Positions 1 through 64,000 of a stretch of 64,000 nt of DNA are shown in pieces (the first letter of the stretch is position 1; the number at the start of each line of letters is the position of its first letter). The notes under the pieces are model-generated. The model saw nothing but the letters and a program-made list of their open reading frames with translations. It was not told the origin of the DNA and made no database searches. Source of the stretch: Babesia bigemina (taxonomy: Eukaryota); the NCBI RefSeq assembly GCF_000981445.1, contig NC_027217.1, positions 1-64,000 on the forward strand, in the 5' to 3' direction. The position numbers and the translations under genes were made by a program.

Positions 1-596
1 TATCCACTCCACATCGCCCCTTTACCCACTCCACATCGCCTTATTATCCACTCTACATCGCTCCCTAACCCACTCTACATCGCCCCTTAACCCACCTTAC
101 ATCGCCCCTTTACCCACTCCACATCGCCCCTTTACCCACTCTACATCGCTCCCTTATCCACCCTACATCGCTCCTTAACCCACTCTACATCGCTCCTCTA
201 TCCACTCTACATCGCTCCCTAACCCACTCTACATCGCTCCTGAATCCACTCCACATCGCTCCCTAACCCACTCTACATCGCCCCTTTACCCACTCTACAT
301 CGCTCCCTAACCCACTCTACATCGCCCCTCTATCCACTCTACATCGCCCCTTTATCAACTCCACATCGCTCCCTAACCCACTCTACATCGCTCCCTAACC
401 CACTCTACATCGCTCCCTAACCCACTCTACATCGCCCCTTATCCACTCCACATCGCCCCTTTGACCACTCTACATCGCCCCTTAACCCACTCTACATCGC
501 TCCCTAACCCACTCTACATCGCTCCCTAACCCACTCTACATCGCCCCTTTACCCACTCTACATCGCTCCTTTATCCACTCTACATCGCTCCTTTAC
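1..596. repeat. 21-22 bp tandem array (consensus about ACCCACTCTACATCGCYCCTTT / CCCTAACCC variants), runs off the window start
   Basis: Directly visible tandem units; the same array precedes every + strand ves-like gene. Confidence 0.97.
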
Positions 597-630
597 TTCC
601 TCCAAGCCGAAAAAAAGAAGCTTTCTTGCC
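579..630 (+). pseudogene. 5' fragment of ves-like gene 1, separated from its body by the retrotransposon (STSLLYFLQAEKKKLSC)
   Basis: Removing 631-4972 joins this segment in frame to PFKYSDKETTCQ of the 4963-10890 ORF. Confidence 0.8.
620..630 (+). repeat. Left target-site duplication GCTTTCTTGCC
   Basis: Identical 11-mer at 4962-4972 on the other side of the RT ORF. Confidence 0.9.
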
Positions 631-3600
631 TTGTTAAATTAAATTGTTAAATTAAGTTATCTCATCTTATAGTGTGCTATGTGGCTACGTGCCTAGGGCC
701 GGTTTTCGTGTTTGCGGGGCTAACGCCTCACGCTGAAACCGGTTGCGGGATCCACGCCGGTCCATTGCCGGACGTCACTGGTGCCATCCATGCGGGCATC
801 CATCCAGTTTGGGCTTGAGGGTCTTCTACGGAATCGTAGTCTTCTTTCGGCTTCATATCCCTCATCACTATTTTATGTGTTTCTTGGATCACTACCCTTT
901 GTATGTGGGCTTCCATGCGATCCGATATGCCCAGGTCCCGTCTATACTTGCTGTGTTCTTTCGTCACTATTCCCTCCCACGTCATAACGTAGGGGATAAC
1001 CCTGATCTTGGTGTGCTGGTTAAACTGTCGCGCCTTGAGGTCCTCAATAAGGTCTTCATACTTCTGCTTCTTGAACTTCTCCGTATCCACTAGGTTGTCT
1101 TGATTGGTGATTCCTATCTCCACGATGGTTATGGTGTTCCTCCGCCGATCCGCCAGGATGATGTCTGGCCTGTTGTATTCCTTAGTCTTCTGAGTCTTGA
1201 CCGTCTTGTCGTACGCGATCCATCCGTATTTTCCATGTACTTCACTCTCGATCTTGTGGGCGTCTATCTTCTCCTTGGGTAGTCCTATTTGCCTCCCGAG
1301 TACTGAGTGGACCCGTTTTGCTACCTCGTTGTGCCTCTTCGTATATTCTAGGTGTAGTAGTTTCTGGCACTTCGTCGCGAGGTGATCCACGTTCTTGCCG
1401 TTGTTGCATCTTGTGCATTTCTTGGACGAAGACATCCATTGCAGATTCCTATCCTGGACTTCCGCTACGTTCGCTTCTTCTTCCGGAGTGAGTATTCCAC
1501 ACGTCAGGTACAAGGACGACGCCTCAATGTCCAGCTTGGGGTCCTCACGCTTGGCATACAGAACCTTATGAGTTGATTTTACGTGCATTCTGTTGTACAG
1601 CCATTTGTTTTGGGCCACCCTGAGGTCCCTGAGGCTCTTGTCCGTAGTGTCCTCCATTCCGAATTCCATTCCATATCTTCCTTCCAGGTGCATCTTGATG
1701 TGAGATATGTGCGCGTATGTGTCGCGAAAATGCTGCATGATCGCAGCTCTCCTGGTTGACGTCACCTCGTCTGCTGAAAGCGTCAACCACAGTCGTAGCA
1801 GCATGGCTTCCGCTCTAAATACCATGCTGTGGAGCCCTCTCCCCATCTCTTTCCGGGGGAGGTAGAGCCTCTGTGTGTTCGCCCACTTCTTGTGTCCGTG
1901 CTTCGCGTTAATTATTCTCCGTACTGCCAGGTCGATCTTGTCGAAATGCGTGATGTCCATAGGGATCACGCCGATGTAGTAGTTGATGACGCTGAGGGCG
2001 TACTGGTTGATGGCCATCGAGAGGTTTTTCCCCGACAGCTTTGACGCAGCCAGTAGCTCCGTTCTCCTGCATATCTCCTGTAGTATTATGTCGAACATTC
2101 CGTCGCTTGTCAGTGAGTTTGAAGTCTCTGTGACTCCCAAGTACTTGTACGTTTCCGGGCCTTCCATCTGCTTGGCGATGCTGGCGCACGCCTCCGTGTT
2201 GGTTGCCGACTTGTCGCGGTTGATCCTGAGTCCTATGTCGTTGAAGAACTTCTCCACTTCTCGGCCCATTCCTCTCATCGTACTTTCCTCGTGGGCGAAG
2301 AACTTGAGGTCGTCAATATAGAGAAAGTGGTTTGTGGCGAATATCCTGCCGCCGGTCACGCTTAACTCCACCTTGGGGAAGATGCGAGTCAGGTGCCTGC
2401 TCAGCGGGTCCAAGCACAGCACGAAGAGAAGGGGCGATAGGCTGTCGCCTTGGAGAATGCCCCTCTCCACTTTCTTGTGCATGATTGTGTTCTTGTTCCA
2501 CCGTATCTCTATATTCCACCTCTTGATCGTCTGCTTGATGAAGTTTGATAACCACCCTGGTAGGTTAAGGTTGTCGATAACCCTTGCCAGGTACGCGTGG
2601 TCGATTGAGTCGTACGCCTTCATGACGTCGACCCACGTTGCAAGTAACTTCCCCTTGTGCTTCTCGTTGAGCGCGATGTTCGCTAACGCGTGCTCCTTTG
2701 CACCCTGTACGTTGCTCCTCGTGCCCATCTGGTTCTCGGACCGTAGTCCCCTGCCATCGACTTCTCGCTTAAGCGTCTCCGTGGCACAACGGGTAGTTAG
2801 CTTGTATAGGTTGGACATGCAAGTGATCGGCCTGTACTGTGCGGCGGACTTTGGTTTCTTGTTCTTCGGTAGTAGGTACGTGATCCCACAGTAGAACCAG
2901 TCGTCCTGCACTTTGCCTTGCTGGCATGCCTCCTCTACTAGCCTGTAAATGACTCTGTGAAGGGACGTGAGCCATTTAATGTAGTAGTTGTAGATCCCAT
3001 CCGCACCGGGCGACTTCCAGTCTCGCAATTTCTTGACGATCGTGACGAATTCCTCGTATGTGGGAAAGCCTGCCTTGTTCTCTGCCGGTGGTCTTTCGAC
3101 CAGATATCCTTCACCGTTGTGCGGTGCGTTTGGCTTCACCCACATTTGCGCCCAGTACTCTATCATCATCCCCTCGTTTATCGCCGACTCGTCCGCGTCC
3201 TGCTTGTTCTCCAGTGTCCTGTAGAAGTGTCCCGTGTAGAGCTCGAACATGCGGTTGTCGTTGTACAACTCCTTCTTGAACTTGGCGTTCTTGAGTTTGT
3301 CCTGCTCCTTTTGGAGCTCCTCTTGAGTCCTGCTGATCACGTATGACAGTTCCTGCGGCTTGTCCGCGATCATGTTGTACTTGTCCATTTGGCGATAAAC
3401 GCGTTTCCTATCCTCCTTCTCCAGGGGGACCTTCTGCTTGTATTTCAGAAGTAATGCTCCTATCTCCTCCAGCTCCTTGATCCTCCTCTCAGCTGCCTCC
3501 TTCTTTCCCGAGGACGACGATGGTTTTGCGCTGTACTTGTCGTAGCAGTCCTGTGCCGTCTGATACAAGACGGCTAGCATCCCCATGTCAGTGACTGGGT

Positions 3601-4961
3601 TGTGCTTCACGTAGTTGTGGACCACTAGATCCAGCGACCTTATCGCCGTGAAGTCGAGGGAGTCCATGGTGTGTCTTTTGTTCTTTACTGTCCTAATCAC
3701 ACCAGGCTCCCTCAACCTCTGTGCCATGATCCGGTCGAAATCCTCCTGCAGGGCGTTGTATGAGTCGACGTCGTGCAGCGATGCTATTTCTCCAACGTCC
3801 GTCGGTTGGCTCCGCGCTGCTTTGGCGACTACCTGTCTTGCCATCTGCTCCACCTCCTTGTGGGTCTTGTGGAATTCGAAATGCTCGTTGGCATATTCCG
3901 CGAGGACTTTCCATCCTCCTCGTGGCATCCTCTGATACTTCGTCACTACTGCCTTGTAGACGTCCGGTACCCAATGACACCATGGTCCATCGATCTGACG
4001 CATGACACAGTGCAGGAACTGTAACTTGGCATTCAGCCTAGCGTAGTTCGGCGGCATTTGTGGCGTGTTCCCGGCCCGTTCAGCCTGCGGGGCGTGCCCT
4101 TCGGGTGCCCTCGGCAACGCAGCCGTCTCAGTGAGCGCCACCTCACTGGCGGTGCCCGGTGCTATACTGTTGTTTGATTCTCTCACAGGCCCGACTTGCT
4201 CAGGTTCCTCTTCGTCCACGTCCATAAAGTCATCCGACGATATGGAATACACGGTCGGAGAGCGGCAGCCACCGTTTCCGACAACCTCCCCTGCCGGTGG
4301 CTGCAGGGTAGACAGTGTCTGCACACACACGGGTGCGCGTTCCGAGGAACTCGGCCCGGCGTTGCAAACCACGACAGGCGGCGTTTGAGCCGTGTTTCCT
4401 GTCTTTTTGGCCTTCCGGTTGTTACCCTTTTGGCCCTGGGGACCGCCGTTCCGCGCTTTGTTTCCAGCGCCCTTCACAGCCGGAGTGGTTCCGGGCTGGT
4501 GTCGTTTCCGGCTTGCCTGCGGGATTGGCCGGCTTTCGCCGCCACGGCCGGCCCCCTTCGAATTTGTGGGTTTACCTTTAGGGCCCTGAACACCGCTTTG
4601 TACCGGTTTTCTGGATTCATGCCGCCTTTCGGGTTGCCGACACTCTCGGCGCCCCACGGTGGCAAGCGGAGCATCGATGTCCATCCCATCGGGGACGTCC
4701 ACGTCAATAACCATGAGGTCTCCGTCCTCATCGATTTGACTGCTCAGCTGCACTTCTTGTGAGCTCTCCATTGGTACCTTGTTCGTCTATCCAGCGCGCC
4801 TGTGTGGCCGCCTTTCGCCTCGCGATGTTGCCGCTTTAATTCCACACTTTTGGCCTTCAATACACCCCCCAGTGACATCGGAAAAATTTCCTTTCTGTGA
4901 TAAACCCGAGAAAACACGTTTCTCAAAGTTTCCCCCAAAATCACAGAAGATTCCAACTCCC
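631..4961 (-). mobile_element. Full-length non-LTR retrotransposon of the restriction-like endonuclease (R4/NeSL/R2-related) group, about 4.33 kb
   Basis: Single intact RT-RLE ORF, 190 nt 5' UTR, 97 nt 3' UTR ending in a short AT-rich tandem repeat, flanked by an 11-bp TSD, visibly more GC-rich than the adjacent ves sequence. Confidence 0.93.
728..4771 (-). CDS. Retrotransposon protein: reverse transcriptase, CCHC zinc knuckle and PD-(D/E)xK endonuclease (1347 aa)
   Basis: WKSPGADGI, YRPITCMSNLYK, DVMKAYDSIDH, GILQGDSLSPLLF, YIDD, YKYLG, RLYLPRKEMGRGL, CTRC-x7-H-x4-C, RHNEV, RPDII...VEIGI...KKQKY; true ATG at 4771. Confidence 0.96.
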   Translation of the reverse strand: MESSQEVQLSSQIDEDGDLMVIDVDVPDGMDIDAPLATVGRRECRQPERRHESRKPVQSGVQGPKGKPTNSKGAGRGGESRPIPQASRKRHQPGTTPAVKGAGNKARNGGPQGQKGNNRKAKKTGNTAQTPPVVVCNAGPSSSERAPVCVQTLSTLQPPAGEVVGNGGCRSPTVYSISSDDFMDVDEEEPEQVGPVRESNNSIAPGTASEVALTETAALPRAPEGHAPQAERAGNTPQMPPNYARLNAKLQFLHCVMRQIDGPWCHWVPDVYKAVVTKYQRMPRGGWKVLAEYANEHFEFHKTHKEVEQMARQVVAKAARSQPTDVGEIASLHDVDSYNALQEDFDRIMAQRLREPGVIRTVKNKRHTMDSLDFTAIRSLDLVVHNYVKHNPVTDMGMLAVLYQTAQDCYDKYSAKPSSSSGKKEAAERRIKELEEIGALLLKYKQKVPLEKEDRKRVYRQMDKYNMIADKPQELSYVISRTQEELQKEQDKLKNAKFKKELYNDNRMFELYTGHFYRTLENKQDADESAINEGMMIEYWAQMWVKPNAPHNGEGYLVERPPAENKAGFPTYEEFVTIVKKLRDWKSPGADGIYNYYIKWLTSLHRVIYRLVEEACQQGKVQDDWFYCGITYLLPKNKKPKSAAQYRPITCMSNLYKLTTRCATETLKREVDGRGLRSENQMGTRSNVQGAKEHALANIALNEKHKGKLLATWVDVMKAYDSIDHAYLARVIDNLNLPGWLSNFIKQTIKRWNIEIRWNKNTIMHKKVERGILQGDSLSPLLFVLCLDPLSRHLTRIFPKVELSVTGGRIFATNHFLYIDDLKFFAHEESTMRGMGREVEKFFNDIGLRINRDKSATNTEACASIAKQMEGPETYKYLGVTETSNSLTSDGMFDIILQEICRRTELLAASKLSGKNLSMAINQYALSVINYYIGVIPMDITHFDKIDLAVRRIINAKHGHKKWANTQRLYLPRKEMGRGLHSMVFRAEAMLLRLWLTLSADEVTSTRRAAIMQHFRDTYAHISHIKMHLEGRYGMEFGMEDTTDKSLRDLRVAQNKWLYNRMHVKSTHKVLYAKREDPKLDIEASSLYLTCGILTPEEEANVAEVQDRNLQWMSSSKKCTRCNNGKNVDHLATKCQKLLHLEYTKRHNEVAKRVHSVLGRQIGLPKEKIDAHKIESEVHGKYGWIAYDKTVKTQKTKEYNRPDIILADRRRNTITIVEIGITNQDNLVDTEKFKKQKYEDLIEDLKARQFNQHTKIRVIPYVMTWEGIVTKEHSKYRRDLGISDRMEAHIQRVVIQETHKIVMRDMKPKEDYDSVEDPQAQTGWMPAWMAPVTSGNGPAWIPQPVSA

Positions 4962-4972
4962 GCTTTCTTGCC
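4962..4972 (+). repeat. Right target-site duplication GCTTTCTTGCC
   Basis: Identical to 620-630. Confidence 0.9.
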
Positions 4973-7900
4973 CCTTCAAATACTCTGATAAGGAGACTAC
5001 TTGCCAGTTCTACCAGAGACTACGTGATGAGTCTAAAAATAAACCTGAAAAATCTGGTGAACTCACTGAACAAGAAAAAAAACTCTATTTAAATTTTAGC
5101 ATTAATAATGATTCTCTAGAAAAGTGTAAAGAAAAGCACGCTAAATATCCCAAGTCCCAGGCTCTTAAGTCTGTTGAAGAGAAGATTGTCCAGCTTGGTG
5201 AATTGGCTGGGCAGCTTGGAAGATTTGTTGGTGAGAGTGAGAGTGTTAAGAAAGCCGTTGAGAATGCTATTAAAGCTGTAATTAACAGTAATGAAGAGCT
5301 TAAAAATGAATACTCTTCTCTTGTTACTACCCTTTCTGAGTCTGTCAACTCTGCTGGCAAGGCTGATGACACCGGTGTAATTGAGAAGCTTAGTGAAGCA
5401 GTTAAGAAAGAAATTGTTGAAATCAGTGCAGAAATTCAGCAACTTAAACAGCCTAAAAAGCTTTATAATAATCCTTCTACTTCCCCCTCTGCCTCTGCTG
5501 ACTCAGCCAAATTGCAGTCCAAGTTGGACGCATTGGAGAAAGTGGAGAAGCTTTGTGGATTTTATGAGAATGTTAGTAAGTCGCCAAATGATCCTAAAAA
5601 TCTTTTAGATAATTTATGTGACGGCCTCGAAAAATTCCTCGGCTTCAACAAAGATTCCAAAGGCTACACTGGCCAGGGCATTGTGTACTCCGACCTGGAC
5701 AGGCTGTGTGACGCGGTGATGGGATTTTTGAGTGGTTTTCTCAGTAACATCCACAAGCATTTAGGGCAGCATAAAGGAGAAATTACAGAAGCTATTAAGT
5801 CACTTGAGCAAAATAAACACGCCGGTAAAAACGGTTTTAATGCTGCGATTGCGGAGGTGGTTAAAGGGGTGCGGGGGTATAATAAGGCAGTGGAGCAGTC
5901 TAATAAAAAGGTGAGTGAACCGATGACTCTCATACTTTCGCAGGTTGATGAAGAGTTCAAGAGAAGTGTAGCTGACATATTCCCGGAAAAAACGCTCTCA
6001 GCCGCCAAGAACGCCGACGTTTTCAATGCTGTAGACCAGATTAACGAGAAGCTTAGACATTGCCACCTGAGTGCTGAGAAATTTAATGGCACTTTTAATT
6101 TTGATAAACACAATAAAACGATATTAAATGCTGTCAATGACCTAAATCCTAATTTAGTTATTAGAGTTAAGAATTCACTTAGCAATGTTAAGCATGAGAG
6201 CGAGCGGCTTAAGGCCTTGTCAGGGAAGGAGAAGAGCGATTTGCGTGATATTTTGCATCACATTAGAGACATTTTGAGAGAGTGTGCCAGCTGTGTAAAT
6301 GTGAAAATTAAGAAGGATGTTGAAAAGCTTGCCGATTATTTGAAAGAAAAAGTTGAAGAAATTCTGAAATCACTCGAAAGAATGAGAAGGAAATTGACAG
6401 ATCATATTATGGAGCTAGGACGATGGTTTGAAACAGCGAACTCCATCATTAAGGTTGCGGAAAACAAGATTGCATTGCTATTGCAAGAAGCGGAGGGGTC
6501 GAATAAGAATCAGATTGAGACCGCTGCTGTCCTCATACGAGAGGAAGCCTCAGAGCTGTTTAAACGGTTCGAAAATTTGAATGCAAAATATTACGGCGTA
6601 TTCAAACTGATCAAAGGAGAAAACGGGAAAGCTGACACCGACGGTGTTTTGAAAAAGATTAAGGAGCTTCCAGATCAGGTTAAGAGAGGCGTTTGGGGGT
6701 ATAAATGGGATGACATGAAAATCGATCCTGTTTTGCAAGGGGCAATAGACGGGCTCAAAAATCAAATTAAATTAAATATTGAAGCATACGTTAAGGGTGA
6801 ATTACCAAGTGAGCTGCAGTTGACGCTTACGAAGCTTACTGATAAAATCGCTAAACGGGATGATGTAAGAATTAAAACACTCGGACACCTTGATGAAGTG
6901 GTAAAAAATCTAGGAACTTACGCTCAGGATTTTCCGAATACATTCAAAGTGAAGCTTACGCAAATGGTCAGAGGCATTGTGGATGCCGAAGCTGTAATGT
7001 ATTGGCTTGATGCGTATGTTAGGGGGAACACTGCTAGTGGAAATAGATTTACTGGGAGTATCGGGCTTAGCCAAAACGCCGATATAATCCTTCCCAACGT
7101 AACTAAAATAGTTGTCGATGAGGTAAACGCCAAGCTGATTTCAGTCAGCGGCAAAGAACCAACAGGTACACAAAAGACTGTGGATGGCAATTTGCTGGAA
7201 ATTCATACATTCGTCGGTACCTACGCTGGTCAGGTGATGAATCAACTCGAAAGCACAGTGTCTGCAATTGAGGGCAAGCTGCAGGAGAATCAAGATTTAC
7301 GTATGAACGATCCGTCTTCCTCCACGTACCAGTACTATCTCAAGCACGCAGTGACAACCATACTCACCGCAGTGCGATCTGCCGCTAACGGAGCAAAAGA
7401 CGATGTGGAGATATTTATGTCAATGTCCAACATCGCAGAAAAATTACAGAAGGCAATACGAGATGTCAAAAATCTTGGCAGTAATATGAAGGATGCTGTA
7501 TACCAGAGTAGTTCGGGACAACTCGGCACTCTTGGGCAGTCGATCAAAGGTGATGTGGGCACTGCAGCCACTAACAATGAAGTGGAGAAGCAACTCGAGA
7601 CGCTGCTCAAAACAATGGGAGAGAAAGCAGTCGCTAAGCTTCAAAGTGAGCTCAAAGCCCCCGTAATCGACAAACTTGAAGGAATTAGAAATGATGTTGA
7701 CGATCTCGTCAATGCTGCAAATAAATCGCAATCTGCGCTGTTCAACAAAGCCCAGGAAGTCACCTCCCATGTTGCTTCTCTGTGCCACGCTATCAAACAG
7801 GCGGCGGGAGATCTAGATCCAGATGGTTTAAAAAACAAACTAAAAGATTTGACGAATCTTATCAATACGAATACAGCGGAAATTAACGGTAAGACATATA

Positions 7901-10890
7901 AAGGCCTTAATAAGATCCACACTGACCTGGGTGAACTTAGAAATCTCCTGTTGAGTGATCCGATCCAAAAGGTACAGCAATTCATAAAAAAAGAAGTCAC
8001 ATTAGTAAAAGCGCAAATCGTCACGGATCTTCATCGAAGCGTCAATAATGAAGTGCAATCGGCCATCGAAAAACTCACCACCGAGGCGCGGAAGCAGTAT
8101 GTGACGTCCGTCAAAGGCATGGTCACGGCTTTTGCAGAAAAGGTCCACACGGAACTCCATGAGTTGCCTGCTGCCATAGAAAGAGACAAACATATCGGAT
8201 TCAAAGGGTTCATGGGTAAGATGGAAAAAGGGTTAGTTAGCAAAGTTAAATATATTAAAGATATAAATTCGTCATCGTCTACTCTACCATCTCCAGTTAG
8301 CAAAGCGGCGCGTATAGTCCGTGATGGTGTACGGGACTTCGTCGAACTCTTTGAAAAGCAAGAGGACATTGAAATACATAAAGACACGTTTCAGCAAACT
8401 AAGAATGACTTTAATAATCTACTTCGACACGTTGAATATACTCATCATTTTGACCATATGTTCACCATCAATCTAGATGACTTTGAAGGGGTGCTGAGAG
8501 CATTCACTCCTGAAATCATGGATGACCCACAGAGACATTTGTTAACGCCGCTGAAGCGTGGTCTGCTGACATTCGTTGATGAACTCAGCAAGCGGTACGT
8601 GAACAAGTACTCGGGTAAGAAAATCCAGTGGACAGATACCACTAATCCGAAGAAAGGTGAGGAACCAACAGCCGACGCAACCAACTGCGCTAAGGCATTC
8701 CTCACAACTTTGGAGATCCTGAGTAACGATTTCCATACGATGTTAACAGAATCTGTGAAATCGTGGAAAGGGAAGAAAATTAATACGTATGCAGATAATG
8801 TGTTCGGTTTGTGGTTAGAGGATCGTGGCTATAAAGTAAATGCTGTGGAAGGCGAGCAGACCGGTGAACTGCAAGACAACCAAAAAATGAGCGTGACGAG
8901 AATATACGATCTTCTCAACTATCCCATTGGAAGCGTTGCCAATAAAGGAGCGCAGCCGCAATGGGTAAATGACATTGCCCAGCACAAAAAAACTACCATG
9001 GAGCATGCATATGTAATCAACGTCGTCGACGTGCTACACTACCTTTACGGACAAACAAAGACATACTACGAGGTCTGTCACTCCCGCCACATCGAGAGAC
9101 CTAAATCGCCATCATCCGTCTATCAAATGCTCGCGTGGTTGACTGGACTTCCGCACAATCGCGTGTTCCAAAAAGTATCGGTCGGAGACATTGGTGACCT
9201 GTTCGAGAAGCCTGATGAGGATAGCAAGGAAGCTGCTGACGGGCCTATCCCTGTTGTAGATGATGAAACATTAAAGGCACACCCAGATATCATCACAGCA
9301 TCGAATCTATCAACAAACCTTCGTGACGTCTGCGTCTATGCCGAAGACGTCTTGATCGGCATCCTCGGCCATGGCCACGCGGACGGCATTTATGCCGTTG
9401 ACTTCAACACTAACCCCGACGGTTTCTCCTATCCCACCGCCCCCGGTGCGTGCTTCGATATGCTGTGCGACGTGCTGAATCGGCTGTACCAACAACTCTT
9501 CTTCCTCTACGGCCAGTGCAGCAACGAGGAACCCTCCGTCAGTTGGCGTGACTGTTGGTACGGAAACCAAGTAGGCGGGTCAGCATGGAACTGCAACACC
9601 ATGCAATGTCCTAACCAAAAGGGCAACCAAATACACAAGCAAAAGTGTAACCAAAAGTGTGACCAAACAGCTCAGTGCGGCATAAAATCGCCACTTCAAT
9701 GCTTTTTAGAAGATGGTCTCCCCGGCTTTTTGCCACACTCCTTCAGCAAGCCGGGTTGTAAGCTGACATGTACGCTCTCCAACCATGGAGGTATCCCTTG
9801 CAGAACGCCAATGGGCTTCGCTGACATAAGTGTCACTGCCTCTCACAGGCAGACGGGAGAGTATCTCAAGAAAGTGCTTGAGGGCTTTTGCGGCAGTGAG
9901 TCCGCTCCACTAACCAAGCTGTGCGCTCAGCTGACGTGTCTCTTACAAAAGCCTCCGCAGACACTCGGAGACATCTTCGCGTTCTACTATGGCTATATCA
10001 CAGATTACACCGGCGGGTTTTATGGAGTAAAAGCATCGCAGACGCATACGCAACAAGCATTTAGAGAGGCTGTCAACGCAGCATATTTTGGAACGCAATA
10101 TGGAGGCCTTGATCCAAGTATATTGCTTGATAATCGTTCGCACCGTGACGCGCATTCCAAGGGCGATTTGATCAGCATAAGCAGCTGTACGTCTGCGTCA
10201 GTAGTACCTTGTGGTCTGTATGTTAAATCGCTGACGCAGGAAATCACTAGGTATTACTCCGCCGAACACAAGGCCAATCACCTGTCGTGGATAGTCTATA
10301 TCACGGAGACATTCTGCGATCTGCTTAAAAAATTATATGATGACTGTTGCAAGAAATGTGGACCAGCCGGAAGTAAGTGTCATGTGAAAAGCTGTGTCGA
10401 AAACTGCCGAGTCAAATACACTGATTCAACAGGGAAGCCTACGACTCTATCCCCTACCCACAACCATTCGGCAAAATGCAAATCAATCGTCACGTGCCGT
10501 GATACTCACCCTACCCTGTACAGATACGGTTTTACCTTCGGACATCCATGGGGACTTAATGGCTCTGGTAATAATGAAGGGGCTAAAAGGACTTGCAGAG
10601 ATTTTTGTGAAGCGTTGAAAAAGATGCTCGGTGAAAATTCGGTTCTTATTCAATTACGACATCAAATTGATAAGTTCCTCTGGGATATCAGAGAGAAATT
10701 CTCGATCACTGTATTAGCCCTCTGGCTCCTCTCTTTCCTGTACCTGCTCCACATCATGGTCATCCGCCTCGACCTGCTCCACATCAAATCTCACTTGCAC
10801 TCACCATCATCGCATCGTATAGCTGCTCAATCACTACTCGCCGCAGCACGTGTTAACAAGCTTAACAAAGTGTTTTACCTGCAACCATAA
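4963..10890 (+). CDS. ves/VESA-like variant surface antigen gene 1 (5' end disrupted by the retrotransposon)
   Basis: GIVYSDLDRLCD box, long helical region, Cys-rich C-terminal domain, TM followed by RLDLLHIKSHLHSPSSHRIAAQSLLAAARV tail; the ORF-track start at 4897 is a GTG inside the element. Confidence 0.85.
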   Translation, partial: LSCPFKYSDKETTCQFYQRLRDESKNKPEKSGELTEQEKKLYLNFSINNDSLEKCKEKHAKYPKSQALKSVEEKIVQLGELAGQLGRFVGESESVKKAVENAIKAVINSNEELKNEYSSLVTTLSESVNSAGKADDTGVIEKLSEAVKKEIVEISAEIQQLKQPKKLYNNPSTSPSASADSAKLQSKLDALEKVEKLCGFYENVSKSPNDPKNLLDNLCDGLEKFLGFNKDSKGYTGQGIVYSDLDRLCDAVMGFLSGFLSNIHKHLGQHKGEITEAIKSLEQNKHAGKNGFNAAIAEVVKGVRGYNKAVEQSNKKVSEPMTLILSQVDEEFKRSVADIFPEKTLSAAKNADVFNAVDQINEKLRHCHLSAEKFNGTFNFDKHNKTILNAVNDLNPNLVIRVKNSLSNVKHESERLKALSGKEKSDLRDILHHIRDILRECASCVNVKIKKDVEKLADYLKEKVEEILKSLERMRRKLTDHIMELGRWFETANSIIKVAENKIALLLQEAEGSNKNQIETAAVLIREEASELFKRFENLNAKYYGVFKLIKGENGKADTDGVLKKIKELPDQVKRGVWGYKWDDMKIDPVLQGAIDGLKNQIKLNIEAYVKGELPSELQLTLTKLTDKIAKRDDVRIKTLGHLDEVVKNLGTYAQDFPNTFKVKLTQMVRGIVDAEAVMYWLDAYVRGNTASGNRFTGSIGLSQNADIILPNVTKIVVDEVNAKLISVSGKEPTGTQKTVDGNLLEIHTFVGTYAGQVMNQLESTVSAIEGKLQENQDLRMNDPSSSTYQYYLKHAVTTILTAVRSAANGAKDDVEIFMSMSNIAEKLQKAIRDVKNLGSNMKDAVYQSSSGQLGTLGQSIKGDVGTAATNNEVEKQLETLLKTMGEKAVAKLQSELKAPVIDKLEGIRNDVDDLVNAANKSQSALFNKAQEVTSHVASLCHAIKQAAGDLDPDGLKNKLKDLTNLINTNTAEINGKTYKGLNKIHTDLGELRNLLLSDPIQKVQQFIKKEVTLVKAQIVTDLHRSVNNEVQSAIEKLTTEARKQYVTSVKGMVTAFAEKVHTELHELPAAIERDKHIGFKGFMGKMEKGLVSKVKYIKDINSSSSTLPSPVSKAARIVRDGVRDFVELFEKQEDIEIHKDTFQQTKNDFNNLLRHVEYTHHFDHMFTINLDDFEGVLRAFTPEIMDDPQRHLLTPLKRGLLTFVDELSKRYVNKYSGKKIQWTDTTNPKKGEEPTADATNCAKAFLTTLEILSNDFHTMLTESVKSWKGKKINTYADNVFGLWLEDRGYKVNAVEGEQTGELQDNQKMSVTRIYDLLNYPIGSVANKGAQPQWVNDIAQHKKTTMEHAYVINVVDVLHYLYGQTKTYYEVCHSRHIERPKSPSSVYQMLAWLTGLPHNRVFQKVSVGDIGDLFEKPDEDSKEAADGPIPVVDDETLKAHPDIITASNLSTNLRDVCVYAEDVLIGILGHGHADGIYAVDFNTNPDGFSYPTAPGACFDMLCDVLNRLYQQLFFLYGQCSNEEPSVSWRDCWYGNQVGGSAWNCNTMQCPNQKGNQIHKQKCNQKCDQTAQCGIKSPLQCFLEDGLPGFLPHSFSKPGCKLTCTLSNHGGIPCRTPMGFADISVTASHRQTGEYLKKVLEGFCGSESAPLTKLCAQLTCLLQKPPQTLGDIFAFYYGYITDYTGGFYGVKASQTHTQQAFREAVNAAYFGTQYGGLDPSILLDNRSHRDAHSKGDLISISSCTSASVVPCGLYVKSLTQEITRYYSAEHKANHLSWIVYITETFCDLLKKLYDDCCKKCGPAGSKCHVKSCVENCRVKYTDSTGKPTTLSPTHNHSAKCKSIVTCRDTHPTLYRYGFTFGHPWGLNGSGNNEGAKRTCRDFCEALKKMLGENSVLIQLRHQIDKFLWDIREKFSITVLALWLLSFLYLLHIMVIRLDLLHIKSHLHSPSSHRIAAQSLLAAARVNKLNKVFYLQP

Positions 10891-11014
10891 TCGTACTCAC
10901 GTGTTCACTATCTACACTCACCTAGCATATCACCTACTCACCTAACCTACGAATTGTCATCTAATGTTTTGAATCACTCATTAATCGTTGTATGTGACTG
11001 TGTAATAGTTAACT
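10891..11014 (+). other. Conserved 3' flank of ves-like genes (also after genes 2, 3 and 5)
   Basis: Near-identical TCGTACTCACGTG...CTCACCTA...TTAACTAAA block at 17341, 25562 and 42227. Confidence 0.85.
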
Positions 11015-11785
11015 AAAGTGGTGACCAATGTGCTGACCAACGTGGTGATCAAGGTGCTGACCAACGTGTTGACCAAAGTGTTGACCAAAGTGCTGACCAA
11101 GGTGCTGACCAAAGTGCTGAACAATGCCATGACCAAAGTGCTGACCAATGCCATGACCAATGTGCTGACCAAACAACTGACCAAAGTGCTGACCAATGCC
11201 ATGACCAGAGTGGTGACTAAAGTGTTGACCAAAGTGGTGACCAAGCACCTGACCTAAGTGCTGACCAATGCCATGACCAATGCCATGACCAAAGTGCTGA
11301 CCAATGTGCTGACCAATGCCATGACCAAGGCGCTGACCAAAGTGTTGACCAATGTGTTGACCAACGTGTTGACCAATGTGCTGACCAAGGTGCTGACCAA
11401 AGTGTTGACCTAAACGCTGACCAATGTGCTGACCAGAGTGCTGACCAATGCCATGACCAATGCCACGACTAACGTGGTGACCAACGTGCTGACCAATGCC
11501 ATGACCAATGCCACGACTAACGTGGTGACCAACGTGGTGACCAATGTGCTGACCAATGTGCTGACCAAAGTGTTGACCTAAGTGGTGACCAATGCCATGA
11601 CCAAAGTGGTGACCAATGCCATGACCAACGTGGTGACCAACGTGGTGACCAATGTGCTGACCAATGTGCTGACCAAAGTGCTGACCAACGTGCTGACCAA
11701 CGTGTTGACCGATGTGTTGACCAACGTGTTGACCAACGTGTCAACCAAGGTGCTGACCAACGTGGTGACCAACGTGGTGACCAAG
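11015..11785. repeat. 12-bp tandem array (AAAGTGCTGACC family)
   Basis: Visible tandem units with variants AATGCCATGACC and AACGTGGTGACC. Confidence 0.97.
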
Positions 11786-11789
11786 TTAG

Positions 11790-12054
11790 TGGTCACGGCA
11801 GCGATGACATGGTTACGGCAGCGATGACATGGTCACGGCAGCGATGACATGGTCACGGCAGCGATGACATGGTAACGGCAGCGATGACATGGTAACGGCA
11901 GCGATGACATGGTCACGGCAGCGATGACATGGTTACGGCAGCGGTGACATGGTCACGGCAGCGATGACATGGTCACGGCAGCGATGTCTTGGTCACGGCA
12001 GCGATGACAGTGGTTTCGGCAGCGATGTCTCGGTTACGGCAGCGATGACATGGT
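11790..12054. repeat. 20-bp tandem array (ATGGTCACGGCAGCGATGAC)
   Basis: Visible tandem units. Confidence 0.97.
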
Positions 12055-12085
12055 GACCAAGCATCTGACATAAGTAGTGATTATC

Positions 12086-12408
12086 ATCCACTCCACATCG
12101 CCCTTAACCCACTCTACATCGCCCTTAACCCACTCTACATCGCCCCTTTATCCACTCTACATCGCTGCCTAACCCACTCTACATCGCCCCTTTATCCACT
12201 CTGCATCGCCCCTTAACCCACTCTACATCGCCCCTTAACCCACTCTACATCGCCCCTTATCTACTCTACATCGCCCCTTTACCCACCCTTCATCGCCCCT
12301 TTACCCACTCCACATCGCTCCCTAACCCACTCTCCATCGCCCCTTTATCCACTCTACATCGCCCCTTTACCCACTCTACATCGCCCCTTAACCCACTCTA
12401 CATCGCTC
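12086..12408. repeat. 22-bp tandem array
   Basis: Visible tandem units. Confidence 0.97.
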
Positions 12409-12432
12409 GAATTACCTCGCCATAATACCGCT

Positions 12433-15400
12433 ATGACCTCCATTAACCATTATAATAACTTGTGCCTTGTCACCCTTCCCTTCCCTTCTTCCACCTCTTG
12501 CCACTGCCCTGACCATGTGCCGCCTAGGGAGCTTGACATGAAATTTGCAGAAATTGATAAGCTTTAAAATACCTTAAATAATAACCTTACTAACATCCAT
12601 ACTAACCTTTGTGACGGCCTCGAGACTTTCCTCGGCTTCAACTCTGAATCAAAAGGCTACGACGGCTCTGGCATTGTGTACTCTGACCTGGATAGGCTGT
12701 GTGACGGGGTGGTGGCGTTTTTGAGTGGTGTTCTCAGTAACATCAAAGAGCATTTAGGGCAGCATAAAGAGACAATTACCGATGCAATTAAGATACTTAA
12801 CGAGAAAAAACACGCCGGTAAAAAAGGTTTTAGTGTTGCGATTGCGGAGGTGGTCGAAGGGGTGGGGAGGTATAATAAGGCAGTGGAGCAGTCTAATAAA
12901 AAGGTGAGTGAAAAACTTAATAGCTTTACAGGTGAATTAACGCTTCTTAAAGAAGCTTCAGACAAGATCCTACGAGAGCATGATGATTCACGTCAGAAGA
13001 TAAATTACAAGGACCAGCAAGTTGAAGATGCCACGAAGCAAATTGACGCGAAGCTGAAAGAATTTCAGCAAAGAGCTGAACAGTTCACTAGTGACATAGA
13101 TACCACTGTAGCTGATAATGAACTCAAAAAATCAATTGTAGAGCTTAATGATAAGTTGCGTGATAAGCTTGACAATGTTCGTGCGACCGTTGCGTATGAG
13201 AGCGAGCGGCTGGAGACGGTGCGTGCCAAACAGCAGAGTGAGTTGGATACAACTAAACAGTACATTAGTCAAACACTCAGCAGTTTACAGGTGAATGTAG
13301 AGTGTAACATACAAGATCAGGTTAGAGCCTTGCTGGACTACCTGACTAAGGAAGTCCGACCGATATTGGCCAAACTGAAACAAATCAATAATTCACTTCA
13401 AATTTGCCTCAAGCATTTGGGGCAATGGATCGACAATGCGAAGGATGCCATCACGACAGCAGAGACGCAGGTGAATAAAATATTGGAGTGTATCGACGAA
13501 GGCTCTTTATATAAATATCCTAACCAAATCACGCAAGCGGCCCAGCAGATCGAAGCGTCGACAAGCATACTACACGGAAAATTTGAGGAGTTGAGAAACC
13601 AATATAATGCAGTAGTTACGAAGGTTAAGGGACCGGAGGGAGATGGGAAAGGAGAATGCGCGGTGAAGAAGCTAAAAGAGCTGGAGGAAAACATGATTGT
13701 GCCACATCAGTTTAGTGTGTTCAACCAAACAAGTGGTGAATGGGATGTGTCTACGGTGATTAAGCCACTTATTGAAAAAATTAAAAAAAACGTTGGGAAT
13801 TACCTGGAACATTTGAAGGAGGCGTTAGTGGCGGGTATGACAGCGCAGAATGGGCTTGTTGTGACATCAAAAAAAACACCTGGTTTGGATGCCATGATAA
13901 AAAAGCTTGGTGAGAACAATTTGAAAAATAAATTGGGAACGTTTGGAGTGTTGTTTACCACGGCACAAATAGCAAATGAAGCAGGCAACCTTGGATATTG
14001 TTTTGAGATTGTCTTAAACTATCTAAATTCAATAACGACAATGAGCAATTCAGGTTGGAATACATTTGCAGGCAGAGCCGGTACTACATTGAAATCATCG
14101 ATGCAAGAGAAGGCCGCGGGCATAGAACCAGATATCGGCACTCTTTGTAATGCTGCCGCAATTACCGGTGCAGCAAAACTGCAGAAGGAGGTTACTGTTA
14201 TCGTTGAGAAGTATCTTGACGTAATTAATAAATTGGACGGCACCCTGGAAGGCAACGCAGAGGTTGAGAAAGTCGCGCTGCAAACACATGCTCAAGATGT
14301 AATGAACAAGATAAAAAGTCTGTGCAAAGATATCAGGAACGTTACCAGTGAGGACCCCGATAGCGCGAAAGCAAAATTATTTGAACTGAAAACGAAGTAC
14401 TTTGCGGATTCCGAGCTTGCCACAAACAGCATCAATAAGATTCATAGCGAGCTGGGTCATTTGCGAAGTGATCTAGAGTCCGGCCCTATCAAAGCCGTTG
14501 AAAAATTCCTTAAAGATGCCGAAGTTACTGAAAAGCACTACGTTCAAGCTATGCAACGTTACCTCAAGACACAAGTGAACGTGGCCGAAACAGCCCTGAC
14601 AACCCACGCCCGCAGACGGTACGTTGACTCCATAAAATGGCTACTGGAGCAGTTTGTGGAGAAAGTAAAGCTGGAGTTGTCAGAATTACCAACGCAAATC
14701 GAACACGACCAGCACATCGGCCTGAAGGGGTTCATGGAGGCGTTCAACGGCAACGACTCCGGCGACAACGTGAACAGGCTTCTTAGTAACTCCGACATTC
14801 CAACTCTGTGCCGTAGCCTAGAGACATTCTTCGCACCAGTTAAATCGTACATCGACAGCGAGATCAACCGGCTTGACGAGGAGGAACATAAGAAGCATCC
14901 CTCACTCCCCAGGTCCCAGGATCCGTATACCTCTAAACTCACCAAACTCTATGCCGCCCTTAGCGGACTGATCAGCCATGTTTACACCTCCAACAAATAC
15001 GACCGCGATCTCCCTACCAAGCTCGACGATCTCACCGCCGCCGTTGCCGACTTGACAACGGACGGCTTCCCCAACCCGGTCACTGCCATGCTGCAAGGTG
15101 TCTCCGGTGGCTGCCGGGAGTTGGTCGGCGCGCTGGGCAAGGTGTATATCTCGAGGTATGATGGCGCAAATGTTAGGTGGGAGCACGATGAGAAGGCTGT
15201 AAACAATTGCGCAAAAGCGTTTTTGACCATCGGGCCGGCATACTTCCACGGTCTCCACCATCTGTTCTACAAGGGCGCTACGGAGTGGACGGATTACAAA
15301 GTTACCGGCAACGCAAAAAGTGCCCGAAAGGCGGATGAATTGAAAAAGTATTTGCAGGAGGAGGGGTATGACATCGATCAGCTGAAGGATCAAACCGGTA

Positions 15401-17340
15401 AGGAAGTCGCCCTCAGAATGAGCAGAGGATTCGCTCGTTACCAATCTTTCAACGAGAACCCAGAAAACTTGGGAACCTACAAAGAATACCTGGCGCATTA
15501 CAGAAAATACGAAGGTCTACTGTCGAGACTGTTCTATTACCTGGACGCCTACAATCACGTCGGTCACCTCGTTGTTCATCCTAGACCTCGGCATCCCTCT
15601 TCCGTGTTCGACATATTGCTTTGGCTCAACGGGCTTCCGTATAACCCGGTGTATCACGCATTATCCTACGACGGTTTCAGTGGCCTCTTCGAGAAGGAGG
15701 AAAAGATAGGCGACGCCACCGCCGACGATGACGGTCCGACTTTCGAAGGTGAGGAAGCAGACACCCTGCCAGCCTACCCGAAGGACATCACAGCCGCGTC
15801 GCTGGCCGACAAACTCACCGAAGTCACCACCTACGCAGAAGACGTTTTGCTATCCATCCTCGGCTACGGGCATAATGACGGTATTTACGCCTGCGATTTC
15901 TACACCAACGCGGGCAAGTTGGCATATCCGTCCAGCGCAGCTAAGTGTCTAGATGTATTGGTGGAACTGTTGTACAGACTGTTCCATCAGTTGCGCTTCC
16001 TGTACGAGCAGTGCAGTAATTCGACGCAATACAGCGGATGGGCGGAGTGTTGGTATGGGCAAGGTGTTGGCGGCTCAAGTTGGAAGTGCAATGAGAAGCA
16101 GTGTGCTGACCAAAACTGCAAGCAAATAGCTGACCAAACAGCTAACCAAACGTGCAAGCAACACCCTAAGTGCGGTGTTAAGTCACCGTTACAATTCTTT
16201 TTGGAGGATGGTCTTCCCGGTTTCCTTCCTCATCCGTATAACAAGGCTGACTGCAAGCTGTCATGTTCAGCACCAAACCATTTCGGCAAGCCTTGCAAAA
16301 CGCCAATGGGATTTGCCGACATCAGCATCACGGCGTCGCATACAAGCAAGGGTTCGAGACTGTACAAAGTACTGAAGGAGTTCTGTGGCACTCCGTCCTC
16401 ACCACTCACTGTACTCTGCTCCTCTCTAGTATGCGTACTAGGTAGACCGCCGCAGACTCTGGGTGACATGTTTGCGTTTTATCACCTGTTTATAACAACG
16501 TGGAATGACGGTGGTAAGAAGCACAAGAAAGAGGCTTTTGACGAAGCAGTGACCAAAGCCAATCTGCAACGCCCATATGACGAGTTGAATGTCGCTTCTG
16601 TATTTAACTCTAGTCACTCTGGGAAATCAAAGACGCATACATCAGGTGACCTTATCAGCCTCGTATGTAGCTCTAAAACAGCGGCCACGTGCGGTAAATA
16701 CTTGAGTCCCTTGAGTAATGATATCAGTGCCACATTCTCGTTTAAGCACGCTGATAAATACGTTTCGTGGATGGTGTATCTGACAGAGACTTTCTACATC
16801 TTGCTTCAAAAAATGTATGAGGAATGCAACTCTAAATGTGGCGGTGCCACGCCTAAATGCCGTGTCGCTAAATGTCCGAAGAAATGTAAGGCAAACGAGA
16901 AATCGCCAGGATCTACGCATCACTCGTTGTGTGATTCCATAATAAACTGCCCATCTACATCGTCGGTTTTGTGCACATACGGATTCACTTTAGTGGACCG
17001 CAAGAAGCTGAGTGGAACCGATGATGTGGACTACAAGAGGACGTGTAACGATTTGTGCAACGCATTAAAGAAAGTTCTCGACGGAGAATCCGTATTGATG
17101 CAACTGTTCCACTCTATTGACAAATTCATATACACAATCCGTTTCCCCTTCATGACACTAACCCTCGCACTCTGGCTCCTCTCCTTCCTCTACCTCCTCC
17201 ACATCATGGTCATCCGCCTCGACCTCCTCCACATCAAATCGCATCTACATAGTCCCTCGAGTCATAGGATAGCCGCTCAATCACTCCTCGCCGCCGCACG
17301 TGTCAACAAGCTTAACAGGGTGTTTTACCTGCAACCGTAA
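12433..17340 (+). CDS. ves-like gene 2; in-frame ATG at 12433 but premature TAA at 12565-12567, remainder open
   Basis: Manual translation MTSINHYNNL...EIDKL*NTLNNN...NLCDGLETFLGFN...GIVYSDLDRLCD; conserved TM and tail. Confidence 0.82.
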
Positions 17341-17462
17341 TCGTACTCACGTGTTTACTACCTACACTCACCTAGCATCACCTACTCACCTAACTTATGA
17401 TTTGTGCTTTAATCTGTTGCATCACTCATCAATCGTTGTGTGTGATTGTGTAGTAGTTAACT

Positions 17463-17813
17463 AAAGTGTTGACCAAAGTGGTGACCAAAGTGTTGACCAA
17501 CGTGCTGACCAAAGTGCTGACCAATGTCATAACCAATGCCATGACCAAGGTGGTGACCAAGCACCTGACCAAGGTGCTGACCAAAGTGGTGACCAAAGTG
17601 TTGACCAAAGTGGTGACCAAAGTGCTGACCAATGTGCTGACCAAAGTGATGAACAACGTGCTGACCAAAGTGCTGACCAACGTGCTGACCAACGTGGTGA
17701 CCAACGTGCTGACCAACGTGTTGACCAACGTGGTGACCAACGTGGTGACCAATGCCACGACCAACGTGTTGACCAAGGTGTTGACCAAAGTGCTGACCAA
17801 AGTGCTGACCAAG
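17463..17813. repeat. 12-bp tandem array
   Basis: Visible tandem units. Confidence 0.97.
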
Positions 17814-17817
17814 TTGA

Positions 17818-18246
17818 TGGTCACGACAGCGATGACATGGTCACGACAGCGATGACATGGTCACGACAGCGATGGCATGGTCACGGCAGCGATGACATGG
17901 TAACGGCAGCGATGACATGGTCACGGCAGCGATGAGATGGTTACGGCAGCGATGACATGGTTACGGCAGCGATGAGATGGACACGGCAGCGATGACATGG
18001 TTACGGCAGCGATGACATGGTCACGGCAGCGATGAGATGGACACGGCAGCGATGACATGGTTACGGCAGCGATGACATGGTTACGGCAGCGATTACATGT
18101 GACGGCAGCGATGACATGGTTATGGTCACAGCAGCGATGACATGGTTACCAAGCAGATGACATGGTAACGGCAGCGATGACATGGTTACGGCAGCGAGGA
18201 CATGGTCAAGGCAGCGGTGACATGGTTACGGCAGCGATGACATGGT
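17818..18246. repeat. 20-bp tandem array
   Basis: Visible tandem units. Confidence 0.97.
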
Positions 18247-18265
18247 GACAAAGTTAGTGATTATC

Positions 18266-20060
18266 ATCCACTCTACATCGCTCCTCTATCCACTCTACAT
18301 CGCTCCCTAACTCACTCTACATCGCCCCTTTACCCACTCTTCATCGCTCCTCTATCCACTCTACATCGCTCCCTAACCCACTCCACATCGCCCCTTTATC
18401 CACCCTACATCGCCCCTTTAGCCACTCTACATCGCTCCTCTACCCACTCCACATCGCTCCCTAACCCACTCTACATCGCACCTTTATCCACTCTACATCG
18501 CTCCTTTATCCACTCTACATCGCTCCCTTATCCACTCTACATCGCTCCCTTATCCACTCTACATCGCTCCCTAACCCACTCTACATCGCTCCCTTATCCA
18601 CTCTACATCGCTCCCTAACCCACTCTACATCGCTCCCTTATCCACTCCACATCGCCCCTTTATCCACTCTACATCGCCCCTTTACCCACTCTACATCGCC
18701 CCTTTACCCACTCCACATCGCCCCTTAACCCACTCTACATCGCTCCTCTACGCACTCTACATCGCCCCTTTATCCACTCTACATCGCCCCTTTACCCACT
18801 CTACATCGCCCCTTTATCCACTCTACATCGCTCCCTAACCCACTCTACATCGCTCCCTAACCCACTCTACATCGCTCCCTAACCCACTCTACATCGCTCC
18901 TTATCCACTCTACATCGCTCCCTAACCCACTCTACATCGCCCCTTATCCACTCTACATCGCCCCTTTATCCACTCCACATCGCCCCTTTACTTACTCTAC
19001 ATCGCTCCTCTACCCACTCCACATCGCTCCCTAACCCACTCTACATCGCCCCTTAACCCACTCTACATCGCCCCTTTACCCACTCTACATCGCTCCTCTA
19101 TCCACCCTACATCGTTCCTTTATTCACTCCACATCGCTCCCTTATCCACTCTCCATCGCCCCTTTATCCACTCCTCATCGCTCCCAAACCCACTCCTCAT
19201 CGCTCCTTTATCCACCTTACATCGCTCCCTAATCCACTCTACATCGCCCCTCTATCCACTCCACATCGCCCCTTATCCACTCTACATCGCCCCTTTATCC
19301 ACTCTACATCGCCCCTTTACCCACCCTACATCGCTCCTTTATTCACTCTCCATCGCCCCTTTATCCACTCTCCATCGCCCCTTTATCCACTCTCCATCGC
19401 CCCTTAACTCACTCCACATCGCTCCCTAACCCACTCTACATCGCCCCTTAACCCACTCTACATCGCTCCTTAACCCACTCTACATCGCTCCCTAACCCAC
19501 TCTACATCGCTCCTTAACCCACTCTACATCGCCCCTTTACCCACTCTACATCGCTCCTCTACCCACTCTACATCGCCCGTTACCCACTCTACATCGCCCC
19601 TTTATCCACTCTACATCGCCCCTTAACCCACTCTACATCGCTCCCTAACCCACTCTACATCGCTCCCTAACCCACTCTACATCGCCCCTTAACCACTCCT
19701 CATCGCCCCTTTACCCACTCTACATCGCCCCTTTATCCACTCTACATCGCCCCTTAACCCACTCTACATCGCCCCTTAACCCACTCTACATCGCTCCTTA
19801 ACCCACTCTACATCGCCCCTTAACCCACTCTACATCGCCCCTTTACCCACTCTACATCGCCCCTTTATCCACTCTACATCGCCCCTTAACCCACTCCACA
19901 TCGCTCCCTAATCCACTCTACATCGCTCCCTTACCCACTCTACATCGCCCCTTTACCCACTCTACATCGCCCCTTTATCCACTCTACATCGCCCCTTTAT
20001 CCACTCTACATCGCCCCTTTATCCACTCTACATCGCTCCTTTATCCACTACACATCGCTC
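18266..20060. repeat. 22-bp tandem array (longest copy, about 1.8 kb)
   Basis: Visible tandem units. Confidence 0.97.
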
Positions 20061-20110
20061 GAATTACCTCGCCATAATACCGCTATGATCTCTATAAACC
20101 ATCACAATAA

Positions 20111-23100
20111 CTTGTGCCTTGTCACCCTTCCCTTCCCTCTTCCACCTCTTGCCACTGCCCTGACCATGTGTCGCCTAGGGAGCTTGACAAGAAATTTGAC
20201 AAAATTTAAAACCTCAAAATTACCTCAAATAACAACCCTACTAATATCCTTACTAACCTCTGCACCGGCCTCGAAACCTTCCTCGGCTTCAACAAAGAGT
20301 CCAAAGGCTACGACGGCCAGGGGATAGTGTACTCTGACCTGGATAGGCTGTGTGACGGGGTGATGGCGTTTTTGCTGGGGGTGCTTGGTGCGGTGAAAGA
20401 TGATGAAAACGTCAAGCATTATTATCCTGTAGAGAAAATGACTGAAACACTCCAAAAAATTAAAAACAGTATGCACAATCCTGGCGGATTGTCTAAGGCC
20501 GTTATGGCTGTGAGCACGGCGCTGGGGGAGTGGGATGGAGATTTGCAAAAGAAAATAGATAAAGTTGTGAAAGAAGAAGGTGAAGGCACGTTAAAAGCAT
20601 TAAAACGAAAAATTGGTGAAAATATTGCGGCAGTTGATAAGTTAAAGTCCCAGTCCCTAGACAGTGTAGTCTCCACCTTGGCCACGACGGTGTTTGATGG
20701 GTTGGACGATAATGTTAATGCAGTGAAAGAGGCCATAAAAAAGCTTGATGGGCCTCTGCAAATGAAGGTTATGAGTGACTTCGAGAAAATTAAAATGGAA
20801 ATAAATCACGTCACGAAGAACGCAAAGGAAGACAAGTGGCGTATGGAGAAGCTGTGCGAGAATGTTAATAAGGTGCTTGACAAACTGCGTCACGCTGTTC
20901 ACATGACAACTGATAATGAGATAAGGCGTATCAGTACAACATTGGCTGACAATATGGAAAATATACAAGGACACATCGGTATCGTGGACGAAATGTTGAA
21001 AAAATACGTCGAACACCTGACGGTGTGGATCAAGAATGCGGATCAGACTATGATCGATGCGTTAGAGAGGGTTGAAATAATATTACAGCAGGTGAAAGAC
21101 ACAGAAAATGCACGAACCAAGAAGGATATACAAGAGGCGATTAGGCAGTTGACGCTGAAGGCTCAATCACTCTACCATGCTGGTAGAGCTGCTGATCGAC
21201 TTGTTAAAGAACTGGTGCCTAAAGCTAACATAATGATCACAGGTCTCGAAAAAGTTTACGTGAATAAATTATGGAAGCTGAAAGAGGACGTGAATTTCGC
21301 AGTCCAGGATGTGAGAAAGAAAATTGGAATGCTTGGCCATCAGTTAGGTGTGAAAACGGAAAGTGATAATATCAAAGGGATTATGAAGCATATTGAAGAG
21401 GAGGTGAAGTTCATTAAAGGAAAAATTGGAGAACCAATGAAAGTCCCAGAACTAGATGATGCAGATGATAGTATATATAAGAATTGGCAGAAGATTAAAC
21501 ATGAGGTTAAGCAGGTTGTTGACAGCATGACTGGTGTGGAAGATGGTGAAATAACTGGAGCACTTAAATTGATTGCAAAAGGTGTCACAGATTACGCCAA
21601 TGGTTTTGGAGAAGAAGGATTCAGCAGTAACGTATTGACTGAGTGGATTGGAGATATATTAAAAGATAAAGATGAGAGCATTGTGACTTACAAGATAAAC
21701 CAGTATGTGAGACTTCACAAAAACGTTAGCCAGATGACAGACAAGGATGATGAGGCGGTGAAGGATGCAATAAAGAAACACCTCCCATCGCATATTTACA
21801 CAGAAATACAGGAAGCTGCCGTAACGCATCTTAATAGATCAACGGTGGGTAATATTGCCGATCGATTTCAGGAATTTGCCGACCATGTTGAACTTCAACT
21901 TAAGAACCATCTAAATTTTTCACTTGGAAGGGCAGCTCAACAAATAGAAGAGCAGTTGGGTTTGACAAAAGCGAAGCATAAATATAGACACAATATCGAG
22001 ATTATTATTAGAGCTATCGTGAAGTCCTTATTGAACAACTTCAAGCAGGTTGCATTAGAGCTTAAGCGGTTTGCTAAAACGTCACTAATTAATCGAATAG
22101 AAAGTGCAATACCAGATGTTGAAGATCTTGGCAAACAACTTATATCAGGCAATCCCGGCGAAAAAGTTGATAAGGCATTGGAAGCCGTTAAGCCTAAGAT
22201 TGAGACACTGCAACACCAACTTGAGAAAGCAACACAGCCTAATTCCCTCGGCGATGATAGCGACAATGCTGCAGCCGCGATAGATGTAGCGATTCACAAT
22301 GTTACGAAACATCCATTTGAAGGTATAGTGGCGAGTGGAGACGGTAGACTATTAAATGACATCAATGGACGCCTCGACGCGTACATCGCCCTCAATGATA
22401 CCATGGGAGTATTGAGAACGCAAACGATTACCGCATTATCGCAAATTGATAATGCACATAATGACGTTCTAAAACTCTTTAAAGATGTTACATCTAATAT
22501 TGCAAAATTGTGCGCCACCATTGAGAAAGCATCCGATGAACAACCAGGCGGACTGAAGAAAATGTTAGGTGATTTCAGAAAGGAGCGCATCGCCATGGTT
22601 AATAACAGATCAGGTCTTCAAAAGATAAAAACCGATCTCGACACCCTCCAAAAAGATCAACTCAGAAAATTAGATACAGCCGTCACAAATGTACTTCATT
22701 CCACTCTCCCTGAAGCCGTCGAAAATTGCAGAGAAGCCATACAAGAAAATATCAGAGAAGAAGTTGAGAAGGCCAAGAGAGACATAAAACAAGACGCACT
22801 TAAGCGCTATGTCAAGTCAAAAATCAATGATCTTAAAGCACTAGGAACGTTTGTGGAGCAGCGGCGTGCATTAATGGCGAAAACCATAGACAACGATTTG
22901 AAAAGTGGTATCAAAGGTTTTTTTAAGAATCTCAACGCGGACATTGGCGAGTTCAATAACTTGAATGCGGATTCCGAGTTGCCGGACGGAGCGTCATACG
23001 CGAAAACATTCTTTCAACTGTTGTCATCAAACATCTCAAGCCAACCGGATATGATGTCTTTCACAACTATAGTTGATGCGATACATTCCCCGGTGGATCA

Positions 23101-25561
23101 GTTGCTCTCCGGTCTCGAATCTTCGGAGCACTTCGACAGCACATTCACAAACAACCTTGACACGCTTGAAAATGCCATACAGTCTCTGGTGCCCACTGGC
23201 TTCTCCGGGCCACTTAGTCCGCTAATTGATGTTCTGAAGGAAGGCATCACGGCATTCGTCAAGCAGCTGAACATGGCTTACGTCAGCAGGTATTCGGGGA
23301 CAAGTATTCAGTGGAATGAAACTGAAAATTACAAAAGATTAACCGCCGACGCAACCAACTGCGCCAAAGCCTTCCTCACCTTGATACCAGTAATGTGTCA
23401 CGACGTGTCTGACTTGCGATCCAAATGCGTTGTGTCTTGGAGTGAATTGAAAACTAATTTGCGTGGTAAAAACAATCCTCTCGGAGCGTGCTTGCAAGAC
23501 GCGGGGTATAAAGTCTCCGAATCGGAAGCTGTACACAACGGGGTGTTGCGTAATACGATTAGCGGCCAGACCGTTAACGAAAAACTGAAACGGAAGACTA
23601 CTGACGCAGAGAAATTGGAGCAGTTAAAAGCATGGAAAACATCTAACAACAGACACGGTGACGGAGTAACGCTGCTCGACTTATTCGATTACCTACACGA
23701 TTGCCTTAGATGGTACTACGAAGTATGTCACCTGGGCACTCTCAGTTCCAAGAAACATCCACGCAGTATATACGACATGCTTCAATGGCTCTCCGGTCTG
23801 TCGTACGATCCAGTGCACCAGGAACTGGCGCTCAATGGGTTCAGTGACCTGTTTGAAAAGCCAGAGAAAGACGAGTCGGATGCTGAGTTGTCTCTATCGG
23901 ATAAGGACCCGGACACGTTGGAGGCCTACCCAGAAAATGTCACGGCTACAAAGCTGTCGAATAGCCTTCGCGATGTTTGCGCGTATTCGGAGACTGTACT
24001 TGTCGCCATCCAGGGTTATGGACACGCAGGCGGGCGGTATGCTTGCGATTTTAACAGCAACGCGGACAGTTTCGTATATCCCGCGGACCCTGCGAAATGT
24101 TTGGAAATTCTTGCGGATGTGTTGACTCGGGTGTACGAGCAGCTGTGTTTCCTATTAGTTCAGTGTTCACGTGAGTACGAGGCTAACAGCTGGCGTGATT
24201 GCTATTATGGACGTGGCGTGGGAGGCTCGTCATGGACCTGCAACACAAAGCAATGTGGCAACCAAATTGGCGATCAAACTTGCAACCAAAGTGCTGACCA
24301 AATGGCCAACCAAAACGGTGATCAAAAAGACGACCAACAACCTAAGTGCGGACTTAAGTCACCCCTCCAGTCATTCCTTGAAGACGGATTGCCAGGCTTT
24401 ATACCACATACATTCGACAAGGTTGGTTGTAAATTGGAATGCACCGTGTCCAAGCATCGGGGATTGCCGTGTAAAACGCCCATGGGCTTCAATGATATTA
24501 GCAATGTAGCATCGCATACTAAGCAAGGCGCACACCTCACCAAAGTACTCTACGACTTTTGTGGTCACATGGATAGCCCACTTGTCAAGCTTTGCGGTAA
24601 TTTAGTTTGTCTGCTAAATAGGCCTCCTCAAACGCTATCCGATATGTACGCATTCTACTACAATTTACTCCACGATTGGAATGGCAAATCTAGAGGTGCG
24701 ATAGACGTCAGGAAGCATAAGATGACCGCATTTAATGACGCCGTAACAAGGGCCAACTTCGGCGTACCTTATCCGGAACTCAACGTCAACTCAATCATTA
24801 CCGACCATAAGTCCAATAATCATACCACTGGAGATCTGTTGTGTCTCTACAGCTGCAACAGTACGTCGTCGTTGACGGCAACCTGCGGTCGATACCTACA
24901 ACCTTTCGGTATGAACACGTGGACAGTGTTTTCAGAAAAACACGCCGATAAATACCTCTCCTGGATCGTCTACATCACCGAGGTGTTCTATAATTTGCTC
25001 GAACAGCTGCTAAAAGAGTGCTGCCAAAATTGCACGTCATCGCAATCCAGGTGCAATGGTAAAGTCTGCCCTAAAACATGTCCAGTCAAATACACAAGTG
25101 ACGGAACAAAGTCGCAATCCGTATCAACTATTCATCACACCAAGGACTGCAAATCCATTGCTTACTGCCCCTCAACACGTCCCACCTTATGCAAGTACGG
25201 CTTCGTTTTCAAGAGTTTATCGAACATGAGCGGCAATAGTGGAGAATCAACGAAGCGCACCTGCAAAGATTTATGTCACGCATTGCAAAATGTTCTACTT
25301 AAAGGAAAAGTACTCGGCGAATTCACCCATGTCACAATTCCAGAATTTCTGTGGAACATCAGACAAAAATTCTTTTGGATGACCGTCGCCCTTTGGCTCC
25401 TCTCCTTGTTGTACCTCATCCACATCATGGTCATCCGCCTAGACCTCCTCCACATCAAATCGCATCTACATAGTCCCTCGAGTCATAGGATAGCTGCTCA
25501 ATCGCTGCTCGCCGCCGCACGTGTTAACAAGCTTAACAGGGTGTTTTATCTACAACCATAA
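20111..25561 (+). CDS. ves-like gene 3; 5' region has in-frame TAA at 20207-20209, and the ATG at 20085 is out of frame
   Basis: LVPCHPSLPSSTSCHCPDHVSPRELDKKFDKI*...NLCTGLETFLGFN...GIVYSDLDRLCD; conserved TM and tail. Confidence 0.82.
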
Positions 25562-25685
25562 TCGTACTCACGTGTCTACTATCTACACTCACCTAGCATA
25601 TCACCTACTCACCTATACAACTAATTGTGCTTTAATCTGTTGTATCACTCATTAATCGTTGTATGTGATTGTGTAATAGTTAACT

Positions 25686-25868
25686 AAAGTGCTGACCAAA
25701 GTGTTGACCAAAGTGCTGACCAAGGTGCTGACCAAAGTGCTGACCAATGTCATAACCAACGTCTTGATTTATGTGCTGACCAATGTCATAACCAATGTGC
25801 TGACCAAAGTGGTGACCAAAGTGGTGACCTAGTGAGTGACCAACGTGATGACCAACGTGTTGACCAAG
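25686..25868. repeat. 12-bp tandem array
   Basis: Visible tandem units. Confidence 0.95.
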
Positions 25869-25872
25869 TTGA

Positions 25873-26200
25873 TGGACACGGCAGCGATGACATGGACACA
25901 GCAGCGATGACATGGTCACGGCAGCGATGACATGGTCACGGCAGCGATGACATGGTCACGGCAGCGATGACATGGTTACAGCAGCGATGACACGGTCACG
26001 GCAGCGATGACATGGTTACGGCAGCGATGTCATGGTCACGGCAGCGATGACATGGTTACAGCAGCGATGACAGTGGACACGGCAGCGATGACATGGTCAC
26101 GGCAGCGATGACATGGTCACGGCAGCGATGACATGGTTACGGCAGCGATGACAAGGTTACGGCAGCGATGACATGGTCACGGCAGCGGTGACATGGTCAC
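25873..26200. repeat. 20-bp tandem array
   Basis: Visible tandem units. Confidence 0.97.
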
Positions 26201-26213
26201 AAGTGGTGATTAT

Positions 26214-27724
26214 TACCCACTCCACATCGCTCCTTAACCCACTCTACATCGCCCCTTAATCCACTCCACATCGCTGCCTAACCCACTCCACATCGCTCCC
26301 TTATCCACTCTACATCGCCCCTAACCCACTCCACATCGCTCCCTAACCCACTCTACATCGCTCCCTAACCCACTCTACATCGCTCCCTAACCCACTCTAC
26401 ATCGCCCCTTTACCCACTCTACATCGCTCCTTTATCCACTCTACATCGCTCCTTTGTCCACTCTACATCGCTCCCTTACCCACTCTACATCGCTCCCTAA
26501 CCCACTCCACATCGCTCCCTAACCCACTCTACATCGCCCCTTTATCCACTCCACATCGCCCCTTAACCCACTCCACATCGCTCCCTAATCCACTCCACAT
26601 CACCCCTTAACCCACTCTACATCGCTCCCTAACCCACTCTACATCGCCCCTTATCCACTCTACATCGCCCCTTTACCCACTCTACATCGCCCCTTTATCC
26701 ACTCTACATCGCTCCTTTACCCACTCCACATCACCCCTTTATCCACTCTACACCGCCCCTTAACCCACTCTACATCGCTCCCTTACCCACTCTACATCGC
26801 TCCCTTACCCACTCTACATCGCTCCCTAACCCACTCTACATCGCTCCTTTATCCACTCTACATCGCTCCTCTACCCACTCTACATCGCCCCTTTATCCAC
26901 TCTACATCGCCCCTTATCCCACTCTACATCGCCCCTTTACCCACTCTACATCGCCCCTTAACCCACTCTACATCGCCCCTCTATCCACTCTACATCGCCC
27001 CTTTATCCACTCAACATCGCCCCTTTATCCACTCTACATCGCCCCTCTATCCACTCTACATCGCCCCTTTATCCACTCTACATCGCTCCTTTATCCACTC
27101 TACATCGCTCCCTAACCCACTCTACATCGCCCCTTTATCCACTCTACATCGCCCCTTTATCCACTCTACATCGCTCCTTAACCCACTCTACATCGCCCCT
27201 TTATCCACTCTACATCGCCCCTTTATCCACTCCTCATCGCTCCTTTATCCACTCTACATCGCCCCTTAACCCACTCTACATCGCTCCTTTACCCACTCTA
27301 CATCGCCCCTAACCCACTCCACATCGCTCCCTAACCCACTCTACATCGCTCCCTAACCCACTCTACATCGCTCCCTAACCCACTCTACATCGCCCCTTTA
27401 CCCACTCTACATCGCTCCTTTATCCACTCTACATCGCTCCTTTGTCCACTCTACATCGCTCCCTTACCCACTCTACATCGCTCCCTAACCCACTCCACAT
27501 CGCTCCCTAACCCACTCTACATCGCCCCTTTATCCACTCCACATCGCCCCTTAACCCACTCCACATCGCTCCCTAATCCACTCCACATCACCCCTTAACC
27601 CACTCTACATCGCTCCCTAACCCACTCTACATCGCCCCTTATCCACTCTACATCGCCCCTTTACCCACTCTACATCGCCCCTTTATCCACTCTACATCGC
27701 TCCCTAACCCACCCTACATCGCTC
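26214..27724. repeat. 22-bp tandem array with an internal higher-order duplication
   Basis: Visible tandem units; rare variants recur at offset 988. Confidence 0.97.
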
Positions 27725-27910
27725 GATTTATTTCGCCATAATACCGCTATGACCTCTTTAGACCATTATAATAACTTGTGCCCTGTCACTCTTCCCTTCC
27801 CCTCTTCCACCTCTTGCCACTGCCCTGACCCATCATGTTCACCCTAAGTCCAAATTCCTCGAATTACTTTGTCTTATTAACGCTATGACCTCTATAATGC
27901 ATTATAATAA

Positions 27911-30900
27911 CTTGCTGATGGTGACCATTCTCTTACTGATGATGCTACTAAAAAAGCCTTGAATGACATTGAAGAGCGTGAGAAACAACTTAATGAACTT
28001 AAAAATAAGCTTACTAAATTCACTAATGATCTCGGAAATGACGCTAATAATAATATTTTAACGCATTTATGTTCCGGCCTCGAAAAATTCCTCGGCTTCA
28101 ACAAAGATTCCAAAGGCTACGAAGGCACTGGTATTGTGTACTCTGACTTGGACAGGCTGTGTGACGGGGTGATGGGATTTTTGAGTGGTGTGCTTAGTAA
28201 CATCCACAAGCATTTAGGGCAGCATAAAAATGAAATAAATATTGCAATTGAAGCACTGAACACCAACAAACACCTTGGTAAAAAAGGTTTTAGTGTTGCG
28301 ATTGTGAAGGTGGTAGAAGGGGTGGGGAGGTATAATGATGCTGTCAGAAATTCCAACAATCATGTCAAGAACAAAATAACAGATTTCGACAGAGAGATGA
28401 AGAGACTCAAAAAAACGGTAAGTGAAGATTTAAAAAATAATTCTGCTGCAGGTGCTGGAAGAATTGTGCAGGGATCCGTGGACTCTGCTGACCAATTGGT
28501 GGAGACATGCCTTAGCAACGCAAACAAATTCAATAAATCTTTAGACACTGCAAAACATGAAAACGTGAGAAACGCGATTAATGATTGTAACTCTATAGTG
28601 CGTGATGATGTGAATAAAGCGCGTGCCTGTGTTAAGCTTGAGACGGAGCAGTTCGCTGCTCTGTCGAGTAAGCAGCAGGAAGATCGAAAGGTGATGAGGG
28701 AGAAAATAGAGCGTTGTTTGACAGATCTGGGAACGTGCGTGAATGATAGTATCAAGAAAAAGGTGGCTAAGCTTGTTGAAGACTTGGGTTTGAAGGTGAA
28801 AGAAATTAAGAGGCAGCTTGTCGAAATACAGGGCAAGTTGGTTGAGTATATAAGAGAGTTGACGACGTGGATTGATAAAGCGCAGCCTTTGATTAACTCG
28901 GCGTTTGAGAAGGTGAAAGAGATATTAGAGGATATTAACGACGGCAACTCGGTCAAGAAACCCTCTCTAATCAAATCAACCGTCACGCAAATAGAGGGAG
29001 CGGTAGCAATGCTCAAAGGTGCAGGGGAAGACGCCGGTAAGGTTGTCAAGGAGAAAGTATCCGCGGCGCTTAAGCAGGTGAAGGAAATGAACGACGCGCT
29101 GAAACAGGATTTGTATTCAGTCAAGCAAGAAATCCAGAAAGCAATTGTGAATCATGTCAAGAAGCAAATCAAGACGCCGTATGATGAGCTAGAGGGGAAC
29201 GTGAAACAAGATTTGACGACTTTGAAGGGGAATATAAAAAGTGAAGTGAATGCTATTGTGCTGAGCTCAAATGAGTTTTCCGATCAATTTACTGCAACGC
29301 AACACGCAATTGATGCGGCAATCCAGAAAGTGCACAATAAGGTAAACAACTTCAAACACCTTAGTAATTTCAACACATTTGCAAGCGACTTTGACAGCAG
29401 CGTACCCATGCTTACATCAATAGGGGCAAGTGGTAATGACTTCTTGCAATCGCTTAGTGAATATTTAAATTTGCTGTGTAAGGATGTCATGGGTCCATCA
29501 AGTAAGGCCATGGAGATGATTGCGGCAGGGATCGAAACTTCTATAGGGACACACCGTCTTGATGAAACCGTAATCATTGCAGACAAACATAGAAAGTCAC
29601 TTCAACAGCTCTTAGACATTGACGCATCATCTAGCAGCATGAGTGCTCTCAAAATTCTCCTGGGCAAGGATTTCGATGCGCCGGAATTCGATCTTCAGAA
29701 AAGTGCTACGAAAATAAGAAGGCTTCGTCAACAGCTCACTGTTCAACATCCGCAGTCTGCAAAGTTGAAAAAACAAGATTTGATAGATATTCTAAACGAC
29801 CTAGGCAATATTGCAGGCGCCGTTTCCGACCATTCGGAGAAAGTGGTCAAGGCAGCAATGAAAGCGATTAAAGCAAAAGTTAAAGGGGAGATTAGCAGCG
29901 CGACGCAGATCATTCTGAATGAAGCAGGAACTATTAAAAGTGGCGTACAAAATGGTAAGGTCGGTGAAAAAGTGGTGTACGGTGAGCACGATGGCGATAG
30001 ACAGGACGTCAGAGGCCTCAAGGCGTTGGTGAACCAATTCGACACGAAAATTAAGAGCGCACTATCAACTTTTCGAGATAAATTTGAAAGTGACTTTTTT
30101 AAAATGAAAGAACCGTCCAGCGGTGAGCACGATTACGAGCTTGGCCCCAATCTCATGAAAACGTTCAAAACCGCATACGATGCCCTCAAGGACGGTAAGC
30201 TGAAAGACGACACTTTTCAAAAGGACGTCGATGAAATACTAAATAAGGAGATCGGCGGTACGATATTGGCAGGAGGTGCTGCAGCTGATAGAATATCCAA
30301 TATTGAAAAAAATAAATTTCCGAATTACGATGCTCAAGTCAACCAAGATAGCCTTGGGTTAGAAAATCCAGACCAGCTAGCAGGCAAACTTCCAAAGGCG
30401 ATAACAGAAATCAAAAAGCAGGTTGAGGGCGCCGTGAAAGACGTCGTCAAATTTTATAGTTATGCAGAGGAAGATCTAAAAAAAGTCACCACCGCCCTTC
30501 AACAACTCTGCCAGGCTGTAAAAGCTGCCGGTGATAACGCTCATAGTGATTTGAAACAATTGAAAGAAACGTACTTCAATCAGTCTGAGTTTGTAAATGG
30601 CGGCATCAGAATAATTAAGTATCAGCTTACGAATCTGCAAGAAGATGACCTGACAAAAGCCATAAATGAAGCTACTAAGTTCCTCACCGATGCTGCTAAG
30701 ATACGTGAACAAACCGTCGGATCCCTAAAAATTGACGTCGACGGTCAAGTCAAAGAAGTCAAAAGGCAACTCACCTCCGAGCTCGACAAGCAGTACATCA
30801 CCACCATGGCGCTGCAGCTCGACCACTTCGCCGACAGGGTCACTGAGCACCTCAAGGGACTGCCCGAGGCAATCGAAAAGGACAAGCACACCGGCTTCAA

Positions 30901-33595
30901 GGGATTCATGGAGGCGTTCGAGGGCAAGCCGGAAGTAAAGCCCAGGGACAAGTATGCTTTCGAAGCGCCTACAGTTGAACTGAGTAAACTTGAAGCGTTT
31001 AAAGGAGCTGTTACTAAGCCACATAATTCCAAGAAAGAAGAATTTAAAACGCTGTCACAGGAGTTCAAGAAATGGTACATCAACCTCCACCTATATGTCA
31101 ACAAGGAGACCGTAAGGGTGAACAACGAGGAGAACAGCAAGAAGCACCCCGCTGGAACAGACGTTCATGACTACCAACGCAGGCTCTTAGCAATGTATGA
31201 CCGCTTCAATGAGTTGATGTCGCACATCACTAACGCAAACAGGTATGATCATCAGATATCAGGCCTGCTCGATAGGCTGTTGGAGGCGCTCCATGACCTC
31301 AAACCGGACGGCTTCTCTCAGCCTAGTACGCCGATCATAGATTGTGTCTCCAGCGGTTTCACGAGCTTCGTTGGTTTACTCCGTAACGTATACATCTCCG
31401 CGTACGACACGCAGACGTTTGACGGTTTATTGTGCACGGAAGAGACGAAGACAGATGATTCCGGACAGGCAAAGAAGCTAACCCAGCTGACAGATCACGG
31501 CCGAAAATGCGCGAAGGTGTTCCTCACACTCCTATGCACGCTTCTGAGTTCGTTGACCGTATTAAAGCACAATTGCAAGTCTCTGACTAAGCAGCAAATC
31601 AACAAATCCACGGACGTCGGTAGACAATTTGCCGAGCTAGGCTTCAGAGTATCGGACGACGGCAAGCAAAATGGCGAATTACACGATACGTCCCTAATTA
31701 CAGGGGAGTACGTTGCTAACAGCCTGACATTTAGAATTAAGAATGCCAATAACATTGAGCACCTTAAAACGTGCCAACGAAATAAAGACAGACTGACAAA
31801 TAACGTTAGCATCTTCGACATACTCAAGTGCATTTACCATCACTTCGAGGAGTACAACGAGGTCTGCCATCTCGCTTCCTCCTCATCCAAGTCACCTTGC
31901 AGCGTATACGAGATGCTCGTATGGCTCACCGGGCTGCCTTATACCGCTGCCAATTCGGTCATGCGACACGCAACAATCACTGAGCTATTCGAGAATCCGG
32001 ACAAGCAAGTAACGGACGGGGAGATCTCCGGCACTTTAGTCGGTGATTCGCCCATAAAAGCGCGGCCATATGACATCACGTTCGACAGGGTAATTAGGGC
32101 CATCGACCACGTCTGCTCGAAATCGTACGACGTTCTCACCACCGTAGCTGGGCACGGTGACGCCGACACTACGTATGGCAGCGATTTCTGCAATAACTCT
32201 CTGAAGCTGAGATATCCGTCATCCGGCGAAGATTGCTTCCAGATGCTGCTCGATGTGCTATGGAGGCTCTTGCCGGCTCTCAGGTACCTGCAGATGCAGT
32301 GTGTCTTGAATGATAAGTACAGCGGCTGGGCGAATTGCCAGTACGGCAAGGGTGTACCGCCAAGTAATTGGCCATGTAGCGACCACCCAAGCGACGAAAC
32401 AAAGTGCCAGGCAAACTGTCAAGCAAATGGTAAACCAACGTGCCGACCAACTTCGCCCCTTCAGTCCTACTTACATGACTGTTTAGTCGGCTACCTTCCC
32501 CACCGCGTGACTTCCATCGGCTGTAAATCGGTATGCAGCAATTGTCCACGGAACAAGCCCGGAATGCCCTGCCTGACACCCATGGGCTTCAGGGGATTTT
32601 CCGGATCGGCGAGAACGGGGAAGGATATATATGAAATGATAAATACTTTCTTCGGTACCGGCTTAATTTCATCGGTTCTCTGCCTCGTACCGAAGCCGCC
32701 ATCTACTTTGCCCGAGCATTTCAGTTTTGCTTCGTCACTTGTCAAGGACTGGCAGTACGGTGGGTCGAGCAAGGAAAATGATTTCCAATCATGCATCGAA
32801 ACATCCATTGACAAACTGTCGATCAGGCTTAATGAGAGCCGCAGCAAGTTCACAGATACACTTCGTGATGTATATGGCAGCAGCAGTAGCTCTCATAGCG
32901 CTCAGGGTCATGTAGCTGCATACACCGATCTGGCCAGCTTATCGAGAAATGCGACGTGTTCAGGTCTGGATGTTCAGTGCGGCCCGTATCTCCAATCGAC
33001 GTGTTACGATGCGTACAATTACCTCGCTCACAAGCACACCGACACTTACTTGTCATGGGCGCTCTATTTGCCATGGGAATTCTGGAATTACCTGAAGTCA
33101 TTGCTCGATGCCTTCCAACAGATTGATTGCGGAAGCTTCGGTTGCAGAGGATGCCCATGTAAGCCGGGCTCCCATGGTAAGGAAGCGAACTGTAAGTGCA
33201 ACACAATTGTAGGCTGTCGTGGCGTTGCGCCTACATTCTACAGTTACGGGTTCACATTAGGAGATGCGCAAGCTCTGATGCGTACGGACAGCGTAAAGAA
33301 TTGCGCGAATTTCGTCACGCAACTGAAAGCGTTATTAAATTCCAACTACTTCAGAACGTTGTTCGAAAAGTGCGACGAATTCATATTCACCATCCGCGCA
33401 CCTTTCTTGTGGATGACCGTCGCACTTTGGTCACTCTCCATCTTCTACCTCATCTGCGTAATGGTTGGCAGACTGGATGTGCTCCACATACGCTCACACC
33501 TGAGGACACCGTCGTCGCACAGGATAACGGCGCAATCGCTGTTGGCGGCAGCGCAAGTCGGAAGGCTTGCCAAAATATCGTATCTACAACCGTAA
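27911..33595 (+). CDS. ves-like gene 4 (divergent tail subtype RLDVLHIRSHLRTPSSHRITAQ...KISYLQP); no in-frame ATG at the 5' end
   Basis: Open frame from LADGDHSLTDD; GIVYSDLDRLCD box; Cys-rich domain; TM and tail. Confidence 0.82.
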   Translation, partial: LADGDHSLTDDATKKALNDIEEREKQLNELKNKLTKFTNDLGNDANNNILTHLCSGLEKFLGFNKDSKGYEGTGIVYSDLDRLCDGVMGFLSGVLSNIHKHLGQHKNEINIAIEALNTNKHLGKKGFSVAIVKVVEGVGRYNDAVRNSNNHVKNKITDFDREMKRLKKTVSEDLKNNSAAGAGRIVQGSVDSADQLVETCLSNANKFNKSLDTAKHENVRNAINDCNSIVRDDVNKARACVKLETEQFAALSSKQQEDRKVMREKIERCLTDLGTCVNDSIKKKVAKLVEDLGLKVKEIKRQLVEIQGKLVEYIRELTTWIDKAQPLINSAFEKVKEILEDINDGNSVKKPSLIKSTVTQIEGAVAMLKGAGEDAGKVVKEKVSAALKQVKEMNDALKQDLYSVKQEIQKAIVNHVKKQIKTPYDELEGNVKQDLTTLKGNIKSEVNAIVLSSNEFSDQFTATQHAIDAAIQKVHNKVNNFKHLSNFNTFASDFDSSVPMLTSIGASGNDFLQSLSEYLNLLCKDVMGPSSKAMEMIAAGIETSIGTHRLDETVIIADKHRKSLQQLLDIDASSSSMSALKILLGKDFDAPEFDLQKSATKIRRLRQQLTVQHPQSAKLKKQDLIDILNDLGNIAGAVSDHSEKVVKAAMKAIKAKVKGEISSATQIILNEAGTIKSGVQNGKVGEKVVYGEHDGDRQDVRGLKALVNQFDTKIKSALSTFRDKFESDFFKMKEPSSGEHDYELGPNLMKTFKTAYDALKDGKLKDDTFQKDVDEILNKEIGGTILAGGAAADRISNIEKNKFPNYDAQVNQDSLGLENPDQLAGKLPKAITEIKKQVEGAVKDVVKFYSYAEEDLKKVTTALQQLCQAVKAAGDNAHSDLKQLKETYFNQSEFVNGGIRIIKYQLTNLQEDDLTKAINEATKFLTDAAKIREQTVGSLKIDVDGQVKEVKRQLTSELDKQYITTMALQLDHFADRVTEHLKGLPEAIEKDKHTGFKGFMEAFEGKPEVKPRDKYAFEAPTVELSKLEAFKGAVTKPHNSKKEEFKTLSQEFKKWYINLHLYVNKETVRVNNEENSKKHPAGTDVHDYQRRLLAMYDRFNELMSHITNANRYDHQISGLLDRLLEALHDLKPDGFSQPSTPIIDCVSSGFTSFVGLLRNVYISAYDTQTFDGLLCTEETKTDDSGQAKKLTQLTDHGRKCAKVFLTLLCTLLSSLTVLKHNCKSLTKQQINKSTDVGRQFAELGFRVSDDGKQNGELHDTSLITGEYVANSLTFRIKNANNIEHLKTCQRNKDRLTNNVSIFDILKCIYHHFEEYNEVCHLASSSSKSPCSVYEMLVWLTGLPYTAANSVMRHATITELFENPDKQVTDGEISGTLVGDSPIKARPYDITFDRVIRAIDHVCSKSYDVLTTVAGHGDADTTYGSDFCNNSLKLRYPSSGEDCFQMLLDVLWRLLPALRYLQMQCVLNDKYSGWANCQYGKGVPPSNWPCSDHPSDETKCQANCQANGKPTCRPTSPLQSYLHDCLVGYLPHRVTSIGCKSVCSNCPRNKPGMPCLTPMGFRGFSGSARTGKDIYEMINTFFGTGLISSVLCLVPKPPSTLPEHFSFASSLVKDWQYGGSSKENDFQSCIETSIDKLSIRLNESRSKFTDTLRDVYGSSSSSHSAQGHVAAYTDLASLSRNATCSGLDVQCGPYLQSTCYDAYNYLAHKHTDTYLSWALYLPWEFWNYLKSLLDAFQQIDCGSFGCRGCPCKPGSHGKEANCKCNTIVGCRGVAPTFYSYGFTLGDAQALMRTDSVKNCANFVTQLKALLNSNYFRTLFEKCDEFIFTIRAPFLWMTVALWSLSIFYLICVMVGRLDVLHIRSHLRTPSSHRITAQSLLAAAQVGRLAKISYLQP

Positions 33596-33751
33596 TCATC
33601 GTCACATTTGTCATTCACACAACTCACGTAACATCTCACCTACTCACCTAACCGACAAACGTAGTCTAATGTGTCGAATTACTCTAGCGGCAACCTGTGA
33701 ACTAAATAACACCTAGATTAGGTGATGACTAAACGACCAAGCAACGTGTTG

Positions 33752-34166
33752 ACCTAGCACGCAGGTAAAGTGCTAACCTAGCACCCAGGCAAAGTGATAA
33801 GGTAGCACGCAAGCTAAGTGATAAGCTGGCAACCGGGGAAAGTGCTAAGCTGGCAACCAGGCAAAGTAGTAACCTAGCAACCAGGCAACGTGCTAAGCTG
33901 GCACACAGGCGAAGTGTTAACCTAGCAACCAGGCTAAGTGCTAAGCTGGCACCCAGGCTAAGTGTTGACCTAGCACCCAGGCTAAGTGCTAAGCTAGCAT
34001 CCAGGCAAAGTGCTAAGCTGGCAACCAGGCAACGTGTTGACCAATGCCATGACCAAAGTGCTAAGCTAGCACTCAGGCAAAGTGGTGACCTAGCACCCAG
34101 GCAAAGTGGTAAGCTGGCACCCAGGCAAAGTGCTAACCTAGCACTCAGGCAAAGTGCTAAGCTGGC
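33752..34166. repeat. 24-bp tandem array (CCTAGCACCCAGGCAAAGTGCTAA)
   Basis: Visible units; contains an embedded canonical 12-mer run at about 34031-34060. Confidence 0.9.
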
Positions 34167-34663
34167 GGATGAACCGTAATTTGGTAGGTGTTGTGGCGTT
34201 GAGTTGTGCGTTGACTGTGAGAGGTGTACGCGTTACCCATTGAGTGAGTGTCACGTGAGGCTGGGTGATTGGTCGCTAACGTAGGCGGCCGTGAGGGCCG
34301 CGGCGGGTGACGTAAGCCGTGTGTTGCGAGTCGCTGGCAGGGTGGCGCAATCCGAGTTGGCCTGGTTAAGTAGCATTTATAGGCGGCAATGTAGCGATTG
34401 TTAATGTCACATTTAGGCACGTAGCCGACACGCTCCGCCAGCATGGCGCCGATACCGCGGCTCGTAGCACGGTGCTGCTGCACTGTGGGAGTGGAGAGCA
34501 CGGGGTTCGCTGCAATTGTTACGGCGTTGCGAATAGTAAATGATTTAGAGTGACAGTTGGTGCTGATCACATGCGTCGCGTCAGGCGTAGCTGTGGTATC
34601 GTGGGCAGCGTGGGTGTCGGTGGCCTGGGCAGGGGGGATACAGGGGTGAGGGTGAGTGTTCAT

Positions 34664-35128
34664 GAGGGGACTGGCATCGGCAGTGGTAGTGTTGCAGTCG
34701 GTGAGTGCGTTGCTAGGTGATTGATATGTTTGCAGGTTGAGGGGAGTGGGAGCGGCAGTGGTACGTGTTGCAGTTGGTGAGTGCTGCTTAGGTGACTGAT
34801 ATGTCTGCAGGTTGAGGGGAGTGGGAGCGGCAGTGGTAGTGTTGCAGTTGGTGAGTGCGTTACTTAGGTGATTGATATGTTAGCAGGTTGAGGGGAGTGG
34901 GAGCGGCAGTGGTAGTGTTGCAGTTGGTGAGTGCTTGCTAGGTGATTGATATGCTTGCAGGCTGAGGGGATTGGGAGCGGCAGTGGTACGTGTTGCAGTT
35001 GGTGAGTGCGTTGCTAGGTGATTGACATGTTAGCAGGTTGAGGGGACTGGGAGCGGCAGTGGTACGTGTTGCAGTTGGTGAGTGCTGCTTGAGTGATTGA
35101 TATGTTTGCAGGTTGAGGGGACTGGGAG
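34664..35128 (+). repeat. About 75-bp tandem repeat (6 copies), each containing a GTGAGT...GCAG intron-like segment of about 35 nt
   Basis: CAGTGGTA recurs at 34681, 34756, 34831, 34907, 34981 and 35057. Confidence 0.92.
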
Positions 35129-35139
35129 GGAGAGGGAAG

Positions 35140-35622
35140 ATGGCGCAGTGGACTCCTCCGTGTGAGTGTGGCAAACAATGTAAGTTGCCTGACTGTTATT
35201 GCTGTCCTTGGTGTTGCAGAAAATGTATAGGACGTTGTTTTTACTGTATGGATTTCTACTATAAGCGCGGTAGTGGGCAAGCGCAATGCCATACATCGGG
35301 ATGTAAAGGGTGTGACATACGCAAATGTCAATGTGACTGTTGTGAGAAACAAAAATTGAAAGACCGTCAACAACGTGCCGCCAGTCAACAGCTTCCGTCC
35401 TCTTCCTCCCATGTCTCCTCATCTTCCAGGGTCTCCTCTACCACTGTAGGGCACCAGGTCTCCGGTTTACAGCCTTCGACCAGCCCCTCTGACTCATCAT
35501 CATCTCCCTCCCCCATCCCTTACATCATCGCCGCCGTCGCCCTCATCATCGTCGTCATCTGCGTCATGATCTACTTCCGCATCCGGCCGTTCCACAGGGT
35601 GCGGTATCTACTGCGCAGCTGA
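35140..35622 (+). CDS. Small Cys-rich single-pass membrane protein A (160 aa; 18-Cys head, Ser-rich stalk, TM, FRIRPFHRVR tail)
   Basis: ATG in AAGATG context shared with paralogues at 49678 and 51220; conserved Cys spacing. Confidence 0.8.
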   Translation: MAQWTPPCECGKQCKLPDCYCCPWCCRKCIGRCFYCMDFYYKRGSGQAQCHTSGCKGCDIRKCQCDCCEKQKLKDRQQRAASQQLPSSSSHVSSSSRVSSTTVGHQVSGLQPSTSPSDSSSSPSPIPYIIAAVALIIVVICVMIYFRIRPFHRVRYLLRS

Positions 35623-35692
35623 TGACAATAGCGTAACTGGCGACTGACGTCTAATGTTCTAGACAGTAATGATTGCGTTGATGATTAATCGC

Positions 35693-35866
35693 ATGAGCAG
35701 TGAGGTGACCATAACCCCTCCGTACTCCGCCATCGCCGCCGTCATCGTTGCCATCATCGTCGCCATAATCCTGCTCGACCTGTGCATCTTCCGCTTCCCG
35801 GTGGGCCGCAACATCCGCGATTTCCTCGTCCGCAAGATACCCTTCTGCATCGCGTTTTACAGCTGA
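35693..35866 (+). other. Orphan TM/tail cassette beta (AIAAVIVAIIVAIILLDLCIFRFPVGRNIRDFLVRKIPFCIAFYS); possible micro-ORF from ATG 35693
   Basis: Identical peptide to the C-terminus of 49678-50241. Confidence 0.75.
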
Positions 35867-35980
35867 TCGCAGCAATTTGTTAGCGCAAACATCGTTAATC
35901 CAAATCCCACCGATCACCTAACCGGCAACTGACATCTAATGTTCTATACAATGTAATGCGTGCGTTGATGACAAATCACA

Positions 35981-36169
35981 TGACCAAAGTGCTGACCTAC
36001 CACCTGAACTAGCACCTGACCGAAGTGCTGGCCAATGTGCTGACCAAAAAGCTGACCAATGCCATGACCAAAGAGGTGACCAACGTGATGACCAAGCACC
36101 TGACCAATGCCATGACCTATGTGCTGACCAACGTGTTGACCAAATGTGCTGCCCAAAGTGTTGACCAAG
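35981..36169. repeat. 12-bp tandem array (degenerate)
   Basis: Visible tandem units. Confidence 0.9.
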
Positions 36170-36172
36170 TTG

Positions 36173-36400
36173 ATGGTCACGGCAGCGATGACATGGCTAC
36201 GGCAGCGATGTCATGGTCACGGCAGCGATGACATGGTCACGGCAGCGATGATATGGTTACGGCAGCGATGACATGGTCACGGCAGCGATGACATGGTTAC
36301 GGCAGCGATGACACGGTCACTGCAGCGATGGCATGGTTACGGCAGCGATGACACGGTCACGGCAGCGATGACACGGTCACGGCAGCGATGACATGGTCAC
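36173..36400. repeat. 20-bp tandem array
   Basis: Visible tandem units. Confidence 0.96.
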
Positions 36401-36413
36401 AAGTAGTGATTAT

Positions 36414-36540
36414 TATCCACTCTACATCGCTCCTTAACCCACTCTACATCGCCCCTTTATCCACTCTACATCGCCCCTTACCCACTCTACATCGCCCCTT
36501 TATCCACTCTACATCGCTCCCTAATCCACTCTACATCCCT
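36414..36540. repeat. 22-bp tandem array (short)
   Basis: Visible tandem units. Confidence 0.95.
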
Positions 36541-36641
36541 TGAATCACCTCGCCATAATACGGCTATGACCTTTTTAAACCATAACAATAACTTGTGGCT
36601 TGTCACCCTTCACTTCCCCTCTTCCACCTCTTGCCACTGCC

Positions 36642-39600
36642 ATGTCCCATCATGTTCACCCTAACTCCAAATCTCTCGAATTACTTCGTCTTATTAACGC
36701 TATGACCTTTATAAATCCTTATAATAACTTGTTGATGGTGACCATTCTCTTACTGAGGATGCCAGGAAAAAGCAGTTGAATGGTATCAATGATAGCCGTA
36801 TTCAACTTGGTGAATTGGCTGGGCAGCTTGGCGGATTTGTTGGTCAAAGTGAGAGTGTTAAGAAAGCCGTTGTGAATGCTATTATCGCTAAAATTAACAG
36901 TAATGAAGAGCTTAAACATCTTTACTCTTCTCTTGTTACTAACCTTTCTGAGTCTGTCAAGTCTGCTGGCCAGGCTGATGACACCGGAAAAATTAGTGAG
37001 CTAAAAAGTAAAATTACCACTGAAATTAAGCTTACTGAAGAGACAATGAAGAAGCTTAAACCTTCTGTAATTAACTCTCCTTCTTCCCCCTCTCCCTCTG
37101 CTGAGTCAGACAAATTGCACTCCAAGTTGCAGGCTTTGGAGAAAGTGGAGAAGCTTTGTGAAAATTATGAGAAACTTAAAACTTCTGATAATAACCCAAA
37201 AAATCTCTTAGATAATTTATGTGACGGCCTCGAAACCTTCCTCGGCTTCAACTCTGCTTCCAAAGGCTACGATGGCACTGGGATAGTGTACTCCGACTTG
37301 GATAGGCTGTGTGACGGGGTGATGGGATTTTTGAGTGGAGTGCTTGGTGCGGTGAAAAACGAAAATGAAGTGACAACTTATGATAATTACATAACTTCAA
37401 CTAATATTAATAGTGTAGTTAGCAAAATACATGACTGTATTGGTAAGGGGCCGGAGGCCTTCAAGGAGGCAATGGCCGACGTGATTTTTTGGCTGCGTAA
37501 GTATAATTTTGTTTTGCAGGAAAAAACAAGCGAGTTAACTGCTGAAATAAGTAAGTTTATGAATTCCAAAATTGGTTATGACTATATTAAACGTGTTTCA
37601 GGTAGCTCGACGAAGAGCCTTCGAGAACAGCTGTCTGACTGGACCAATGTGGTCGGCGAGATTCAACGAGACCTAACAAAAATTGAAACCGAAAATATTA
37701 ATGCGTTAGATAAGACACTTAGAAATAATATCATGCATAAATTCGAGCCTGTTAAAACGTCGGTTCAATTGCTGCTTGAGTCCGCCCAAAATGATGCATT
37801 GGTGAAGCAGGCGACCAAGGTAGATGCTGAATTGGAGAAGCAGGAAAAAGAAATTAAGAAAGAGATACTTAGGCAATCTATATCAATTACAGACACCTTT
37901 AAAGAGGGATTTCAAGAAGTATTTAGGAATATACGACATCTTAGTGATGTGGAAAAAACGCAATTTGGGAGCATTAAAAATAGATTGGAGGAGGCGCAGA
38001 AGTTTTTGAATACTAAATTTGACTATGAATACAAAAGTCATGTTATTGGTAAGTTTGAAGATATAAAAACGGTAGTTAAAAACGTACATGCCATGTTATC
38101 TGTACAAAAACAAGGACTTGAGAAGTTAGTTGCATACGCTTGGCAGCACTTTGAACAACTTAAAATTAATACCATTAAAAAAGAGCCGGGCAACGGGGAG
38201 GACAATAGCATAGGAAAGAAATGGGAAGAGCTACAAACGCAGATTATATCAATAGTTGGTGATATTAATGGGACTGGTGCAGGGCACAACAAAAACCATC
38301 CAAGCCATGATGGTCTTGAAGGTATCCAAACTAGAACGAAGGAGTGGGCTGAAGGATTTACGCATTTTGAGAATGTAGTGGAGAAATGGGTAGCAGAGAT
38401 ATTAAATGATGGTAAGGGGATGGTAATCGATAAGGTTAATAAATATTATGGTAATATAACAGAAAATGATAAGACTGCGATTTCACGCGTATTTAAGGAA
38501 CAGCTTAATGCAAAGGTCATAAAAACAAATGGACCGCTCACAGTGCGAGTCATGGAAGGTCGCGACAGCATTCAGCAAAATATTAACGCTGTCCAATCCT
38601 CTTGCGATAAGTTTGCCAAAGTGCTTCATGAGAAGATCAAGGCGCACGACACGCTAGTCGACATTGCAAAAAGCATTTTGGAGGCGATTAACTTACAAGT
38701 GAAAACAACCACTAAAACAAATGACGCACGCGATATATCGGATGCTATTCGTTCCACTCTGGAACAACTCGTGGGAATGTCTAGGAGTGCATCCCTCGAG
38801 ATCAAATCTGTAACTGCCGAAAATAGCACTTATAGCCTTGGAAAACGCGTCGATGAGGCGTTAAAAGAGATTGATAATATCCGAAAGGAATTCGTAGCTG
38901 GTGGAGAAGGGCGTAACGGCAAATTTATAACCGCGGCATTGATAACGGTGAATGACAAAATACGTCTACTTGAACCTATATTGAAAAATGAAGCTACAGG
39001 CTCTTTGCGTGCTACTGCGAACGCGGTTGAAACTATTGTCACGGAGCTTCAAGAATTTACGAAAACGAAAAATACAAATGGCAGCATTGAACAAAAAAAG
39101 CAAGCGGTCGTCGACAAAATGGCAGATTTGAAATCCCAGATTCAATCGCATATCAGTGTCATTCTTAAGGCTGTCGTTGATGCAGATGCGTATTTGGAAG
39201 CAGTCATCAATGACATCCAAGATGCATTAACTGAAGCTGATATAAAGGCCAACCAAGCTGTCAACCAACTGAAGGAAGAACTGACAGAGAAGGTGGATAA
39301 GGCATTTCACATCATAAACATTGAAGTAAAATCCCTATTTGCCAAAGAAAGAACCGCCCACCTCTCCGCCCTCAAGACCCTCGTCACCAGGCAGCTCAAG
39401 ATCATCACCTGCACCGTCAACAAAAACCTCAACACCGGCCTGAAAGGCTTCCTCAAGACGCTGAGCGGGGATTATGTCGACATTTATTTGGCTGGTTATA
39501 AGGAGCGTCCGAAGCATCTCCCTCCTAAAGCTCAGAAGACCAATCCGCTCGACGAAGTGAAGACCGCTCTTGAAAGAGGTGAACATGGAGACAAAGTTGC

Positions 39601-42226
39601 AACGCTGTCCTCCACATTCAAGCACTATTCTGAACACATCTTCGATTACCTCGATAAGGACCTCAAACATAATTTCGCCTCCCAGCCTCAGGTCATCGGC
39701 CAGTATGACCAGACTGTCTCCACCATCCGCTCGAACCTCACCGATCTCCTCACCCACATCAGCGCTCACAAACACTTCGACCACCAGGTTCCCGAGATGC
39801 TCGAAACGCTCAAGACATCCCTCACCTCCTTCAAGTCCTCGCACTTCGGCAACGCATCCTACCCCGTGCTCGACGCCTTTCCCCGAAGCCTGGAGCAGTT
39901 CGTCGGGGAGCTGGAGAGGATGTACGTTAGCAGGTATGATGGGCATAAGCAGAAGGTTAATATGGGTAAATTGGTTATTAGTGATGGTGATAAAGGTGAA
40001 AAATTAACGGATGACGGCAGAAATTTGTCGAAGGTATTTTTGACGATTTTGGTGACTTTGAAAGCCGGGTTAGACGAGTTAAAGCAGAATGCTCCAAACG
40101 CCTGGAGAGGAAGACAAATTTATTTGCAAGACAGTAACGAAGATGAAAACTCATTTGGTCAATTTTTGAACAAGTGCGGTTACAAAGTTTCCAAGTCGCA
40201 TGATTCCCATGAAGGTCACCTGAGGAATAAGGAGCAGTGCAAAGGTCAATATATCCACGACGGTCTTCTTGTAGGCGATAAGCAGCATATTTATCACTCA
40301 GATAAAAACGGTAAACGTGCACTCGAGATACTTTTCGACTATTTGGAGACATACAACGACTTATGCCATCTCTCAACATTAACCTCCAAGAGACAGCCAT
40401 GCTCCGTGTACGAGATGCTCGCTTGGCTCTCGGGACTAACGCACAATCCGGTACACCAAAGTAAGCTAAGCGTAGCCATCATGAACGTTTTGGAAGAGCT
40501 ATACAAAAGAGGTAGAGAAGATGAGGGAGAACATGGCGACGTATTAGCAGTAGAACGACAAGCAGACGGAGGGGAGTTCAAAGTGTCATTGGTTGATGCA
40601 CGCTCCGTATCCCTGGAAGCCTACCCACGTGACGTATCATATGATGAACTGTGGGCAGCCGTGACGCATATATGTTCGACTTCATATGACGTCCTTTGCG
40701 CAATTGCCGGTCACGGCGACGAATTCACGACATACGCTGTGGACTATTCCAACAATCACATGAAATTCAATTACCCCCAAAACGGGGAAGATTGTCTCGA
40801 TATGCTCCTTGACATCCTTCGTCGAATGTTGCCAACATTACAATATTTGTATAGTCAGTGCAGGCTCAGCAATGGGCTCAACGGTTGGCAAGCGTGCAAG
40901 TACGGCAAGGATATCATGACAGCCAAATGGCCATGCAAAGTTCATCCATCCGACGAACCAGATAATAAATCAAACTGCCAAGCAAAGTGTAAACCAACGT
41001 GCCAAGCAAAGTGCGAAGTAACGTGCCAAGTAGATTGCCAACCAACATCGCCATTGATGAGTTACCTGAACGACTGCTTGCCGGGTCATTTACCTCATCA
41101 ACTTACTAAAATTGGATGTAAGTACGAGTGTTCCAATTGCTCAACTTCTAAAAAGGGTAAGCCTTGCCTGACGCCTCTTGGATTCAAAGGTTTCTCCGGA
41201 TCCACACGTATGGGTAAGGACATATGTGAAGTGCTGACCAAATTCATCAACATCAAGCATCTTACGGGTCTATTCACGCTGATTCCCAAGCCGCCTTCCA
41301 CGTTGCCAGAGCACTTCGGTTTTACCTTGGCGCTGGCGATTGGTATTAATGCAACATCTAGAACTAATAATTACGATCCTCATGCGTTTAGAGGCGTGTT
41401 TGCCGCATCCATCTACGAGCAAACTATTAACCTCTGTACCGACCAATCCACATTGACCAATGCGTTAACCGACGCATATGGGTCGCCGTCTCCAACACAT
41501 GGCGTATGCGAACATGCCCACGTTAGAAATCTCACGGCGTCCGATAGCTGCAAAGGGAAGACCAATTTGGAACTCGAATGCGCTCCGTACCTTGCCAATT
41601 TATCTGTCGACTGTTATCGATACCTCGGTAAAAAGCATTCCAACCTCTACTTGTCATGGGCTGTCTACCTCCCTTGGAGCTTTTGGACGAATCTTAAAAA
41701 TCTATATGACGCGTTTTGCAACATTTACTGTCAAGACTGGGGCTGTCGTGGTTGCTTAAGAGGCGACAAGTGCAAACGTGGAGAACATGGATCAATAAGT
41801 GACGCTTCCAAACAACCTAATTGCCAATGCCACTCCATTGTTGACTGCAGAGGCGTCGCTCCAACTTTGTACAGTTATGGCTTTTCCTTCGGTGACCCAT
41901 CGAAATTGCAGAACGAGCATTATCCAAACACATGTGCCGACTTCCGCAAGCAATTGAAAAATGTATTGAAGTCGGAATACTTCACAAAATTATTTGAAGA
42001 GTGTGACAAATTCTTATTCACCATCAGAGAGCCCTTCATCTGGCTCAACGTCGCCCTCTGGCTCCTCTCCTTCCTCTACCTCCTCCACATCATGGTCATC
42101 CGCCTCGACCTGCTCCACATCAAATCGCATTTGCACTCACCATCATCACATCGCATAGCTGCCCAATCACTACTCGCCGCGGCACGTGTTAACAAACTGG
42201 GCAGGGTGTTTTACCTGCAACCTTAA
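36642..42226 (+). CDS. ves-like gene 5; candidate ATG 36642 (MSHHVHP) is separated from the main frame by a 53-nt interruption
   Basis: Main frame open from 36728 (LVDGDHSLTED...); conserved boxes, TM and tail. Confidence 0.82.
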
Positions 42227-42348
42227 TCGTACTCACGTGTTCACTATCTACACTCACCTAGCATCACCTACTCACCTAACTTATGAATTGTGCTTTAAGC
42301 TGTTGCATCACTCCTTAATCGTTGTATGTTATTGTGTAGTACTTAACT

Positions 42349-42867
42349 AAAGTGCTGACCAAGGTGCTGACCAATGTGCTGACCAATGCCATGACCAACG
42401 TGGTGACCAACGTGTTGACCAATGTGCTGACCAATGCCATGACCAACGTGGTGACCAAGATGCTTCCCAAAGTGCTGACCAACGTGTTGACCAATGCCAT
42501 GACCAAGGTGGTAACCTATGTGCTGACCAAAGTGGTGACCAATGCCATGACCAAAGTGGTGACCAATGTGCTGACCAAAGTGGTGACCAAAGTGGTGACC
42601 AATGTGCTGACCAACCTGGTGACCAAAGTGGTGACCAATGCCATGAACAATGTGCTGACCAAGGTGCTGCCCAAAGTGCTGAGCAAGGTGCTGACCGAAG
42701 TGCTGACCAAAGTGTTGACCAATGCCATGACCAAAGTGGTGACCTACCACCTGCCCAAAGTGTTGACCAACGTGTTGACCAATGCCACGACCAACGTGGT
42801 GACCAACGTGCTGACCAATGTGTTGACCAAAGTGCTGACCAATGCCATGACCAAGCACCTGACCAAG
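42349..42867. repeat. 12-bp tandem array
   Basis: Visible tandem units. Confidence 0.97.
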
Positions 42868-42870
42868 TTG

Positions 42871-43015
42871 ATGGTCACGGCAGCGATGACATGGTCACGG
42901 CAGCGATGAGATGGTTACGGAAGCGATGACATGGTTACGGCAGCGATGACATGGTCACGGCAGCGATGACATCAACACGGCAGCGATGACATGGTCACGG
43001 CAGCGATGACATGGT
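42871..43015. repeat. 20-bp tandem array
   Basis: Visible tandem units. Confidence 0.95.
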
Positions 43016-43033
43016 GAGCTAAGTGGTGATTAT

Positions 43034-43140
43034 TATCCACTCTACATCGCCCTTTAACCCACTCTACATCGCTCCCTAACCCACTCCACATCGCCCCTTT
43101 ACCCACTCTACATCGCCCCTTTATCCACTCCACATCCCTT
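43034..43140. repeat. 22-bp tandem array (short)
   Basis: Visible tandem units. Confidence 0.95.
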
Positions 43141-43240
43141 GAATCACCTCGTCTTATTACCGCTATGACCTCTGTTAACCATAGCAATAACTTGTGCCTT
43201 GTCACCCTTCACTTCCCTTCTTCCACCTCTTGCCACTGCC

Positions 43241-46200
43241 ATGTCCCATCATGTTCACCCTAAGTCCAAATCTCTCGAATTACTTCGTCTTATTAACGCT
43301 ATGACCTCCATAAATCATTATAATAACTTGTTGATGGTGACCATTCTCTTACTGAGGATGCCAGGAAAAAGCAGTTGAATGGTATCAATGATAGCCGTAT
43401 TCAACTTGGTGAATTGGCTGGGCAGCTTGGCGGATTTGTTGGTCAAAGTGAGAGTGTTAAGAAAGCCGTTGTGAATGCTATTATCGCTAAAATTAACAGT
43501 AATGAAGAGCTTAAACATCTTTACTCTTCTCTTGTTACTAACCTTTCTGAGTCTGTCAAGTCTGCTGGCCAGGCTGATGACACCGGAAAAATTAGTGAGC
43601 TAAAAAGTAAAATTACCACTGAAATTAAGCTTACTGAAGAGACAATGAAGAAGCTTAAACCTTCTGTAATTAACTCTCCTTCTTCCCCCTCTCCCTCTGC
43701 TGAGTCAGACAAATTGCACTCCAAGTTGCAGGCTTTGGAGAAAGTGGAGAAGCTTTGTGAAAATTATGAGAAACTTAAAACTTCTGATAATAACCCAAAA
43801 AATCTCTTAGATAATTTATGTGACGGCCTCGAAACCTTCCTCGGCTTCAACTCTGCTTCCAAAGGCTACGATGGCACTGGGATAGTGTACTCCGACTTGG
43901 ATAGGCTGTGTGACGGGGTGATGGGATTTTTGAGTGGAGTGCTTGGTGCGGTGAAAAACGAAAATGAAGTGACAACTTATGATAATTACATAACTTCAAC
44001 TAATATTAATAGTGTAGTTAGCAAAATACATGACTGTATTGGTAAGGGGCCGGAGGCCTTCAAGGAGGCAATGGCCGACGTGATTTTTTGGCTGCGTAAG
44101 TATAATTTTGTTTTGCAGGAAAAAACAAGCGAGTTAACTGCTGAAATAAGTAAGTTTATGAATTCCAAAATTGGTTATGACTATATTAAACGTGTTTCAG
44201 GTAGCTCGACGAAGAGCCTTCGAGAACAGCTGTCTGACTGGACCAATGTGGTCGGCGAGATTCAACGAGACCTAACAAAAATTGAAACCGAAAATATTAA
44301 TGCGTTAGATAAGACACTTAGAAATAATATCATGCATAAATTCGAGCCTGTTAAAACGTCGGTTCAATTGCTGCTTGAGTCCGCCCAAAATGATGCATTG
44401 GTGAAGCAGGCGACCAAGGTAGATGCTGAATTGGAGAAGCAGGAAAAAGAAATTAAGAAAGAGATACTTAGGCAATCTATATCAATTACAGACACCTTTA
44501 AAGAGGGATTTCAAGAAGTATTTAGGAATATACGACATCTTAGTGATGTGGAAAAAACGCAATTTGGGAGCATTAAAAATAGATTGGAGGAGGCGCAGAA
44601 GTTTTTGAATACTAAATTTGACTATGAATACAAAAGTCATGTTATTGGTAAGTTTGAAGATATAAAAACGGTAGTTAAAAACGTACATGCCATGTTATCT
44701 GTACAAAAACAAGGACTTGAGAAGTTAGTTGCATACGCTTGGCAGCACTTTGAACAACTTAAAATTAATACCATTAAAAAAGAGCCGGGCAACGGGGAGG
44801 ACAATAGCATAGGAAAGAAATGGGAAGAGCTACAAACGCAGATTATATCAATAGTTGGTGATATTAATGGGACTGGTGCAGGGCACAACAAAAACCATCC
44901 AAGCCATGATGGTCTTGAAGGTATCCAAACTAGAACGAAGGAGTGGGCTGAAGGATTTACGCATTTTGAGAATGTAGTGGAGAAATGGGTAGCAGAGATA
45001 TTAAATGATGGTAAGGGGATGGTAATCGATAAGGTTAATAAATATTATGGTAATATAACAGAAAATGATAAGACTGCGATTTCACGCGTATTTAAGGAAC
45101 AGCTTAATGCAAAGGTCATAAAAACAAATGGACCGCTCACAGTGCGAGTCATGGAAGGTCGCGACAGCATTCAGCAAAATATTAACGCTGTCCAATCCTC
45201 TTGCGATAAGTTTGCCAAAGTGCTTCATGAGAAGATCAAGGCGCACGACACGCTAGTCGACATTGCAAAAAGCATTTTGGAGGCGATTAACTTACAAGTG
45301 AAAACAACCACTAAAACAAATGACGCACGCGATATATCGGATGCTATTCGTTCCACTCTGGAACAACTCGTGGGAATGTCTAGGAGTGCATCCCTCGAGA
45401 TCAAATCTGTAACTGCCGAAAATAGCACTTATAGCCTTGGAAAACGCGTCGATGAGGCGTTAAAAGAGATTGATAATATCCGAAAGGAATTCGTAGCTGG
45501 TGGAGAAGGGCGTAACGGCAAATTTATAACCGCGGCATTGATAACGGTGAATGACAAAATACGTCTACTTGAACCTATATTGAAAAATGAAGCTACAGGC
45601 TCTTTGCGTGCTACTGCGAACGCGGTTGAAACTATTGTCACGGAGCTTCAAGAATTTACGAAAACGAAAAATACAAATGGCAGCATTGAACAAAAAAAGC
45701 AAGCGGTCGTCGACAAAATGGCAGATTTGAAATCCCAGATTCAATCGCATATCAGTGTCATTCTTAAGGCTGTCGTTGATGCAGATGCGTATTTGGAAGC
45801 AGTCATCAATGACATCCAAGATGCATTAACTGAAGCTGATATAAAGGCCAACCAAGCTGTCAACCAACTGAAGGAAGAACTGACAGAGAAGGTGGATAAG
45901 GCATTTCACATCATAAACATTGAAGTAAAATCCCTATTTGCCAAAGAAAGAACCGCCCACCTCTCCGCCCTCAAGACCCTCGTCACCAGGCAGCTCAAGA
46001 TCATCACCTGCACCGTCAACAAAAACCTCAACACCGGCCTGAAAGGCTTCCTCAAGACGCTGAGCGGGGATTATGTCGACATTTATTTGGCTGGTTATAA
46101 GGAGCGTCCGAAGCATCTCCCTCCTAAAGCTCAGAAGACCAATCCGCTCGACGAAGTGAAGACCGCTCTTGAAAGAGGTGAACATGGAGACAAAGTTGCA

Positions 46201-48825
46201 ACGCTGTCCTCCACATTCAAGCACTATTCTGAACACATCTTCGATTACCTCGATAAGGACCTCAAACATAATTTCGCCTCCCAGCCTCAGGTCATCGGCC
46301 AGTATGACCAGACTGTCTCCACCATCCGCTCGAACCTCACCGATCTCCTCACCCACATCAGCGCTCACAAACACTTCGACCACCAGGTTCCCGAGATGCT
46401 CGAAACGCTCAAGACATCCCTCACCTCCTTCAAGTCCTCGCACTTCGGCAACGCATCCTACCCCGTGCTCGACGCCTTTCCCCGAAGCCTGGAGCAGTTC
46501 GTCGGGGAGCTGGAGAGGATGTACGTTAGCAGGTATGATGGGCATAAGCAGAAGGTTAATATGGGTAAATTGGTTATTAGTGATGGTGATAAAGGTGAAA
46601 AATTAACGGATGACGGCAGAAATTTGTCGAAGGTATTTTTGACGATTTTGGTGACTTTGAAAGCCGGGTTAGACGAGTTAAAGCAGAATGCTCCAAACGC
46701 CTGGAGAGGAAGACAAATTTATTTGCAAGACAGTAACGAAGATGAAAACTCATTTGGTCAATTTTTGAACAAGTGCGGTTACAAAGTTTCCAAGTCGCAT
46801 GATTCCCATGAAGGTCACCTGAGGAATAAGGAGCAGTGCAAAGGTCAATATATCCACGACGGTCTTCTTGTAGGCGATAAGCAGCATATTTATCACTCAG
46901 ATAAAAACGGTAAACGTGCACTCGAGATACTTTTCGACTATTTGGAGACATACAACGACTTATGCCATCTCTCAACATTAACCTCCAAGAGACAGCCATG
47001 CTCCGTGTACGAGATGCTCGCTTGGCTCTCGGGACTAACGCACAATCCGGTACACCAAAGTAAGCTAAGCGTAGCCATCATGAACGTTTTGGAAGAGCTA
47101 TACAAAAGAGGTAGAGAAGATGAGGGAGAACATGGCGACGTATTAGCAGTAGAACGACAAGCAGACGGAGGGGAGTTCAAAGTGTCATTGGTTGATGCAC
47201 GCTCCGTATCCCTGGAAGCCTACCCACGTGACGTATCATATGATGAACTGTGGGCAGCCGTGACGCATATATGTTCGACTTCATATGACGTCCTTTGCGC
47301 AATTGCCGGTCACGGCGACGAATTCACGACATACGCTGTGGACTATTCCAACAATCACATGAAATTCAATTACCCCCAAAACGGGGAAGATTGTCTCGAT
47401 ATGCTCCTTGACATCCTTCGTCGAATGTTGCCAACATTACAATATTTGTATAGTCAGTGCAGGCTCAGCAATGGGCTCAACGGTTGGCAAGCGTGCAAGT
47501 ACGGCAAGGATATCATGACAGCCAAATGGCCATGCAAAGTTCATCCATCCGACGAACCAGATAATAAATCAAACTGCCAAGCAAAGTGTAAACCAACGTG
47601 CCAAGCAAAGTGCGAAGTAACGTGCCAAGTAGATTGCCAACCAACATCGCCATTGATGAGTTACCTGAACGACTGCTTGCCGGGTCATTTACCTCATCAA
47701 CTTACTAAAATTGGATGTAAGTACGAGTGTTCCAATTGCTCAACTTCTAAAAAGGGTAAGCCTTGCCTGACGCCTCTTGGATTCAAAGGTTTCTCCGGAT
47801 CCACACGTATGGGTAAGGACATATGTGAAGTGCTGACCAAATTCATCAACATCAAGCATCTTACGGGTCTATTCACGCTGATTCCCAAGCCGCCTTCCAC
47901 GTTGCCAGAGCACTTCGGTTTTACCTTGGCGCTGGCGATTGGTATTAATGCAACATCTAGAACTAATAATTACGATCCTCATGCGTTTAGAGGCGTGTTT
48001 GCCGCATCCATCTACGAGCAAACTATTAACCTCTGTACCGACCAATCCACATTGACCAATGCGTTAACCGACGCATATGGGTCGCCGTCTCCAACACATG
48101 GCGTATGCGAACATGCCCACGTTAGAAATCTCACGGCGTCCGATAGCTGCAAAGGGAAGACCAATTTGGAACTCGAATGCGCTCCGTACCTTGCCAATTT
48201 ATCTGTCGACTGTTATCGATACCTCGGTAAAAAGCATTCCAACCTCTACTTGTCATGGGCTGTCTACCTCCCTTGGAGCTTTTGGACGAATCTTAAAAAT
48301 CTATATGACGCGTTTTGCAACATTTACTGTCAAGACTGGGGCTGTCGTGGTTGCTTAAGAGGCGACAAGTGCAAACGTGGAGAACATGGATCAATAAGTG
48401 ACGCTTCCAAACAACCTAATTGCCAATGCCACTCCATTGTTGACTGCAGAGGCGTCGCTCCAACTTTGTACAGTTATGGCTTTTCCTTCGGTGACCCATC
48501 GAAATTGCAGAACGAGCATTATCCAAACACATGTGCCGACTTCCGCAAGCAATTGAAAAATGTATTGAAGTCGGAATACTTCACAAAATTATTTGAAGAG
48601 TGTGACAAATTCTTATTCACCATCAGAGAGCCCTTCATCTGGCTCAACGTCGCCCTCTGGCTCCTCTCCTTCCTCTACCTCCTCCACATCATGGTCATCC
48701 GCCTCGACCTGCTCCACATCAAATCGCATTTGCACTCACCATCATCACATCGCATCGCCACGCAATCACTACTCGCCGCTGCACGTGTTAAAGCACTCAA
48801 CAAAGTGCTGTACCTGCAACCTTGA
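43241..48825 (+). CDS. ves-like gene 6, near-identical copy of gene 5 with a different extreme C-terminus
   Basis: ORF translations are identical up to SHRIA, offset 6599 bp. Confidence 0.85.
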
Positions 48826-49529
48826 TAGACCACCTCACCACCACTCACCTAACTCACTACCTAGCAACCCACCGCCTAACCTAATACTCACCCAAATATA
48901 TTACGTAATTCCTACTCAGCAATTGGCAGTTAATGTAGTTCATGCAATTATAGGTTCTTGTTTTGCGATATAGAGTTGTGAGCTACAGGTGAAATGTGCC
49001 CACGCCCTCCCATGGCTTTAGTGGGTAGTGATGTCGGGTTATAAGTCATCAACCTACGCTGCTTAAGCGTGTTGTGATAAGTGAACGTGAAGCGTATGAA
49101 ACGTGACTGTGTTGAACGTTAGCTATCATGTGCGATGTTAGGCAATGAATGTAGCTGCGGTTACCCTATGTGATGGCCAGTGGGCGGCGTAGCTATGTGA
49201 CATTGATGGCAACGGTGTAAATGAGAAGCACGTTAATCAAGTGATGTGGCTCAGTTAGGCACTAATGATGACACAAAGGTGATGATATTTATAAGCGGAA
49301 TTGGCAACGTCGGATGGACTGCAATGGATCAAATTGCCTTATCAAATGACACCGGGTGACCTGCATGCCACGGCGAGGATACCAGCCACGTGCTCTACCT
49401 CGGTAGTACTTCAGCTTTGGCAGCTGCATAGTTGTGATGTAATTGGATGTAAGTTTTATGGCGGTTAGCCGGGTGGCTGTGGAACTTATGGAAGACGGCA
49501 GTGTCCTTGGCTGAGGTACGTGGTTCATG

Positions 49530-49666
49530 GTTGCAGTTGGTGAGTGCTGCTTGAGTGATTGATATGTTTGCAGGTTGAGTGGACTGGGAGCGGCAGTGGT
49601 ACGTGTTGCAGTTGGTGAGTGCTGCTTGAGTGATTGATATGTTTGCAGATTGAGGGGACTGGGAGG
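49530..49666 (+). repeat. Two copies of the 75-bp exon-intron-like repeat
   Basis: Same unit as 34664-35128, again immediately upstream of a Cys-rich gene. Confidence 0.9.
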
Positions 49667-49677
49667 GAGAGGGGAAG

Positions 49678-50241
49678 ATGGGGAGCGGGGATCCGTGTAT
49701 ATGTGGTACGGGATGTCGAATGGGTCGATCATGTGTTTGTTGTCCGTGGTGTTGCGCAACATGTAAGAGTGTCTATTGCGGTGAGTGTTGGGGATATTAC
49801 GGATTGCGCAAACAAGGCAAGCAGCTTGACAAGTGCGGAACATCGCAATGTAAGATTAAATGCATTGATGTTTACAATTGTCAATGTAAATGTTGCAGAA
49901 AAAAATGTGATGATAAGGATGCCACCTGCAAGCCCCTTCCTCCCCCGCCTCCCGTTGCCGCCACGCTTTCTTCCACCGGTGCACAAGTACACTCTGCTCC
50001 TTCCGGTGCTCAGCATCTTCAAGCCACCGAAGAGCAATCGAGGAATCTCGAAGCTCAGACCCATGATGAATACACTTCTCCATCTTTCACCCCTGACCCC
50101 CAAGCCATCGCCGCCGTCATCGTTGCCATCATCGTCGCCATCATCCTGCTCGACCTATGCATCTTCCGCTTTCCGGTGGGCCGCAACATCCGCGATTTCC
50201 TCGTACGCAAGATACCCTTCTGCATCGCGTTCTACAGCTGA
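49678..50241 (+). CDS. Small Cys-rich single-pass membrane protein B (187 aa; tail beta)
   Basis: 18-Cys scaffold plus 2 extra Cys, Pro/Ser/Thr stalk, TM. Confidence 0.82.
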   Translation: MGSGDPCICGTGCRMGRSCVCCPWCCATCKSVYCGECWGYYGLRKQGKQLDKCGTSQCKIKCIDVYNCQCKCCRKKCDDKDATCKPLPPPPPVAATLSSTGAQVHSAPSGAQHLQATEEQSRNLEAQTHDEYTSPSFTPDPQAIAAVIVAIIVAIILLDLCIFRFPVGRNIRDFLVRKIPFCIAFYS

Positions 50242-50378
50242 TCTCAGCAATTTGTTGGCGCAAAAATCGTAATCCAAATTCCACTGATCACCTAACTGGC
50301 AACTGACATCTAATGTGCTAGACAGAGTAATGATTGCGTTGATGACCAATCACATGAGCAGTGAGGTGACCATTTAAC

Positions 50379-50489
50379 CCCCTCCCTTACATCATCGTCC
50401 CCGTCGCCCTCATCATCGTCGTCGTCTGCGTCATGGTCTACTTCCGCATCCGGCCCTTCCACAGGGTGCGGTATCTACTGCGCAGCTAA
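50379..50489 (+). pseudogene. Orphan TM/tail cassette alpha (PLPYIIVPVALIIVVVCVMVYFRIRPFHRVRYLLRS*), no open upstream frame
   Basis: Near-identical to the C-terminus of 35140-35622; ATG 50354 is out of frame. Confidence 0.78.
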
Positions 50490-51219
50490 TCGCAATAACC
50501 TAACTGGCAACTAGCATCTAATGTTCTAGACAGTAATGATTGCGTTGATGGCCAATCACATGAGCAGTGCGGTGACCTAACACCTAAACCTTAATTTGGT
50601 CGTTGCGTTGTTACGTTAGTTACCCAACACGTTGAGCTGTAAATTAATTGTGGGACGTGTCTACGTCACCACAACGTACCGGTGCTATCTGAAGCGAAGT
50701 GATTAGCCACTGACGTGATCAGATAACGCTTACCGCGCTAGGTGATATCATATGTAGTCTACAGCGTCACTGTTTGGCACGTTAGCTATCAGTTACATTG
50801 CTATGGTATGGATGTTACCGGGACTGCGACGTGGTCAGCGTACGGCGTGGTTATGTTACATAGATAGTATCGGTATTGATGAGAAGCGTATCAAGCAAGT
50901 TTTGTGGCTCACTCAGGCGCTTATCATGATACCAATGCAACAGCAGTCTTAAGCAGTCGCAACGTCGGATTTTCTGTGATGTATGGAGTTGACTCCACGA
51001 CTGACACCGATTGGCCTGCATGCCATGGCCAGGATACCGTTCACATGCCTCGACTTGGCACTACTTCACTTGTGATAGCTGCACAGTAGTGAAGTGACTG
51101 GCAGCGATTCGGATGGTGGTCATGTGACTGCTACCTTGGCGCCGATGGGAGACAGCCTAAGTGTCCGGGGCTAAGGTTCGTGGTTCATGGTTGTGCAGGT
51201 TGATGAGGAGAGGGTGAAG

Positions 51220-51615
51220 ATGACTAGTGAATGTACATGTCGTGATGGTGATAGAAAATGCAGCGACACGGGTTGTATTTGCTGTCTTTTGTGTTGTGAC
51301 GCATGTACAGGTGATAGTCTAACTTGTTCACCATGTTTAGAGAGGATTTCAGAGAGGCGCATGGCGAATTTGACATGTTCGCTTGAACTATGTCTAAAAG
51401 TATGTAAAAACGGGGGGCTTTCCTGTGAATGTGGATGTTGTCAACGCAAAGACATATTTCCTGAAGCGGTTGCCCTTGCATCCACTGCTTCCTCCGATCT
51501 CATCGCTCCTGTCATCGTCATTTCCATCATCATCATCATTGCCGTCGTTGTATGCGTTATGTGCGTCTTTCGCATTCGACCATTTCACAGAGTTCGAGAT
51601 ATATTTCGCCTATAA
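51220..51615 (+). CDS. Small Cys-rich single-pass membrane protein C (131 aa; alpha-like tail)
   Basis: Same 18-Cys scaffold; TM followed by FRIRPFHRVR. Confidence 0.8.
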   Translation: MTSECTCRDGDRKCSDTGCICCLLCCDACTGDSLTCSPCLERISERRMANLTCSLELCLKVCKNGGLSCECGCCQRKDIFPEAVALASTASSDLIAPVIVISIIIIIAVVVCVMCVFRIRPFHRVRDIFRL

Positions 51616-53015
51616 ATTCAGTCTGCATCGCATTTTATGATTAGTTACAACATAGTGTTATTGCACTCATATCGCAGTATTATGAATTTACGGCACACTA
51701 GTTATCTAGTAACGTACTAAATATTTCCTGGCCGTGCATCCGCAAGTACTCATATTGACCGTTACGAACTAGATTGAGACAACAACGAATCCGCATTGGC
51801 TATTTCAACCGAATTGGCCAAAATTGCGTGTTATGCGTTACCCTCGGCCGCCCAGACGTCCTGCTGATTTGCTAGCACAAAATATGGTGCATCGCTAGTA
51901 ATGATAATCGCTGCTTAATGCCAGGTATCACATAGATATTGCCTATAAATAGGTCACCTTGACACCTATCGCCACTATAATGTTATACAATTCCATCATA
52001 CACGTTAGTAGACGGTTACCATGCTGCTATTCCCATAGCTATTTCGCCACTTTCCCAAGTCTCCCTACACCACCAAGAAATCACAAATTCACTGCTATAT
52101 CACTTTAAAATTAATTTGGTACTGCGATGTTTAGTCCCTACCAAATACGGCGCAGTTTGGGTGTAGGGTACTCTATTCACATAAAAACACGTCATACACC
52201 GTATGCGTCGTTGATATGCGCAGTTTAGAGTACGAAATAGTGAGGCTTGGTTATGATGCGGTGTTGACTTACGTTTAACGTCGATAGACATATCACATGG
52301 CATTCCATGCCGCGAGATAGTTGGCGAAAAAATTGCAAAACACAACTGTATAGTAGATGCTATTTGATATCCTATCATCGACAAATGCATCAGGGTAGGT
52401 TGGGATGGTGAAGCTAAGGGCCACTAACAGAGTCTATGCAGCAGGCCGGTGGCAGGTTGCAATGCTGATTTGGCAGACGGTGTGTATTGTTGAGGGAATA
52501 TGCTGGTGTGGTACCATAGTGGAGGTCGACATTTAGCCGAAGGCAGCTGCACAGAATGGTGTAGAGCTGGGATTGATGAGAGACCAAAGCAGGTCATCTA
52601 GGTGATTGAGTCGAAAATGGACTGACTATTTGTTAAGCTAACATGAATTCTTAAATGTTTCGGCATGGAGTTGAGGTAGAGTAGACGAAACACTGCGCGT
52701 TAATGCTAATAATCGGAATTAAATATTTTTGCAAGGACGTTGCCCATGTATCGGTCTTCGCGTATACGTCTACACGGGAGACGCTGGGATAGACGCGCCA
52801 CTTGATTATCAGCATGCGCTTCGCCACATGCTTGGGTATTGGATAGTCATGTCATGACAGCGGCTTGAGATGTTGGAACATGGTTGCCCCAGCAAAGGGG
52901 GATGGCATGGTAGGGGTGGGGTTATGGGCATTGTGAATCGTCAGTTGGCTGAGGGTGTTCGAGGTATAAGTACGTTGTTCAGTGCTGTGCAGTGTTGTCA
53001 AGTAAGTTAGGGCAA

Positions 53016-53234
53016 ATGGGTAATTGCCTCGGTTGTAGTAAACCGCAATGCAAAGGCGATAACGCTAAGTGCAGGGGCATTGCTTTTGCCTGCGTGCTTG
53101 CCGGCACTATTCTATTAATCGCCTTTGTCGTCTTGGTCTTTTACACCCTCGGTATATTCCACAACAAAAGTCTGGGTACAATTTTCGCCGAAATACGTGA
53201 TGGATTCCGTAGTTCAAAGCCTAAACTCCAATAG
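53016..53234 (+). CDS. Putative 72-aa membrane microprotein with MGNCLGC acylation-like N-terminus
   Basis: AAATGG start, Gly2 with nearby Cys, one strong hydrophobic segment. Confidence 0.55.
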   Translation: MGNCLGCSKPQCKGDNAKCRGIAFACVLAGTILLIAFVVLVFYTLGIFHNKSLGTIFAEIRDGFRSSKPKLQ

Positions 53235-53437
53235 TCTTATATCCTCACCCAGTCCACATAGTCTCACTGTTGCCATGTCACATCCGGTTTCAATGTGATT
53301 ATTTGATCCAATTACAAACACAATTGTTCCACATATAGTTACATCGAGCCTGTTGTATAACCGTTGGTCGTGCGATCTAGTTTTTGCCAGACACCATGGC
53401 ATATCACATGCTGAAACAAAATCGCTACTCATTGCTG

Positions 53438-56400
53438 TCACAGCCTATCACACGGTGACTGAGATTGATCTGAATTTAATGAATGATTCGATAGGCCAAG
53501 TTGGTGGCAGTGGCCATGTAACTTGGTGAGGCAATTGAGGTAGGCAGACAATGTCAGCAAGGGGTCACTACCGCCGCAGCTGGGAGTGAGGATGGAGGAA
53601 ATGACACTGCCCTGCTTCGATATCTTAGGCAGATCCCCTTTCCTTAATCCCATCCTGACTCTGCTCTTGTGGCACAGGTTGCACGGGTCGAAGGGGTGAG
53701 TTTTGAAGGTGGAGTCCCAGCCGTCAGTCAGGAACGCCTGGAGGGGGGAGTCAGAGGGGGAAACCGCATTTCCATACTTATGACTCTGCCACCCGCCACT
53801 TAGTTTGTCCCGATTACACTGCGCCTTCAGGAACTGCAACTGGTGGTGGCAGGCGTAGGCGTAGTCACGCAGCTGGCAGAGGAGGCAGGCGGGGTCGGGG
53901 GAGTAACGAAACTGACTGTAAACTGATTCAAAGTCGACGGGAGGCAAGGCTTTGAAGTCATTGTTATGCCTAATCTTGTAGATAACGGTGGCTGAGTAGA
54001 GAGACGCTTCTGTCAGCTTATCGGCGACATGGGAACTGTTCAGGTTGTAAGGATCTCTGGTGACCTCGAGGGCATCTGGCATATCAAAGACATTCTTGTT
54101 AGCATTCTTTAGAAGGCACTCAACATACTCAGTAATCATCCCAATGAATCCATACGTATTCAATCCAACAAACCAGTAAAGCATTTCCCGAACGGTTCTG
54201 GGCGGGGGCAGATGGTCGGTGTCTGGGGAAGGGGAGGCAGGTGGAGGGGGTGTATCAGTTGAAGAAGTGTCGAAGGACCAAGGGTTTTGGCATTCATCTG
54301 TGCTAAATGGGTTAATAACGCGTTCATCTGCCTTCCTTGGAGAGTCACGCGGCATCCCGGGATCTTCATAGCCGTCAAGTCCGATACGTTCCGGCGCAAA
54401 GTCCAGATCAAAATTAGTCTGAAGGACGCCAGAAAAGCCTTTACCCTCTGCAGGTTTTAACTCGTCTTTAAGGATATCGGCCGTGTTGGCATAAGGGTCA
54501 TATAGGTCTATGTCATATGACGAATCCTGTAGTGGACGTTTCGGGACGTCGATTTGGATCTCGAATGGGATTTGATCGTTGCGTGGAGGGGCACTAGAGA
54601 TGTCAAACTGTGAATCATTGAACGCACGTATGCGATCAGCGTCTACTTGTGCAGCTTGCATTAATTCTTTTTGTTTGTCGTTTATGTGTTTCGATTCTTC
54701 TTTTAACGCCTGCATTTTACGTTCGCGTTGTTTATTTTCAGAATCGATTTGCATCTGAGCATTCTGCAGATTTTGAATATTCCGCTCCTGCCGTTTAATT
54801 AACTTATCGTCCTGTACTTCTTGTCCTTCTAGATGGTATCGGTCTCCCGCATTAACCCTTATGTCACTTGGAATCTGTGATGTGTCCACTTTTCCGTTGA
54901 CACCGACAACCGGTTGACCAGATGCACCTGTCATGCTCAACATGATATTATCGTCAAATGTGACAGTGTGTGGTGATTGGGTCAGAGAATTATCACGTCC
55001 AGTAGGCTTCGATGGTGGCGTAAAAGGTGACTTGCGAAAGTTAATTTTGGAATCAGGAATGTTGTGGCCTGTGGATTGCTGTATGGCAGAAGCCGTAAAA
55101 GCACTATCGTGGTCGAGTTGAACTGTCGGGATTTCAATTGACCGACCGGAGATATTCCGAGCTGTGATAGGTGGGACGAGAATATCGACGTTCTGAACAA
55201 TCGGTACTGATGATTTCCGAGATAAGAAAGGCGTTCTCGATGTCTCGTGACTCTGTCTATGTAAATTATCTCTATATTCCCTTACTTGTGTGTTCCAATT
55301 AACTTTCTCTTTCTGCATCTGTTTATAAAGCTCTGCCTGCTTCGCATCCCAGTCCCATTTTTCCATTGTTTGTTTGGCTAAAGAAAGTTTTTTTAATTTA
55401 GCTTCCTTCTCTTCATGTTCGAAATCAGGGACCGCACTGCCTCCAACAGATATCATAGGCAGATCGACAGGCTCAATATCCCCAACTCGCTCCCTGGAAC
55501 TTCTCTCCTGTGGAACATACTGCGGACTCTGGTTAGCAGGGATGCCACTGGGCGGCTGAGAAGAAAACGGGATCTGACCGGAAGGTGAGGGAGCAGGACG
55601 GCTGGGTTGACTTGGAAGGGCGGAGACTGTAGATGTTGGAGAATCACGACTAACGTTTTGCTGCTCTACTTGTTTTTGCTGCCGCAACCGTTTTTGTTGC
55701 AATCTTTTTTTGGCATCTGCATCTCTCACGTTTTCTTCTATGTAATCCACGTTTTGCTGCAGTTGAGTTTTCCAAATTGCTTCCGTAGTATCTTTCAATG
55801 TTTCTTCAACTTTCTCAGCGGCTCTATTCTTCAGTTCGTTTCGTTTTTTAATACGTTCAATGGCTTCTTGTGTTCTTATCTCAGACTGCAATTTATATTC
55901 TGCATATTTCTTGTCCTTTTCAATAAGTTTTTTCTCTTCGGCTTCCATTTTTAACATATGTATTCTATTATCCACGCCTGCCGTGATTTTGTCTTGCAGC
56001 TCTTTATGATACAAATTTTCCATTTCCTTATCATCGGCGTTCGTGGGGTCATCTACTGGACTGCCGGAAATTGGAGAATTCGGCAAGTCATGATACCACC
56101 ATGGCCACCATTGCCACTGTCGGTTTTCTGTAGGTCGAAATCCATCTACATAAGGCGGCGATACAATTGGTTTTTTTTTGAATACTTCCTGTCTTCGGCG
56201 TGCTTCCGTATCCCTTCTGCCTTTATCCAATACCTTTTGTATTCTGTCTACCTCTTCATCATATTTTTTCGCACGCTTACCTTCCCCCTCCCGCTCTATA
56301 TTCCACTTCGCATCTGCCTCCTTTTGTTTCTGGTCGAATTCATTTCTCAGATTAACCTCTTCTTCCATATCCTGTCGTTCCCGTGACTGACGTAACGCTT

Positions 56401-58753
56401 CATAGATTTTGTATTGTTGCGCCATACGATCTTTGGCGTCCCGCTGTTTATTATCGTAGTATGCTTGTACGGGCTTTCCGTCCATAAAAAATACAGGTGG
56501 ATCAACAACGGCATTATGATGTACACTCCCACTACCCTGCTTTTGTTGCCCTTCTCCTGTTTCATAGTACGGACGCCTATGACCATCACGGCTACCTGGA
56601 TACAGAGAGGAAGACCCTGGAGCAGGCCGACTGGGCTGATTTGGAAGGGTGGATGGAGTAATTCTGTGACGACTTTTAGATTTCTCAGAGGGTATAGGTA
56701 TAGTTATATTTTCATCTTTAAGCATTCCTCGCTGTTGGGCATTCCAGACATCGTCCCAATCGGGATTATAATAATTTGAAGTATAGTTATGAGGTTTTGG
56801 ATAACACGCTGGTTTGCCACCAATATCATACAATGATACCTGTTCACCTTCGCACGTAACTTTTTGGGGCAAATCATCATCTCCCTTCCCTCCACCCCCT
56901 CCAGCTCCACCGCCACCTGAACCGGAACTCGGCCCAGATACCGTGTTACTGTCAGTCGCACCTGACTGAGGTCCTCGACCACTTCCTTGAGCGGGGTCAG
57001 AAGTAGACCCCGGGCCACCCGGGCCCTGACCACTACCGGGACTAGGGGCACCAGATGCCTCAGAGTCTGGACTTGAGGCACTTGGATTCTGAGTTTGTAC
57101 CACCTCTGCAGCTGATAAATCAGGGGATGTTGCATTACTTTGACCTCCCTCTCCTTTCTTTCCCTGATTCTGTGCTCCCTCCCCTTTCTTGCCCTGGTTC
57201 TGTGCGCCCTCCGCTTTCTTGCCCTGGTTCTGTGCTCCCTCCGCTTTCTTGCCCTGGTTCTGTGCTCCCTCCCCTTTCTTGCCCTGGTTCTGTGCTCCCT
57301 CGGGTTTTGGGGCCGCTGGCTTTGCGGCCTCGGTTTTAGTTGCTTCGGTTTTGTCGTCAGGGAGATCCTCATTCTCAGATTCAGAATCAAGATAATCGTC
57401 AGACTCGTCCTCAGACTCAATCTCAGGCTCAAGTTCATCCCCATCCTCAAGTTGATCCTCATCCTCAGGCCCAATCTCAGCATTAGACTCGGGTTCAGTC
57501 TTAGGCTTATACTCCTTATCCTTTTTTCTATTTGTACACGCTGTACCATCCAATATTTTTTTAAATTCATCCAAACCGCCGCCAATATTCTTAAGATCAC
57601 CGATTACACTATCCCAAACCTTTTTCAGACTCTCATAAGGAGCGGTTCCCGTTTTAAAGGAGTTTGCATCAAATGTGAATCCATAGGGAAATAAATATTT
57701 GGTGAGATGTGCACCAAGTTCGGTGTAATATTCTGGAGGCACATTACGTTTCCTATGATTGTAATTTTTACTTGTAAAAGACTCAATTTTTGCCAATTGT
57801 TTTCTCACCTCATTTAAATTTGCTCTAAACCAACTCGCCATTCGTTTATCAATGTTTTTATCAAGGTATTTATATTGCCTCCCGTACCCTGTGAAGGAAA
57901 AGGCTCCACCGGTGAACAATTTGCCAAGAGACTCTTTAAGTGTGAAGCAATGCGATTTTAATTTATCCCATTCAATGCAATTACCCCTAGATTGTACGTG
58001 GCTTTTGAATTCATTCTCGTTTGTTTCTGGTCCAAATATTCCACAAAAATCTCTCACCAACCGAAGCGCGTTGGCAACGTTAGAGACATCAACTCCAGAC
58101 TTATTGGACAACACTGATGTGACGAATACATCACGAAAATACTGTCCATTTTGTTTTTCACAAATATTTTGGAGATCACCTGCCATAGCGCTACCCTGGC
58201 GGTAGCCACTTCGGAAATTTACCTCCTGTCCACCTATGTCAAACCCTCCGGGAATGACACCATATCGCGTCTCTGTAGCTGCTGCATAAAGATACTTATC
58301 CAGCTCACCGCCTCTAGTTGCCAAAACTCCACCCAGTGCACCGTACCCAAGCCAATAATCCTTCCACCCACCGCCGCCTATCGCTCCGAATTTATCGTCC
58401 ACTTGGTACCTCAAGAAATATATCACGGCGAGGAACTTTGGAATACACCGCAGGAGAGCATAGAGAGCATCTGTGGCCTTACCCGGATTATAGTCGCCTT
58501 GCCCCGCCTTTTTGCATAATTTTTCATGAAACGTGGATACCCTTCTAAGGAAAGTTGACAGCGCAACTTCAACATCGTTTGGATCAAAACTTATATATTT
58601 TTTTTCGAGCAGCTTTTTCAGACGACGGGTCACCCTGTATTGCATACCTTTTCCTTGTTTGTCAGTATGCAGCCAATATAGGAACTCCAAGCACTGCTTG
58701 AGGGTACTGAACTCGGGAATCATACGATCAACCGCCATCCTGTCCACTTCCAA
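53438..58753 (-). CDS. Atypical ves-related protein (1771 aa) with acidic tract, NQGKKAEGAQ repeats and low-complexity middle; apparently 3'-truncated, no TM
   Basis: N-terminal FSTLKQCLEFLYWL; C-terminal PRTVREMLYWFVGL, QLQFLKAQC, GWQSHKYG and SPLQAFLTD match the ves C-terminal domain of the other genes. Confidence 0.75.
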   Translation of the reverse strand: MEVDRMAVDRMIPEFSTLKQCLEFLYWLHTDKQGKGMQYRVTRRLKKLLEKKYISFDPNDVEVALSTFLRRVSTFHEKLCKKAGQGDYNPGKATDALYALLRCIPKFLAVIYFLRYQVDDKFGAIGGGGWKDYWLGYGALGGVLATRGGELDKYLYAAATETRYGVIPGGFDIGGQEVNFRSGYRQGSAMAGDLQNICEKQNGQYFRDVFVTSVLSNKSGVDVSNVANALRLVRDFCGIFGPETNENEFKSHVQSRGNCIEWDKLKSHCFTLKESLGKLFTGGAFSFTGYGRQYKYLDKNIDKRMASWFRANLNEVRKQLAKIESFTSKNYNHRKRNVPPEYYTELGAHLTKYLFPYGFTFDANSFKTGTAPYESLKKVWDSVIGDLKNIGGGLDEFKKILDGTACTNRKKDKEYKPKTEPESNAEIGPEDEDQLEDGDELEPEIESEDESDDYLDSESENEDLPDDKTEATKTEAAKPAAPKPEGAQNQGKKGEGAQNQGKKAEGAQNQGKKAEGAQNQGKKGEGAQNQGKKGEGGQSNATSPDLSAAEVVQTQNPSASSPDSEASGAPSPGSGQGPGGPGSTSDPAQGSGRGPQSGATDSNTVSGPSSGSGGGGAGGGGGKGDDDLPQKVTCEGEQVSLYDIGGKPACYPKPHNYTSNYYNPDWDDVWNAQQRGMLKDENITIPIPSEKSKSRHRITPSTLPNQPSRPAPGSSSLYPGSRDGHRRPYYETGEGQQKQGSGSVHHNAVVDPPVFFMDGKPVQAYYDNKQRDAKDRMAQQYKIYEALRQSRERQDMEEEVNLRNEFDQKQKEADAKWNIEREGEGKRAKKYDEEVDRIQKVLDKGRRDTEARRRQEVFKKKPIVSPPYVDGFRPTENRQWQWWPWWYHDLPNSPISGSPVDDPTNADDKEMENLYHKELQDKITAGVDNRIHMLKMEAEEKKLIEKDKKYAEYKLQSEIRTQEAIERIKKRNELKNRAAEKVEETLKDTTEAIWKTQLQQNVDYIEENVRDADAKKRLQQKRLRQQKQVEQQNVSRDSPTSTVSALPSQPSRPAPSPSGQIPFSSQPPSGIPANQSPQYVPQERSSRERVGDIEPVDLPMISVGGSAVPDFEHEEKEAKLKKLSLAKQTMEKWDWDAKQAELYKQMQKEKVNWNTQVREYRDNLHRQSHETSRTPFLSRKSSVPIVQNVDILVPPITARNISGRSIEIPTVQLDHDSAFTASAIQQSTGHNIPDSKINFRKSPFTPPSKPTGRDNSLTQSPHTVTFDDNIMLSMTGASGQPVVGVNGKVDTSQIPSDIRVNAGDRYHLEGQEVQDDKLIKRQERNIQNLQNAQMQIDSENKQRERKMQALKEESKHINDKQKELMQAAQVDADRIRAFNDSQFDISSAPPRNDQIPFEIQIDVPKRPLQDSSYDIDLYDPYANTADILKDELKPAEGKGFSGVLQTNFDLDFAPERIGLDGYEDPGMPRDSPRKADERVINPFSTDECQNPWSFDTSSTDTPPPPASPSPDTDHLPPPRTVREMLYWFVGLNTYGFIGMITEYVECLLKNANKNVFDMPDALEVTRDPYNLNSSHVADKLTEASLYSATVIYKIRHNNDFKALPPVDFESVYSQFRYSPDPACLLCQLRDYAYACHHQLQFLKAQCNRDKLSGGWQSHKYGNAVSPSDSPLQAFLTDGWDSTFKTHPFDPCNLCHKSRVRMGLRKGDLPKISKQGSVISSILTPSCGGSDPLLTLSAYLNCLTKLHGHCHQLGLSNHSLNSDQSQSPCDRL
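57146..57301 (-). repeat. 30-bp coding repeat, 5 copies, encoding EGAQNQGKK(A/G)
   Basis: Visible tandem units. Confidence 0.97.
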
Positions 58754-59231
58754 TCACCCACTAATTCACTGCTACAAATCACCACGTCAGAGGTCCAGGA
58801 CTATGTGAACTGGGATACACTTTATTGATCACCCCTTTAATCCACTCTCACAAAACACCACTGCTAGCCTCTATGACTACGTGAACTGGGAAACACTTGA
58901 GTGATCACACCTCCAAGGTGACGCCGCTTAATACAGCATGGCAGACAACTAAGGGCGCTGGGTGGAAAGGCTAGCAAGTGACTCGCTGATTAAATACAAT
59001 ACGCATCATACTAAGACAATGACACACCTAAACCATATTGCAAAATCAATGAACCATCACACGAATCCTATAGACATACCGATCACCTGAGGAGGGAAGG
59101 CGACAAGGCAAGGCAGCCATGCTGGAGTGAGAGGGTGGAGAGTGGTAGCAAGGTGGTGTTAACAGTAGGGATTGTGGGTGTAAATGGAGCAGTATAGACA
59201 GACATTTGGTTAAACGTTAGGTGAAGCAATA

Positions 59232-59383
59232 TGTCAGCGTTTAGGTCACTCACTAGGTCATTGTCTAGGTCACTCACTAGGTCAACGAGTGGGTCAGCCA
59301 CTACTTCAGCGTTTAGGTCAGTCAGTAGGTCAGGGTATAGGTCATTGTTTAGGTCACCCACTAAGTCACTGTTTAGGTCAGCC
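59232..59383 (-). repeat. Degenerate 12/24-bp TGACC-family array downstream of the minus-strand ves-like gene
   Basis: Reverse complement reads GACCTAGTGAGTGACCTAAACGCTGAC, matching variants at about 11408 and 25827. Confidence 0.7.
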
Positions 59384-59540
59384 ACTTGAACAGATTGTTC
59401 GTCAGTGTCATGGGTATACAAGAGATCACAGTGGCAGTGAGCGAAACCATCATACACAACCAGTCTACAACGCATCACAAGACACAATTAAACACTTCTA
59501 ATCACAGAACGTACAATGTGCAATGTAACTGCGATAATTA

Positions 59541-62500
59541 TTATTTTATGTTGAGCAGCTCGTTGGGGTCGTCGTCAAAGTAATTGGCGTCGTACAGTTA
59601 GCATTTTTCTGCTCGGGATGAGTAGCGTCTTGACGTCGATGAGATGTGATACCCTGTTGGTCAGGAGATGTGACCTGATGCGTAAGATGTCCATGCGGTA
59701 GAGGAAAGTGTGGACTATGTACAGCGCCACAACTGCCCACAGTGCGGTGAAGCTGTATAGGAACGGCATCCGTATGTGCCACATGAGTTGGTCGATTTGA
59801 TGAAACAATGCGGTGAAGTGGTCGGAGCGCAGTGTCTGTCTGAGTTGTGCGTTGAGATCTCCGCAGCGAGTGGCATAGTTGTCAGTAATTAGGAGATTTG
59901 CGTTGCGATGCGTGAATCCGTAGCGGTAGAGGGTGGGCAGTGACCCGGCGCACTGGACGAGAGATGGGCAGTGGCAGGCATCCTTCCCACCGTGGGTGCC
60001 GGGTTGGCACGGGCATGTGGCACAGCCAGACGCCATGCAGTCGATGTTGTCCAGGGCGTGTAGTAATTCACATAGCAACTCCCAGAACTTCCATGCCAGG
60101 TGCAGTATCCACGTGATGTATAGCCCGGCGTGCTTCTGCGGGTAGGTGTGATGGGCGTGGAGTCCTAGGGGTTGGAGGTAGGGAGCGCATCCACGGGATG
60201 ACTTGCAAGTGGACTCATGCGAGAGGCTCGACAGCGCATCATGGATTTTGTGATCATGGCCGGCGAGCGATGCGATGGCACGGGTGAGCTTGTGATTTTC
60301 GTAGCTACCATGGAGCTCTGTCCACAGTGGGAAGAGGCCGTCGATGCCGTCCGTGTTGAGATGCGATATGAAATCGGAGGCGTCAGTGTATGTGCCGCCA
60401 CGGTGCTTAACATGGTCATGACTGTCCCACTTCCGTAGCAGCTGAGCATACAATGCAAACACGTCGGCGAGTGATGAGGGTGCAGTGGGACACAGCAAGA
60501 ACACAGTACGGCACAGCACGAACAAACATGAGTCGGCGTCACGGCACATGTTGCCGAGGCGCTTGGCAGGATCCCAGCCGGTGCCACTTATGGAAGCGGC
60601 AAAGCCTATATCCCAGAAGCCGAGCGGAGTGAGGCACTGCTGGCCGGGTTGGTTGGCGGTGCAGTTGGCACATTCGATGGTGCCATCAGCAGCAGTTAGG
60701 GCATGCGGCAGGAGTCAGAGAGATATGACTGAAGCGGCGACGTGGGCGGGCAGCCTAAGTGGTGGTGGTGGAGGAAGTGGTAGTAGTACTGGTAGTAGTA
60801 GTTGTAGTATTAGTGAAGCCTCTCCCCAATGTATTACACTGCCAGTGGTGTGACTGCACCTGCCGGCCGTATGTGCACTCCCTCCACCCCTTTACCCGGG
60901 CGGTGCTGCGGCAGCACTGGGAGTACAGGAAGTAGAGCACTCTACATAGACGGCACGCTATCTCACGTAGCATATCAAGCAGTGCGACAGGGTCAACGTG
61001 GTAGTGGAGCCTGGCGCGGTTGTTGGAGAAGTCCACCGAATACGGGTAGGCTGCCAGGTCGAAGCCGTGGCCGTTGCCCTGGATAACGGTGAGCAGGGCA
61101 GTGGAGTTTGAACATGTTCTAGCGATGGTTAATGGTAGCTCACCAATGCACTTGGCCATGATGGGATCGTCCCTGTTGGGGGTGTCGCCATCGTGGCATC
61201 GGCGGTTGAGCAACGCCTTGCAGTGGCCAGGCAGCTTGTCTGCCACTTGTGTATACTGCAGCCCGGAGAGCCACGACAGCATGTCCCTGACTGTGCAGGG
61301 GTACCGTGGCTCAGGGGAAACATAGATGTGGCACACCTGGAAGTAGTGGCATAGGGTGTTGTAGAGCAGCGATATGATGTGGATCAAGTTAATTCCATTG
61401 TTGAGTGGTTCACCGTCAATCATCATCTCGATGGCCACGCCCTCTATCGGGGTGGTAAGTAGTTCGTAAATCCCACCGCCAGTAAACATGTGGTTCAACT
61501 CGGCGTCCTGCTCACTCCCGGAACTGCACACCCTGTACCCGCACCTCGTGAGGTAGTTGCCAAGGGGATTGTCCCTGTCGTCAGCAGTCAACTCACAAAT
61601 ATGAAACGATTTCCACTCACTCTCACATTTCGTCGCCAACTTGGTAAGCGCTGTGTACGTCGTAGGTATCAGGCTGAGTAACACCTTGGCGTACTTGTGG
61701 GCGTGCTCCTCCCTGCACCGCTGACCGGAGTAGGCTGAGATGTACGTGTTGTTAAACTCACAGGCAAATTTGGAAAGTCCGCGAGAGACAGTGTCCAGCA
61801 GCGGAGTGCACGGGTGCTTGAAGTCGGAGGGTACGAAATCACCCAGCGCCTTGGTCAGCCTCTCAACCAGCTCGGTGAGTTTGTCGGCACCGTCATCATT
61901 GTCTCTAAGGTAGGCGAGCAGCGCAGTCAACGCGTCATAAACATCTTTGAGCTTAGGCGTGTAGGGATCTTCGGTTGGTGGCAATGAGGGATTTCGCTCT
62001 CTGTTCTGCTCATCGTGCAGCCTGGTGAGCTCCCCTTTTACATACTTCTCCATTTGCTCGAAGACCTCCTGGAATGCGGATGACAATTCTGCGACGCTCT
62101 GTTCGTCACCTGTTAGATCGGAGCTCAGCGGTCCTTGCAAGTACTTCATGAACCCTTTATAGCCCATGTACCTATCTCTGTCTATCTCATTTGGCAGCTG
62201 CTCCAAATCCTCATCCACCTTCTTGGCAAACAATTCCAACGCCTCCCTCACCGAGTCCACGTACAGCGTGCGGGCCACCTTGGTGAGGTCCTTGATGGCA
62301 TCTTCCACCTCATCGTCGACGTGCGTTAAAAGGGCTGCGATGGTGTTCTTCTCTATCTCGTCGGCATCTCTGAGGAAGTTGTCGCATAACTTGATGGCCT
62401 CGGCAAGGTCGGTGAGTCGGAGGTTGGTGAGACCATCTTGTATGTCTTTGAGTTTGCCGTCGATATGTGGATCCTCCAGCTGACCCAGGTTCCAGCCGGC

Positions 62501-64000
62501 ATGGGCACCAGCTTTTTGGATGGCTAAGCTCATCTTATCCAAACTGTCAGTGATCCCTTTGCCCTGGTCGTTCTTGAGGGACTCCATTTCACGCTTAATC
62601 TTCTTAAGGCCTTCATCGTCGTTATTGCCGATCTGCTTTGTCATGAATTCCAAGTTCTTGATCACGCCTCTGTTTTCGGGATCGTCGCTGTCCGTGCCCT
62701 GCAACTCGGTTCGGAGACTCTGAAGTTCGTCAGTTATCTCCTTCATACCTGAGCTTATTATTTCGGGTTGGTCGGTCAATACACGTTGTTGCCTTTCAAG
62801 GTTACTCTCAATATGATCAAAACTCTTGGCATTATGGCCATTCCATTTGTCACCGCCACCTAACCCCTGTTGTATCACATCTCTCAACGGATTGGTAACA
62901 TGACCATCCAACTCACTTTGTAGCTTTCTAAGTCCGTTCGCAATTTCTCGTTCTGCTTGTCCAATTTTTTCGGGATTGCTTTTAAACGCATCTCCTTGCA
63001 TCCTACTAATCTCTCTTTGGATGCCTTGAAGACCCTCGCCATTACCATTTTCTTTCCCAATTTTCTCCTTCAGCTGACGTAAATATGACGTGATGGTATC
63101 ATAAGGCACTAATTCAGGACCTAAATTGTTTTGAACCTTTCTAAGCATATCTTCCGTCTCGCGGAGGACCCTATCTGTTGCTTGCTCAATTCTGTCACTT
63201 GCCTGTGACAACTTCGCATTCTGCCCTTGAATGTCTTGTTTAATTTGACCGAGACCAGGTTTACCATTCTGCCAATTGCTACCGTTTAAACCAAAGCTTA
63301 AGAAATCTTCTAAACTGTTTATCACGTCATCTTTTGGATTTCCGTTTCTGCTCTGCAACGCGGTTCTCAGCTCATCAAGCTGCTTGGTAATCAGGTTGAC
63401 GCCTGAATTTATTTGCTCGGGTTGTTTGGTCAACGATTCCTGTTGGGATTTAAGTTCCTCTTCGATTTGCTTAAGACCTTTTGTGTTTTTGTGTTTATTC
63501 CATTTGTTTTCACTTAAGCCAACGTCTCTCAAATCTCTCAACGTCACGATAACATCATTGTCCCTCTCACCTTCCAACACGCCCCGAAGCCTTTTAAGTT
63601 CTGATTCAATTGCTGTCTTAGCCTTGTCAACTGCGTCGGGTTTCTCAGTAAACGTTTCGCTTTGTAGCCGACGAATCTCATTTTGAATTTTAAGAAGATT
63701 TCCGTGTTTTGCGTCACGTATACCAATCTTTCTTCTTAACCAATCTAGTTGGTCGATGACATCGTCGGTTTCGTTTTTGTGATTCAACCTGATTCCGACC
63801 TGAAACAGTTCATACCTAATATCATCGATGGCTGCGTCAATGAGTTTCGTTTGCTTCGGCAATTCTTCATTCTGCTCTTGAAGGTGCTTTTGAATGCTAC
63901 CGAGACCACCAATATTTTGACCCTTAACTGTCGTCCAAAAAGCTTCACCATAGCCAAGACCAACAGACTTAATGTCAGTCAAAGTGTAGATGATATCTTT
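59541..64000 (-). pseudogene. ves-like gene of a different tail subtype (LYRMDILRIRSHLLTNRVSHLIDVK...YFDDDP), frameshifted three times, 5' end outside the window
   Basis: ORFs 60755-63982 and 59575-60549 are linked by GCPPTSPLQSYLSD and LPHALTAADGTIEC...CLTPLGF in other frames; the tail LYDANYFDDDPNELLNIK* lies in a further frame. Confidence 0.78.

What the first reader, a model, noticed from the sequence alone, without database searches (positions are those of the whole stretch)
620..4972. Intact RLE-type non-LTR retrotransposon integrated in a piroplasm variant-antigen gene
Seen: an uninterrupted 1347-aa RT-CCHC-PD(D/E)xK ORF flanked by an exact 11-bp direct repeat GCTTTCTTGCC (620-630, 4962-4972). 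Excising it restores a continuous host frame STSLLYFLQAEKKKLSCPFKYSDK. Established: Babesia, Theileria and Plasmodium genomes are generally described as lacking transposable elements. Inference: this is a recent TPRT insertion and possibly a still-active element. The TSD and the restored frame argue against a contaminant chimera.
Basis: partly seen in the sequence, partly recalled or inferred. Interest (0 to 1): 0.93.

Follow-up and report, generated by a model that had tools for sequence, protein, structure and literature searches.

The report
Young intact retrotransposon in Babesia bigemina
A complete jumping gene with an unbroken reading frame sits inside an antigen gene of the cattle parasite Babesia bigemina; the family was already listed for this species, but it likely jumped recently, clusters beside antigen genes, and was likely acquired sideways from microsporidian parasites.

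Summary
Observation confirmed. Window 631-4961 (minus strand) is a 4331-bp non-LTR retrotransposon with one 1347-aa ORF (RT, CCHC knuckle, PD-(D/E)xK nuclease; fold closest to R2), flanked by an exact 11-bp duplication. A contig from another study holds the repeat once amid ves coding sequence, and paralogues run through the site unbroken, so the duplication is real. The host is B. bigemina and the gene is ves1b-like, but this copy lacks its first ~50 codons, so no working gene is shown to be disrupted. Not found in my ten paper searches: (1) several full-length copies differ by 0-2 residues and other junctions have unrelated flanks, indicating recent, non-sequence-specific spread; (2) 5 of 10 chromosome-placed copies adjoin a ves1b gene, against a 1.9% background; (3) piroplasm elements nest among microsporidian ones (AU p about 0.002), suggesting horizontal acquisition. 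Present activity, targeting versus survival, and the donor are untested.

The parts
620..630 (+). Target-site duplication, left copy (11 bp), next to the element's 3' end
   Evidence: Exact, not extendable; single copy at an unoccupied site in run X3
4962..4972 (+). Target-site duplication, right copy, next to the element's 5' end
   Evidence: an X3 contig stops matching at 4961 and continues with other sequence
631..4961 (-). Full-length non-LTR retrotransposon, 4331 bp, 53% GC, antisense to the host gene; no long terminal repeats
   Evidence: blastn against the window gives only the self hit
4772..4961 (-). 5' UTR, 190 nt, begins with GGG; no ribozyme detected
   Evidence: no Rfam family at gathering level; fold z -0.35
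728..4771 (-). Single ORF, 1347 aa
   Evidence: same 90% cluster as nine named B. bigemina proteins
3812..4060 (-). Conserved helical N-terminal domain (aa 238-320, MPRGGW motif) after a 237-aa low-complexity leader; possible DNA-binding role untested; no zinc-finger pattern seen
   Evidence: Alignment A1; model; not covered by the fold matches
2129..2854 (-). Reverse transcriptase core (aa 640-881), catalytic YIDD at aa 818
   Evidence: PF00078 E 2.6e-30
1367..1417 (-). CCHC zinc knuckle (aa 1119-1135)
   Evidence: the column is conserved in most aligned relatives, which mostly have x8 rather than x7 spacing
1058..1168 (-). Core of the restriction-like endonuclease (PD 1202, E 1218, EKxKxxKY 1231)
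   Evidence: weak sequence alignment to the R2 nuclease region; structural alignment with R2 runs to the C-terminus
631..727 (-). 3' UTR, 97 nt, ending in 1.9 copies of a 13-bp A/T-rich unit (631-655), no poly(A); other copies end at 646-672
   Evidence: loose ends
600..630 (+). Left remnant of the interrupted ves1b-like gene
   Evidence: 9 of 10 residues match paralogue P0150
4962..10890 (+). Remainder of the ves1b-like gene (about 1975 open codons)
   Evidence: relative P0153 = CDR97489 is labelled ves1b in PMC5660447 Table S2
4..596 (.). 22-bp satellite (27 copies) standing where the gene's first ~50 codons would be; the same satellite precedes other ves copies in the window

Best explanation
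This is a full-length retrotransposon with an unbroken RT-CCHC-nuclease reading frame and an 11-bp target-site duplication inside a ves1b-like gene of Babesia bigemina, likely inserted recently by target-primed reverse transcription and likely descended from an element acquired horizontally from microsporidia. Inferred mechanism, by analogy with R2: the protein binds the 3' end of its own RNA, the nuclease nicks one strand, the RT copies the RNA from the nick, and a second nick 11 bp away creates the duplication; early termination gives 5'-truncated copies. It shows no fixed target sequence. Copies pile up in ves1b arrays, most likely because insertions are tolerated there. Shown: anatomy, duplication, unoccupied site, near-identical copies, unrelated flanks, proximity to ves1b, nesting in the tree. 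Inferred: the chemistry, the recency, the direction of transfer and the cause of the clustering.
For: Anatomy. Model pLDDT 91.8; the top 7 Foldseek hits are all R2 proteins; VIA Z 30.1, rmsd 5.0 over 756 residues to R2Tg, tied within about 1 Z with LINE-1 ORF2p, but the R2 alignment reaches the C-terminal nuclease. Unoccupied site and unbroken paralogues. Recency: three other 1347-aa proteins differ by 1, 2 and 2 residues, one listed under three GenBank accessions; the window's own protein is on record on 3 contigs; a fused model is identical at 1331 of 1332 aligned positions. Different sites: 3' junctions at 646, 647, 651, 656, 667, 672 with flanks unlike this target, and internal loose ends at 756, 790, 908, 1311, 2232 as expected of 5' truncation (both tables were cut). 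Listed X3 differences: 16 synonymous of 33 changed codons against 21.8% expected. ves1b proximity: 5 of 10 loci adjacent against 1.9%; 4 of 9 against 2.2% after dropping one, p 3e-5. Origin: every named eukaryotic hit above about 37% identity is a piroplasm, a microsporidian or an animal-labelled record; piroplasm plus microsporidian elements form a starred clade in all four IQ-TREE runs; a microsporidia-only clade is rejected, AU p 0.0015 and 0.0026; the T. equi element is closer to Vairimorpha apis (47.6%) than to this one (39.9%).
Against: No new insertion, transcript or enzyme activity was observed for this copy. Junction-spanning contigs come only from runs X1 and X2, one sample that may be the window's source, so no independent strain shows this insertion. 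Some near-identical records may be redundant unplaced contigs or segmental duplicates; the window itself holds a 98.7% identical 6-kb ves duplicate. X3 differences include 1 stop, and X4 has a copy with three 1-nt deletions, so many copies are dead; the synonymous test ignores transition bias and uses cut tables. The proximity test uses accession order as gene order, 71 of 81 ves1b labels, gene counts rather than bases, and cannot separate targeting from survival. The AU groups were named after trees were seen, under LG+G4, and element trees contain paralogous lineages. Mite- and octopus-labelled rows also sit outside the piroplasm group, so an animal intermediate is possible. Whether T. equi and Babesia elements share one origin is unresolved (76/46, 91/86, not recovered).
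Confidence: 0.82

Rival explanations
1. The element is real but no longer jumps; its near-identical copies were spread by segmental duplication and gene conversion among ves arrays.
For: ves1 sequences move between loci routinely (PMC4066756 passages); a 98.7% identical 6-kb duplicate lies in the window; 14 of 25 RT-cluster gene models are on unplaced-contig accessions.
Against: Other junctions have unrelated flanks, including a second 3' junction in run X1; one near-identical copy is annotated in sense fusion with a ves1ba gene while this one is antisense in ves1b; the duplication here has no mismatch.
Confidence: 0.1
2. The element actively targets ves loci (through chromatin, the satellites or a short nuclease preference) rather than merely surviving there.
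For: 8 of 10 loci lie within 5 gene numbers of a ves1b label against 7.3%; a B. caballi model joins the RT to a VESA1_N match; most RLE clades target multicopy sequences (PMC4640811 passages).
Against: Flanks seen at other 3' junctions share no sequence with this target; 2 of 10 loci are 18 and 37 gene numbers from a seen label; a gene-dense genome would give the same pattern by selection alone.
Confidence: 0.3
3. Piroplasms and microsporidia each received the element from arthropod hosts, or both kept it from a distant common ancestor.
For: Dermatophagoides-labelled proteins and a 17-kb contig that looks animal-like by its neighbouring ORF (my reading) lie outside the joint clade; element exchange between microsporidia and animals is documented (PMC4202319 passages).
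Against: No tick-named protein among the 120 + 120 listed hits, though element ORFs are often unannotated; microsporidian elements (Enteropsectra, Amphiamblys) fall outside the clade that holds the piroplasms; 38-48% identity over about 800 columns is hard to square with ancient vertical descent and no other apicomplexan was named.
Confidence: 0.3
4. Assembly chimera with microsporidian or other contaminant DNA.
For: Nearest non-piroplasm relatives are microsporidian; GC is 53% against 44% for the host ORF.
Against: True duplication with an unoccupied site; contigs span both junctions without mismatch; relatives in four Babesia species and T. equi, the Babesia ones forming a 100/100 clade; 25 gene models in this species.
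Confidence: 0.02

Closest known systems
'LINE-like' elements of B. bigemina, B. ovata, B. divergens and T. equi (Rodriguez and Makalowski 2022, PMC9141347)
   Same: Almost certainly the same family: same species set, non-LTR RT; 0.97% of the B. bigemina genome.
   Different: In the parts I read the paper gives no full-length B. bigemina model (its table lists Bdiv_22, Bova_19, Tequ_3), no nuclease type, duplication, age, ves association or microsporidian link; sequence identity to its models could not be checked.
RT-motif gene clusters of B. caballi (PMC10463595) and B. ovata/B. bigemina (PMC5660447)
   Same: Homologous proteins: 141 models in B. caballi cluster 03; 12 B. ovata and 25 B. bigemina models in module 12.
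   Different: Described as expanded gene clusters or repeats; the words 'transpos' and 'retro' do not occur in either main text.
R2 retrotransposons (R2Bm 8gh6, R2Tg 9dou/9nl3)
   Same: Single ORF with RT, zinc knuckle and RLE; best fold match.
   Different: Only 14-17% identity; no N-terminal zinc fingers seen, no rDNA target, no 5' ribozyme detected.
EhLINE1 of Entamoeba histolytica and the R4/Dong/Rex6 group
   Same: RLE-type element in a parasitic protist, dispersed, no fixed target, makes duplications (PMC1635306 passages). The RT motifs resemble R4/Dong by my recall only.
   Different: EhLINE/SINE insertions were not found in genes and give a 22-bp duplication in the cited example; this one sits in a gene with 11 bp. 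No reference sequence was available for a tree.
Non-LTR elements of microsporidia (Vairimorpha, Nosema, Hamiltosporidium, Nucleospora, Pancytospora, Astathelohania, Enteropsectra)
   Same: Nearest named non-piroplasm relatives, 38-42% identical over RT to RLE for those compared, same domain order and MPRGGW domain.
   Different: They lack the long low-complexity leader; knuckle spacing is mostly x8.

Membership tests
RLE-type non-LTR retrotransposons | Single ORF with a central non-LTR reverse transcriptase and intact catalytic aspartates | tested here: met
RLE-type non-LTR retrotransposons | CCHC knuckle followed by a C-terminal PD-(D/E)xK nuclease | tested here: met
   Motifs, alignment, fold alignment with R2 to the C-terminus
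RLE-type non-LTR retrotransposons | No long terminal repeats; target-site duplication; simple-repeat 3' tail; 5'-truncated copies | tested here: met
   truncation inferred from loose ends
RLE-type non-LTR retrotransposons | Target-primed reverse transcription activity | not testable with these tools
   Needs a biochemical or reporter assay
R2 clade | Insertion in 28S rDNA | tested here: not met
   Target is a ves1b-like gene; other flanks are unrelated to each other
R2 clade | N-terminal CCHH zinc finger(s) (recalled) | tested here: not met
   No conserved C/H pattern in the N-terminal alignment; Pfam finds only RVT_1
R2 clade | HDV-like ribozyme at the 5' end (recalled) | tested here: inconclusive
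   No Rfam match, fold z -0.35; no pseudoknot-aware descriptor search was run
NeSL/Utopia clade | One to three N-terminal zinc fingers and a spliced-leader or U2 target (PMC4640811) | tested here: not met
R4 clade (R4, Dong, Rex6, EhLINE1) | RT groups with R4/Dong/EhLINE1 in a tree | not testable with these tools
   No named reference member among the hits; resemblance of motifs is recalled only
Piroplasm LINE-like family of PMC9141347 | Multi-copy non-LTR RT in B. bigemina, B. ovata, B. divergens, T. equi | tested here: met
   Same species among named hits; the paper's model sequences were not in the supplement seen
BbigVes1b (host gene) | Homology to genes labelled ves1b | tested here: met
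   P0153 (E 2e-79) = CDR97489 and CDR94851 are labelled ves1b; 3 more of 6 looked up share module 1. VESA1_N did not match the host ORF itself
BbigVes1b (host gene) | Complete N-terminus with a start codon | tested here: not met
   tblastn with 4 paralogue N-termini finds only 600-629 (E 0.048) near this gene and no convincing match elsewhere in the window; sequence upstream of position 1 is unseen

The most novel reading that the evidence does not exclude
An early piroplasm picked up an RLE retrotransposon from a microsporidian sharing its tick host. The element still jumps in B. bigemina, lands preferentially in ves1b antigen arrays, and provides the reverse transcriptase needed by the old hypothesis that intron-poor ves genes arose by retrocopying, making it an unrecognised engine of antigen-repertoire change.
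Probability: 0.17. Interest if true: 0.85.

Novelty: new member of a known kind. Interest (0 to 1): 0.55.

Why it matters
Most apicomplexans are described as lacking transposable elements (PMC4053351 passage), and the 2022 survey that found LINE-like sequences in piroplasms did not say whether they were intact or where they came from. A full-length, probably young element makes three questions testable. Is retrotransposition ongoing in a piroplasm? Does it shape ves arrays, where a retrotranscription origin for B. bovis ves1-alpha was proposed (PMC4066756), although B. bovis itself now lacks the element according to PMC9141347? Did a fungal-lineage parasite pass a retrotransposon to an alveolate parasite inside an arthropod? 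Insertion polymorphisms would also serve as strain markers. The score is held down because the kind of element is well known and the family was already listed.

Tried and rejected
No whole genome was held, so copies, their duplications and flanks could not be listed directly. No RNA holder was listed; runs X4 and X6 are only guessed to be RNA and were not used as expression evidence. The B. bigemina proteome lists BBBOND_0308820 (element fused to ves1ba; 9 peptides, 4 used), but peptides cannot be assigned to the element part; 3 other locus tags searched were absent. Summed depth is higher over the 3' end in X3 and X5 but is not a copy number. Rfam gave one chance snoRNA match; neither UTR folds better than shuffles. 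ESM Atlas gave only RVT_1 clusters with almost no taxa. The representative search and cluster look-up of ten environmental relatives gave no usable taxon; bacterial MAG labels (Riesia, Simkania, Clostridium) on short contigs were read as misbinned. The metagenome scan gave one close 2.3-kb locus and no Babesia context. A 115-row mixture tree did not finish; FastTree was used instead (6 of 121 rows dropped for short coverage), and later trees used hand-picked subsets of 37, 31, 29 and 22 rows. No separate fold of the N-terminal or nuclease domain was made. Two look-ups of earlier findings returned nothing. A fixed target sequence was considered and rejected on the unrelated flanks; contamination was rejected as above.

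Full report
OBSERVATION. The minus strand carries one ORF from ATG 4771 to stop 728, 1347 aa. Pfam finds RVT_1 at E 2.6e-30 and nothing else. The catalytic YIDD, a C-x2-C-x7-H-x4-C knuckle, RHNEV, PD-x14-E and EKxKxxKY follow in the order of RLE elements. The 11-bp repeat at 620-630 and 4962-4972 is exact and not extendable. It defines a 4331-bp element with a 190-nt 5' UTR and a 97-nt 3' UTR ending in 1.9 copies of a 13-bp unit. There are no terminal repeats and no second copy in the window.

IS THE REPEAT A TRUE DUPLICATION? Alone it is modest: 6 of 500 shuffles gave an equally long shared word. Three other results settle it. A contig of run X3 matches from 4962 onward and is preceded by ves-type coding letters like the left flank, with the 11-mer once; it may be an allele or a paralogue. 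Five B. bigemina paralogues carry EKxKLxCPFKYSD unbroken at residues 28-60 (9 of 120 listed relatives matched the pattern, most gene models start further in). Another X3 contig stops matching exactly at 4961 and continues for 240 other bases, giving the same 5' end at another site. Contigs of X1 and X2 span both junctions with no mismatch, but they are one sample that may be the window's source.

HOST. The protein sits in a 90% cluster whose nine named members are all B. bigemina. The flanking ORF matches B. bigemina and B. ovata proteins, and a close relative is labelled ves1b in PMC5660447 Table S2. Homology on the left begins only at about 600; upstream lies a 22-bp satellite, and the paralogues' first ~50 residues are not found in the window. 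The host copy looks like a 5'-truncated member of a tandem array, so loss of a working antigen is not shown. Sequence before position 1 is unseen.

PROTEIN. An AlphaFold model of aa 238-1320 has pLDDT 91.8. Its top 7 Foldseek matches are R2 proteins; VIA gives Z 30.1, rmsd 5.0 over 756 residues to R2Tg, with LINE-1 within about 1 Z. The first 156 model residues, including a helical domain with a conserved MPRGGW motif, were barely tested. No N-terminal zinc finger pattern is visible and no ribozyme was detected. It works like R2 or EhLINE1 but fails R2 and NeSL/Utopia membership; R4/Dong membership rests on recalled motifs and could not be tested.

AGE AND SPREAD. Three other 1347-aa proteins differ by 1, 2 and 2 residues, one under three accessions; a fused model matches at 1331 of 1332 positions; older copies differ at about 2-3% or are fragments of 79-93% identity. 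Reads from other runs show 3' junctions at 646-672 with flanks unlike this target or each other (the 667 flank recurs in three runs) and internal loose ends consistent with 5' truncation (tables cut). Of 33 codons changed in X3, 16 are synonymous, 16 not and 1 is a stop, against 21.8% synonymous expected (cut tables, mixed copies, transition bias ignored). This fits a recent burst without sequence specificity, alongside decayed copies. Activity today is not shown. In B. ovata a relative (BOVATA_006670, 1006 aa like P0011) has an RPKM of 156 in PMC5660447 Table S1.

PLACEMENT. PMC5660447 Table S2 lists 25 B. bigemina models in the RT cluster, 11 on chromosome-type accessions. Merging two neighbours gives 10 loci. 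Using accession order as gene order (consistent with the locus tags) and 71 of 81 ves1b labels, 5 of 10 adjoin a ves1b/ves1ba gene against 1.9%, and 8 of 10 lie within 5 against 7.3%; after dropping one adjacent locus and inflating the background, p is 3e-5. Gene counts understate the size of ves regions, and survival in dispensable DNA predicts the same pattern, so targeting is only a rival.

ORIGIN. Named relatives are B. ovata (two lineages, 78% and about 51%), B. caballi, B. divergens, T. equi, many microsporidia and a few animal-labelled records; no other apicomplexan is named among the 120 + 120 listed hits. Babesia elements form a 100/100 clade. With T. equi and most microsporidian elements they form a starred clade in four IQ-TREE runs, including the mixture model (100/99, 100/99, 100/97, 98/97), with Enteropsectra, Amphiamblys (where included), octopus- and mite-labelled rows outside. 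A microsporidia-only clade is rejected (AU p 0.0015 and 0.0026; groups named after seeing trees, LG+G4). Piroplasm monophyly is unresolved. Horizontal transfer is likely; microsporidia as direct donor is my best guess (about 0.55), an arthropod intermediate about 0.3.

PRIOR KNOWLEDGE. PMC9141347 (read: parts 1-2 of 5, passages, Discussion, supplement part 1 and searched rows; Tables S5-S6 were not in the archive) reports LINE-like elements in B. bigemina, B. ovata, B. divergens and T. equi and leaves gain/loss scenarios tied. PMC10463595 (passages, supplement rows) notes RT-motif clusters and repeats in B. caballi. PMC5660447 and PMC4066756 (passages, supplement rows) define the ves families; the latter restates the retrotranscription hypothesis for ves1-alpha. 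PMC4202319, PMC7313128, PMC4640811, PMC1635306, PMC11789329 and PMC4053351 were seen as passages only. Ten searches (listings only beyond the papers named) showed no paper describing an intact copy, its duplication, the ves association or the microsporidian link. Subscription journals and Repbase were not searchable, so the family may be curated there.

VERDICT. A real, full-length and probably young RLE retrotransposon; a new, characterised member of a known kind, in a family already listed for this species. Interest 0.55, resting on the intact state, the clustering at ves1b arrays and the probable transfer from microsporidia.

Noticed in passing
window 4962-48825: Six tandem ves1b-like ORFs on the + strand (1590-2004 codons stop to stop). 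The five whose upstream was inspected are preceded by the 22-bp satellite, with 12-bp and 20-bp satellites further up where seen; none of the conserved N-terminal ~50 residues was found in the window, suggesting an archive of 5'-truncated copies.
   Followed up: partly
window 36253-42224 and 42871-48823: Two ves copies 98.7% identical over 5975 bp: a very recent tandem duplication or conversion.
   Followed up: no
window 53441-58753 and 59578-64000 (minus strand): Two further long ORF regions; the second resembles the ves1ba part of the fused model P0130 by eye.
   Followed up: no
window 57213-57253: The 11-mer of the target site occurs twice within a 30-bp tandem repeat, with no insertion.
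   Followed up: yes
window 667-760 in runs X3, X4, X5, X6: Many variant contigs match only the last ~100 bp of the element, some with a shared different tail and high depth (145-158 in X4 and X6); possibly a short non-autonomous derivative or a divergent subfamily.
   Followed up: no
B. caballi, PMC10463595 Table S4: Two RT-coding repeats total about 489 kb and 282 kb (313 and 182 appearances; they may overlap), far more than in B. bigemina.
   Followed up: no
P0537 and P0011 (B. ovata): B. ovata holds two lineages of the family, one 78% identical to this element and one about 51%.
   Followed up: partly
L002 7626-10766: A relative sits in a 17-kb contig whose neighbouring ORF is rich in His/Gln/Ser runs, and groups with Dermatophagoides-labelled proteins; possibly a true mite element.
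   Followed up: partly
P0040, P0279, P0280, P0540, P0618: Close relatives carry bacterial MAG labels (Riesia, Simkania, Paraclostridium, Clostridium) on 1.5-4 kb contigs, probably misbinned eukaryotic DNA.
   Followed up: no
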